Assembly: GCA_964016885.1 (NCBI GenBank)
Contig: OZ024740.1
Span: 62,992,001 to 63,056,000, forward strand
Direction of reading: 5' to 3'
Source: Eledone cirrhosa
Taxonomy: Eukaryota
Length of the DNA stretch: 64,000 nt
Under the pieces are notes generated by a model. The model was given only the letters and a program-made list of their open reading frames with translations, was not told the origin of the DNA and did no database searches. Shown piece after piece: positions 1 to 64,000 of the stretch. Within the stretch, counting starts at the first letter, position 1, and the number at the start of each line of letters is the position of its first letter. The translations under genes were made by a program, and so were the position numbers.

Positions 1-269
1 TTTCGCTATGGGTTAAAACACATAGCGAAAGCATATTACATACCCTTGCAGTCAGTGGCAGACACATACACACTCTCAACACTCTAGCTCTCGATCCAAG
101 GAAACCACCTGGTTATGACAGCTGAAAAGATAAACAGAGCTGCGCTAGCATTTGGTTGGTACTTACTTTATCTCCTAACAAAATGATGAAAGTCAAAGTG
201 GATCTCGGTGAGATTTTGAACAGAAAACGCACAGATCCGGAACGAATCGACAACCTTACAACAGAGTAG

Positions 270-505
270 AGTCCGTGAAAGGTTTCCAGCGACAGCTGGA
301 TTTGAACTCAGAAAGCAAGGAGTTGGAACAAATACCGTGAGACATCTTTTACAATGCTCAAACAACTCCCGTATTATACTGCCCTGAACTGGTAATTTAT
401 CTTATCGACACATAGAGGATGAACGGCAATGTCGATATCGACGGGATTTGAATTCAAAACGTAGAGGAACAAATTACTGCAAGGCAATTTTGTCCGTGCT
501 CTAAC
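270..505 (-). mobile_element. Degenerate tRNA-derived SINE remnants
   Basis: GGATTTGAACTCAGAA (B-box, reverse) and TTATCGAC..GGATGAA.GGCAA.GTC segments match the SINE at 11535-11710. Confidence 0.55.
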
Positions 506-911
506 AATTTCTCGTTTTCAAGTTATCACAAGCACACACGCGGGTATACATATACGTAATTCTTATATACACATATAACAAGAGTAATTACGATTAACAG
601 ACATTTATATGATACTGTCAAACTTTCTTTAAGATATAAATCATAATGAAAATATCATAAGAAGCACATCAACCACAAATATGACAGATGAAAATGCATT
701 ATTCTAGTGTTTAAATTTCAGATATGAATCCGTTACTTATATTTAAATAACAGCCGTACTAAGAGTGGGAAATGAAATTTCGTTTCATTTTTTCCGTTTA
801 TCGTTTTCGGTGCACCCGGCCGATTAACCCACTCGATATGCAAATTGGGCTACTCAGCCGTTAATATGCATAAGGTAAGTATATACGTTCAACAATCTGG
901 CAGGAAGGTAT

Positions 912-954
912 ACGTTGCTGACGATAGCTAATAAGCTTGAAACTAGTACAGCGT
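912..954 (+). ncRNA. Minimal type-I hammerhead ribozyme
   Basis: acgttg-CTGACGA-tagct aata agctt-GAAA-ctag-TA-cagcgt: stem I, canonical core, stem II, palindromic ACTAGT stem III; predicted cleavage after 948. Confidence 0.88.
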
Positions 955-1335
955 TCCTTTGTCAGTGTTGAACAAACGAGCAACGATGGTTGCTAGACAC
1001 TACGGCTTAATACGGGATGTTTGTTTACAAACACACCGAGCATTATAATAAATGTTCGGTGAATCCATACGTACATATATATATGTGTGCATGTATGTAT
1101 ATATATATATATACATACTGCTGTACGTCTGTATACATATATGTATGTACGTGTACATACTTATATGTAAATATCAGCCGTACTAAGAGTGGGAAATTAA
1201 ATTTCGTTTCATTTTTTCCGTTTATCGTTTTCGGTGCACCCGGCCGATTAACCCACTCGATATGCAAATTGGGCTACTCAGCCGTTAATATGCATAAGGT
1301 AAGTATATACGTTCAACAATCTGGCAGGAAGGTAT

Positions 1336-1378
1336 ACGTTGCTGACGATAGCTAATAAGCTTGAAACTAGTACAGCGT
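1336..1378 (+). ncRNA. Minimal type-I hammerhead ribozyme (second tandem copy)
   Basis: Identical to 912-954, 424 nt downstream. Confidence 0.88.
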
Positions 1379-2759
1379 TCCTTTGTCAGTGTTGAACAAA
1401 CGAGCAACGATGGTTGCTAGACACTACGGCTTAATACGGGATGTTTGTTTACAAACACACCGAGCATTATAATAAATGTTCGGTGAATCCATACGTACAT
1501 ATATATGTATGCATGTATGTAGATATATATACATACTACTGTACGTCTGTATACATATATGTATGTACGTGTACATACTTATATTTAAGTAACAGCCGTA
1601 CTAAGAGTGGCAAATGAAATTTCGTTTCATTTTTTCCGTTTATATATATATATATATTAATAAAAGGAATTCCAACTTTGTCTGATTTACTCGTTTTATT
1701 TACAATGCTTTAACATTTATAATAGTATTAGAACGAAATAGTATGGTAGAATATTAAATGTCAAGTGTTAATTGAACAAGTACTTTCATGCTTTCGCAAT
1801 CTTCAGGTTCACATTCTGTGGTGACAGTCAAGTTTGCAATTTTCAACTGTCAGTTGAAAATATATATATATATTCTAACATTCTATTGTACAGCAATTCG
1901 GGACAGATTTTCTCTAATAACCGATTTTTTCACTCACTTGTTAATTTGTGTTTGACTTGAAATATGTTGGTGAGTCCTTATGTAGGGGCCGAAGAATAGA
2001 ATTTCGACTCCTACTATCACTTAAATTTCTGAACCAGTGGTCAATCGGTTGACGATATTTTGCTGACGTGTAAGGATTTACATGCATTGTTGCATAATAG
2101 ATGCAGACAATAGATGATGTTTGCTCTCTTGCTGAATTAAGTGTGGCCGAACGTGTGTTGTATTGATGCAATTATTTGTGTCTACTCTGGGAATTTTACA
2201 TAACCTTACCTATTGAGTATGCTGAGATGCAACCGGTAATAGCAGGGATAACTTATGCTAGTCCCGTCAACTTATTATTATCATTATCACTTTCGGTGGT
2301 TTTCTGCTAGCATGTGTAGTGTGCATATTGATATTATATGCACGTATATATGCATGTTGATATGATACATCAAATAAAATCGTAATTGACAATATACACA
2401 GAAATTGAACGAAGACTGCGTTACACTCTCTTATGTAATCAGTAACGTAATCCATGATACAGTAAAAAAAGACGATATTACATATAAACTGCATTAGGAG
2501 AAAATTAGTGACGAAAATATATGAATGTTTATTTAAGCGAGCGATCGCTAACCGGAAGTGTTGACATTTCAACATTTTTAAAGAATCTTTAAATAAACAA
2601 TAAAATATATTTAATCAACCACTACGAAATTTAGTAGATGAATTATGTAATATTCATTCATTATTTATTCAAAGTAATCCAACTAATTTTACTAATGGGA
2701 TAAAACATTATAAACCGTACGCAGTCCCGCACTCCTTACTTTCTTATAGTTTAGATATA

Positions 2760-2839
2760 TACAGGCTGTCCTAAAAATGTATACACACCTCAACAGCATT
2801 CTAATAAAAGTGTGTATACATTTTTTGTGACACCCTGTA
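2760..2839. mobile_element. Tc1/mariner-type MITE
   Basis: TA-CAGGCTGTCCTAAAAATGTATACACAC ... GTGTGTATACATTTTTTGTGACACCCTG-TA: imperfect ~27-bp TIRs with TA flanks. Confidence 0.7.
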
Positions 2840-2842
2840 TAT

Positions 2843-3122
2843 ATCTATCTATCTATCTAGGGCGGGTAAAATTCCCGAGATCCATAGACGAGTTCTCTCC
2901 AGCGGTCTCTGTCCCTCATTATCGCTGCCATGGCCTGCGTCTCCAACAGACCAGTGTCTGTCCTTAGGGCATCAACATACGTTAACCTTGGTCTTCCTCT
3001 TCTAGTGTGTCCATGTAGGGGCTCCCACAGGAGCACTGAGTGCAATGTCAACTCTGGATGTCGGTGAGCATGTCCAGCTAACCCCAGTCTCCTCTGTGTC
3101 ACTTTTGAGCTGACTTTTGGGA

Positions 3123-3125
<3 letters not shown>
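2843..3125 (-). mobile_element. 3' fragment of an RTE-clade LINE
   Basis: Translation RRLGLAGHAHRHPE..LLWEP.HG..RRGRPRLTYVDAL is the typical RTE ORF C-terminus; followed by a short (TAGA)n tail. Confidence 0.8.
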
Positions 3126-3173
<48 letters not shown>

Positions 3174-3194
3174 TTTATATATATATATATATAT

Positions 3195-3386
3195 ATAGGA
3201 ACCAGTAAGACCCCGACAGCTGAGCTCAAGCCGTTTCGACGGCTAATTCTGGACAGAATTAGCCGTCGAAACGGCTTGAGCTCAGCTGTCGGGGTCTTAC
3301 TGGTTCCTATTACCCACTCTACTACCTCAAGTATTGAGTACTTTGGTGCGTTATGGTCCACCTGGTTCCTTACCACATTTCCTTCG

Positions 3387-3390
<4 letters not shown>
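3195..3390 (+). mobile_element. Fold-back PLE 3'-end mini-insertion (3' half of an HHR on both arms)
   Basis: Perfect ~57-bp arms 3195-3251 / 3254-3310 plus an 80-bp tail; GAAACGGCTTGAGCTCAGCTGTCGGGGT matches the HHR at 15402-15495; flanked by (TA)n. Confidence 0.8.
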
Positions 3391-3438
<48 letters not shown>

Positions 3439-4309
3439 CGGACTTTATAGTTAAGTAAGACACGAATATTAGAGAATCCAATTATGAAACGCTTTCCTAA
3501 ATGTTATTCTAGCTTGGTATCATGTAGTGGCATGAAAATTGCGTGATAGTTACCTACACTAGACTAATCATATCTTGGCATTTTCTAAGTCTTTGCTGAA
3601 GAATCATTACTGGGTTATAAACATTAGCAACATTATTTGGTGTGGTGAAAAGTTTACTTGTTTTCTTTCCTACATTTTTTTCCCATCAATTCACATCCGC
3701 TCCAGTTCATTGAAAGTATTTACTTGGTTATGTTTTACTACGAAGAAGAAAAACACTATTAAAAGACCATTCTACATTTCATTACATTCTGCTGTAAGCA
3801 TTTAACGTGGGAGAAAATCAAAACAAAATACGTCAAGAAAGAAAGAGAGAAAGAAAGAAAGAAAGAAAAAAAAGAAAGAATGAAAGAAAGAAAAAAGAAA
3901 GATAGAGAGAAAGAAAGAAAGACAGAGAGAAATAAATAAAGAAAGAAATAAAGAACGAAAGAAAGAAAGAGAGGGAGAGTGGGTGAGGCTACGTTTTAAA
4001 ACATCGCCTTTTGATGAAAAAATGATTACATATACTCTAGAAAAACCAAAAAAGATATCAGATCTATGTAAAATGTGGTACACATTAATTTCCTTGACCT
4101 TTTTATCGACGAAAGCAGTGAAATACTTCCTAAGCTATACAGAAGTTCTATTGTGTTAAAAGGAAACTTAAGAAAACCAAAATGCAAAGAATATCATATT
4201 TTCCGCATCATTAGTTTGATAGCTGATGCAATTTGAATATATATATATATATATATATTCAAACTAATGATGCGGAAAATATGATATTCTTTGCATTTCG
4301 GTTTTCTTA

Positions 4310-4434
<125 letters not shown>

Positions 4435-4635
4435 TAAACGGAATAGAAAATGCTGACAAATTGTTCACAGTTGAAAAATGGTTTAATTAGGAATAAAAGA
4501 GTATTAGTGATTGTATGGGTTAGTATTCAGTTGTGGTTTTAAGTTTTTAAGTTTTTACCGGTTGCGCATTTCTAAATGCTTTTCAAAAATAATTTTGAGA
4601 TAGAGTGTCAGTGTTGTTTGCTCTGATCTGATTAG

Positions 4636-4932
4636 CAAGGTAATTACCATTTTCTCAACTCTCACTTCCACAATACACAACAAACCCACACCACACGATA
4701 CAACCAACAACGTAGGCCACTTATAACACCACAATACAACATGGCACATAGAAACACACACCCATACTCGCAGTACAGGAACACCCCATTCAATCTACAA
4801 CCACCAACCCGAACCACATTTTACAACAACAAGGAATATAACAAGCACAGGAGACCACTTAACATCAGCAGACAACCCCTCTACCCCAACCATTTTTTAG
4901 ACACAGCACACAGATACAGGCAAACAAAATAA
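4636..4932 (+). CDS. Remnant of the upstream low-complexity PLE ORF (5'-truncated at the inverted pLTR junction)
   Basis: Frame of the 4741-4932 ORF is open from 4636 and overlaps the RT frame over 4842-4932. Confidence 0.5.
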   Translation, partial: QGNYHFLNSHFHNTQQTHTTRYNQQRRPLITPQYNMAHRNTHPYSQYRNTPFNLQPPTRTTFYNNKEYNKHRRPLNISRQPLYPNHFLDTAHRYRQTK

Positions 4933-5069
4933 CACAAGACAGGGAGGAGAAACCGATAGTAATAAAAATTATCAATCTTACTAGTGCAGAACCAACACCC
5001 AACCTTATCAACTTACTCTCCAAAGGTCTTAAATTCACACCGACCCCACTACGTCCTAACTACTATGAA

Positions 5070-7217
5070 ATGAAGGAAGACATCACAGACTTCTGTAGAA
5101 AGTTACGACTTAGTGAACAACTATTCGACCAGTACAATGAGGATGAATCATTAGCCAGAAATAGAAGCAATTACACCCCTTCAAAAGGTAGAAATAAAAT
5201 CCTGGACGAATTCTGTGAACACATCACAAACTTCCCTTACCAACACTTGCACAGACAAAAACACAAGCCAAACCTCAACAAGAAAGAATGGGAAGAATTA
5301 AATAGATTAAAAACCGACAGAACCATTACAATTAAAGAGGCTGATAAAGGGAGTACAGTAGTCCTAATGGAGACAGAATTCTATATCAACTTAGCGCTCT
5401 CCACTTTGGAAAACGAAACATACTACGAAAAGGCTGAACACTACAATCAACAGAAAATTATGAGAAACCTAAAAACTCTAATCAACCAATACAAAGAAGG
5501 ACTCACTAACAAGGAATTCAGCTTCATCACAGACTTCACAAGTAAATCCAGCCTTTTCTACGGTATCCCTAAAGTACATAAAAGCGAATCAATCAGTAAG
5601 GCATGCAAGGAAGCCACAGACATAGTCATCAATGTCCCCTCACCCAATGATCTCAAATTAAGACCTATAATAGCAGGCCCCGCTTGCGAAACGCACCGTC
5701 TTAGCAACTTCATTGATACCCTTCTCAAACCCTTCCTCAAGCACATCAAAAGCTATATAAGGGACGACCTAGATATGCTCAATCACCTCCCTAATATGCC
5801 ACTTTCTGAACAAACCCTACTAGTGACGTTCGATGTAGTCAACCTATACTCCAACATCCCCCACAACCTAGGAATAGAAGCTATCCAATTCTGGCTGGAT
5901 AACTTCCACAATGAACTCCCACAACGCATCAAAAAAGAATTCGTGATAGAGGGACTCAAATTTATCTTGGAGAACAATTACTTCGTTTTCAATAACAAAC
6001 CCTACAGGCAGAAATCTGGGACCGCTATGGGAACGAAAACAGCCCCTACGTATGCCAACCTAGTCATGGGATACCTGGAAATCACCCTCTACACTAAAGT
6101 CCTAAACAAATTTGGAAACACCCTCCACTTACACATTGAAAGGAACTGGAAGCGATATCTTGATGACTGCTTCATCCTTTGGCACGAAAACATCGAAAAA
6201 CTTAAAGAATTTCACACCCTTATAAATGGGCTCAACACAAATATTAACTTCACAATGGAATACAGCCATCAACAACTCCCCTTCCTCGACATCCTCATTA
6301 AGATCCATAACAAAAAAATAGAAACAGACATATACTACAAGCCCACAGACTCCAAGCAATACCTCCCCTTCAACTCTTGCCACCCTAGACACGTTAAAAT
6401 TAATATTCCCTACAACTTAGCCAAGAGAATCTGTACTATAGTCTCCAATAAAAACATCTGCTACTTACGGCTACAAGAACTAAAGGACACACTCATAGGC
6501 AGGGACTACCCTGCATCACTAATTGACAATGGAATCCAACGTGCCCTAAAACTCAGTACCCAGGACCTTAGACACCCTAAAGTAAATCAACCAAAACTAA
6601 AAGCTCTTCCATACATCTCCACACACAACCCCCTCAACAACGAGGCCTTTGACACCATCCTCCAGAACATCCCTGTATTGAAAAAGGACCATAGAATGAA
6701 CCAAATTCTACGAACACACGATATCATAAAAAGCAAAAGACAATCCAAGTCAATGAAAAACATCTTAACACATGCCAAAGTACTGCCAACCACAACAACG
6801 AAACCCACAGTAAAAAAATGCGATAGACCCAACTGTGGCATTTGCATCAACCTAATAGAGGGTTCGGAATTCTATTTCAAAGATGGACAACGTTTTATAG
6901 TAAAACACAATTTCACATGTGCATCGGAAAATTTAATATATGTATTAACTTGTTCAGGTTGTCGAGAACAATACATAGGCCAGACCAAAAACAGCCTCCG
7001 CCAACGCATGACTGTCCATAGATCCCAAATTAAAATACGGGAATACAGGAAAATACCACTGAGTGAACACATTGATACCTGCGCCGCCCAAAATCATCCC
7101 AACTTCAGAATCTTTCCCCTCTACAAATTTAAAGATAATGCCACCCACACCCAGCGCATCAGCAAGGAATCTTACTTCATTAACAAATACGGACCCCGTC
7201 TAAACACTTCTCCCTAA
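5070..7217 (+). CDS. PLE reverse transcriptase + Zn-finger linker + GIY-YIG endonuclease (frame open from 4842)
   Basis: GLKFTPTP upstream in frame; FYGIPKVHK, LRPII, TFDVVNLY, GTAMGTKTAPTYANL, RYLDD; CDRPNCGIC linker; NLIYVLTC..C..QYIGQT..LRQR..H. Confidence 0.95.
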   Translation: MKEDITDFCRKLRLSEQLFDQYNEDESLARNRSNYTPSKGRNKILDEFCEHITNFPYQHLHRQKHKPNLNKKEWEELNRLKTDRTITIKEADKGSTVVLMETEFYINLALSTLENETYYEKAEHYNQQKIMRNLKTLINQYKEGLTNKEFSFITDFTSKSSLFYGIPKVHKSESISKACKEATDIVINVPSPNDLKLRPIIAGPACETHRLSNFIDTLLKPFLKHIKSYIRDDLDMLNHLPNMPLSEQTLLVTFDVVNLYSNIPHNLGIEAIQFWLDNFHNELPQRIKKEFVIEGLKFILENNYFVFNNKPYRQKSGTAMGTKTAPTYANLVMGYLEITLYTKVLNKFGNTLHLHIERNWKRYLDDCFILWHENIEKLKEFHTLINGLNTNINFTMEYSHQQLPFLDILIKIHNKKIETDIYYKPTDSKQYLPFNSCHPRHVKINIPYNLAKRICTIVSNKNICYLRLQELKDTLIGRDYPASLIDNGIQRALKLSTQDLRHPKVNQPKLKALPYISTHNPLNNEAFDTILQNIPVLKKDHRMNQILRTHDIIKSKRQSKSMKNILTHAKVLPTTTTKPTVKKCDRPNCGICINLIEGSEFYFKDGQRFIVKHNFTCASENLIYVLTCSGCREQYIGQTKNSLRQRMTVHRSQIKIREYRKIPLSEHIDTCAAQNHPNFRIFPLYKFKDNATHTQRISKESYFINKYGPRLNTSP

Positions 7218-7395
7218 GACGAACCCACAACATACACACGTCAACATACATACCTACATCAGCACACATCTCTACCCACATATAAACACAATGACACACG
7301 TAAACACACATGCTCTATGGTGCAATACAAAAAAATATATGTGCATATATATGTATGTATATATGTATATATATATATTTATGTATGTAGTGAAA

Positions 7396-7429
<34 letters not shown>

Positions 7430-7831
7430 ATATATGTGTATATAGTGAATATCATTTCACACCTTTTATTGTTAAGATTGTTGATGTTCTATTAAGAGAA
7501 CCGATTTTACTGAAAAAATCGAATAATGTACACCATTTTACCAGGGGGGGAAAAAAATACTGGTCCACCCACACACGCACACACACACACACACACATAT
7601 ATACACAGACACATACACACGCGTACATCAACATACAAAGAGACTTATACACACACACACACACACACACGCACTTCTCCGTATAAGACAAAAGCTGAAA
7701 AATATCTTTTGACCTTCGAATGACTCTGCTGTGTGTATGTACGCACACACACACACACACACACACACACTTATCTTAATAGCCATTTGCTGGTGGCTAT
7801 TGTTGCAGCATCGAATACCTTACTACTACTA

Positions 7832-7889
<58 letters not shown>

Positions 7890-8210
7890 TTGTTGTGAAA
7901 GAGTCATTTCTCAATCTTGGCGCAAAACCAATTTTTTATCCACATGACCTCTACCGACCAATCAAAATTGTTTTGACCATAATCTTTGCTGGAGCCACTT
8001 TTCTAACATTTTAACATAAAAACAGTCATGGCGCAAAATCAACTTTTTACATTCACATGACCTCTACCGACCAATCAAAATTGTTTTGACCACAAGCATT
8101 TTTACAACACAAAAATAACGCTGGAGCCATTTTTTTAACATAAAAACAGGTAGAATTCCCAAAACTAATCAGATCAGAGCAAACAGCACGGACACTCTAT
8201 CTCAAAATTA

Positions 8211-8247
8211 TTTTTGAAAAGCATTTAGAAATGCGCAACCGGTAAAA
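8211..8247 (+). ncRNA. Variant minimal HHR-like motif in the PLE pLTR (mirror copy 4553-4589 on minus; homolog 58342-58377)
   Basis: ttt-TTGAAAA-gcat ttagaa atgc-GCAA-ccgg-TA-aaa; U3-A8 and A13C core changes; weak stem I. Confidence 0.55.
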
Positions 8248-8425
8248 ACTTAAAAACTTAAAACCACAACTGAATACTAACCCATACAATCACTAATACT
8301 CTTTTATTCCTAATTAAACCATTTTTCAACTGTGAACAATTTGTCAGCATTTTCTATTCCGTTTACCAATATATAATAACTTGTGTGTTACACCTCTATT
8401 CTTTTAACTATATATATATATATAT

Positions 8426-9293
8426 AGTTTTAATATAGATGAGATTCTACAGGACTAGAACTGTTTCATTCTTTAGAAATCATCAGGAATCTGGGTATCA
8501 AAAAATAAATATGGTATTTATAGGTCCCTTCAGGTGGTAGGAAAGGGTAGGGAGTGGGATGGGTGTAGGTCATTGGTTGATAGAAAAGGGAATTCATTAA
8601 AACCTAATTCTTCAAAGCTATAGTTTATATTTAGAGCAACAAAGGCAGAAAGAATTCTATAAACAAGTTCAGGATGGGGTGCCACTCCCCATTTTTAAGT
8701 TTCTCTTAAGCCAACAATGCCCAGATTTCAGGTGTGTGTCTACAAGATCATTGGGGGTCAGTCATGGTTGATGGATTCAAAGAAAAGGTAAATTCTTCAA
8801 AAGCCAACTCTTTAAGGTTTCACTTAGTGACAAAGGCCTAGAAGAATGGCTTTTGAAGAATTTCCCTTTTCTTTAAATCCATCAACCATGACTGACCCCC
8901 AATGATCTTGTAGACACACACCTGAAATATGGGCATTGTTGGCTTAAGCGAAACTTAAAAATGGGGAGTGGCACCCCATCCTGAACTTGTTTATAGAATT
9001 CTTTCTGCCTTTGTTACTCTAAATATAAACTATAGCTTTGAAGAATTAGCTTTTAATGAATTCCCTTTTCTATCAACCAATGACCTACACCCATCCCACT
9101 CCCTACCCTTTCCTACCACCTGAAGAGACCTATAAATACCATATTTATTTTTTGATACCCAGATTCCTGATGATTTCTAAAGAATGAAACAGTTCTAGTC
9201 CTGTAGAATCTCATCTATATTAAAACTTCTATACTCTGCAATGTATTGAGTACCTTACTTACTGTGGTTACCTCCGATTCAACCCGGAATAAC

Positions 9294-9297
<4 letters not shown>
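8426..9297. mobile_element. Large fold-back non-autonomous PLE end (381-bp inverted arms plus ~70-bp tail)
   Basis: 8426-8806 vs 8847-9227 near-perfect inverted repeat; related pieces at 21336-21425, 21620-21830, 29300-29400 and 62545-62740. Confidence 0.85.
9161..9211 (+). ncRNA. Type-I hammerhead ribozyme (mirror copy 8442-8492 on minus)
   Basis: agattc-CTGATGA-tttctaaagaat-GAAA-cag ttctagtc ctg-TA-gaatct. Confidence 0.85.
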
Positions 9298-9342
<45 letters not shown>

Positions 9343-9605
9343 TACATATATATATAGTAATAATAATAAATTTAAAGACTAAAATCCAAAGAGTGCTCGA
9401 TAAGGATAAATATATATCAAATATATAAGAACCGTTCTTTGCCAGGGAACGTTTGAATGAACCAAAGTATCGTCTTCCTGTCTTCCTTCGGTTGCAACGT
9501 TTTTCGAAATATTTACTTCTGCATTCACAGATTGATTTTTTTAGTTTCAGAAGATCCTGTTAAGGGTGAAAGCAGCGATTCTTTGTTTAAACTTGTTTTC
9601 TGTTA

Positions 9606-9680
<75 letters not shown>

Positions 9681-10459
9681 GAATATGTTTTCCTACACGC
9701 ACAAAGCGCTAAGTCAATTTTTTTTAATTTATTTTGAAACTTTTTCATTATTTGCTAAACCTGATTATATTATGCGTGTGCATACAAACAGGTCAATATG
9801 CGTGAGTGTAAGTATGTGTATGTGTGTGTGTATGTATGTACGTATCGAACGTATGGATGTGTAAATGTGCGTGTGTATATAAGCATGTATATTTTTATGT
9901 CTCTCTTTTATGTGTTTTTTTTAGGTTTTTTTTTTATGTTTCTTTTGTGAGACATGCGCGTCTGTGTATGTATGTACCCACCCCCCCTTTTTGCCTTTTT
10001 TTGTCTTCTTTTCTTGAGTTTTTTCCTTCTAAAAATTTTTTATTTCTAATTTATTGATACATTTTTATAAGTATGTCGAGATTGACACTTTCCTTTAATT
10101 ACTATACTCCCTTACCTCTTTTACTTCCGCATCTAAATGTAAGTGTGTGTGGGCGTGTTTATGTGAGCGCCTCAATATTCATATACTTATGATGTATCTA
10201 TTCCGTCTGTTGATTACAGACATACGGATACATTAGCCCTAAATTTTAGATTTACACACACTTTTTCACTATACGTATACATATGAGCATACACATATAT
10301 GCACATCTGTGAGCGTATTTACATACATATACACACACCTAACTATATTTTCTTGTTAGATTTTTATGTATTTCAATCTATATTTCATTGGTCTATTCAA
10401 AATCTGTTCCCAAACAGACCTATTGTATTGAATTGTTGTTATTATCAATAAACAAGCAT

Positions 10460-10598
10460 CATTATTTCTGAAGACAGTATATATATGTGAAGGTATGTAT
10501 ATTCCCTCTGATAGTTTGTATAATTTTGTACATAGATCTTTTGAATATGCATACCAATTCTAACACATATATGTCCTAGAAACGATCGTAAAATAATG
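10460..10598 (+). ncRNA. Type-I hammerhead ribozyme with ~104-nt stem II insertion
   Basis: cattattt-CTGAAGA-[long hairpin]-GAAA-cgatcg-TA-aaataatg; perfect 8-bp stem I; palindromic ACGATCGT stem III. Confidence 0.78.
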
Positions 10599-10793
10599 AA
10601 CTTTTTTTGTTTAATATAAGGAACTGTTTCTTTGTTTATTCAATATTTTTTTAATAATTTATCTTGACTCTGTTTTCCGTTTATCTTTCACCGAAAGTGG
10701 TTTTTGAATGCATCTCTTCTTTTCATGATATCCGGATTACATTGAGTTCTTCATACGGATTGGACACTACCGTAAACTTTTGGTAGATTTATC

Positions 10794-10986
<193 letters not shown>

Positions 10987-11329
10987 GCAATATCCATAGA
11001 TGTGAAAAGGAAAAAAGAAAACAATGCTCAATCGGGAAGAGTAGAAATATTATATTATTTATTTAAGTACATATACGGAACAAATGTGCTGCCCTATGTT
11101 TCAAGGTCCAAATTTAACCATACCCCCAGAAAACAAAACCTCTTACACCAAACTGCTTTTCGATAAAGTAGATGTTGTTCGTAGATTTAGGTGAAATGCT
11201 CCTCTGTTTGACGGTGAAATGGCAACCTCTGCCACTAAAAAAATTATATTAATTCCGTTAAGTACACCTCTTGAGTTAAGGACTTAGTCCCGTTCGAATC
11301 TGACCTTTTATATAGAGTCCTGACCATAA

Positions 11330-13090
11330 TATTTCGGAAGTACCATAATTCCTTCCAGCATACACTTGTAAAATACATTAAAAGATTCAAATCAACTAAG
11401 AATGTTTTTGTATTTTCTGATAAAACAAACAATTTATAACAACTGGATAAGGAAAAATATACCAACCTCGTACATAATAGCATAACAAATATAGACAGAA
11501 AGGCCAAACCTAACACCTATAATAAGATTAATGATTGTTTCTACTGTTAGCACAAGGCCACCAATTATCCCAGTGCATTACTGGTACTTTATTTTATCGA
11601 CCCCGTAAGGATGAAAGGCAAAGTCAACCTCGGCGGGATTTGAACTCAGATCGTAAAGGGACGTAACTATGCTGGAAAGCATGGCGTCCGACCCTCTACC
11701 GATACTGCCATAATAAGGTTAATGATGAGGCCAAATATGTTGTCACAAATTAAAAAAATAGACAATATAGTTAAACGCTTAGCGGAACGTGATAGCATCA
11801 TTACCACGAAGCACGAAGGATCATAAACCTGAATTTACTTACAGGCCTACTTGTAAATTAATAAATCCTGTAAGGAAAGATTTAAGGCTTGTTATAAAAA
11901 AAAAAATAAGAGACATCAACATCTGTATTATTAAAAACATCAATCTCTCACTGTGGAATAATACATCTGCCATATCCTGGTTCACAGAAATTCCCTTCAA
12001 GAACAGGAACAAATTTACACATTTTGATATAGATGTTTATACCTCTATTTCTAGGACCCTTCTTAATAACGCTTCAGACTTTGCTCATTCTTTCATATAT
12101 ATTAGCAACATGGAATATGACCTTATATTCCACGCCCGTAGAATCCTCCTATTTAGTAACGGTTCTATATGGCTAATATAATCTTACCCCGATGATTCTT
12201 TTCATATCTCTATGGGATCCTATGACAGTGCTGATGTTTGTAATCTTATCGGATTATACATACTTCATACGCTAAAGTCTAAATTCCCCAAACACTCCTT
12301 TGGTTTATACTGTGACGATGATATTTCATTTTCACAAGATTGTAACGGACAAACTTTTGACAGATTCCGTAAACATTTAATTGACTCATTTAGTACTCTA
12401 GAACTTAAAATTACGATTGAAACAAATCTTACCAACGAAAATATTTTAGATGCAAACTTAAATCTTTAAATACTTAGTTTCTAACATTAGTCGTATAAGC
12501 TTTAATCTATCAGCAACAAGGGAGATTTTCGATAAGACAGAGCCTTACTACAACTAAGCCCCCTTAGATAGTGGTTTTAATGATGAAATTAGGTACACAC
12601 CCAATCATTCCCACCCTAACCATAATAATAGAAATAATAATAGAAAAAGAATAATTACCTGGTTCACATCCCCTTTTCCCCTTAAAGAAAAAGACTAATT
12701 TTGGCAAAACATTTTAAGATTTATTAGATAGACTTTTCCCACTACAACATAGATATAGTAGAATATTCAATCGTAACACCGTCAAGATATTCTATTCATG
12801 AGGACCAAGATTCAAAATTACTAGAAAATATATACCTGACGATAGTCCGAGTTGCTCCTGTAGGATTAAAGAACACTTCCCTCTTCAATAGAAGTGTAAT
12901 ATCAAATCCGTTGCGTATGAAGCAGAGATTACTCACAACAACACAGAAAGTTCTGAAATTCACGAAAGATTCGTCGGTATGGTGCAAGATCATTTTAAAC
13001 ATGGTTTTTACACACATCTCCACTCCTTCACAAATTCTGTAATACATTAATAAATATATTACATTCCACCACAATACTTCTGCTATAGTA
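11330..13090 (+). pseudogene. Decayed Naiad-like PLE RT/GIY-YIG, interrupted by a SINE
   Basis: KDHKPEF..PTCKLINP; FDI..YTSIS; MGSYDSADVCNLIG..YCDD; CSCRIKEHFPL..C; multiple stops and frameshifts. Confidence 0.82.
11535..11710 (-). mobile_element. tRNA-derived SINE with Nin-domain-like core
   Basis: Reverse strand: A-box TGGCAGTATCGG, B-box GAGTTCAAATCC, core CTTTGCCTTTCATCCTTACGGGGTCGATAAAATAAAGTACCAG; multiple copies in the window. Confidence 0.85.
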
Positions 13091-13349
13091 TACGAACACA
13101 AACACCTGATTAATCTCATAATTCGTATTTACATCTAGGAGTTATTTCCACTATTTTTGGACGTTATCTTTCGTAAACTTGGGTTCTTTGCAAAATTTAC
13201 TTTCAACGGTATCTTATAAACTCATATTTGAACCTGAAGAAAGGTCACTATTTTGATGCCTCTTGTTTTTTGGAGGTATGGTCAAGTTTAAACTTTGAGA
13301 GCTTGAGTAGTGCTTTTGTTCCGTGTATGTACATAAACAATATAATATC

Positions 13350-13389
<40 letters not shown>

Positions 13390-13483
13390 TGTAGTAATAA
13401 TAAATGCGAAGACTAAAGTTCAAAGAGGGCTCGTGAGATTATAAGATCCCGTTAAGGCTGAAAGCAGCGATTCTTTGCTTAAA

Positions 13484-13546
<63 letters not shown>

Positions 13547-13552
<6 letters not shown>

Positions 13553-14385
13553 ACTAGAAATTGATTGACATATAATTAAACATATGAAACAATCACAGGA
13601 GATAATTTGTAAAAGTGTGTAAGCACACATAGCTAGGTAGGCAACTAAATAAAGTTTAACTAGAACTTCAAAAATAGATACCTTATAATTTGATTAATCT
13701 TCCTCGTATATATTCCATTAAAGAAATATATTTCACCAATTAATCGATTGGTAAACGACAGTAGCCAGGTCCTGGATTTTCAACAAGGAAGAGGTCCAGC
13801 GATCTGTGTTTACGCATCAAGTTCAAATCAGCGACTAGCCAGTAACACGTGCTGTATCCACTAAAACTACACACATCATACCAGCTTCGTCCCAGTGGCG
13901 TGAATAGGGTTATAGACAACTAGAAACAGCAGTCAAGTCCTTTCAACTGAGTTAGCTCTACAATTAAGGGGCGTATTTATATATATCCAAAATTAAGATA
14001 AATTGAATTAAATTAAATTAAATCAAATTAAATTAAGGGTGTCATGTCAGATAGACATGCGCCATATCACCCGTAAAATATGCTCCAAGATTCTAATGAG
14101 TAGATCCGAGCATTTTATATCAACTAGAAATTGATTGACATATAATTAAACATATGAAACAATCACAGGGGATAATTTGTAAAAGTGTGTAAGCACACAT
14201 AGCTAGGTAGGTAACTAAATAAAGTTTAACTAGAACTTCAAAAATAGATACCTTATAATTTGATTAATCTTCCTCGTATATATTCCATTAAAGAAATATA
14301 TTTCACTTGTTGAAAGTCCAGGACCTGGCTACTGTCGTTTACCAATCGATTAATTGGTGAAATATATTTCTTTAATGGAATATAG
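13547..14385. repeat. 570-bp-period partial tandem repeat with terminal inversion (PLE-like insertion architecture)
   Basis: CAACTAGAAATTGATTGAC at 13551 and 14121; 14307-14385 is the reverse complement of ~13707-13787; (TA)n on the left. Confidence 0.7.
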
Positions 14386-15689
<1,304 letters not shown>

Positions 15690-15933
15690 CGGTGTGGATT
15701 CAGCCGGTTAGGTCAATACCCAACAGAGTACTCAATACGTGGGTTAGTACAGTATGGTTATATTATAAAGAGCCGAGACCCGACGGCTATGCTTTTGCCG
15801 CTTCAACAGCTAGTCTGGAACTATATATATATAGAGATATATGTGTGTGTGTATATATAAATATTATTTTAGCTAAGAAGTTTTCATTTAAGTAACTCGG
15901 TCTGTTGGGTCTGCATTAATACTTGCCATCTTG

Positions 15934-15997
<64 letters not shown>

Positions 15998-17505
15998 CAA
16001 GTTTGTAGAATTATTAGATAAAATATATCCAGTCTTTCTTCACCCTAGTCCGTAGAAATTAACTAGATAAATAATCATTTAAACGAGGCTATAAGTTTAA
16101 AATGTAACTATGAAGGAATAATAGACAAATGATACAGACTACTTTCCGCGAGGAACAGTCAGATAAAATGTATCTAGTCTTTCGTCTTAGCCCGTAGAAA
16201 TTAACTAGACAAATAATTAATTAAACGGAGCTAAGTCTAAAATATAAGTTAGAAGAAAAAATGCGTATAAACTTTACCACTGACCACGTGATGATTCTTA
16301 CCCATTTTTGAATTCATTTCTGGCTGTGACCACTGTAGAAATTTTAGTCCAAACCTGAGGGATCTTGATAAGCTCTAAGCCTCATGGGTAATACCAAGAT
16401 CGGACATATCCACAAAGTACGAGCGAAACTATCGATAGTCGGGACTACAGAAATTTTAGTAAAGTTTATATGCATTTTTATATGGTAAAGTTTATATGCA
16501 TTTTTGGTAAAGTTTATATGCATTATACTTTATGATATTTTTCTGCAGTATCTAATTGACATTAATTTGCTTAATTCATATATGGCGTACTGTGTTATCA
16601 GATTAACTAGCTGATGTAAAAAGGGTCAACACATCGTTGACCTATACATATCTGAATAAAACTGGTTTTCATCTTTTCTTCATTTCTGAAAGTGAGTTCA
16701 TGACTGCTCTGCCACTTGCTTGAATCTTTACCTTCGCATGGTAAATATTATTTTAGCTAAGGAGTTTTCATTTAAGTAACTCGGTCTGTTGGGTCTGCAT
16801 TAATACTTGCCATCTTGGACTAGTCCTTCGAAGTTTGCACATCTGGTTGGGAAGTAATGGATAATAAATGTGTAGTTATGTGTGATCTATCAATTTCTGC
16901 TAACGGTTAGGTTGAACCAGATGTTATATGTCTGATCCTTCTTGGATAAGAAACTTCTTTTCTCTTCAAATAATTTAAAAAAAATATTGTAGTAACTGTA
17001 GATTTATTGAATCCAGCATTAAGTGTAAATATACTGAATAGTTTTCTACATTTATCGCTAACTAAATATTTTAATATATTAGGAGGGTGATTATAACTTA
17101 TGTCTAAGAAGTTACCTTTGTCTATATTTCTATTAAGTGTATAATTAAATCTAAAATTCTTGGATTGTATAATGCAAATGTTTCCTATATATGTGATATA
17201 TGGCCGTTCGTGATACGCGAGAATATATGGTTATCATCTCTGTGTAATACATCGTTGAGAATTTGTTGGTTAGTGTATCTAAAATGCATACTACAAGCAG
17301 CTTACCTATCCAAGATCCGACGTAGCAATTGGAGCATGCTGAATGACAAACTACAGTTGCAGATTTGGCTTAGCTTGACCATCTTAAGTAATTTCTTATT
17401 CGCTGAAGGTTTAATGTCTCAAATCCATTCACCCCATTGTGAATTGTTTGTGGCGTTGTCTCTGACGAACAGTTTCTAAATAGTTACAATAATTGCACAG
17501 CTTAT

Positions 17506-17660
17506 TGTTTCTGATTTAGGCACAAGGTCAGCAATTTGGAGGGAGGAAAAATTCGATAAAAATCGACCGCCAGTGCATTACTGGTACTTTATTTTATCGA
17601 CCCCGTAAGGATAAAAAGCAAAGCTAACCTCGGCGAGATTTGAAATCAGAACGTAAAGGC
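17506..17660 (-). mobile_element. SINE copy (partial)
   Basis: CCAGTGCATTACTGGTACTTTATTTTATCGACCCCGTAAGGAT matches 11535-11710. Confidence 0.8.
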
Positions 17661-17827
17661 CTTATTGCAAATCATTCAATTGCTTAACAAAGAACAACAG
17701 GGAACCCATACGTTTTTCTAAGTATGTCAATTATTTCCTCAAACTCTTTTTGACAACCGCTAAGTTATGGGATATGAACACAGGCCATACATACATACAT
17801 ATATACATACATACATACATATATGTG

Positions 17828-19265
17828 CCCTCCTCTAGAAATCTAGAGATGAACGGCCTGACAATACAACCTCTACAGTCAGGTGACAACTACAGATATC
17901 TTGGACAGGATGAAAATGTCAGATATGATGGATCCATAAATAAGGAGAGAACCAGAACTGAATAGCTCAGAAGAGTAAAGAAAATATGGTCATCAGAATT
18001 GTCAGCGTACAACAAGTACTTATGCTGTGCCAATTCTAACGCCAACATTTGGCCTGCTGAACTGGTCATTGCAAGAACTAAGTGAGATGAATGTTAGCAT
18101 TCGAAAACTTCTCAGTGTCACTGGGAACTTTAACATAAATGGTGATGTGGATAGGCTATACTTCTCACGCAAAGAAGGTGGCCGGGGTCTAAAATCCATA
18201 TTAACATCATATGAGACCCGGATAGTAACACTGAAACAACATCTTCAACAGAGGAAAAAGGTTGGCAACCATCTTGCCCAGGTTTATGAGCATGAAGAAG
18301 AAAATATCATTAGGATAGCCACTGGTCTGGAGGAGAGATATGGAATAAAGCCTGATATAAATCTCTCACCCAGAGAAATCGGAAGATCCTATTCAATGTT
18401 CAAACAAGATGAAAAAATTGACCCATTTACAGAAAAAGTTGTGCATGGATACTTGAGACGTAAAACACAGACCATAGAGGGGATAAACCACTCAAAAAGC
18501 CTGGCATGGAGTTCCGACAAGTTTATGACATCACACCTTGAGAGATATCTCTATGCAATACAGGAACAACAACTCCCTACCAAATATCTGTTGCACAAAA
18601 GAGGAGGGACATCAGCTGACAATTGCAGGCTATGTAAAACAAAGATCGAAGATGTAAGCTACATTGTTGCCAGCTGCGAAAGAATGTCATCTCGCTACTA
18701 CCTCCCCATGAGACACGATGGGATAGCTAGAACCATCTGGAATGCACTTCGGAAAACAAAATTAAAAACAAACGGGGAAGAATATATTGAGACAGATGGC
18801 ACTAAGGAATACTGGTAGAACCTGAAAATAAAAACTGCCACCAAATTAAAGCACAACCGGCCTGATATTGTTGTTTGGGACCACACATTGAAAACGTGTT
18901 CTGTTGTGGAGATCAGCTGCCCACTTGATGTAAACGTTGTCAGAAAAAATACAGGAGAAGGAGGACATCTACGGACTATTGATGAGGAGTTTACAATTCC
19001 AGTATCCAAGATACACCTTTAGCTCCATACCCATCATTATTGGAGCTACGGGTTATATACCAACCCGCTTGGACCAATGTATAACTGAACTTGGATTTGC
19101 GGACAAAGAGCGCAGCTCCCTAATTCATAGTCTACAAATGGCTGCGATAGCTGGCACCTTCAAAATTTGCAAAACATTCTTGCGATTCAAGGGATGACAA
19201 TTTCTTTTCTTTTACAACCTTGCCACCAGGAAGGTGGCCGGTCAAAAATATACTAAAAATTAAGA
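17828..19265 (+). mobile_element. 5'-truncated, frameshifted REL-endonuclease non-LTR retrotransposon (R4/Dong-like)
   Basis: YRYLG; DRLYFSRKEGGRGL; CRLC..EDVSYIVASC..RHD; KHNRPDIVVWD..VEISCP; PIIIGATG. Confidence 0.85.
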
Positions 19266-19483
19266 GAAAGAGAGAATACATATATATATGGGCATTAACT
19301 CTAACATAGCTTTGTATATGAAATATGTGAATTTGTATATCTGTCAATATACGGTATGTTCCAACAGAAGCTAAGTACATACTAGATAGCGCTACGTCAT
19401 CAGTTTTCAAATTCATAGCTGAAGGCTTTCAAAATGTTTATTTATAAACATATCGTACATCGCCAGATATATAAATTAACGTA

Positions 19484-19604
<121 letters not shown>

Positions 19605-19907
19605 TATATACATATGTGTGTGTATGTATATGTATATATATATATGGAGTGTCTATGATCCGAAATCCGGAAGGACAAGAAATCAGGCTAGTATTCGATG
19701 CATGATGATGTGCAGAGTGAGTATATCGAACACCCGCTGCAATAGTCACCCCTCCCCACCACCTCAGGCCGCTGGCGTTTTGAGGAACTACTTAGTTGTG
19801 GGATATGAACACAGAATACACGAAAACATACGCACGCACAGAAACACACACAGATAAAGACACACACGCACAGGCACGCACGCACACTCACACACACACG
19901 CACAAAT

Positions 19908-19940
<33 letters not shown>

Positions 19941-20404
19941 CGGAGTGTCTACGGTCCGAAGAACAGGAATACCATAACTCAGGCGACTACTCAATGCATG
20001 ATGAGATGGAAAGGGAGTATTCCGAATACATAGAATCAACTATGCATATATATATATATATATATATCAACTATGTATATTATATTATGTACAAACTATG
20101 TAAGAAGACGGCTGCAGCTTGATAACGGGAGTCATCCCCATGCCAGTAATTGGTGTGGGTCGGTGGCTATTTTGCCGGGAGGGTTGGGGCATAGCGTAGA
20201 AGGATTTGTTTGGTTTAACTTTTCCTTTAAAGGACTGAGTCTGATTCTGGTGAATATAGGTGTATAGTTTATGTTTGTTTGAATTCTTGTTGGCTTTGGT
20301 TTAATTTGGATATATATATACATGGAGGATATTCGTAGATAAAATATAAAGGCAAGCAATTATCAATCTATTGCAAGAGAGTTTATTTAGTATTAATAAA
20401 GTTT

Positions 20405-20640
20405 CATACATTTAACATGTATGTGCGATCATTGGTGTCGGTGTTCAATTATGGCACCCACTGTATATTAGAGAAGGATCTTCCAAATGAACCCCTCATC
20501 GGGCACTGGGACAATATACCGGGTATATTTGTCCAAGTGCCCGATGAGGAGTCAGTCTGGAAAAGCCTCCTCCAATATACAGTGGTGGCCATAACTTATC
20601 ACCGAAATCAAAGGTCGCACATACATGTTAAGTGTATGAA
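20405..20640. mobile_element. Diverged fold-back PLE end with an HHR on each arm (20423-20506 minus, 20537-20620 plus)
   Basis: gtgc-CCGATGA-gg..cc-GAAA-tcaaagg-TC-gcac; inverted arms around ~20520. Confidence 0.7.
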
Positions 20641-20938
20641 ACCTTTGTGATTTTTTTTGCTTGTGCTTTTTACTTATACCTATTACACTTCCAAGCAGTG
20701 CTGCCTGTAATTGTGTTCTTTCAAGCAGAACATCTTTTTAACTCCTGACTCTCCACATGATGCCTATGACACTAATAACAATTATGTACCCTAAATGTTC
20801 TAAATGACTGGCATTTTACTTACATGTTTCGACATTCTTTATGCTCCGATGATTCCAGACATCCCTCTGGAAGAAACAATTGCCAGCTAATAAATGTTCT
20901 AAACTAAAATTTGATCGTTTTAAAACTTTCTATGTATG

Positions 20939-20971
<33 letters not shown>

Positions 20972-21075
20972 ATATGAAGTAATTCCGTCGGAAAAGTCCA
21001 GGAAAAAAGAGTGCTCTATGTAAGCAACAGAGCTTAATTATTATTATTATGTAATAAAAAACATAAGGCAATTAT

Positions 21076-21133
21076 TCCATTTACCAGTGGTTTCTTAAAA
21101 GCAAAAGGTTTTGCTTTCAATCCTCAGAATGAA
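21076..21133 (-). ncRNA. Type-I hammerhead ribozyme
   Basis: Reverse strand: ttcatt-CTGAGGA-ttgaaagcaaaa cc ttttgcttttaa-GAAA-cc act gg-TA-aatgga. Confidence 0.8.
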
Positions 21134-21437
21134 AAAATCCTGGTTTGTTTATTGAATTTGGATCTTAAAAAAACAAAAAAAGCAAGCTATATGAAAGTGA
21201 GGCTGGAGAAGGAAGAAGGAAAATAAAAATAAAATAAGACTACACATACAACCACACATACACGAAAAAACATAAAAGCACACACACACACACATACACA
21301 CACACACACATACACACACACGCATACACACACACACGTTATTCCGGGTTGAATCGGAGGCAGCCACAGTAAGCAAGGCACTCAGTACACCGCAGAGCAT
21401 GAAAGTTTTAATATAGATGAGAATCTGTATATGTATA

Positions 21438-21507
<70 letters not shown>

Positions 21508-21836
21508 TGTGTATGCGCGCACGCACGCACGCGTATACAGATATAAATATATTTCCCCCATACACATGTGTGTGCGTGCAAGTGTCTCGTGAATTAGATT
21601 ATACTTAGAAAAAGTCTACAGAATTCCCTAAACCTTCGTCAATTTACTAGAACCTTTAAGAATTTAGCTTTTAAGGAATCTCCCCTTCCTCCAAATCTAT
21701 CTACCATGACTGACCCCATACTGATCTTACAGACACCCGTAAGCTAAAGAGAAACCTAATGATAAGGATTGGCTCCAATCTGAATACAGAAATCTGTCTG
21801 CCTTTGTTCCTCTAAGAACAAACATATACAAACATT

Positions 21837-21935
<99 letters not shown>

Positions 21936-22005
21936 CTACACACACACAAGCATACATATATATATATACACACACACATACACACACACACACATGCATA
22001 TATAC

Positions 22006-22036
<31 letters not shown>

Positions 22037-22118
22037 TATATACACGCATATATATACATACATATATATATATATGCGCGTGCGTACACGCATACACATA
22101 CGTACACATAGCCATACC

Positions 22119-22176
<58 letters not shown>

Positions 22177-22701
22177 CATACATTCACACAATCAAACATA
22201 TATACACACGTACATGCATACACATACATAAATGCACTCCTCTACATATTCACACACGCAAATAAATATAGGAAAAAATATATATATATATATATATATA
22301 TTATAAAAACATTGAGACCGTTACATAAGGCAGCAAACTGGACAGACAAGCGTGGTAAGAAACACACACAAAAGCACATATACATACGCACGAAATAGTC
22401 AACGCATTCTCACTCTCTCACACATAAAAAAAATTTCAAATACAAATACAAAAACGCATACATACGCATACATGCAAAACCACGCACAAGTGTACAATCT
22501 ATACACACACACATGTGTATACAACTATATGCACACACACACATATATGCATACATATACACACATATATATATACATAAATACAAACGTACACACACAC
22601 ATATATATACACGTACACATACACACACATATACATACATAGCTAAACAATTATACACATACAAATACGTATATATCATAAACACGCACAACAGAACACA
22701 A

Positions 22702-22752
<51 letters not shown>

Positions 22753-22801
22753 TATACAATTATCAATATATACACACGCACATATGTACACACACACATA
22801 T

Positions 22802-22862
<61 letters not shown>

Positions 22863-23031
22863 TGCATATACACATATACACACATACACACAACCACGCA
22901 CACACACATGCATACACATACACACACGTATATGCGTGTGTGTATGTAAAACTCAATCTTAGATAAATCATAAGGACCTTACATATACGTATATATAGTA
23001 GTAAAGTATTAAAGCAACATAAGGCAATTAT

Positions 23032-23090
23032 TCCATTTACCAAGGGTTTCTTAACAGCAAAAAAATTTGTCCTACAATCTTCAGGATGAG
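23032..23090 (-). ncRNA. Type-I hammerhead ribozyme (homolog of 21076-21133) at the 3' end of the Naiad-like PLE
   Basis: Reverse strand: ctcatc-CTGAAGA-ttgtag..ctgttaa-GAAA-cc ctt gg-TA-aatgga. Confidence 0.65.
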
Positions 23091-23243
23091 AGAAACCTGG
23101 CTTATCCACACATACACATATATACACACACACACAAATACATACACATATAAATACATACACACAGGCACACACACACATACGTATAAACATATATACA
23201 TACACACATACACATACACACACATATCTATATGTATATATAT

Positions 23244-23284
<41 letters not shown>

Positions 23285-23485
23285 GACAAATATACATACA
23301 CATACACATAGGTATGTGGAGGGCAAGGCAAAAAGAATATATGTGGGGGGGGCGCATAGGAGAAGGTAAAATATAAGGGGAGGTAAGGGAGAAAAAAATA
23401 TATAATAAATGTAAGTATACAAGAGTACAGAACGTAGAAACAGTAAAATAAAAGCCGTAGCAGAAGTAAAGAGCAGAGAAGGAGT

Positions 23486-24530
23486 TCAAGGCGGTTGATT
23501 TCTCATAGGAGTGTCAATCCAGTTACAGATCAGGTGCGGTCTCAGATGAGGACAGCATCTGAAGATCTTAGTCTTTGAATTAAGGCAAGCGGAAGTGTCT
23601 CTCAAGTTTAGCAAAATCCTATACTTTTCTGTGGTACACAAAGAACAATTCTTTGTGCCCCTTTGGTACTCCCTCGAATGGTCTAATATAGACCAATCAA
23701 TAGAGTACGGGATGTTACTATCCTTGAGTTCCCACACCTTACTTGCGAGGGCCGTTGATGTTCGTTTATCGGAGTGCTTAAAAGAAGCGACATGTGAGTA
23801 AAATCTGGTTTTAAACCTGTCCTGGGTCATACCGACATATCGCTCACTCCTGGCTGGCTGGTTGTTGATTACTGGTGTTATCGTAGCCTCATAAACGACA
23901 GATTTAGTGTTACATCTACCCTGCAATGGGCATTCGTCCGGCTTCCTGCAACTGCATCCTGGATTTATTCTCGTCCGGTTTGAGCTGGTGATTTTGGACT
24001 TCATAGAGAGGCAACAAGAGTAGCTGATCTTGACTACGTTCCTATTAAATATCTTAAAGTATCTATGGTTAGGAGGAAAATGTTTGTCTAATAGTTCAAG
24101 GAATTTCCTTCCTACATTAGTTTTGACAGTTAGAGAGAAGGGGGTGTGAACCAAATAATCTTCCTTTTCCTGTTATTGTGGTTAGTTTTAGGGGGGAGGG
24201 GGGTAGGTAAATAAGAATTTTTTTCTTAAAACCGCTGTTCTTAAGGGCTTTATTATAATAAGGGGCGGCTTTATTAAAAATGTCTATAGACGAAGATAAG
24301 GTAGAAATCCTACGGCTAATGTTAGGAATAAGATTATTAAAAACTATAGGGGGATGGCAAGACTTTTTGTGTATATACCTAAGATTTTCGTTAGGTTTAT
24401 GGTAGGGTTTAAAAGAGACAGTAAGTAAATCAAGATTAATATCAAGAAAGTTAGCATTAGTAAGGTTCGTATCTATAGTAATTTTAAGGTTAACATTAGC
24501 AAAAGTATTGATTAAATCTTTACGGAAATA
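23486..24530 (-). pseudogene. Naiad-like PLE, RT thumb + GIY-YIG (frameshifted, 5'-truncated)
   Basis: NFLDINLDL..KPYHKPN..HPP; CSCRKPDECPLQGRC; VVYEA..YVGMT..FKTRFYSH; CSLCTTEK. Confidence 0.88.
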
Positions 24531-24560
24531 TATATATATATATACATACATACAGACATG

Positions 24561-24672
<112 letters not shown>

Positions 24673-26561
24673 ACGTGACTGTTCTCCAGAGGATAATTTT
24701 TATTTATGTATTTCATTTTATTTTTCTCATTTAGTTACTCTTTGTTTGGAAAAGTAGCGTTTCGAAATCCATGTTTCTATTAAAGTTTCGTGGCCTCCAT
24801 ATCCCTATCTTCAAAATCAGAATACATACTAGTCGTGTATTAGCCACGTGCCTACTAGTCATTGTAAAGTATCGTGGGTGCATGGTTTAAAATTATGCAA
24901 ATGTCGAAGTATGGCAGTTACTATCATTAGATTTAAGTATACTATATTAGTGTTAAATATTATAATAAATATTAATAAATCTTCCATATTTTACCTCTTG
25001 TTTTGTGTGGAATATTGTATAGAATTTGGGAATGGCTATGGTGTCAATGTTCTATTTGGAAAAGCGTCCCACATCTTCAATATGATGCACCTGGAATTGA
25101 ACAGATACAATAATGGAATTTATTGTTGGAGCTAGTGTTGTGACTGACATAATTTTGTCCAGTCCGTTCACCACGGCCCATTCTTTTATCTACCTGTGGT
25201 GTATAGACAATCCTCAATGTCAAATTACACACGAAGTGGAAATGACACCAATTATGAACTGGCGTGAGGTTTTGTGCGACGTCTAAAATACTCATCGACA
25301 ACAACTCTCAACAACGTGATGGCCCCGATGAAGATAGCACAATAGTTATCGAAGTTGATGAGAAGTATAAATGTATATGGCAGCTCTCGTCCTGTCATTG
25401 TGACATAACAGTTCGTTCCTGACGCTCATTACTGTCTTTATATCAAGATTGCCAATCGTAATGTCTCTTCCCTTAAGCTCCAAAATTTCAGTAAGGGGGA
25501 TTTAGATGTAGAATCATATTTATCAGTATAACGACTGAACAATAAATAAATAAATCTGTAAACAGAGTATAAAATAAATAGACAATTAGACAATAAATAC
25601 TAATTATATTCAGTAGAAGTCTTAATGGAAGGAGATTCTCCTTCCAAACAATAATCTTTCTCTTCCCCACTCCATCGTCTTCCTCGCACACAAATCGTTC
25701 GATCTTTACGGTAATTAAATTAATAAAACCAGTTTACATATTTATTTTGCATTCTCTTTTATTATGTTTTTATAATTATCATTTTCCTTGTAACTGCACT
25801 TTGTTTTAAAACTCATGAAAAATGATTTTGGGGTGGTTTTGTGGGGCTGGAACGGAATATTTATATTTTAATTAATTTCAATGAGGAAAATTGATTTGTA
25901 AAGCAAGTAAATCATAAAATGACCTTGGTCATGGAACGAATGGTCATGCGAGGTATGACTATAACTCAGAAACCTATGTCAGCAAGTTGTCATTTGTATA
26001 TATTTATTTTCATACCAATGTTCAATCGACCTATTGGATAATCATGTCGATACTTGGGATCGATATCGACCACTTTGGAAAATTTTGCTCTACGGTGTTG
26101 GAAAGCTAACTATTTTAATATACTTTGAAAGTTTATGCATTAAATATTTCGGAAATATCATGTTTCTTGTAGCCTAGTTTCCCCGATATGAAAATATGGA
26201 TCAATGTGTGCTTCCTGTTAGCAAAGTGTAGCAGCTAATTTAATGTAAAAATTGTTGCAATTTCCACAGGTGAAAATTAGATGGCAACACATTTTACGCT
26301 GACGTTAGACAAATTTAGAATTTGCTACAAGAAAGAGGTTGAGATATTTTCACCACACACTTACAGTGATTACTTTTAGTCATGAGTGAGTATGTGTGGT
26401 TGCATGGGTGTCTGCATTATGTGTGTCACTCTTCTACTTTTGAACATTAAGAATTTTCGCAAGATGACTATTTTATCTCTGTAGATCCCACTGAAGAAAC
26501 AGAGGAAAATATTGACCAGTCACGAAACATTGTTTTCATTTCCTTTCTTACTTTATTTATT

Positions 26562-26655
<94 letters not shown>

Positions 26656-26820
26656 TTCTCTCTCCCCCTCTCTCTCTATCTCTTTCGCTAGTTTCTGTGT
26701 GGCTATACTTTTCTTTGTTCCTTTTTTAAATATCTTTTCATTTATTTTTTATTTATGTACACGCACGGACAGACACTTATAATATATATATATATATCAC
26801 CTTGACTACCTTGACCGACC

Positions 26821-27551
26821 AGCATTAGTATGCATATAAATACACACATGTATACATATGTACATGTACTCAGCTTTTCAGACTAGCTGACACTCACTGT
26901 AAAGTGTCTAGTGAAAAGCTGAGTACATGTACATATGTATACATGTGTGTATTTATATGCATACTAATACTTCCGTATACATATGTAGATGTACACTTTA
27001 ACTTAATTGTTTAAGAGTCAGTCATACAAAAGTGAGTTAGAAGCGAAACGAAATTTAATTTCGTTTCGTTATTTGTTTTTATCGTTTCCGCTGAACCGGT
27101 GCGTACAATGACTCACGTTCTATGCAAATTAGTCTACCCACTACTAATTTTCATAGAAAAAGCATATAACGATATGTGCTTTTACAATTCTCCAGAGAAG
27201 CCGGAAGATGGGTAAATATTGCTGATGAGATGTAATAACATCGAAACTAGTCCAATATTCCTGTCTGGCCCTCTGGAGAATAGAGGAAATGTGTTTCCTT
27301 GAAAACTCGTATGACTCTAAAACCCGGTCCGCCTGTGTGGTTACATACAGACTAGCTGACACTCACTGTAAAGTGTCTAGTGAAAAGCTGAGTACATGTA
27401 CATATGTATACATGTGTGTATTTATATGCATACTAATACTTCCGTATACATATGTAGATGTACACTTTAACTTAATTGTTTAAGCGTCAGTCATACAAAA
27501 GTGAGTTAGAAGCGAAACGAAATTTAATTTCGTTTCGTTATTTGTTTTTAT
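26821..27551 (+). mobile_element. Retrozyme-like partial tandem repeat (469-bp period) with inverted 5' segment
   Basis: GACTAGCTGACACTCAC at 26881 and 27350; 26821-26880 is the reverse complement of 26912-26971; homologous to 736-1641 and 51468-52240. Confidence 0.85.
27215..27259 (+). ncRNA. Minimal type-I hammerhead ribozyme
   Basis: aatattg-CTGATGA-gatgt aata acatc-GAAA-ctag-TC-caatatt; all stems perfect; GUC cleavage after 27252. Confidence 0.92.
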
Positions 27552-28779
27552 ATATATATATATATATATGAAACTATTCGGAGTGGCTTGATTCGCCCCA
27601 GGGGCCCGGCGCGCAGCCGTTTTTTTGACCGCCATGTAGTACCTTTAAATTACAGATCAAATCAGAACTATTAGATATATCACGCCTCCATCTACTTAAG
27701 CAAATCCCCCCCCCCCCCTGGGTAAAGGAATAGTACTGGTTTTGTACAAGAATGGCCTAACGATGCGGGCTGAATTCCTGCTGGCGCACCAGAAGCCTGT
27801 TATACATTCCTAGAGTGCTTGGAAAAATCGATTTTCATATCTTTCGCTAGCCGATATCACTCGGAGTGATAGGCTGCCCAAGCTTGTAGTCGCCGCATGC
27901 TGTTTGACGGCTAAACAAAGACATAATCTTTACTCTATAATAAAATTTAAGTGTCTTCATAAAAGACTCTCTATTTGCTTAAACCTCGCAACCTTAAAAA
28001 TGTTAAATTGTTTAACTTTAAATTTTCTAATTTCTCTAATTTTATAATGTTAATATTAAATATTAATTTTTTAACTTCATCCTATAAGTCTAAACATAAA
28101 TGTAACGTTCCAATCTTCTGCTCACACATTATAACACACTGACCCCCAGTATATTTAAATAAAAGAAACATATATTTACCTCTGCTAAGATACGAGTCCC
28201 TTTGAAAATATTTTTTTCGCGCCATTCCTGGCCTGACTGTAGTCTGACATTAATATCGATCTTTCTTTCTATCTTCCTTCTTGTAGCCATCAACCCTGAC
28301 TTTTCTTCTTCCTTTTCTTCCTTCCCTTCTCCCTTCTTTCTGTCTTTCTCCTTGTAGCATGATATTAACGCTGACTTATCTTCCTTCCCCTTTTTGTTTG
28401 CCTATATTTGACTGGTAATAGTTAAGATACGGGTCCCTTAGAATAAACATTTTTTTCGCGACATTCCTGGCCTGACTTTAATACCGACCTTTCCTCCTCT
28501 TTCTTTCTGTCTTTCTTCTTATAGCTGACATTAACCCTGGCTTCTCTTCTTCTTCCTTCCCCCTTCTTCTCTCTTCTTTCTTTCTTTCTTTTTTCTTCTG
28601 GCATGATATTAACGCTTTCTGTTTTCCTTTATTTGACCGGTAGTAGCACACTGTAAGATTTAGCAACGTCACTCGAGGGCGACCGGCAAAGGTAGAAGAT
28701 GCTGGATGGCGGTCGCCCTTGGGTCTTTGATTTTCAGCCCCATGGAATTTATCTATTACATTCACTTATTATATTTCGA

Positions 28780-28837
28780 ATACCTGATGATATCACCGGA
28801 TTCATACGGAACCCGGTCATTGAAATGATCATAGTAT
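28780..28837 (+). ncRNA. Type-I hammerhead ribozyme
   Basis: atac-CTGATGA-tatcaccgg..ccggtcatt-GAAA-tgatca-TA-gtat; palindromic ATGATCAT stem III. Confidence 0.82.
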
Positions 28838-29028
28838 AATAAACCTTTCAAGGATTTACACAAGTCCAGCCTCCTTTTCACTTCATTATAATATTAAACT
28901 CCGTACTAGCACCACCAACTACAAAAACAAAGACGGTTGAACTGCTTTACCTTGGGTACTCTCCATATTATTACATTGAGATTGACCATACGGAATTGAC
29001 CAGCTGTATCCAGTGGTGAACCTCAAAC

Positions 29029-29296
<268 letters not shown>

Positions 29297-29299
29297 TTA

Positions 29300-29400
29300 T
29301 AGAAGGAGCTTCTACAGGACTAGTACTGTTTCATTCAGATGAAGTTTCCTGAAGATTTCATCTGAATGAAACAGTACTAGTCCTGTAGAAGCTCCTTCTA
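29300..29400 (+). ncRNA. 101-bp fold-back containing an HHR (29344-29392)
   Basis: 44-bp perfect arms; gtttc-CTGAAGA-tttcatctgaat-GAAA-cag tactagtc ctg-TA-gaagc. Confidence 0.8.
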
Positions 29401-29412
29401 TAATATAAAAAA

Positions 29413-29549
29413 AAATCCCGCCGAGGTTAACTTTGCCTTTCATTCTTACGGGGTCGATAAAATAAAGTACCGGTCATGCACTGCGGTTGATTTAATGGAC
29501 TTTCCCATCCCCCAAAATTGCTGGCCTTGTGCCTAAAGTAGAAACCATT
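29413..29549 (+). mobile_element. SINE copy (5'-truncated)
   Basis: AAATCCCGCCGAGGTTAACTTTGCCTTTCATTCTTACGGGGTCGATAAAATAAAGTACC. Confidence 0.82.
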
Positions 29550-29930
29550 ATTATAGGTACTAGACTACTCGTGACCCGTTGGGTCACCAATATTTCAAAG
29601 TACCCGAAAAAACCGCATATCTCAGGATACCGTGGTCCGATTTACGTGAAACTTCTCTTTTCGCAGTATTATTCACAAGTATTTTCACAAAGAAAATATC
29701 AAGCCATTTTTCACTAATAGCTCCCCTTTCACTCCACATCAAATTCTTTTTTCCGTATCTCTTTCGATGTTTGACTGTTTGTTCTGAAAGATTTTTCTGC
29801 TTAAAAAGTTGCAAAGTTAATGAAAGACTGGTTTTATTTACAAAAATTTGAAAGAAATTATTCTTACTTGTTAACTTTAATTATGCTTTCATTTTCTGAC
29901 GTTAGAATTAATATTTTCTCATATTTATGT

Positions 29931-31216
29931 TTACAGTTTGTTCAAAAGAATGCTTTTGATAACAACATTCTTAGTCGACTGGGTGTCTTTCAGAAACACT
30001 CGGACATTTTCTTTTCGTTTTCCGCGGGTAAGGGCAACATAGAGTTGACCGTGTTGGAATACAGGTCGTTCCAGATAAACTAACACATTTTCCATAGTTT
30101 GTCCTTGTGCTTTATGAATAGTCATAGCGACGCACGATTGAACTGGGAATTGGCTTCGCTGCAAAGGGATATCCTCACCTTCGGATAGATTAATTCTTAT
30201 TCTAGGTATCATAACAATCTCATTTCTGAAAGCAGCAGTGTTGATTCTTGCTACTATGAGATGTCGTGCAGTTCTTCCACGATCATGCGCGTTCCATTAC
30301 AAAGCCTTGGAGGATTCAAGTTTCTCATTAGAATTATTGGTGATCCTATTTTCAATTCCAGGTTATGTGGTGGCAGTCCTGATAGTTCAACCGAATCAAG
30401 GAATTCAGTTGGGAAATAAGTGGCATTGGCACCATCACTCACAGAATTATAGGATCGGTACTCTTTTATGGTTCCAGGGAAGCGTCTGATACAGGTGGAA
30501 TTGATGCTTCTCATCATTTCATTGAGAGGTACTAAGATGCAATTGTTCGAAAACATTTCAGTTGGATTGTCGAATGAGGGGTAGATGAAATCAATGCATT
30601 CTTCCATAGTTGTTGCTTGGAGAATCATTTCTTTTGGAAAAATAATTTCCGCATTTTCATTTTTTGGGATCTTATCTTCTCCAATATCCAATAGGAACTC
30701 TGAATAGTCTCCTGCTCCCCCACACAATCGCATGTTTGTCTTCAAATGAAATTTTTTAAAGCTTCGCCATAAGTAGGATTTTTTAATGCAGGCATTTTCC
30801 ACATCTGCTTCATTTCCTCTTTTCACTACCGGAAGAAGCTGACGGAAATCTCCACAGCAAATTGTCAAAATTCCACCGAATGCCTCATTGTTGTCGCATA
30901 TGTCACGCAGAGTAAGGTCAACAGCTTCGAAGCTTTCCCTCCGAATCATAGGACACTCGTCCCAAACAATCAGCCTTGTATGCTGGAATAGGTTTGTCGT
31001 CTTTGAGTTTTTATCAATGTTGCACAGACCATTTTCTTTCACTGCTATTGGTATTTTGAACCTAGAATGCGCCGTTTTTCCACCAGACATCAGTGTTGCC
31101 GCAATGCCAGATGACGCAACAGCAATAGCCACATCGCCGTTTCCCCTAACTTTTGAAAGGATTAAGTTAAGCAAGAATGTCTTTCCTGTTCCACCTGGAG
31201 CGTCAATGAAAATCAA
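29931..31216 (-). CDS. Helitron Pif1-like SF1B helicase segment (split into ORFs 30254-31216 and 29931-30212)
   Basis: DAPGGTGKT; IVWDECPM; GDFRQLLPV; MRNLNP.RLCNGTR; TIHKAQGQT; HGQLYVALTR. Confidence 0.93.
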
Positions 31217-33119
31217 TGCAAATGTTCCTCTCTAAACTGTTACAAATGAAGTCGTACACATGTTTTTGGTCACTATTCAATAAAGGTTCCCTTTCTTCTA
31301 CAAATTGTCGCTGTTCTTCTTTGTTGTATTGCAATTCATGCAATAACTCCAAATTGCCAATATCCTGATTAGCGACAATATTATTTGGCATTGGCAAGTT
31401 AAAGTCACTAAGACTTTTGCCCAGGTTGTTAAGTTTGTCTTCAAAATACAGAAGACATTGTTCATAATGTCTCTCGCTAATCAAAAATTTAGAGTTTCTT
31501 GTAGCTCTTTTTTCTATCTGAAGGTAATCCTCAGACAGCGAATTCTTAAATCGAGCCCATAAAGCATTGGAATTGTCAATTTCCGTATTTGTGAGGAGCA
31601 CGATGAATAGATCTCTCATGGCTTTGGGAAGCCTTGTTCGCTCAGCATCTTCCAGAGTCTGCTGCCAATGATCATCTGATTGAAGCAAACCTTTCTCTCT
31701 GCAAACGTCTTTGAATAATGGCAGGAGTTCTCCATCACACATTTTCAAAAAGTTGAAAGATACTGGTCCTTTGACGTGATGCAGAAGGAGTCTTAAATAA
31801 TATAGGTCACCACTTCGTGGGGAAACGGTGTACACTCGTCCCAAAACGTTCGCCTCAAAAATTCCTGGATACTGCTCAACTGTTTTCCCCACCTTCCTCC
31901 TTTCCCATCTCTTATTATTCCATGTGTAAAACTTTGGTACGTCGGCATAATACAATGTTTTTGCAAACGGATCGCGAGTGCAAAGATCCATGAACTCAGT
32001 CAGAGTTGTCTTAGCCATGTTATTGTTTACTTTAACAGCAGCATTGACCCGAAAGAAGATTTGATTTTTCTCAGGTAGATGAACTTGAAGGCGAACTACG
32101 GCCGGTTCTCTCTCATGAATTGGAAATCCAAGTACCGAGGCAACAGCTTCTGAAGGACCGATATATCTTCCTGTTAAATACTGTGTTATCTCATCTTCCC
32201 TGTTCACTCCAAACATTGCCTGATCACTGCCCTTCATGGTATATTTTATAACGTATTTGATCGATTTCACGGAAGAGCACATCTCTACGTTTAGGTGGCA
32301 GTTGAACAGTTTTAATAGTTTCATATTGTAGGGAACCACCCATTCTGAAGTTATATTTTGGCTTTCCATTCTTTCTTGGTGCCCTTCAAATCCTCCCATT
32401 TCAGGAGACCGTCTTCTGTACACAGGATAAGAGTCCCCTCCACACAATGTATGTTCAACAAAAGGCTTAGGGTACCGCTTACTGCATGTTCCATCTTTCC
32501 AACACGGTGAATTGTTAGAGCAATTCGGACCATGGATCATGTGCTTCAGCACCAATTTATGACCCTCTGGATCTTTGTTTGGATCTGGTATTTCGGCTTG
32601 AACGAATTTATCATATTCCTGTGGTCTGGGCTTGGTGGCTTCATTGAGCCATAACAAACAGTGCACATGAGGAAGACCTCGCTTTTGATATTCGACTGTC
32701 AGCACGTAATCAATGCAGTTGCCAAATAAGCCATCTACTCCAGTAAGATGCTTTCTGAACAGTTTCCGTTTCAGGTCAAATACTCTGGCAATTAAATCTG
32801 GCCTGTCGTGTGGCTTCTGATTCAGGAATAGGTTTTGCCGGATTTCGGGCCAGTTTGGATTGCATGTCATTGTGATGAACAACGAAGCATCTCCGTACTT
32901 CCGTATGTACATCATGGCATCCTGGCATCGCTCCATCATATATCTCGGTCCACCAACAAATGTAGAATAGAGTATGATTCGTCTGCCGATGTTGCGAAAA
33001 TCGTCATCATCATTCAATGCATCAGTAAGGCCCGTGTATGTTGTAGATCGCAATGATGTTTGATTCATTTGGATGTATCTCAGCCTATCTCCTTGAATCT
33101 TTGCAGCCATGTCAACCAA
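31203..33119 (-). CDS. Helitron Rep (HUH endonuclease) segment, frameshifted relative to its neighbours
   Basis: LFITMTCNPNW; EYQKRGLPHVHCLL (HUH); KYVIKYTMKG (Y2 motif). Confidence 0.93.
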   Translation of the reverse strand: MVDMAAKIQGDRLRYIQMNQTSLRSTTYTGLTDALNDDDDFRNIGRRIILYSTFVGGPRYMMERCQDAMMYIRKYGDASLFITMTCNPNWPEIRQNLFLNQKPHDRPDLIARVFDLKRKLFRKHLTGVDGLFGNCIDYVLTVEYQKRGLPHVHCLLWLNEATKPRPQEYDKFVQAEIPDPNKDPEGHKLVLKHMIHGPNCSNNSPCWKDGTCSKRYPKPFVEHTLCGGDSYPVYRRRSPEMGGFEGHQERMESQNITSEWVVPYNMKLLKLFNCHLNVEMCSSVKSIKYVIKYTMKGSDQAMFGVNREDEITQYLTGRYIGPSEAVASVLGFPIHEREPAVVRLQVHLPEKNQIFFRVNAAVKVNNNMAKTTLTEFMDLCTRDPFAKTLYYADVPKFYTWNNKRWERRKVGKTVEQYPGIFEANVLGRVYTVSPRSGDLYYLRLLLHHVKGPVSFNFLKMCDGELLPLFKDVCREKGLLQSDDHWQQTLEDAERTRLPKAMRDLFIVLLTNTEIDNSNALWARFKNSLSEDYLQIEKRATRNSKFLISERHYEQCLLYFEDKLNNLGKSLSDFNLPMPNNIVANQDIGNLELLHELQYNKEEQRQFVEEREPLLNSDQKHVYDFICNSLERNICIDFH

Positions 33120-33168
33120 ATATTGCTGAAATAAACGACCACCTCTGAGAAGTTGGTTGAATTCATTC

Positions 33169-34635
33169 TCAATGGTTCATTATTCGATAGGCATAGTAGC
33201 GCATCGGTGTCAATTTCTTGATGTTGCTCATTAACAGCTCATGATGCCATCCATCATCGCCAAAAGGAAAAAATAGAACATACTGCAAACTATCATAGGA
33301 CCGATGGGACTCTGAGATTATTTTCAGTTGTCCGCCTTTTTCTTTCAACGCGATGTGCCGTGCTTTTGATTGAAGTTCGGTGCTGTTTTGTATAATAACA
33401 GCAACTTCATTTTCAGTTTGTGCATTGAATCTTCTGTCATGTTTCATTGCTGATCTCCTATCAGGATCAATAATAATCGAAGCTTCAGGAATATTTTTAA
33501 TTTGTTCTTTTGCCAGTTGAAATGACGCAACATAAGGGTTATATTGTCTCAGTATAATTTCTAATAATTCAACTATGTCGCGCTGAATGCCATCGTTATG
33601 GAGTATCCTGATCCTTAAATCAACACTATCCTGAGGATCCAAGAAGTAAATTTGAAGAAATTTGGGTTGTTCATTGGGATTAGGAGTTAAGGAACCGATG
33701 TAATGATGAATTTGACCATGAATAACAATAGAAGGATTCCATCCACTCCTTGAGGAACGAACTTCTTTGGCCCCAAAAGATGTCATTTGGAATAAGCAGT
33801 TGTATTGTCTGAGGTTCTTCCTGAACTCGTTTGCTCTAGGTTGATCTGTACTAAATAAATTTTGAAGTTCTTGGGGTAAAGGCTGCAGATTCCCTAGCCT
33901 GACTTTTCCATTTATACAGCAAAAGTTAGCAGTTTCACCATGAAAAAGCATTGCATGGCAACAGACACAGATCTTATTCATTTGTCCAACATCAGCAGAG
34001 AGGTCACGTCGTTGAACTGTCTTTGCTCTATCCTTCTGTTCCACCAGACGTGCAGCTTTCTGAGCATTCGATTCCTGATCTTTCTTTCTTCTGTTTCTTT
34101 CCCTCTGTTCTGCCAGACGTGCAGCTTTCTGAGCATCCGATTCCTGATCTCTCTTTCTTCTGTTTATTTCCCTCTGTTCCGCCAGACGTGCAGCTCCCCG
34201 AGCCTCCGATTCCTGATCTCTCCTGCTTCTGTCTCTTTCTCCCTGTTCTGCCAGACGTGCAGCTCTCCGAGCCTCCGATTCCTGATCTCTCCTGCTTCTG
34301 TCTCTTTCTCCCTGTTCTGCCAGACGTGCAGCTCTCCGAGCCTCCGATTCCTGATCTCTCCTGCTTCTGTCTCTTTCTCCCTGTTCTGCCAGACGTGCAG
34401 CTCTCCGAGCCTCCGATTCCTGATCTCTCCTGCTTCTGTCTCTTTCTCTCTGTTCCACCAGACGTGCAGCTCTTGCTTTATCAGTCTCATCGATCCTTCT
34501 CTTCGCATGCCTGTCCTGGTCTTGTTGTTGGCATTGACCACTATCTTGCTCACCTTCTTCGGCTTTCCTTAGCCGCACTCTCTTCCCATTATCTGTAGTC
34601 GAACCAGATGTTTTCTTTCTTCCTCGTTGAGGCAT
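33169..34635 (-). CDS. Helitron RepHel N-terminal segment (STPR-like 23-aa repeats, Cys-rich Zn finger)
   Basis: Seven 69-bp repeats (RRDQESEARRAARLAEQGERDRS); C..C.A.LF.GE...CC..GKV; R.YN..F.MTSFG; YD.LQY.LFFP.G..GW. Confidence 0.9.
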   Translation of the reverse strand: MPQRGRKKTSGSTTDNGKRVRLRKAEEGEQDSGQCQQQDQDRHAKRRIDETDKARAARLVEQRERDRSRRDQESEARRAARLAEQGERDRSRRDQESEARRAARLAEQGERDRSRRDQESEARRAARLAEQGERDRSRRDQESEARGAARLAEQREINRRKRDQESDAQKAARLAEQRERNRRKKDQESNAQKAARLVEQKDRAKTVQRRDLSADVGQMNKICVCCHAMLFHGETANFCCINGKVRLGNLQPLPQELQNLFSTDQPRANEFRKNLRQYNCLFQMTSFGAKEVRSSRSGWNPSIVIHGQIHHYIGSLTPNPNEQPKFLQIYFLDPQDSVDLRIRILHNDGIQRDIVELLEIILRQYNPYVASFQLAKEQIKNIPEASIIIDPDRRSAMKHDRRFNAQTENEVAVIIQNSTELQSKARHIALKEKGGQLKIISESHRSYDSLQYVLFFPFGDDGWHHELLMSNIKKLTPMRYYAYRIMNH

Positions 34636-35389
34636 GATTTAAGAATAGAAAATCGTATTCACCTGACAAAAATTTCTTATTACCTCAAAAATTATTTTTC
34701 TTAAATTATCAATTTAAAATATTTCTAAATAATGAAAATATTGTCTGTTTAAAGAAAGCTAAATATAAATATTTACTCTACAAACGATTCGTATTTTTCA
34801 AATCACATTCACTTATAAAATACTTTTTGATAATTAAAAAAAAAAATTAGCGTATTCACTTGTAAATAGTTTTAAAAACAATTAAAATATTATCTGTGCA
34901 AAGAAGGCTAAAATATAAACACTTAGAGTGTGAACAACTTTTGGAAATCACATTCACTTAAAAATATTTCTAAATAATTAAAATATTTTGTTTAACAAAA
35001 GCAAAAATATTTACTGTAAAAGCAACTCGTATTTTTCAGTCATATTCACTGAACAGTTTTAATTTTAATAATTACAATATCGTCTGTTTAGTGAAAGCTG
35101 AAATATAGATACTTAAAAGTACAAAGAAGTTGTAATGTTGAAATCATATTCACTGAGAAATCACTGAAATTGGTGTATGTAATGATTATGAAAAATATTT
35201 TTTGCATAATGAAAATATTTATTTAATATTTACGCCAAAATTGTTTTATCCCCTTTGTATTCCAATTACGGAATATTTTCCCATTATGCACCGTTTTGGC
35301 TATTTACGAAGGTAGAGATAGAGTGTGCAAGCAAACAAACAAACAATCAAGATCAAAGTTGGGTCACCGATATTTCAAAGTACCCGAGA

Positions 35390-36270
35390 AATATATATAT
35401 TGCCTGTACAGATAATCAAAGTGTGTATACATTTTTCGGGGACATCATATATATATATATATACCGGGGTCCCTAAAAATGTATACACTATTCTAATATA
35501 TATATTGCCCGTACAGGTAATCAAAGTGTGTATACATTTTTCAGGGACACCATATATATATATACCGGGGTCCCTAAAAATGTATACACCATTCTAATAT
35601 ATATATTGCCTGTACAGATAATCAAAGTGTGTATACATTTTTCGGGGACACCATATATATATATACCTGGGTCCTGAAAAATGTATACACCATTCTAATA
35701 TATATATTGGTTGTACAGAAAATCAAAGTGTGTATACATTTTTCCGGGACACCATATATTTATATATATATACTGGGGTCCCTAAAAATGTATACACCAT
35801 TCTAATATATATATTGGCTGTACAGGTAATCAAAGTGTGTATACATTTTTCGGGGACATCATATATATATACCGGGGTCCCTAAAAATGTATACACCATT
35901 CTAATATATATATTGCCTGTACAGGTAATCAAAGTGTGTATACATTTTTCGGGGACACCATATATATATATATATACCGGGGTCCCTAAAAATGTATACA
36001 CCATTCTAATATATATATTGCCTGTACAGGTAATCAAAGTGTGTATACATTTTTCGGGGACACCATATATATATATACCGGGGTCCCTAAAAATGTATAC
36101 ACCATTCTAATATATATATTGGCTGTACAGGTAATCAAAGTGTGTATACATTTTTCGGGGACACCATATATATATATACCGGGGTCCCTAAAATGTATAC
36201 ACCATCCTAACAAATAATGCATGTATAGGCAATCAAAGTGGGTATACATTTTTTGGGGGACAACCTGTAT
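35390..36270. repeat. Minisatellite of 8.5 units (99-107 bp), each a MITE-like inverted-repeat unit separated by (TA)n
   Basis: CCGGGGTCCCTAAAAATGTATACAC (or close variant) starts at 35464, 35565, 35666, 35773, 35872, 35977, 36078 and 36179. Confidence 0.92.
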
Positions 36271-36416
36271 ATACACAAATATGAACATATATATAAAGAG
36301 AAAGTGTGTGCAAGCAAGCAAGCAGACATCGAGATCAGAGTTCTAGTAGTATATAGATTGCTTCAGTTTTCATAATCGACATTCGTGTTATTTCCACCCC
36401 CAAATATTTATAAGTA

Positions 36417-36458
36417 CACCACCACCACCACCACCACCACCACCACCACCACCACCAC

Positions 36459-36495
<37 letters not shown>

Positions 36496-36522
36496 GCCGC
36501 CACCGCCACCGCCACCGCCGCC

Positions 36523-36561
<39 letters not shown>

Positions 36562-36650
36562 GCCGCCACCACCACCTCCTCCTCCTCCTCCTCCTCCTCC
36601 TCCTCCTCCTCCTCCTTCTTCTTCTTCTTCTTCTTCTTCTTCTTCTTCTT
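36417..36650. repeat. Compound trinucleotide microsatellite (CCA)n-(CCG/CCA)n-(CCT)n-(CTT)n
   Basis: Read directly from the sequence. Confidence 0.95.
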
Positions 36651-36786
36651 TGAACATTATACATGAAACCTTATAACAATGTTAAAGAAGGAAAGGTGAA
36701 ACTATATATAATGAGCTATGCGTTTGGATTCTGAAGATCCCGTTAAGGATGAAAGCAGCGATTCTTTGCTTAAACTTATTCTGTTA

Positions 36787-36825
<39 letters not shown>

Positions 36826-36829
<4 letters not shown>

Positions 36830-37326
36830 CAAACAGGGTGTGGTAAGATACCAGGTGGACCATAACGCATCAGAATACTTAGTAATATGAAAAGATTCAG
36901 GACCTCGACGGCCGAATTGCGGCCATTTCGACAGCTAGCTCCAAACTATGCCACCAGTATTAGAGCGGCGGGAATCTAGCTGAACTCATCCAGGGGTACA
37001 GTCCATATATGGGTATGCAGTCAAAGCAAAAAAAGCAAAAGAATCTATGCAAAATCTATGCAAAAATGCTTAAAAGTTAGTTGTTTTTCTTGTCTGTCAC
37101 GAGGGGTGGTCAATGATCTGGGATGTCATGTACATAGTTTATAACCTGTTAAGAATTTCTGCTTAGATGTTTTGCTTTCTTTGCTTTGACTGCATGCCCA
37201 TATAGGGACTGTACCCCTTCATAAGTTCAGCTAGATTCCCACCGCTCTAATACTGCTGGCGTAGTTCGGATCTAGATGTTGAAACGGCCGTAGCTTAGCC
37301 GTCAGGGTCCTGCATCTTTTCATTTA
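36826..37326. mobile_element. Diverged fold-back PLE end with degenerate long-stem-II HHRs on both arms
   Basis: ~36885-37040 vs ~37170-37325 inverted; accc-(core)-gttcagctag..GAAACGGCC..GCCGTC; related to 3195 and 15402. Confidence 0.7.
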
Positions 37327-37502
37327 TATATATATATACAGGGAGTGTCGTTACTACATCAGAGGTCAGACGAGTCGGGCCAGATCGATACAGATCGAAC
37401 CTTAAGCTGATCAATAGCGAAACGCACGTCACCAATCAATAAACGTAATGAAGGCTTAACCGATCGTCCTTGTATTATTATTACTATTATTATTATTCTT
37501 TG

Positions 37503-37690
37503 TGGGCGGTGAATTTGCAGTATCGGTAGAGGGTCGGACGCCATGCGTTCCAGCATAGTTACGTCCCTTTACGGTCTGAGTTCAAATCCCGTCGAGGTTA
37601 ACTTTGCCTTTCATCCTTACGGGGTCGATAAAATAAAGTACCAGTAATGTACTGGGTAATTGCTGGCCTTGTGCCAAAAAGTAGAAACAA
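37503..37690 (+). mobile_element. Near full-length tRNA-derived SINE
   Basis: TTGCAGTATCGGTAGAG (A-box), GAGTTCAAATCCC (B-box), Nin-like core, (TTA)n flanks. Confidence 0.88.
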
Positions 37691-37694
37691 TTAT

Positions 37695-39388
37695 TATTCT
37701 TTGAGTCTCAGTCATTGATGTTAGTTAACTGGAAAGTTTGTTGAAATGAATATCAAGCCACTACCTGCAGCCTCAGATATTCAGGACGTATCGGATGGTT
37801 CTTGCTGTTCCCAGCAAGCATGCCTTTTGAAGTGTTCCAAAAAGCGGGGCTGGACTAATTTTCTTTAACCATCCTTGGAAACTTTTTGAGATAGTACCTA
37901 GTGCGCCTATGACAATCGGGACCACTTTGACTTCATGGCAGTTCCAAATCCTTTTTACCTCCCACTTTACGTCCTGGTATCGGTTAATTTTCTCCCTCTC
38001 CTTCTCTTGCACTCTCGTGTCGAATGGACAGGCCACATCCACAATCAGGCACGATCTTTTTTCTTTGTCCAAAACCACCAGGTCAGGTCTATTGTGTTCC
38101 GGTTTCTTGTCCGTCTGTATCCTAAAATCCCACAGTACCTTCACCTGATCGTTTTCTATCACCGACTCTTGCTTATGCTCATACCACTTCTCAGAATGTG
38201 GTAAATTGTTTACTTTACATAGGTGCCAGTGGATCACCCTGCCAATCACATCATGTCTCCAGCCCTTATAGTGAGTCTGGGCTAGGTGTTTACACTCGGA
38301 TACAATGTGAGCCACAGTCTACTCGCTCTCTCCACAGATCCTGCACAGTGGGCTAGCCTCCTCCTTGTAAATATGGTGTTTCAACCACTTCGTTTTGAGG
38401 GCCTGCTCCTGCGCAGCCATTAAAATTCCTTCTGTAGCCTTTTTAAGGTCTCCTCTTTTCAACCAGTTCCATGTCTGTGAATCTCTAAATTCAGTTTTCT
38501 CAAAGAAGGTACTATGAAGGGATTTTTCCTGAAGGCTGCTCTTTCTCCTTGATGTTATTTCCTCCTTGGACTTCCCCTGGCCTACTGTCTCCTCCTTCAG
38601 TACAGTTCTGAGCATTGGCTCCTTACTATCAGTCACGTATTTGTGTAGGTTGTTTTTCTCCATCTGAACACAGTCCTCTAAGCTGATAAGACCTGTTCCA
38701 CCCTCAAAACTCCTCTTGTGGAACATGTTGTAGATAGTCAATAGCTTCCTAGTCTTCCTATCCATTTCTTTCTGTTCAGCAACATTCCATCTCAGAATTC
38801 TCGCATTGTACCTAATAATAGACACAGCTCGGGAATTTACTGCACTTATGGCATTCCTACTGTTCAGATGTGACTTTAATACGCTCCTTACTCTCCGAAT
38901 GTATTCAGTTCTTATCAATTCCTTCATTTTTTTTTGTTCTTGATGTCATCAGCCTCCAGAACGCCCAAATACTTGTATCCTTCTTCAGAGTCAATTTCCT
39001 TTATCATCTCACCCGTTGGTACCTGGATTCCGTTACTTCTGATCAACTTACCCCTCTTCATCACAATGACTCCACACTTACTAATACCAAATTGCATACA
39101 TATATCATTGGTGAAAATACGGACAGTGTCAACAAGCACATCCAACTCCTTCTCACTCTTCCCGAAGAGCTTAAGATCGTCCATGAAGAGGAGGTGATTG
39201 ATGGTAATCCTTCCCTTTCCCAACCTGTATCCTGCTCTCACTTTTCGCAGTACACTCGTCAGGGGCATCAGGGCAAGGACAAACAACAGAGGAGACAGAC
39301 TATCTCCCTGGAAGATACCTCTCTTGATCTTCACGCTTCCCAAGGATTCTCCAGTTGATGTTAACTCTGTTTCCAAGGACTTCATACT

Positions 39389-39390
<2 letters not shown>
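37695..39390 (-). mobile_element. 5'-truncated R4/Dong-like non-LTR retrotransposon
   Basis: GIFQGDSLSPLLF; HLLFMDDLKL; YKYLG; CRICG..E...HIVSEC..RHD; HNRPDLVV..DVACP..EK..RY; (TAA)n at both ends. Confidence 0.92.
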
Positions 39391-39427
<37 letters not shown>

Positions 39428-39428
<1 letters not shown>

Positions 39429-42400
39429 AGTTGCATTTATCTTGCTTTATGTTCATACGAGTTATCACCAAGTCACAACCAGTGACCTCAAGAGACAACA
39501 AGGTCCACCATGTTCAAGAAAGAACATACATATTCACACATGCATCTTTAGTGTTTAGACTTGTGATGTACTTATATTGACAGAATCTTCCTTAGTATAT
39601 GGTTAGTTCCCATTAATACTATCTTTTGTATTTCTCCTATACGCGGGTTTCCTGGGATTTGCGATATGTAATCATTAGACCCCTTAGGTATCATTCCCAG
39701 AGCACCTACAACCACTGGTATTGTTTTAGTTCTCAATTTCCACATTTTTCCAATTTCTATCTCCAGGTCCTTATACTTGCTCAATTTTTCAAATGTTTTT
39801 ATAGATACATTCTTGTCTATTGGAACAGACATATCAGTTAGCAGGCATACCCTCTTTTGAAAGTCTTTCAATATTATATCAGGTCTGTTTGCATCTATTT
39901 TTCGGTCTGTTTGGATGCTAAAGTTCCACAAGATTGAGATGTGATCTTTTTCAAGTATGGGAGCTGGTTGATGCTCCCACCAGTTCTTTTGATGGGGCAG
40001 GTAAAAATGCTTACACATTATCCAATGTATATATTGTGCAGCTCTGTCATGCCTGTTTAGGTATTCGGTTGGAGCTATAGGACTGCACATTGAAATTATA
40101 TGGTCAATGGTCTCTGGTTGTTTTTTTGCATACACGGCATAATGGGCTGCACCCATTTTTTATTATGTTGGCTTGGTAATTTTTTGTTGGCAGACACTGA
40201 TCTTGTGCCGATATAATCTGTCCTTCAGTCTCCGATTTCAGTCCAGAGGATGCCAACCACTGATGGGTTAAAGTTTTGTCAACATCAGGATTGTTAGCTC
40301 GCTCTGGGTATTTTCCATACAGAGGCTTTTCTTGCCATTTCTTAGCCAGTTTCTGTAGCAGTTCTTTCTTTGCAGTTACTTTTACCTGCTTTGCTTTTTC
40401 TGTGTTTTCCATTTCAGCAGTAAATGGGACTTCTGAAATTTGTAGTCCATTACTGTATCTTTGTGCATCTTTTGTAATGGAATATGATCTTTTGATGCTT
40501 TCGTGTTTCAAAACGAGTTTGATCATCCAATCATGTGATTCCCTTAGATATGTAGATAATCCAATTGTTGCAGTTTTCAACGCAATGTCTAACTGGATTA
40601 ACCCACGTCCTCCTTCTTTCCTAGGGAGATATATTATATCTATATCTGCCTTAGGGTGATGCATTCTGTGCATGGTTAAGAATTTTCGAATTTTTGTATC
40701 GAACCTACGGATCTCTGTGCTTGACCAGTTGATGACATTGTAACTGTAGGTTACTACTGGTATGGCAAGCGTGTTTATGGCATCGATCCTATTCCTTGCA
40801 TTCAATTCCGTTCTTAAGATTGCTCTTACTCTGCGGTAACATTTCTTCCTTATCCCTCATTGTCGAGTGCTTGATTCCGTCTCCTTCACAAACACCTAGA
40901 TATTTGTAAGTTTTTTCTTGATCAAGTTCTCTTATCACGTTCCCCCGATCAAGATTAATGTCTGAACTCTTCAGCAGCTTTCCTCTGGTGAACGTTGCTT
41001 TGGCGCATTTTTCTAGTCCAAATTCCATTTTAATGTCATCACTGAACTGCTTCACAGTGGATAATAGCCCTTGCAATTGTTCATCATTTTTTGCAAATAG
41101 TTTCAGGTCATCCATGTAGAACAGGTGATTAATGGTTTTGTCATAGACTTTATATCCATGTTTTGTTTCATTGAGCATTTTACTTAATGGTATAAGTGCG
41201 ATGCAGAATAAAAGCGGTGATAAAGAGTCACCCTGAAAAATTCCACAATTAATATTAACTTCTCCAGCTTCCAGTGATTTTGTTTCACTATTCAAAAGCA
41301 GTGTCGTTTTCCATGTCTTCATACTGAATGACAAAAACCTCCTGACAACGGGGGATACTTTGAAAATCTCTAAACATTTTTCAATCCAACTGTGTGGCAA
41401 ACTATCAAATGCTTTTTTATAATCTATCCAAGCAATCGATAGATTTTTGTGTCTATTATGACAATCTTCCAGTATCATTTTGTTAACCAGAAGCTGATCC
41501 TTACAGCCATATGAGCCTCGTTTACACCCTTTCTGCTCAATGGGAAATAGGTCATTTGTTATCAGGTGGTCATATGTGTATTCAGTTAGGACTGATGTTA
41601 AAATTTTATACATTGTGGTCAAGCAAGTTATCGGTCTGTAATTTTTGGGATTGTTTGTCTCATCATTCTTCGGAAGCAGGAATGTAATGCCGTTAACTAG
41701 CCAAGAAGGTATCTTTTCTGGCTCCTTAACTATTTCATTGTAAAGTTGGGCTAACAGCTCATGAGACTCTGTGAAGGCATTTATCCAAAAGTTTTGTATT
41801 TTGTCTTTTCCTGGGGATTTCCATTTGCTGGTTTTTCTTAGAGCCAAGCGCAACTGTTCAACTGTTATATTTTCCCATGTTTGTTCCTCAAGGTGAGCTG
41901 TATCTTTCATTTGTCTGTCTATCCCTGGGGCATGTATGTTATGAACTTTTTCTTCGGCCCAGATCTTTTCCCAGAATTCTTGCACTTCCTCCTTGGGTGG
42001 TATTGATTTAGCAGTTATTGTTGACTTACCAATTTTTCTGTAGAAGTTTCTTTGGTTGTTTTTGAACATATTATTGTCCTTATAGAATCTAGATCGTTTT
42101 TCAAAGCGACTTATACGAGCAGCTTTGGCCGACACTTTTCGCTTGATTATTTCTATCAGCATGTCTATGTCACTTGTTGATTTTATACTGTACTTTTTTT
42201 TCAATTTTCTAAGTCTAGTTTGTTTAACATGTTCACCTACTTTATAGTTTGTTAAAATTTCTATGTCAGATCGGAGAAGGTTTATTTGGCGATTGATGTT
42301 CTCTTGCCAAGTAGATTTCTTGTGGGAATTCCTTTGTTTTTTCATCTTCACTCCACATAAGTGAGTGGTGACTTTAGCCGATGCATAATAGAGATGATTT

Positions 42401-43400
42401 AAATCAGTAATTTTTAGTTTGTTTGTGATGATAATGTTTTTGAGAATTATGTTAGTCTTGTGTATTATCTTTTGGTTCTGTTTGGAGTTCTGGATCTTAG
42501 GGAGGGTGTCTCGTTGCCCCATGTCAGATTCTTTCATTTTCATCCATTCGATCATAATTTCATCCTTCAATTTGGCAAGTTCATTCTCATTCATTTCCTT
42601 ATCATTTACGATCTCATTATTTTCATTTGGAGTTTCATCCTGAGCATGCACCCCCTCCACTTTTTCGATCCTTTCTTTAATTTGTTCTGTTGCCAGTGAT
42701 TCCGCCCCCACCTTGGGATTCGAAATGTTACAGTTTACCTCGTTTTCACTGACACATGTTTCATTTTCCCTTCGCTGACTTTGTGCTAATAGCTTGATCT
42801 GATCAATTTTTTATATCAGTTAGTAACTTTTTTCTTACAATATTTCTTCGTATATTGGCTAGTTTGTTACTGTCAATATAGCCTCTGTTTTCGGGATGTT
42901 TCTTTTTCCAGTTGATATATGTCTGTTCTGTATTCGATGTATTTGATGGGTAGTACATGGCAGTGTAGAAAGCCTCAAAGACTTCTTTATTATCTTCCCT
43001 TGACCATTTTTCTCTCTTTTTCTTTGGATTTCTTGGTGGTGAGCATGGAGGGCCAACAGTAGGAGTATTCCGGTTATGGGAGGTCTCCAGCTCCGAAGTG
43101 ATGGGAAGGTTTGAACCATTAGCTGATTTTTCGACCCCAGTCTGGTTCCTCTCTGAGCGGCGCGGCCCTTTTTTTACCCGGGTGACGGCCGATCCGGTAT
43201 GAGATTTTATCATTAGACATTTACTTTATTTTTTCGCGTTTTATCCTTATCCGCCAAGGGGTAATCATTTCGTGTTACCACTTCTAGAACGAGTGTCAAC
43301 CAAGACTAGAGGGGTCGTTCTCCCCTAGAGACACTGCTATTCCCCGCCGGCCGCCATCCCGGTATTTCTTGGTCAGGGGGTTTTCTTTTTGTTGTTTTTT
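39428..43400 (-). mobile_element. Near full-length R4/Dong-like non-LTR retrotransposon (RT + REL; three frameshifts)
   Basis: ORFs 42803-43213, 40789-42711, 40104-40805 and 39572-40156: KREKWSRE; KSPGKD; YRPITCL; WIDYKKAFDS; QGDSLSP; YMDDLKL; CRVC; NRPDII..D.SVP..EKLSKY; (TAA)n 3' flank. Confidence 0.93.
40789..42711 (-). CDS. Reverse transcriptase segment of the R4/Dong-like element
   Basis: All non-LTR RT motifs present, YMDD catalytic motif. Confidence 0.93.
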   Translation of the reverse strand: MGAESLATEQIKERIEKVEGVHAQDETPNENNEIVNDKEMNENELAKLKDEIMIEWMKMKESDMGQRDTLPKIQNSKQNQKIIHKTNIILKNIIITNKLKITDLNHLYYASAKVTTHLCGVKMKKQRNSHKKSTWQENINRQINLLRSDIEILTNYKVGEHVKQTRLRKLKKKYSIKSTSDIDMLIEIIKRKVSAKAARISRFEKRSRFYKDNNMFKNNQRNFYRKIGKSTITAKSIPPKEEVQEFWEKIWAEEKVHNIHAPGIDRQMKDTAHLEEQTWENITVEQLRLALRKTSKWKSPGKDKIQNFWINAFTESHELLAQLYNEIVKEPEKIPSWLVNGITFLLPKNDETNNPKNYRPITCLTTMYKILTSVLTEYTYDHLITNDLFPIEQKGCKRGSYGCKDQLLVNKMILEDCHNRHKNLSIAWIDYKKAFDSLPHSWIEKCLEIFKVSPVVRRFLSFSMKTWKTTLLLNSETKSLEAGEVNINCGIFQGDSLSPLLFCIALIPLSKMLNETKHGYKVYDKTINHLFYMDDLKLFAKNDEQLQGLLSTVKQFSDDIKMEFGLEKCAKATFTRGKLLKSSDINLDRGNVIRELDQEKTYKYLGVCEGDGIKHSTMRDKEEMLPQSKSNLKNGIECKE

Positions 43401-43534
43401 TTTTAAATTGTTATTATCATGAGTGGTTCCTTAATGTGAGCATTGCGTGGCTTAAGAATGAAATTATTAATAATTGTCTCCACTCCAGGCACAAGGCCAG
43501 CAATCACCCAGTGCATTACAATAATATAATATAC

Positions 43535-43669
<135 letters not shown>

Positions 43670-43849
43670 ATATGATTATATATGATATATGATATATATA
43701 TATGATATATGATTATAGTGTAGTACTTTACTATTATCTTAGATAACGCGAGGGAGGCTCTATGCACATTACAATCCTCGGTTCATCAGGAGGTTTAAAC
43801 GAACGATAAAGTTATCAGTTATCTTGCTGTTAAGATAGCAGAACATTAA

Positions 43850-44140
43850 TATTCAATATTACAAAACAATGAAGGTTACCAACTTACATTCATTCCTTTA
43901 TTTCTACGTCCGTTTCAATACGGTTATGATGGTAAATGTATTTGGTAAACCTTGTTTTATGTTTTATAATTTCCTGATGATGTGCGAGATATTGGTAATA
44001 TGTCTGGTGTAGTTATGTTATAGTTAATAATTTCCTGTTGTTCTGCAAATACATATACATTATGACCGTATTGAAACGAACGTAGAAATAAAGGAATGAA
44101 TGTAAGTTGTTAACGTTGATTTTTTGTAATATTGAACGTA
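43850..44140. mobile_element. Fold-back PLE end with long-stem-II HHR (43969-44089)
   Basis: ~43852-43943 vs ~44046-44136 inverted; atttc-CTGATGA-..-GAAA-cgaacg-TA-gaaat. Confidence 0.62.
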
Positions 44141-44145
44141 TATAC

Positions 44146-44195
<50 letters not shown>

Positions 44196-44234
44196 GATAT
44201 TAATAAATGGAAACTATATTTATAAAACCATATT

Positions 44235-44299
44235 TATTTCATTATACATATTTCAGGGATACCAAATTAAATTATGGTATGCCTTCATCAGACAAAATA
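44235..44299 (-). ncRNA. Type-I HHR (family with 56149, 57219, 62045)
   Basis: Reverse strand: tattttgt-CTGATGA-aggcatacca..tggtatccct-GAAA-tatgta-TA-atgaaata. Confidence 0.75.
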
Positions 44300-44894
44300 C
44301 AATATATAACAGTTTTACAAATAAGCTTTGACGTACCCTATTAAAATGCAACCATTGTTTTTGGAAGTCATCCGGACAGTGAATTGTTTATATAACTTTA
44401 ATAAGTCATAGTGTTAAGGACAATTAGAAAAAGATGGAGAGAAAGAAAAAGACGGCGAGAAAGAAAAAAAAGAAAAAACGTGGAGAAATATCGGAGAGAG
44501 AGAGAGATGCATGGAGAAAAAAAAGAAAGAGATAAGTAAAGTCAGGAGGAAAGGAAGAAAGAAGAAAAAAGGAAGAAATAATAAGAAAAACAGAGGAAAG
44601 CAACAGAGAGATATTAAGTCAACAGACAGATAGAAAAACTCAAGAGAGAGAAATGTTATATAGAGAGAGAGGGAGATTATGAAAACTTTACGTCATGTCA
44701 TGTTAAGTTGAGTTAACAATTCATATAAAATGAATAATAAAAATATAAATATTAATATTCATGAATGGGACATAGATATATAATATGAGAAATTAAACAT
44801 TGTTTAATAATGACTATATGTTTAGTTTAAACCTTGAGATCAATATACCAAAATTTGGGTTTAATCTCCAAAATGTACACATTGCTAGAGAAAG

Positions 44895-44946
<52 letters not shown>

Positions 44947-45807
44947 GCACGTCCTGAAAATAGGAATTATATTTACTCAAGTCAACAATATAGACATATA
45001 AAGCGCAGACGATTTCTCTTAATCACTGCTATACATTCGTTGCGTTATAAAAAGTTCACAGTATATATACACATAAATATATACGATTAACATTCATGAC
45101 TTCGTATATATGATTACCATTCATGCATTTAACATTTCTGCAATCCAAACTGCGTGGTTATGCAACATAACTTTTACCCACACATATACATACACACACA
45201 TATATACATATACACCTATATATGTATAAATAAATATCTGCGTGCGTCATCAAGCATCGCTCATGTATACATACAGAGATATATGCAATCATAAAAAACC
45301 TATAACACTTTTATATGCATGTTAATACACACATATACTTTTGTATAGAGATAATCAAATACCAATATATTACTAAGGATTATACTGTGGAAATATAATT
45401 ATACCAATATAAATTTAAAATACCAAAGGATTATATTTTGGAAATACAACTATATCAGTATAGTCAAAAGAACAAACGAATTCTAGAAATGTCAAAGCAT
45501 TAAATATCTTTAAAACACTATAGAGTATCTTAAGTTAAAATAATATGTTTCATATATTTAGTATAGAAAATTATCCTACTTATATTTCAATCAAGTATAG
45601 TTTATTTAAGATATTGTAAGTGTAGACATTTTAAAGTAGTTTATTATATCTATGTTTATATTTAGGAAGAAGTTTAAAAAGAAAAAGGTGAAGGAATCTA
45701 ATGATTTATCGACAGGTTTTATATATTAACTAAATTACTTAATTAATTATACTACATTTTAAATTTATATTTATATTTAAACGTTGAGTTCAATCTATGT
45801 CTGCAGC

Positions 45808-48250
45808 AACTTCCCTCTAAGACACAAGTACCACAACCTTTTAAACAAAAACACTATTAAAATCTCATACTCTACGACGCCTAACTTAGCACACCACATA
45901 GCTAGCAGCAATAAAAGTAAAATTAATTCTTACTTCCAACAAAAGAAATCACAACAGGAGGTAAACCTTCTAAATACCTCAGTAGCAAGCAACCATAGTA
46001 ACGGCAGTAATAATAGAAATAACACTAGTATAAGAAATAACACCGGGGCCGACAACCCGAATGTCCAAAATGATATAGCTACCACCCAGACTTCTGCACT
46101 GCATTATAACCTGCAGACTAACACACAGGATAATTGTAACTGTAGAGCTAATAGAACCTGCCCTTTAGATAAAAAATGCCTAACCAAGGATATCATATAC
46201 TCATGCACCGTCACAACTAGCAACTCTTCAGAAACCTATGTAGGCTCCACTTCTAACTGCTTCAAAATCAGATATAATTCGCACATCCACTCGTTCAAAA
46301 AGCACAGTCTAGCCAACTCCACCTCACTATCTAGCTACATACACTATCTAAAAACTAAAAATAAACCTTACACACTCAAATGGGAAGTGATAGGTAGCGC
46401 GACTTCGTACAAACCACCTAATAAATTTTGTAACCTCTGTATACTAGAGACCCACAATATTATCTTCTCTAACCGTAACCTACTTAACAAAAAATCTGAA
46501 GTGTTTGCAACGTGCCAGCACCGCTTCAGACATTCCTTCCAAAACTTTAAGCCCAATATATAGTAATGTCGGACTTGAACCAAACACCAACTCTAGCATC
46601 AAACACCAGGGGCACACCTTATACCACATACCCAACACTCACTGATCTAATATAACACAAGCAGCGACATCCCTCTAGAACCCTTCACAGGGGGAATACC
46701 CATCTGTACCCCTACTTTAGGAGCGACAACACCCACTCGCTTGAACTGCACTGCACCACTTTATAGTTAATTTAAGCATTGAATTGATTGTCTTGTTGGT
46801 GCTATGCGGAGGAAGTGCCATCGTTGGACAAATGAAAAACGAATTAATCTAGTAACGCTGATGAGCAGTATGACCGGTACGCTGAATGCAGTGAATGAAT
46901 GTATTGCAGGTGGCGTATGGGTTGTAAATATATGGATGATTTGATGGTCAGATTGGAGTCATGGAGACTGTGGATTGACCTATGGTCGGCCCTGGTGATG
47001 ATTATCTTTCGATATCCAATGTAGCAAGCGATGACCCAGAACTTACCAGAGATCATTATGTGTTGAAGTGATCCTGCAATCAACGTGCCTGGTCCTTTGA
47101 GTAGACTGCAACCACAGAGGTCATTAATTTAGAATCCTCGCTCGACGTGTATAATATTCATTCGTGGCACTCTACGATGGGGGTTAATCACCATAATAAT
47201 AAGAACACCTCAGCACAACTTAATAGACTACCCTATAGTTAAAACACTTTAAATCTTAGAAATTTTTTAGAAATTGCGCATAACCATATAAGTTAGGGTC
47301 TATTTTGAGACACATTATAATAGTTAGTAATAGAAACCACGGAGTTACCTCCCCTCATGCATTAACTCCCCTTAGCCACACACACACTTCCGGGTAGTAT
47401 TTCGATGTCGATTCTCGAAACGTAACATCCTCCTGTATTGAACTAAGGAACATCAGACTGCTATTCTCTAACTGGATTGTCAAAGCCCAATATCGAATCG
47501 TCGTGGATTATGTGAGGGGCATATAATCTGAAAAATACGCTCCCCAGACTATGAAAATGTCGAAGTGCATGAAGTCCATATCACCGCTTCGCTGCGCATT
47601 TCCAATATGTTTAATGCTTACACTATTTTTAATACTTATATTATTTCTCCACACACAGACTATAACAATCATATAAAGAATTCGTCACCAGATCAACCAA
47701 CCTAACACTCTCGATTACCTGCTTAAGTGCTTTTACTACACGCAACTCTCTGCCGCACTATATAAACAAGACGCACGTGCTTGCCACACATATAACACTT
47801 GCACTATATAACCGCTTATTTTCATGTTGTATTTTAACCTGTATTTTTGATTGTATCTTTTAATATGAATGTAACCTCTAAGTGTGTACTGCCACTCTAA
47901 ATGCTGTAATGAATGTTGACCCACAATATTTGCATATGTATCTGTATGTCTCTTGGGTGAAAAGGAGGTCATATAAGTGTTCATTCAATAATAAATTGCT
48001 CCGAAGAATCCAAACCTCGGTTTGGAGGAAACAGTTGTAAGCACAAAAATGTTTTGAACAGTTCTTTGATTCTTATAATTCATATAACTGCTCTGTAAAG
48101 CATCTGATGTTTTTACATTGAGCTACTTAACTTACTGGTAATAAGGTAGTAATATATTACTGCCTACCACTATTTAGGGTTTGTATAAAAATATATATAA
48201 CTGCAAAAGGTTTTTGTATTTACATAACCATAAATAGTATAATTAATACT
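45808..48250 (+). mobile_element. 3' portion of a Naiad-like PLE (GIY-YIG ORF to 46563, long 3' UTR, HHR at 47997-48043)
   Basis: FP.RHKY..LLNKNTIKISYS; CNCRANRTCPLDKKC; IIYSC..TYVGST..FKIRY..H; CNLCILE; tgct-CCGAAGA-atccaaacc tc ggtttggag-GAAA-cagttg-TA-agca. Confidence 0.85.
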
Positions 48251-48378
48251 ATATATATATATATATATAAATTTCAGGTTATCAATAATGTAGTGATAAT
48301 ATATCGTTACGTTAGAGATGAACAGCGTGCGTGTAGGTTTGCTCAACGAGTATAAATTATATTCCGGAGAAAATGTAG

Positions 48379-51362
48379 AAAAGATGAATATAAAATGAAA
48401 GTGCTTTTTTTAAAAAGGAATTTATTAGGTATTGACATATGTTTCTGTAACAGACGGAATACCTATGTATCGCTGCTTGCGTAATCCTATAATGTTAGCA
48501 AGTATTCGATAGCAAATGTATAATCAGTTGTCACTTCTTCAGATATTTTGGATAAATTGGATAAAATCAGAAAAATTGAAGTATTTATATTAGTAATAGA
48601 GGAAGAAGAGAGGGGATAGTATATGACAGATGGTAATTCAATTTACTGCTAAACAAGTATATAAAGGGTTTCTAATGAGAATACCATGAGTAAATGGTTC
48701 ATTTTATCTAAATAAGAATTTTTGGGAGTGCCAATTTTAATCTCTACTTGACCAATTGAACAGTGGACAGGGCTGGTCATTTGGTGTAGTAGTATTAATT
48801 ATAAAGTGTCAATTGGGGAAGGGGGAAATTTCGATTGCTACTGAATAACATTAATGCTAGTAGCCAGCTGGTATGTGCATTAGGGAATTGAAATTGTTAA
48901 AAAACTTTGTATTGACGATAGAACGCAACCCTTAACACCAGCTATACCATCCTTCAACCTGAAGGACCTCAAGGTAAACTTCGATACTAACTTAGACTTA
49001 TATGCCCCTCTAAATCTGATATAGGCAAAATTAGCAAATATATACTAGACAGAATTATCCCCCAAGTTAAGGTTAAAGTAGAAATTTAACTATGGGGTAA
49101 CACTCATGAAGCAATAAGATGGTTTAATAACATTACTGATAAGAAAAATTCAAAATTTATTCAGTTTGATATTGATGAATATTATTCCTCAATTTCCCCT
49201 GATACTCTACATGAAGCTCTTTCGTTCGCTAAGGCTAATTCCGACCTTACGGGTGCTGAAATTAAAATTATTATGGAAGCGAAGAAAACTATAGTTAAAT
49301 TCGATGATAGCTACTGGGTTCACAAAGATAGACCTTCTAATTTTGATATTACTATGGGTTCTAATGATTCGGCGGAAGTAACAGATCTTGTGGGAATTTA
49401 TATCACCCACAGACTACAAGGAAAATTCAAGGATCTCCACGGTGGAATCTACCGTGATGATGCGCTCCTATTAGTTAAGCATATGAATAACCAGAATTTA
49501 GAAAGGATGCGTAAAAATATCAGAAAGCTTTTTAAGGAACTAGGATTAAATATTACATTTGAATATAACCTCAAAGAGGTCAATTTCCTTGATGTTACTT
49601 TGAATCTCAATACAGATACGATTAAACCGTTCCATAAACTAAATGAGAACCTTAAATATGTAAATACGAGTTCTAACCATCCACTCTCTATAATTAAATC
49701 CATCCCTAGAAATGTTTCTCTTAGAATCTCCCGCCTGTCGTCCAACCAACAAACCTTCAAAGAACATGCCGAATATTATGATGATGCACTTAGAAAAGCC
49801 GGACACCTAGATAATATAGAGTATATAGTCGAAGATCACCAAAACACCCAAAATAAATCCCATAGGAGTAGAAATAGCACAGAATCACCACCATACATAC
49901 ACTACCGCAATAGACACAATAATAGTCGCACACCACCAAACAGAAGGCTATGTAAAGAGTATATTTGGTACAACCCGGTCTATAACAACTCTATTAAAAC
50001 CAATCTACCCTCACAATTCTTTCGATTAGTTAAAAAACACTTTCCAACATCACATAAATATAATAAAATCTTAAACCCTAACACTATTCGACTCTCATAT
50101 TCAACCGCCCCTAATATTGAACAACATATAAAAAAGCTTAACGCAAAACGGTTGTATAAACGCCTTCCAACACAAAACAATACACGTAAAACATTAGCTA
50201 TAACATCACAAAACAACAAACAATATCCTATCCTACCTAAACAACCTCATCAACCCATCCAGGACAATACAACAACGCAAAATTATAATTGTAACTGTGT
50301 CCAACCAGGAATGTGTCCGTTGAACAATCAGTGTCTTGAACGCAAGATCATATACAAATGTACTATCGAATCGGATAGACAGAAGTGGTACTATGTGGGA
50401 TCTACAGCCACCTCCTTCAAATCACGCCTTTATAGACATCGTTACTCGATAAAACATGAAAACCAGCGTTATGTAACAACACTCGCAGACAAGGCTTGGC
50501 AGCTGCATGAAAATAACCAACAATTTCACCTTAAATGGGATATAATAGTGACTGCTCCCCCATATCCCACGGACAGGAATTTTGTAAATTATGTAATGTA
50601 GAATTATTTTGTATTATGAAATCCAAAAACATTTTATTAAATAACAGAATAGAGCGATCGTTATACTGTAACCATCGCTTAAAATCTACATTCTCATATT
50701 ATAAATACCACCAGGATTGAACGCCCGCCTCTATCTCCGTTTGGTTGTCAAAATAGATATTAACATTCTCTATTAGTCTTAATTCTATCAACTCTTCTAT
50801 TATTTACCATTTAATATAAACTGCTATAGATAAAATGAGATTTCTGATTTCTTAATTCAATTCCCTAATGCACATACCAGCTGGCTACTAGCATTGATGT
50901 TATTCAGTAGCAATCGAAATCTCCCCCTTCCCCAATTGACACTTTATAATTAATACTACTACACCAAATGACCAGCCCTGTCCACTGTTCAATTGGTCAA
51001 GTAGAGATTAAAATTGGCACTCCCAAAAATTCTTATTTAGATAAAATGAACCATTTACTCATGGTATTCTCATTAGAAACCCTTTATATACTTGTTTAGC
51101 AGTAAATTGAATTACCATCTGTCATATACTATCCCCTCTCTTCTTCCTCTATTACTAATATAAATACTTCAATTTTTCTGATTTTATCCAATTTATCCAA
51201 AATCTCTGAATAAGTGACCACTGATTATACATTTGCTATCGAATACTTGCTAACATTATATGATTACGCAAGCAGCGATACATAGGTATTCCGTCTGTTA
51301 CAGAAACATATGTCAATACCTAATAAATTCCTTTTTAAAAAAAGCACTTTCATTTTATATTC

Positions 51363-51369
<7 letters not shown>
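48379..51369 (+). mobile_element. Naiad-like PLE, 5'-truncated, flanked by 514-bp inverted pseudo-LTRs
   Basis: 48379-48892 is the reverse complement of 50856-51369; decayed ORF ~48900-50720. Confidence 0.92.
49273..50720 (+). pseudogene. Naiad-like RT + GIY-YIG (frameshift near 50570; upstream stops)
   Basis: FDITMGSNDSAEVTDLVG; YRDDAL; NFLDVTL; SNHP; IWYNP; CNCVQPGMCPLNNQC; IIYKC..YYVGST; CKLCNVE. Confidence 0.9.
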
Positions 51370-51461
<92 letters not shown>

Positions 51462-51467
51462 ATATAT

Positions 51468-52417
<950 letters not shown>

Positions 52418-52429
52418 AAATAATTAAGT

Positions 52430-53555
52430 CAAATATTTAAAATTTGGCTTCGTTTATTAAAGGTGTACTGCTATATATATAGCAGTCCGAATTGGTATGG
52501 TAGGGACGGGTGCACGTGTTGTTGCGGTGTTTAATTCCGTCAATACTCCGATATGCCCAGTTCCTGGTTGGGTTATTTCTCTGAGGAACTGGAATCATAT
52601 GAATTCGAACAAACGAATTTCGGCGTCAAAGGACACTCACTCCTCCCATTGGTCAGTTGTGAGAACATTCGTCAGTCAAAAGTCTATAGAAATCTTTCTG
52701 AGGCAAGGCAATCTGTTGTGGTTGTTTTTGTTAAGTACAGCTGACCTCCTCCCTTGTATTGGTGTTAGGGGATCAGGGGATCATCAGGCAGGTCAGCTTT
52801 AGTTCGGCTGCTGCTATGTTTAGAAGAATGTGTGGGTTAGCATCCATCAGGCCACCATTTCCCGTGGGGGTGGGGTGCCAAACAGATGAAGAAATAAGAT
52901 AAAGTAAAATGGAAAAATAAAAGAATTAGAGGCAATAAAATGAAGAAAATAAAAAGATAAAAAGTAAAAAAATAAAATATACACAAAAAAAATAATAAAA
53001 TTAATAAAATAATAAAAAGAATAAGATAAAAGAATAAAAGAATAAAAGAATAAAAGAATAAAAGAATAAAAGAATAAAAGAAAATGCGTGTGTGTTATAG
53101 CCAATCTCAAAGTTTGAAAGATTTGGAAAATATTGACTGAAGTAGAAAGGATGTGTCAGAATAGGGAAGTGCAAAGGATTACTATCTTTACACTATCGTG
53201 GTGTGGTGCGTTTTAAGAGCAAATGAGACAAGGGTGGAGTGTAAAACACCAGAACCCGAGTGTTAAAAACCGGGAATTCAGTGGACTACAGTTCCTATTT
53301 CGGCATAGAGTACATATGCGTGTATGTCAACTCACATCGTTCCAAGCACACACGCACAAGCACAGGCTCAGGTGCATCCCAACCAGGAACTGGGCATATC
53401 GGAGTATTGACGGAGTTAAACACCTCAACATGTGCACCCGTCTCTACCATACCAATTCGGACTGCCTGAAGAGGTCACAGCCAAGGATGGCTGTCAGCGA
53501 AATATATATAGCAGTACACCTTTAATAAACGAACCAAAATTTTAAATATTATTTT
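52430..53555. mobile_element. PLE end with inverted copy; HHR at 53461-53515
   Basis: ~52432-52572 vs ~53378-53550 inverted; actgc-CTGAAGA-ggtcacagcca agga tggctgtcagc-GAAA-tatata-TA-gcagt. Confidence 0.82.
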
Positions 53556-53680
53556 ATTTTACATTATCCCGGAGTAACCAAACCAACCTGCGTTCCACGT
53601 CGAGTGCTCCAATCTGCATACTTAGGTGTCGGTAAACAACCAACATATGCTCAAAATTTATATATATATATATATATATA

Positions 53681-53845
53681 TAACAAAGGAGGTGTGGTAA
53701 GGAACCAGATAGACCATAACGCACCAGAATACTCAATACTTAGGGTAGTAGAGTGGGTAATAGGAAAATGTTTAACCCCGACCGCAGAGCTTAAGCCGTC
53801 GAAACGGCTTGATCTCTGCCGCCAAGGTTAAACATTTGCCTATAT
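53681..53845 (-). mobile_element. Fold-back PLE 3'-end mini-insertion (family of 3195-3390; another copy at 58511-58584)
   Basis: Tail TGTGGTAAGGAACCAG..CCATAACGCACC..TACTCAATACT and a palindrome centred near 53800. Confidence 0.75.
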
Positions 53846-54159
53846 ATAGAGAGAGATATATAGATAGACAGATAGATAGAAAGATAGTTAGTGACAGACA
53901 GAAATGAAGGGAGAGAGAGAAGGGGGCGGGGGGAAGAGAGAGATGGGAAAATAGATGAAATTCTAATATGTGTAATCCAAGAGAATTGATCTGGTATCCC
54001 CGTGATCAACGACATGAAAATTTAAAATGTTTCGAAATAAAACAGCACATACAAAGGAATGAATGTATAAATATTTTATTTATATTGTTATGAATTGCCA
54101 ACTTTAGAGACAGGCCAATAGTTAAACCGAGCTACTTAGAGTCGGTAGACAAAAAAAAA

Positions 54160-54830
54160 ACACTGGATCATCCGTCATTCGCTGTTTCTGGTTAGCGAGA
54201 TATACCACTCGACACCTTTCGTTTGGTTCTGCTATACACAACGGAATTAATTTCTCCCGTATCTAATGGGAAAACCAGTTATCTTCTAACTAGAGTCAAT
54301 CCAAACGCACGGAATAGATCATTGATTCCGTATTTTATAGAAGGAGCAACGTGAAATAAAGTGTCTTGCTCAAGAAAATAATGCATCGCCCAGTCCGTGA
54401 GGTCATGACTTCGATTCTCGGACCTGGGCGATGCGTTATATCTTTGAGCAAGACACTTTATTTCACGTTGCTTCTTCTACCTGGATTTGCGACCGATAGA
54501 TAGTAATAGCAATTGGAAAGACGAATGGAAACATCGTTTCCTCGGTCCGATTTGACGAAATTCGATCGACTGTCGATGGTTCAGTACGTTTTATATATAT
54601 TTTAGAGTATTACGATGTGTGTCTGTGTGTATTTGTATCGATGCATGTAGTTATAAAATACGGTGGCAATGATCTATTTGATGCGTTTTGGATTATCTCT
54701 AGTTAGAAGAGAACTTTTTTCGCATTAGATACGGGAGAACTTAATTTAGTTGTGTAATGTAGAACCAAACTGGAAAGGTGTCGAGTGGTATATCTCGCTA
54801 AACAGAAACAGCGAACGGCGGATGGTCCAA
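54160..54830. repeat. Diverged large inverted repeat including SINE-like arms
   Basis: GCAACGTGAAATAAAGTGTCTTGCTCAA (54346) vs TTGAGCAAGACACTTTATTTCACGTTGC (54444); outer arms ~54165-54330 vs ~54660-54830. Confidence 0.7.
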
Positions 54831-55463
54831 TGTTTTTATTTTATTCTTTTTGTATTTTTTTTTATTTATAAACCATATATTAAAAAATACACATGGACAC
54901 ACTTATTAAACACTCATAACAGAACATCACAACTGCTAAACGTACACACATACACAATGCACATATACACACATAACATTCACATACACTAAACACGAAA
55001 ACAGACACACTTCCCATTCTTTTTACATTCACATTCTGAGCCAAAATTTCACTAAACACATACGCACAGCTTGCTAAAACATACAAACATACACGTACCC
55101 ACACATTATACTCTCGTAACATATGAATGCACATTTACCACACATACATACACTCGTTATTATACACCACCACATACATAAAGGAAATATACATATTAAA
55201 AACAGACTCACGTAGATCATCACTCGCTCTTTAGCTCCTTTGGCATTTACTCAACTAGCCGTATAAAAAAAGAACTTTCTTCTCCACCTCAATTTCTTTC
55301 TCTTTCCACCATACTGATTATCTAACTCTACCGTACGTACATTTCGTTCTCATCTTTTCCTCTTTATTTCCCTTCTTTTCTCTCAGAGAGGAATATTTTT
55401 ATAAAACATTTTTCTTCATAGAGCTAATATTTCATTATTAGCTTGGTTGTTTTTTTAAAAGCA

Positions 55464-55499
<36 letters not shown>

Positions 55500-55540
55500 G
55501 GCACGCACACACACACACACGCAGGCACGCACACACACAC

Positions 55541-55655
<115 letters not shown>

Positions 55656-56031
55656 GATAGATAGATAGATAGATAAGTTACACAATTATCAAAGTTATGT
55701 TCAAATCATTTAATTGCTGACAATCGTTTCTTCCAAACTTTCGTTTGCATTAGCAATATATCTTTAGAAGGTGTCATTAGGAAAATAATAATGTAAGAAT
55801 TAAAAAAATAATAATGTCTATTAATCTCAGGACGGAGCTATTTTCTTCTTGCAGACATCGCCAAAATTCCACGTTCAGCACTATGTTTAATTTATAATAT
55901 TCCTATAATCCTTCAAAATGATCCTATCCCATTTAACAATTTAAAATTATTAATATTTTTAATATTTTAATATTTCTAAATGTGAATATCTCTAATATTT
56001 GTAATACTTTTACCTTTCAGCAAAACATTTC

Positions 56032-56080
<49 letters not shown>

Positions 56081-56148
56081 CTTCCAACAGTAATGGTTGC
56101 ATTTTTTAAGGGTATGTCAATATTTATTTATAAAACTGATCTATATTA

Positions 56149-56213
56149 TATTTTATCTGATGAAAGCACACGATAATTTAACTTGATGTCCTTGAAATAT
56201 GTATAATGAAATA
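56149..56213 (+). ncRNA. Type-I HHR
   Basis: tattttat-CTGATGA-aagcac..gtcctt-GAAA-tatgta-TA-atgaaata. Confidence 0.72.
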
Positions 56214-56252
56214 AATATGGTTTTATAAATATAGTTTCCATTTGTTAATATC

Positions 56253-56361
<109 letters not shown>

Positions 56362-57218
56362 ATTTTAATTTTTAATTTTTAATTCTTTCATTATTATTTT
56401 TTAATTCTTACATTATTATTTTCCTAATGACACCCTCTAAAAATATATTTTTTAGATGTAGATTGGTAATCATTAACTGGCATTAGAAAAATTTATCCTC
56501 TCCACGACAGTTTCTTAGATAAGCACATTACGTATCTCCATTTCAAACATTCACACATCTTTCGACTAAAATAATTAATCTCACACTAACTCTTCACATT
56601 TATCGATTAACAAACAAAATTGGAGTTATCTTTCCTTTCTCAATCGTGTAAATTAACAATATTGTGAAAACATTTTCAATGCTGAACAAAATATCCAAAT
56701 CTATAAATTGTTCTCATCTCATAACTTGAAATACCTATTTATTTACTTAAAACTCATATTATAAACAACTAATAATTGTAAATTTTCTATATATCTTTAA
56801 TACTAATACATATGCAATTATTAATATATACAGATATTTATACATATAACCTACTACAAAATTGTAATAAGTTACAAACATAATTCTCCATATAAGTATA
56901 TACATAATATAGGTAAATATTCAAATTTTTTTCCCAAAATTAACGTAAATATAAGGTCATCATTTCTTTTTTCCTTTTTCTTTTTCTCTTTTTCTTCTTT
57001 TTCTTTCTTTCCTACTAATACAAACACATATCTAAATTCTCCATAGCGTCTAAAGTAACGTTTTTTTTTTCAAACATTTACCTCAACCTCATTTACATTC
57101 ATTTGCATACTCAACTTAACAATTTTGAAAAATCTGTCTCTAAGTCCACTATCCAAGGAAAATTTCAACCGTTAAGGTATGTTCCTTGGCTATGTCAAAA
57201 TTTATAAAACACACTTTG

Positions 57219-57280
57219 TATTTTATCTGATGAAAGCGTACCAAAGTTTTTGGTACCCTTGAAATATATATAATAGAATA
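57219..57280 (+). ncRNA. Type-I HHR
   Basis: tattttat-CTGATGA-aagcgtacca..tggtaccctt-GAAA-tatata-TA-atagaata. Confidence 0.82.
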
Positions 57281-57287
57281 AATATGG

Positions 57288-57324
<37 letters not shown>

Positions 57325-58139
57325 AATAAATTAACGGAGCCATAGACTCTCGCTATTCCCTATCAATAATGTGCTCAAAGGAGAAGGAATCCTGAGCTCT
57401 TTAAAATGCAATGTGTTGAAAAAGTAACACACTAGAGAGAGATAGTGCGCCATCAATAAAACAGGGAAAACCCACCAGTGTATGGAATCCATAACATATA
57501 AAAGGCAGGGTGGACACATGATAATTAAAAATATAAATTAAAGTGCATATACATACCTCTATAACTATATAACACACACGTACAAATCCAAAGAGATCTG
57601 TTTCGGCAATAAGTTGTTGACAGAAATGAAATAGCCCATGGTTCATCAGCATGTGTAAGGCTATACATTTCAGACAACTCTAAGAGAATTTAAAGCGACC
57701 GTCCAGCTACACGTGGGACAGAGATGTCACACCTAGGGACTCTGTCCCCACAACGTTCTCAGAAATAAGTGGGTGAAGAAGAAAATATTGTCAATTTACT
57801 TTTCTATTTACATATCATATCTATAATCATATATATTTGCGTATAAAACCAACACGCACACAACATATGCTAGCAGAAAACCGGCCGTGTGCGGTTTTTC
57901 TGCTAGTAAAGATAAATAAAAAAAATAATGACAGACACGGAAGTGTTATGTGATGTGAAACCATTCATGTAACGTTTTATCCAATTCTACTCGAAGGCAC
58001 GTACACGTACAAAAATTATCAATCTCTATCTATATATAAGTGCAAGAGTTCATGCTGAAATATATCATTAAGTGCGTCGATATATAATGGAGTTAAAACA
58101 CTTGTATACATGCGTTCATGATGTTTCAATAATGTGCAC

Positions 58140-58224
<85 letters not shown>

Positions 58225-58262
58225 CATACATACATACATACATACATACATACATACATACA

Positions 58263-58298
<36 letters not shown>

Positions 58299-58304
58299 TA
58301 TATA

Positions 58305-58490
58305 TTAGAGCAAACATCACTGGCGCTCTATCTCAAAATTATTTTTGAAAAGCATTAGAAATGCGCAACCGGTAAAACTTATAACCAAAACTGAATACTA
58401 ACCAATACTATTACTAATTTTTACTTATTCCTAATTAAACTATTTTTCACTGGGAACAATTTGTCAGCATTTTATTTTCCTTTTACCAAT
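58305..58490 (+). mobile_element. Solo pLTR fragment of the Neptune-type PLE family (homolog of 8175-8370)
   Basis: CTCTATCTCAAAATTATTTTTGAAAAGCATT.GAAATGCGCAACCGGTAAAA..TTTGTCAGCATTTT..TTTACCAAT. Confidence 0.85.
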
Positions 58491-59641
58491 ATATATATAT
58501 ATATATATATAGGAACAAGTATGACCCCGACGGCAGAGCTCAAGCCGTTGCGACGGCTAATTCTGGAGTCAGAATTAGCCGTCGTGTATCCTCAACTTGT
58601 AGATAGTATTAATCTCATTATACAGATACAGAAACACCTCCCTCGTAGAAAGCATCTTCGACTCACATACACATATGCAAACACGCTTGCATGTATGTAT
58701 ATAGATACATACATGGTGGCTGCCAACTCGTTTTCGAGTACGGCCACTACTTTATATCCATGTAGGAGAACCCTTACCGATGCGCTGAACGAGTGTGACT
58801 TTTTAGTCCAGCCAGCCACTTGAAAACTCTGGTACAAACACTACACTTGTGACACTTATTGACACATAGTGCTGGGCCCATGGTACCATGTGACGACAAG
58901 TGCAGAGAGATCTCCAGATATAAAGCAATGCCTGTGCCGTGAAGCTTTTATAGTGAGCAAAGGCACTGCACAAAGCCAGTCCCACTCTCTTAACCAAGAT
59001 GATATTTACCAAAAAGAAGAACAAGTCAACATCATTGGATACCATCAAGGTTGCAGGTGTTATATCAGAGTTTTCCTGGGTCATCTCACCCGGAGATACA
59101 TACATACATACATACATACATACATACATACATACATACATACATACATACATACATACATACATACAAAATATCTTTAATTTGAAGACAGAATTAATCT
59201 CATTTTGTAGACATAGAATCTCCTCCACAAGAAACATCCACACTACTCCTATTACATACCCCGCACCATCTCATGGCTATATATGTATTCGTTTATGTGT
59301 GTGCCACAACACACACAAAAACAAGATGGCGTAGGACAGAACAAAGAAAAGAAGAGGTCACAGAATGTGTGACGAAAGAACTTTGACAATATATGAACAA
59401 TCGTCTGGTTGTGGAACCAACCAACCAACCGGAAATTTATAAATTTATAAATTTAATTTTTAATAAATTGAAGTGAAAGCAACTGGTGCGTGTGTTTCTT
59501 ATTGGCAACATGACCCTCCCAAAGTATAACAATATCGGTTTCAACACATGTTTTCAGATAAAGAATCTTGCTAAACAAATTCAGAAACGAAATATATATA
59601 TATATATGTGAGAAAAACCACAGACCCTCCATCTCAACTCA

Positions 59642-59679
59642 CCTTTTGAAAAGCAGAAGAACTGCGAAACCGGTAAAGG
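59642..59679 (+). ncRNA. Minimal HHR with compensatory U3-A8 core
   Basis: cctt-TTGAAAA-gcag aagaa ctgc-GAAA-ccgg-TA-aagg. Confidence 0.75.
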
Positions 59680-59813
59680 AACCAAATAAATATATATATT
59701 TTTAAAAAAAATAAGACTTCAGTTGCATTTTCGATTTCATCTCTTTTTCTTTATACTTCCACTCGTGTAGGACACCTCGGTTATTTTTCATTTTGTAAAA
59801 AAATAAACCTCAC

Positions 59814-59896
<83 letters not shown>

Positions 59897-60074
59897 CATA
59901 TACATATATGAATATATATATACTCACACACAAACACACACCTGTATATATTTGTGTATATGCTCGGCATACATGTATGAAAATATATTTTATTGTATAC
60001 TGTATTGAGCATAACCAATAAAAATATAAATGTGAAACATCCTTTTTTTCTTTATATATATATATAAACAATCT

Positions 60075-60745
60075 CTTTAGGAATTAAGACACCTTTAGCA
60101 CACTAATTTTTTAAGGCTTTAGATAAATGTTTTCCTAAATCCTATAAATATCATTCTATTTTTAACAGACATACAATCAAACTCTCTTACTCTACTACTA
60201 TGAATATAGCACGAAATATTAATAGAATTAATAATAGGAATTTAAAATTAAACTTAACCCAAATAAACCCGAATAGCTATAACAATATTACTAATAACAT
60301 TACTTATAATAATAATAATCATACTGTTCCTCTAGAAAACAACTCTAGAAAATGTAACTGCAGAAATAACATATCATGGCCTTTACAGAATAATTGTCTA
60401 GATACAAATTTAGTATACAAATGAACCATAAAAACTAGAGATAAATTATATAATTACAAACGTTGGTATAATCATAAACACACATTTAAGAGATTGGACA
60501 AAAAATTCTCAACATTACTATCACATTTAATTTGGTCCTTAAAAGTCTATTCGATTTCTTGGCGAAGGGTATCGAAAGCACCCGCATACCAGAATATAGC
60601 TCTTTCAAGAATTTGTCATCTCTGTATGGAAGAAATCTTTCATATAATTACCAATCCTAATAATACTATAAACAAAAAGAAAGAGGTATTTAATTCTTGC
60701 TTGCATCGATTCTCCAAGATTTTTAAAAGTATCTATAATTTATAG
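60075..60745 (+). pseudogene. Decayed Naiad-like PLE GIY-YIG fragment
   Basis: FP..YKYHSIFNRHTIKLSYS; CNCRNNISWPLQNNC; ICHLCMEE..NKKKEVFNSCLHR. Confidence 0.8.
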
Positions 60746-60919
60746 AAAATTTTATATATTGCCTTTATATCTTGCCCAGTTAGAAGTTATATGTCTTCGC
60801 TTGTTTTTAGGGGTGTTTTTAATGACGTTTTTGAAGGTATTTTTGGTGGAATTATAAGTTTTTTAAATGCATACATACAAATACTTAATATTATCAAATT
60901 TATATATAGATATAATTAA

Positions 60920-61225
60920 TTGTTTCTATTTTTGGCACAGGGCCAGCAATTATCACAGTGTATTACTGGTGCTTTATTTTATCGACCCCGTAAGGATGAA
61001 AGGCAAAGTTAACCTCGGCGTGATTTAAACTCAGACCATAAAGAGCCATACCTCTTTGCTGCAAAGCATAGCGTCAGACCCTCTACCGATACTGCCAATC
61101 CACCACCCTTATATACATAGATATAATTAATTGTTTCTACTTTTGGCACAAGGCCAGCAAATATCCAGTTCATTACTGGTACTTTATTTTATCTACCCGG
61201 TAAGGATGAAAGGCAAAGTTAACCT
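60920..61225 (-). mobile_element. Two tandem SINE copies (60920-61108 near full length; 61130-61225 partial)
   Basis: TTGTTTCTA.TTTTGGCACA.GGCCAGCAA..ACTGGT.CTTTATTTTATC.ACCC.GTAAGGATGAAAGGCAAAGTTAACC occurs twice. Confidence 0.85.
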
Positions 61226-62044
61226 TTTACATATACTATAATTATAATATAATTTGAAAGTAATTATTAGGCTAAACCCTAAATCTAACTATATCTTTGA
61301 ATAACTTAATCTCCTTAAACTAATAAAAATTAGTTATCTTTTCCTTTGATAAAAACTTGTTTACATTTAACTTTTAAGAGACATTCAAACTTTATATAAA
61401 TATTTAAAATTTTTTAATTTATATTTCTATCCTGATGCAACTATAGATTATACAAAATATTATAGATCTTCTATATAAAAATATAATTATTTCCACATTC
61501 TTAAGCTATATATCGAAAATGTAAACATATCTTCGCTCAGCATTTCCTGTTTTCATATGTAAACAGAATCTATATCCAACCATAACTATTTATGTACTAA
61601 GTAAATAAAATATGTATTCACCATAACTATTTATATATTAAATAAATGGTTTAACATTAATTTATAATCCACACCTTATATTATAAATACTGCCAAATTA
61701 TATAATTAAATAAATAAAAATAAATATAATTATTTCATTCTTTCTACTACACCCATGTAAATATGTTTCGGACACTTATATTCCTATAAATAGCTTCACA
61801 TTTTTTTTTCTTAAAATCTTTTCGTCAATTTTTTCTTCAACTTTAATAGTAAACCACTCTTTTCTTTTCTTTTTAAAAAATAATTCTGATAATTATTTAA
61901 ATATACCTTGCGTCTAAACATAACGGTGTTTTTCAGTTTTAACGTTATCCTCATTAGCATATTCATCTTGAGTTTCGAAGTTTTATTCACTATTTACATA
62001 GAATTATAACATTACTTATGTCATTATCTGTAAACCAATTATTG

Positions 62045-62105
62045 TATTTTATCTGACGATAGCGTACCAAAATACTGGTACCCTTGAAATATATATAATA
62101 AAATA
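62045..62105 (+). ncRNA. Type-I HHR
   Basis: tattttat-CTGACGA-tagcgtacca..tggtaccctt-GAAA-tatata-TA-ataaaata. Confidence 0.82.
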
Positions 62106-62137
62106 AATATGTTTTTTATAAAGATAGTTTCCATTTA

Positions 62138-62286
<149 letters not shown>

Positions 62287-62544
62287 ACACACACACATAC
62301 ATACACACACACATATATATATATATGTATATGTAGGAGGTGAGTTTTATTGTAGTACAATAAAGCAATGCAGATATCGGATAAGAAGCACTCTACAGTT
62401 TGTGGGACTGGAGTATGCATAATATAAGATCAAAAGATGGTTAAAGGAGTTCAATATATTTTATTATGCGCATTTCAAAAACAAACATCATCAAACAATA
62501 ATATTTGTGTTTTCATTATATATATATGTATATATATATATAAG

Positions 62545-62740
62545 TTCATCTCGGGTGTTCAATCGGGGGTAACCACAGTAAGTAAGGTACTCAATACATA
62601 GCAGAGTATAAATATTTGATATAGAAAGGCTTCTATAGGACTATAACTGTTTCATTCGGTAGAAATCATCAGGAAGCCCTGGCTCCCTGATGATTTCTAC
62701 CGAATGAAACAGTTACAGTACTGTAGAAGCCTTTCTATAT
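62545..62740. mobile_element. Fold-back PLE end with back-to-back HHRs (62628-62678 minus; 62681-62731 plus)
   Basis: ggctcc-CTGATGA-tttctaccgaat-GAAA-cag ttacagta ctg-TA-gaagcc and its mirror; tail homologous to 9228-9297. Confidence 0.82.
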
Positions 62741-62797
62741 ATATATATATATATTAATAATATACGTGAAGACTAAAATCTGAAGGAGGCTTGATGA

Positions 62798-62887
<90 letters not shown>

Positions 62888-62895
<8 letters not shown>

Positions 62896-63153
62896 ATACT
62901 TTGGGAGGGTCATGTTGCCAATAAGAAACACACGCACCAGTTGCTTTCACTTCAATTTATTATAATAAATTTATAAATTTAAGAATTTATAAATTTATAA
63001 ATTCCTAAATTTATAAATTTATTATAATAAATTGAAGTGAAAGCAACTGGTGCGTGTGTTTCTTATTGGCAACATGACCCTCCCAAAGTATAACAATATC
63101 GGTTTCAACACACGATTTCAGATAAAGAATCTTGCTAAACAAATTCAGAAACG

Positions 63154-63156
<3 letters not shown>
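62888..63156. repeat. Fold-back element in (TA)n; homolog at ~59430-59595
   Basis: 62888-62980 vs ~63006-63098 inverted arms plus tail CGGTTTCAACAC..CAGATAAAGAATCTTGCTAAACAAATTCAGAAACGAAA. Confidence 0.75.
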
Positions 63157-63217
<61 letters not shown>

Positions 63218-64000
63218 CCCGTAGAGCAAATATTTATCATAAGAATAGATTAAAGTATAAACAAAGAATCGCTACTTATAATAAATATTTACTCTATGGG
63301 TTTCCCCCATGTTCTTCCTCCATTTCCTCTCTTTCCTTTTCTCTCTCCTTTTTTCTCTCTTTCTCTCTCCTTTTCCACCTGGCCGTTTGATTAATAAAAG
63401 GCCTCGGGCGCACCCAAACTACACCGATGTCCTGTAATTCAGCGCCGAAACATCGGTTCAGGATACATTTACAGCTGACGATGGGAACTTCCTTTCTCCT
63501 CCTGTTCCGTCCTAACCACCATCCTAAACATTGTTTTTAGTAACCACACAGCTCCTTTCGTTTCATAACTTTTTGTATTTACTGCTGTGACCCTACCTAC
63601 TTTGTTCGACCTGTGTACCCTCCACACTTTCTCATCGACCCTCCTTTTTCTCTTCCCTTCTCCTCCTCACTCTCGTTTTTATTCTCTCTCCCTCTCTCTC
63701 TCTATCCATCCGTTCGGTTTTGATTGTTGACATGTTTACATGTGCCGTGGTGGCCTCTCTGTCCGCAATCTTTGCGGCACGTTTTTACCACCGTCGTAAA
63801 TAAACCCTTCTGGATTATCTCCCTTTCCCTTCTCCTCCTCATTTTTGGTTGCCCGTGTCTCTCTCTCACTTTCTCCTGTTTATGTGAGAGGCAGCACGAT
63901 TATACCAGCTCTGAGTCGTAACTGACCACCAGGCTAAAGTCTCCCAGGTTGGCCACAACTTACTTTCCCAATTTTTCCACGGTTGCTTTTTTTGCCTGTT

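Follow-up and report, generated by a model that had tools for sequence, protein, structure and literature searches.

Four copies of the octamer ATGCAAAT stand upstream of hammerhead ribozymes in this stretch of Eledone cirrhosa DNA. Do they belong to a promoter that the ribozyme repeat carries with it and, if so, which RNA polymerase would use it? The original prediction proposed an snRNA-type promoter built into a mobile ribozyme unit. Conservation of the motif and its match to host promoters support this proposal, while its description of the octamer as a distal element has to be given up. In the window (the whole stretch analysed, 64,000 nt) we found a tandem hammerhead repeat with a U6/MRP/tRNA-Sec/U3-type 12-mer and a TATA box. 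With a probability of roughly 0.65, these make up an snRNA-type promoter belonging to the repeat and probably used by RNA polymerase II (pol II); the case for such a promoter is that the same 12-mer and TATA precede the host U6 and U3 genes.

The hammerhead repeat in the window and the genome

The octamer occurs where it was predicted, at 838, 1262, 27122 and 51879, each time within TATGCAAATT[AG]G. Also as predicted, a TATA-like word follows, 42 nt after the first octamer base in locus 1 (TATATA, 880 and 1304) and 41 nt after it in loci 2 and 3 (CATATAA, 27163 and 51920). The hammerhead core lies 80 nt (918, 1342) or 100 nt (27222, 51979) after the octamer, near the 75-95 nt originally given. 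AATTTCGTTTC does precede every octamer named above (at 776, 1200, 27057 and 51820) but was not seen upstream of the octamer in the older families E and F. The bare octamer is present 10 times in the window against 6.0 expected, a number attained by 10 of 100 shuffles and thus not above chance; the exact 12-mer, with 1 match per 349,910 background positions outside elements, is not a chance occurrence. The loci are homologous and diverged, as had been noted, although they represent two subfamilies instead of three distinct types: loci 2 and 3 share 87% identity over 414 nt and form family B, and locus 1 (family A) is 71% identical to locus 2 over 367 aligned nt. Only locus 1 combines the promoter with two co-directional hammerheads. 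The features are listed here by coordinates and strand.

734..1643, +, locus 1, family A, 2.2 tandem copies of a 424-bp unit, ending in (TA)n
776..786, +, AATTTCGTTTC, 3' arm of a small hairpin 12-16 nt before the common insertion end
837..848, +, TATGCAAATTGG, candidate upstream promoter 12-mer (host consensus TATGCAAATKAG), also a hairpin 5' arm
854..858, +, TCAGC, 26 nt before TATA, the place of YCAGY in host pol II snRNA genes (23-29 nt before TATA)
862..872, +, 3' arm pairing with the 12-mer, variable between families and lacking compensatory change
880..887, +, TATA box TATATACG, 42 nt past the octamer, predicted start ~910
913..953, +, type I hammerhead 1 with core at 918-948, stem I formed by 913-917 and 949-953, and ACTAGT as palindromic stem III, cleavage predicted after 948 (GUA)
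949..1372, +, predicted 424-nt monomer from cleavage site to cleavage site, holding promoter copy 2
1261..1311, +, promoter copy 2, 12-mer 1261-1272, TATA 1304
1342..1372, +, hammerhead 2 core
1618..1643, +, arm of the terminal hairpin, and the common 3' end ('End1') with (TA)n adjoining
26821..27552, +, locus 2, family B, 12-mer 27121-27132, CATATAA 27163, hammerhead 27222-27252 (GUC), End1 at ~27552, short inverted piece on the 5' side
51468..51830, -, locus 3, inverted copy of family B, 5'-truncated and lacking the promoter, hammerhead at 51767-51797, (TA)n adjoining End1
51815..52240, +, locus 3, family B copy in forward orientation, 12-mer at 51878-51889, CATATAA 51920, hammerhead 51979-52009 (GUU), End2 joined to (TA)n

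All window loci have the hammerhead core pattern CTGAYGA-N14-GAAAC-TA-GTH. An Rfam scan at the gathering score returned no hammerhead match, and the call is instead made from the intact core bases and from covariation, with double-sided changes in 8 of 12 pairs among six representatives and a score that none of 500 shuffles attained. Across the 3.0-Gb genome we counted 39,091 exact cores of the form TGCTGAYGA-N14-GAAACTAGT (reversed control, 0) and 29,940 occurrences of the promoter-side 22-mer. Units are 424-500 bp long and tandem, with one type I hammerhead each, and one long array (L343) has 15 hammerheads at 469-bp spacing. The only open frames overlapping units are of low complexity. Folded as a circle, the cleavage-to-cleavage monomer gave z = -8.0 (A) and -10.8 (B) against 40 shuffles, values inflated by the inverted repeats. 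Tandem hammerhead units, lack of protein coding and a highly self-paired monomer are features of non-LTR retrozymes, the class to which we assign the element by its sequence, with Penelope-like hallmarks.

A search with a loosened hammerhead pattern, in which 60 loci and then 39 of 40 more were inspected, recovered the older families E and F and single copies of C and D, whose stems differ and whose motif lies 87-105 nt upstream. Many of the remaining loci proved to be chance matches or belonged to families that lack the motif. A further 16,154 matches are dominated by family K (310 bp), which lacks the octamer, and the motif is therefore not required for the retrozyme lifestyle. Family K is a hammerhead tandem repeat with head-to-head arrays (L145-L174; G000 C1 at 1.24 Mb and 5.39 Mb). 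It was considered as a carrier of a pol II snRNA promoter (AAACCAGT, 27 nt, TATAAG) and rejected, as 7.3 bits, at a background fraction of 1e-3 with ~150 positions scanned, is not significant.

Other repeats were seen in the window. A short repeat flanked by (TA)n, whose hammerhead-like core is degenerate (CTGATGA, long stem II, GAAATAT/GAAACATGTA), occurs at 56157 and 57227 (+) and at 44291 (-). Judged by eye, open frames at 30257-34638 (-) resemble pieces of Helitron Rep/helicase, and 34035-34473 holds a tandem repeat of 69 bp; a 101-bp tandem array of internally inverted arrangement occupies 35390-36273.

Host small-RNA promoters and the probable promoter of the repeat

[quoted passage not shown] There it reads TATG[CG][AT]AATKAG, with TATA at -30/-31 and a spacing of 46-48, at three unrelated U6 loci, U6atac, MRP and two tRNA-Sec genes. 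All four U3 promoter types have TATGTAAA[AT]TA[AG] at -71 to -74 and a spacing of 40-42. Host loci that are likely retrocopies or disrupted were left out of these counts, namely U6 loci lacking the motif (2 of 20) or with an insertion between motif and gene (6 more), 5 of 6 U6atac, 2 of 4 tRNA-Sec and 3 of 7 extra U3 stretches (start not found). None of 19 pol II spliceosomal snRNA promoters has the 12-mer (18 scanned at up to 2 mismatches, U4atac by eye). Sixteen of the 19 have YCAGY at -55 to -58, the exceptions being U11 (twice) and U4atac, and in host pol II snRNA genes YCAGY precedes TATA by 23-29 nt. In the promoters of 7SK and RNase P, TCAGT lies 32-33 nt before TATA and the octamer is missing; neither motif occurs in that of SRP.

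Comparison of the octamer-to-TATA segment with host promoters thus gave a match to the U6/U3 class, though not to U1 and 7SK, which are without the motif. In the vertebrate-type arrangement, a distal octamer and a separate PSE are about 200-250 nt apart, with the octamer upstream; the element is not built in this way, its motif being 41-42 nt from TATA. The motif stands at PSE distance in U6, U6atac, MRP, tRNA-Sec and U3 and is absent from U1, U2, U4, U5, U11, U12 and U4atac. Because it lies at -71 to -79 in host genes and 41-42 nt from TATA in the element, the octamer is by position the proximal element of one class of small-RNA genes in this genome. The PSE that the original prediction could not find would then be the octamer motif itself, and the repeat would hold no separate one.

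Several observations concern the host genes themselves. The RNase P (L080) and 7SK (L290) genes end in T-runs yet have the TCAGT of U1/U2 type, at 32-33 rather than 23-29 nt from TATA, which suggests a choice of polymerase by spacing. In insects, the distance from the upstream element to TATA is kept to within 1-2 bp, and which polymerase is used depends on small differences in the element (PMC1761439). The U3 genes (L242-L250) have a CRE-like ACGTCAT after the octamer-like motif, and they share AATGTAC, at about -52, with U4atac. In the U6 array on C19 (L037, L038, L040-L043), 6 of 16 copies read have a ~190-bp repeat between upstream element and gene. Paralogues of SNAPc were considered as the cause of the two host motifs and set aside, since only one SNAPC3 locus was found.

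The repeat has the upstream element common to host small-RNA genes, and its arrangement of 12-mer and TATA resembles that of U3 and the type-3 genes (U6, U6atac, MRP, tRNA-Sec), where TATA lies at about -30. Of 66 segments, 54 contain a TATA word and 12 have none; in 52 of the 54 the octamer-to-TATA distance is 41-42. The distance from TATA to hammerhead ranges from 38 to 59, and indels fall downstream of TATA and not between motif and TATA. A spacing of 41-42 matches that of U3 (40-42) and is 5-6 nt below that of all seven pol III genes (46-48), which makes pol II the likely polymerase. Scoring models were built solely from host genes; in the U3 geometry, whose 40-43 window was chosen after the element had been seen, the three window representatives reached 20-21 bits, above all 150,466 background positions, compared with 3-5 bits in the pol III geometry. 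Two of three family F representatives score better in the pol III geometry. The best-scoring host promoter was U3 C15 for six of eight element representatives and U6 C9 for the two B copies.

At finer resolution the signals are mixed. Families A, E and F have TCAGY (TCAGC or TCAGT) 16 nt past the octamer start and 25-27 nt before TATA, while family B has CCACT in place of a good YCAGY and a weaker TATA (CATATAA). At octamer position 4 the element has C, as in pol III genes, where U3 has T; host U3 genes have ATGTAAAT or ATGTAAAA instead of the element's octamer, at the element-like spacing. T/G variation at one position of the 12-mer is common to elements and host genes. Host promoters mostly lack the paired 3' arm seen in the element. 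The best 3' box in the units scores 2.7 bits against 14-20 in host genes. In families A and B, runs of T5-T6 precede the next hammerhead. The T-run at the insertion end was rejected as a pol III terminator, since the end lies beyond it in family A and the run is absent in L011 and L138.

Conservation of the motif and competing readings

Conservation of the octamer against its flanks was checked in family A and B copies picked by hammerhead alone, counting those units with homologous sequence on both sides (35 of 58 A, 12 of 19 B). In family A, TATGCAAAT has 7/315 mismatches (2.2%) and the flanks 190/2411 (7.9%), giving a Fisher P of 7e-5 that overstates independence because element copies are related. 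This agrees with the prediction that the octamer is the more conserved. The family B octamer has 0/108 mismatches (0%) against 40/828 (4.8%) in its flanks. Polymorphic columns in family A number 0/9 in the octamer and 0/7 in TATA, compared with 10/39, 4/30, 10/40 and 20/60 around them. The exact 12-mer is present in 66 of 103 distinct hammerhead contexts of A and B, while 19 show nothing within 2 mismatches of it. Across families A, B, E and F, identity of the 12-mer is 83-100% in representatives drawn from copies whose octamer is exact; for A-F, B-E and B-F, identity is at shuffle level in the 60 nt upstream and in the 100 nt after the hammerhead.

The motif is also an RNA hairpin arm, a feature overlooked in the original prediction. 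Every family keeps a hairpin whose 5' arm is the 12-mer, with 82% of cells paired, and for this reason RNA structure may add part of the motif's conservation. None of 15 hairpin pairs has a change on both sides; the octamer side is fixed and the partner side varies, leaving mismatches. This freezing of one side, with no compensatory change, argues for constraint on the sequence of the 12-mer.

Could the hairpin alone explain the motif? On that account the 12-mer is kept as RNA, for circle stability or binding of a Penelope protein, its likeness to promoters is a relic or chance, and the repeat is transcribed by read-through. The energy of the hairpin ranges from -3 to -12 kcal/mol among representatives of A, B, E and F, where host promoters generally fold more weakly (-2 to -7), the whole monomer is highly paired, and the family B TATA word likewise lies within a hairpin. 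Selection on pairing does not, however, sit easily with the 0/15 double-sided changes, so unlike the covarying hammerhead stems, nor with a motif-to-TATA spacing that stays fixed while indels gather downstream, nor with T/G variation that is the same as in host genes, and we judge this account improbable. More remote still, at very long odds, is a rolling-circle DNA element (Helitron/HINE-like) or plain satellite with hammerhead and octamer as passengers. It would fit the subterminal hairpin and the long tandem arrays such as L343, but the covarying hammerhead, the inverted 5'-truncated copies, the (TA)n targets and the two alternative 3' ends all speak against it.

The closest competitor keeps the same element and gives it a type-3 pol III promoter, full monomers arising through read-through of weak T-runs. 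The 12-mer is letter for letter the U6/MRP/tRNA-Sec element, and family B aligns best to U6 C9 and to tRNA-Sec. Families A and B fall outside the type-3 spacing of 46-48, lying 5-6 nt short of every pol III gene, whereas two old F copies fit it. TCAGY stands at the pol II position in A, E and F, and the T5-T6 runs ahead of the next hammerhead, together with an insertion-end T-run that is not conserved, count against pol III. U3 is itself an uncertain guide. Its polymerase is pol II in humans and yeast, is treated as pol II in lepidopterans and is pol III in plants (PMC7277114, PMC11892584); here no clear 3' box is seen in the U3 genes, one of which ends in T7, and U3 may thus be a pol III gene, as in plants (PMC7277114). 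The schistosome hammerhead satellite is another case of pol III (PMC2220036). Taken together we regard a pol III promoter as unlikely, and pol II is slightly favoured over it by the spacing, TCAGY and internal T5-T6 runs.

Insertion, proposed inheritance and comparison with known systems

An inverted copy is present at 22 of 64 loci, and 44 of the 64 terminate at one or other of two fixed points, with (TA)n coming next. Nine loci have one end type per strand, and the long end was never found on both. Penelope-like insertions are described with an inverted 5'-truncated copy, a (TA)n bias and extension of one end (PMC8557442). The anatomy of the repeat's insertions is like that of Penelope-like elements and their pseudo-LTRs, although the repeat itself has no ORF; the Penelope promoter, in the published account, is internal and overlaps an intron, where that of the repeat would consist of an upstream 12-mer and TATA (PMC8557442).

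Two Penelope-like elements were observed in the window. The one at 4863-7214 (+) has a 784-aa open frame with RVT_1 and, at its C-terminus, GIY-YIG; its family is very young, as the last 172 aa are 100% identical at >130 genome places. The other, at 48270-51368, has a 503-aa frame (49090-50598) without a Pfam match, an inverted 5' copy and (TA)n ends, and locus 3 lies inside its terminal (TA)n. At 25 loci of each of the two families, the octamer was found after the ORF in 0 of 50 and a loose hammerhead-like match in 1 of 50.

For a repeat with its own pol II promoter, we infer the following cycle. Transcription would start ~30 nt after TATA, at ~910 in family A and ~27193 in family B, with 39 and 60 nt respectively left to the first cleavage site, and would read on through the next unit because the units lack an snRNA 3' box. 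Two successive hammerheads would release a 424-500 nt monomer, at locus 1 the segment 949-1372, which would be ligated into a circle. In other retrozymes circles are closed by RtcB, the host tRNA ligase (PMC7229834). A Penelope-like reverse transcriptase/endonuclease could then copy the circle into (TA)n sites, beginning at a fixed point that lies, in circle coordinates, ~40 nt upstream of the promoter, and continuing across the junction. A promoter external to its own transcript would still be inherited, since the monomer contains the next unit's promoter, and long copies would regain promoter and hammerhead because integration starts upstream of the promoter and crosses the junction. The promoter is thus likely passed to new copies through circular RNA, a simple answer to how an upstream promoter survives retrotransposition.

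A wider reading, which we hold only tentatively and at rather less than even odds, is that a retrozyme superfamily captured a host U3-type promoter and kept it under selection in circular RNA across at least four diverged families. The ~30,000 intact promoter copies exceed the real small-RNA genes by orders of magnitude. The repeat offers a mapped and mutable candidate promoter with a predicted start site, and the host comparison gives a first sketch of the U6, U3 and U1/U2 promoter rules for this genome, of use for guide-RNA or shRNA vectors in the lineage. In the openly accessible literature searched, we found no description of this repeat family, of a mollusc retrozyme promoter or of these host promoter rules.

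The non-LTR retrozymes of animals (Cervera and de la Pena 2020, PMC7229834; Li, Clavereau, Pollet, bioRxiv 10.64898/2026.07.22.740005) are likewise non-coding tandem units with one type I hammerhead each, with highly paired predicted circles and Penelope-like elements alongside. Units here are 424-500 bp, compared with 170-400 nt as published and up to 972 in the bioRxiv report (10.64898/2026.07.22.740005). A candidate host small-RNA promoter is located within the unit here, whereas the published non-LTR retrozymes come without a named promoter: in the accessible text of PMC7229834 the word is used for T7 alone (2 occurrences), and that of bioRxiv 10.64898/2026.07.22.740005 names none. The word 'promoter' is likewise absent from PMC6155905 and PMC2837043. 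Animal retrozymes are abundantly transcribed, and the newt and schistosome precedents are old single cases.

The newt satellite 2 promoter reportedly contains an octamer, and the schistosome Sm-alpha promoter is said to have A and B boxes, as opposed to the upstream 12-mer and TATA here. As proposed for our repeat, the Sm-alpha hammerhead satellite has a promoter of its own, but for pol III (PMC2220036). Promoter-bearing hammerhead repeats already have a precedent in newt satellite 2, described with an snRNA promoter for pol II (Coats, Zhang, Epstein 1994, as cited in PMC2220036). It is, like our repeat, a hammerhead tandem repeat with a palindromic short stem III, and its snRNA-type promoter is internal, as proposed here (PMC2220036). 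The present case differs in lineage and in that the motif is the genome's own proximal element, with TATA at U3-like spacing. Should the newt satellite represent the same solution, promoters of the snRNA type would be the general engine of animal retrozyme transcription.

Follow-up and report, generated by a model that had tools for sequence, protein, structure and literature searches.

Non-LTR retrozymes are an already known class of element. As far as the available parts of two reports extend, the metazoan examples (Cervera and de la Pena 2020, PMC7229834; Li et al. 2026, 10.64898/2026.07.22.740005) combine a type I hammerhead ribozyme with low-GC tandem units that run from monomers to multimers, hold no ORF, are highly self-paired, co-occur with Penelope elements and have a short palindromic helix III. 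The repeats analysed here share these features in a host that is probably a cephalopod, with units of 310–500 bp compared with the reported 170–400 nt. The host assignment draws on molluscan haemocyanin genes in the genome, for which the best single-unit PDB matches are 4yd9_C and 1js8_A, from squid and octopus. Short palindromic helices III and cleavage of dimers are usual for metazoan hammerheads in the accessible sections of PMC4209133 and PMC7229834, the latter describing dimer-dependent cleavage of amphibian repeats. Neptune-clade Penelope elements, in the available text of PMC4209133 and 10.1101/2021.04.23.441226, show the same partial tandems, inverted 5′-truncated copies and linker-linked (TA)n bias, and their type I hammerheads may act as dimers. 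Unlike Penelope terminal repeats, the retrozymes here lack an ORF and carry a canonical, not minimal, hammerhead with a helix I bulge and a 6-nt loop II.

Two other hammerhead repeats have a promoter of their own. Newt satellite 2 contains an octamer, and the schistosome satellite has a tRNA-like promoter. A citing passage in PMC2220036 attributes an snRNA promoter used by Pol II to newt satellite 2 and a Pol III promoter to Sm-alpha. The element described below differs from these in matching host U6, U6atac and RNase MRP genes, not U1/U2 genes. Neither the ribozyme nor the class of element is new, so covariation in the ribozyme is in itself confirmatory; what the analysis adds are the U6-type element and the Penelope-type ends, from which we deduce, at the level of DNA, the likely mechanisms of transcription and insertion. 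A literature search covering main texts and few subscription journals returned no description of a hammerhead repeat with a U6-type element.

We analysed a 64,000-nucleotide stretch of DNA, here called the window, with three retrozyme loci belonging to families A, B and C (Table 1). Units measure 310–502 bp with a GC content of 34–37%, and no ORF of 120 aa occurs across the three loci. The family A array stops at a fixed 3′ site (...CCGTTTAT) followed by (TA)n, and the family B copy closes with a T5 run (27545–27549), the fixed 3′ end and (TA)n. The inverted arm of family C terminates at the main fixed 3′ site, abutting (TA)n at 51369–51468, and its forward arm at the second fixed 3′ site, abutting (TA)n at 52237–52412.

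Table 1. Retrozyme copies and the candidate mobilising element in the window.
Feature	Position	Strand	Remarks
Family A retrozyme array	734..1643	+	424-bp unit ×2.2, two hammerheads
U6-type upstream element, family A	835..856	+	ATGCAAAT at 838-845; 11.7 bits
TATA-like box, family A	880-887	+	
Type I hammerhead A, copy 1	906..958	+	core 918-948; cleavage predicted after 948
Helix I of hammerhead A, copy 1	911-917/949-955	+	plus UA bulge and distal helix
Second ATGCAAAT of family A array	1262-1269	+	
Type I hammerhead A, copy 2	1330..1382	+	core 1342-1372
Penelope-like element, candidate mobilising partner	4425..8375	+	inverted 211-nt end copy
RT plus GIY-YIG open frame, 784 aa	4863-7217	+	CX4CXXC linker
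Inverted short piece of family B unit	26825..26879	-	5′ side of insertion; ends approximate, by eye
Family B retrozyme	26880..27551	+	~1.4 units, one hammerhead
U6-type upstream element, family B	27119..27140	+	ATGCAAAT at 27122-27129; 21.3 bits, exceeds all 119,956 background positions
TATA-like CATATAA, family B	27163-27169	+	
Type I hammerhead B	27210..27262	+	core 27222-27252; GUC, cleavage predicted after 27252
Distal helix I, hammerhead B	27210-27212/27260-27262		
UA bulge, hammerhead B	27213-27214		
Helix I, hammerhead B	27215-27221/27253-27259		
Family C inverted arm with hammerhead	51468..51815	-	core 51797 to 51767
Family C forward arm	51816..52236	+	ATGCAAAT at 51879-51886 (22.0 bits); hammerhead core 51979-52009 (GUU)

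A hammerhead descriptor matched the window nine times, five times in copies of retrozyme type with GAAACTAGT (918, 1342, 27222 and 51979 on the forward strand, 51797 on the reverse) and four times in Penelope-type families; each of 100 dinucleotide shuffles gave none. The preliminary description had counted three retrozyme-like loci; its three copies are present, but the copies at 1342(+) and 51797(−) bring the total to five. They have the architecture of a type I hammerhead, with a CUGANGA/GAAA/NUH core, three helices and an open helix I. Hammerhead cleavage triplets follow the NUH rule, and the triplets GUA, GUC and GUU were quoted correctly for the three loci; genome-wide, GUG occupies this position in 248 of 40,587 ACUAGU cores. 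The helix I strands read out earlier are also present (acgttg 912–917 with cagcgt 949–954, aatattg 27215–27221 with caatatt 27253–27259, and aatattg 51972–51978 with caatatt 52010–52016), family A having one U·G and a terminal U·U in this helix. The helix II strings exist as well, but agct/agct does not form four pairs: in family A the base of the helix is a U·U mismatch, and the supposed fourth pair belongs to the 6-nt loop. Axolotl HHR_Amex2, in the portion of its description available, has the same U·U at the base of helix II. A UA bulge follows seven helix I positions and the 6-nt loop keeps A29, A30 and A33 in 14 of 14 representatives; loops I and II may form a tertiary contact. Hammerhead B has UAAUAA as loop II and the palindrome ACUAGU.

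The preliminary description had argued from covariation among three copies for a selected ribozyme fold. Among these, 5 of 17 pairs show double changes and 49 of 51 cells are paired, a level reached by 3 of 500 shuffles. The copies at 27215 and 51972 have an identical helix I and represent sister subfamilies B and C in a flank tree, so the three copies amount to about two independent lineages; alone, they are weak evidence of a selected fold. The case strengthened once further subfamilies were added. Across 14 hand-picked representatives (A1–A4, B, C, D and E), 89.5% of cells are paired and 12 of 17 pairs have double changes, and the covariation score of 0.588, which is inflated by relatedness, compares with 0.225 after shuffling (0 of 500 as high) and at most 0.155 in slid controls. 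On a flank-only tree of 7 representatives, a conservative count of same-branch double changes came to at least 9, the expectation being 3.8 (P=0.0017), and 73 of 77 cells are paired in this set compared with 28–36 when slid; family E was excluded because its flanks clustered apart from the others. These comparisons, together with the rarity of GUG at the cleavage site, support a hammerhead fold that was selected and preserved as the repeat families diverged.

A covariance model built from the 14 genomic representatives finds the five window copies at 76–79 bits, a result that is circular for three of them. Across the window, no Rfam family reaches its gathering threshold: Hammerhead_HH9 (RF02275) scores at best 31.8 bits, under its gathering value of 52, because the models cover short helix III forms poorly. 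The 27215 copy nevertheless aligns with the whole length of HH9 (E 2.1e-6), sharing the UA bulge and A-rich loop II and differing in a helix III reduced to the palindrome.

The 3.0-Gb genome contains ~61,000 cores. ACUAGU had been described as invariant, which holds among the window copies and not genome-wide, where the centre of helix III is UA, GC, AU or CG by family and palindromic each time. Cores with the ACUAGU centre UA number 40,587 (control 9), and those with other centre dinucleotides 20,615 (control 266), mostly from family E (ACGCGU). Among the first matches listed for non-UA centres, 98 of 100 are palindromic, mostly GC; in a search for AU and CG centres that also permitted AG and CU, the palindromic pair accounts for 85 of the first 100 matches listed (both counted by eye). 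Four non-palindromic centres together yield 353 cores (control 65), most of which are one mutation away from the large families. Since two neighbouring bases cannot pair within one strand, palindromic centres fit pairing between two copies. The four palindrome centres thus point to a double hammerhead, and their amplification in one genome provides a natural covariation argument for it.

Folding favours the double hammerhead over two single ones by 8–15 kcal/mol in five of five dimers, with the 6-bp helix III of the double form appearing in the free MFE of three of the five; monomer A folds with z=−7.3. Of the Xenopus dimers predicted in the accessible part of Li et al. (10.64898/2026.07.22.740005), just one in nine cleaved in vitro. 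As the 27215 copy stands alone and the family C copies lie on opposite strands, dimerisation in cis would be open to the A array alone; there, copy 2 is the predicted double-hammerhead partner of copy 1. The lone ribozyme at 27215, with a helix III of 1–2 bp, is predicted to be weak in cis. Elsewhere, arrays reach 31 units, as in one insertion with 31 units in one orientation, a single unit in the opposite one and TA at both ends; most of its units differ from the middle unit at 0–4 positions, and two shorter units at 7 and 11.

The insertions have a characteristic anatomy. Among elements whose 3′ end is visible, the flank there is TA-rich in 28 of 52, compared with 2 of 47 5′ flanks and a background of 4–7%. 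An inverted copy of the element itself lies at the 5′ side in 27 of 47 elements, and 3′ ends gather at two sites per family. In a replicate of 40 further A3 loci, 28 of 36 3′ ends fell at the same two sites and 16 of 36 were TA-rich by the same strict cut-off. In one set, 59 contigs enter (TA)n at window position 801. A fixed 3′ end, a variable 5′ end, an inverted 5′ copy and a microsatellite target together match Penelope-type insertion; the retrozyme ends lie in (TA)n, where a target-site duplication is unreadable. Penelope elements with a CX2-5CXXC linker are known to show truncated copies in inverted orientation and a bias to (TA)n (available text of 10.1101/2021.04.23.441226), and the sections at hand of PMC7229834 and Li et al. 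do not mention fixed (TA)n 3′ ends or inverted 5′ arms.

The candidate partner in the window, at 4425..8375, has (TA)n as its left-hand neighbour and a short run of TA to its right. Judged by its linker, not by a tree, it is a candidate Neptune-type element, and a protein search with its ORF found 1,075 relatives, almost all without a name. Two direct junctions join retrozyme and Penelope ends (loci L114 and L179/L212). Likeness between retrozyme 3′ ends and this one Penelope element, the only one compared, is suggestive for A1 alone, where 6 of 1,482 windows are as high (25–260 for the others). A tblastn search with four window proteins, covering 89 loci, found no Penelope element with an exact retrozyme unit. 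The insertion ends and the two junctions bear on the question of what mobilises retrozymes, for which Penelope is the suggested partner: a Neptune-type Penelope RT is likely to copy them into (TA)n microsatellites. Template jumps at the cleavage site, an idea prompted by L114, were not enriched (33 versus 25 pattern matches), nor were foreign junctions there (7 of 30 inspected versus 6 of 25).

The Penelope element has further features of its own. Its last 207–211 nt form a recurrent unit (also in L159, L164 and L169). The 5′ boundary shared by these copies, near window position 8168, lies downstream of a repeated CCAAT-containing block and may be the transcription start of the element, whose 3′ region contains no CUGANGA core. 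A second Penelope-like frame (49090–50601) lies within 48373–51375 between 520-nt inverted arms, and that element ends in the (TA)n tract in common with the family C retrozyme.

We also asked where selection acts. In 28 copies of subfamily A3, helices have diverged by 3–5%, about as much as the flanks (3.5–4%), and the 234 pair cells include no double change. Selection on individual inserted copies was thus not seen; the equal decay of A3 helices and flanks places selection at replication, on source elements, with inserted copies, by this comparison, decaying neutrally. One array (G000:C3:12272007-12294236) comprises 36 or more family A units that have GUG and an altered helix II, which means that local arrays can grow without a cleavable site. 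Neutral decay of inserted copies and this GUG array are compatible with satellite DNA spreading at the DNA level, the ribozyme being a relic of Penelope terminal repeats and the covariation a trace of old selection. We regard this as highly improbable: an RNA intermediate is needed to account for scattered copies whose 3′ ends are fixed, whose 5′ ends vary and which carry inverted arms; even sister families as young as B and C are separated by a helix II double change; and no dispersed family among the matches listed has GUG or a centre that is not palindromic.

In families A–D, TATGCAAAT(T/G)AG lies 80–100 nt upstream of the core, and the element is joined to a core at 29,927 genome places (control 0). 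TATGCAAAT is one of eight exact words of at least 7 nt common to A1 and C, which are 60% identical. In the host, the element occurs at −76 to −78 with a TATA at −30 in three of four TATA-bearing U6 upstream types and in the top U6atac gene; a U6 array of another type (L219) and 7 of 8 U6atac loci lack it. Of 26 U6 loci, 7 had no 5′ end in the matching and six looked like retrocopies. A matrix built from four host upstreams (three U6 types and the top U6atac gene) scored families A–D at 10–22 bits, compared with a window background maximum of 12.3 bits over 119,956 positions. The held-out RNase MRP promoter scored 13.8 bits at −77, seven U1/U2 upstreams at most 1.8 and RNase P 2.0. An element common to four related retrozyme families and host U6, U6atac and MRP genes bears directly on how retrozymes are transcribed, and in A–D it may well act as a promoter.

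Retrozymes seem to be without promoters in the available part of the review PMC7761336, and the published model includes none. Read-through from neighbouring DNA could supply transcripts of these non-LTR retrozymes too, with ATGCAAAT kept for RNA structure or RT recognition and the U6 match arising by chance. Family E amplifies in long arrays without a U6-type or U1/U2-type element (its matrix maximum is 6.6 bits, and not upstream), and the ATGCAAAT block forms one arm of a predicted RNA hairpin. The TATA-like box, moreover, stands 41–43 nt from the element in A–D and 46–48 nt in U6, U6atac and MRP, outside the host spacing, and TATA-like strings are cheap in so TA-rich a unit. Insect snRNA promoters hold this spacing within 1–2 bp (accessible portion of PMC1761439), so the shorter retrozyme spacing counts against a plain copy of a U6 promoter. 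We still consider this promoterless reading unlikely. Of the hairpin arms, the 5′ one, TATGCAAAT, is constant in A1, A2, A3, B, C and D and the 3′ one variable; orientation and order (element, TATA-like box, 25–35 nt, ribozyme) are as in U6; the match reaches beyond the octamer and the matrix recovers the held-out MRP promoter; and the octamer is enriched in unrelated single-copy hammerheads, occurring at −60 to −112 in 3 of 27 against 0.05 expected.

If the U6-type element is a promoter, the polymerase has to be considered. Pol III terminates at T runs, and the first T5–T7 run lies just ahead of the main fixed end in A1, A2, A3, B and C monomers. A T5–T6 run mid-body at 215 in some B/C units is a counter-example, and the absence of T4 runs from the unit body is a weak signal (P 0.05–0.09 each). 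An octamer (POU-factor) site with the nearer TATA could drive Pol II instead, the T runs being irrelevant and multimers made directly. The spacing 4–5 nt shorter than in U6, the T5–T7 runs that Pol III would need to pass, integrated A1 and A2 copies that reach 5–6 nt beyond the T run, and the precedent of an snRNA-type promoter in newt satellite 2 (citing passage, PMC2220036) all agree with this. The host U1 and U2 genes, which are transcribed by Pol II, share a different element with a TCAGT core at −56 to −58, however, and retrozymes have none in position, whereas the retrozyme element marks U6, U6atac and MRP. We place Pol II on the unlikely side and judge Pol III somewhat likelier for retrozymes.

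Several other signals were examined and rejected. 5′ ends do not peak where transcription is predicted to begin: the bin from −20 to −11 holds 7 of 102, neighbouring bins hold 1–7, and the replicate gave 1 of 36. A U1/U2-type promoter picked out by eye in family E scored just 3.2 bits, and one in A1 reached 11.6 bits but at −168 and was not common to the other A–D families; a check of family E for tRNA-type A/B boxes found no A box. Among host genes (L213–L261), the U6/U6atac/MRP and U1/U2 elements lie at −77 and about −57, respectively, and have at most an AAATNAG core in common. The single RNase P RNA gene (G000:C24:12936134) carries a U1/U2-type element (15.5 bits), not a U6-type one; its TATA lies some 6 nt more distally, and the gene closes with a T10 run.

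Taken together, we think it probable that these repeats constitute a non-LTR retrozyme superfamily of ~60,000 copies with a compensatorily kept type I fold, double-hammerhead cleavage, an internal U6-like promoter and Penelope copying into (TA)n. In the cycle we propose, the element and TATA-like box would start transcription about 8–28 nt upstream of the core, and most transcripts would stop at the T5–T7 run near the unit end. Read-through transcripts would hold two ribozymes whose palindromes pair into the 6-bp helix III, and the double hammerhead would excise a unit-length RNA, promoter sequence included, for a host ligase to circularise. Penelope RT would then use a fixed internal UUAU site for priming on a (TA)n target that has been nicked, and roll round the circle, producing tandem arrays, with a second priming producing the inverted arm. 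If only transcribable, cleaving sources amplify, it follows that families covary with one another and that the copies of any one family decay neutrally.

More tentatively, a retrozyme lineage may have captured a host U6-type promoter, with the tandem layout and the palindrome-gated double hammerhead keeping it mobile and seeding ~30,000 promoter cassettes; we hold this to be possible but below an even chance. An ordinary retroelement would lose such an upstream promoter on copying. Terminator read-through and the requirement for two ribozymes would instead select RNA that includes the promoter, to be circularised and then inserted by a Penelope-driven rolling circle.

Other hammerheads and mobile elements lie near the retrozymes. 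Another abundant hammerhead family, in which helix III is longer, occupies 8426–9296, 29343–29408 and 62557–62754 (cores 8486−, 9167+, 29349+, 62672− and 62687+). Its copies form inverted pairs, as Penelope terminal repeats do; helix II (UUUC...GAAU) is similar to the family E helix II, and CUAG or ACUAGU appears in loop III of some copies. Further hammerhead-like motifs with a long helix II occur at 23084(−), 21127(−), 44291(−), 56157, 57227 and 62053, of which the first follows a Penelope endonuclease fragment (23486–24172, −) at a distance of roughly 400 nt. A dispersed family with CUGAUGA and GAAACCGGUC, in which helices I and II are poorly paired, is present at 28784 in the window and at L062, L065, L066, L069, L083, L087 and L089; in the window copy, GGAACCCGG replaces the GAAA motif. 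Families A and C appear at low depth in contigs of two other organisms, for which kinship, diet or contamination are possible explanations. The window also contains a Helitron with Rep/helicase frames (PF14214) and an adjoining 101-bp tandem repeat, which together occupy 29931–34638 (−) and 35390–36273, and non-LTR retrotransposon frames in pieces (37773–39388, 39572–43225 and 17979–18818), with RVT_1 at 40789–42810 (−).
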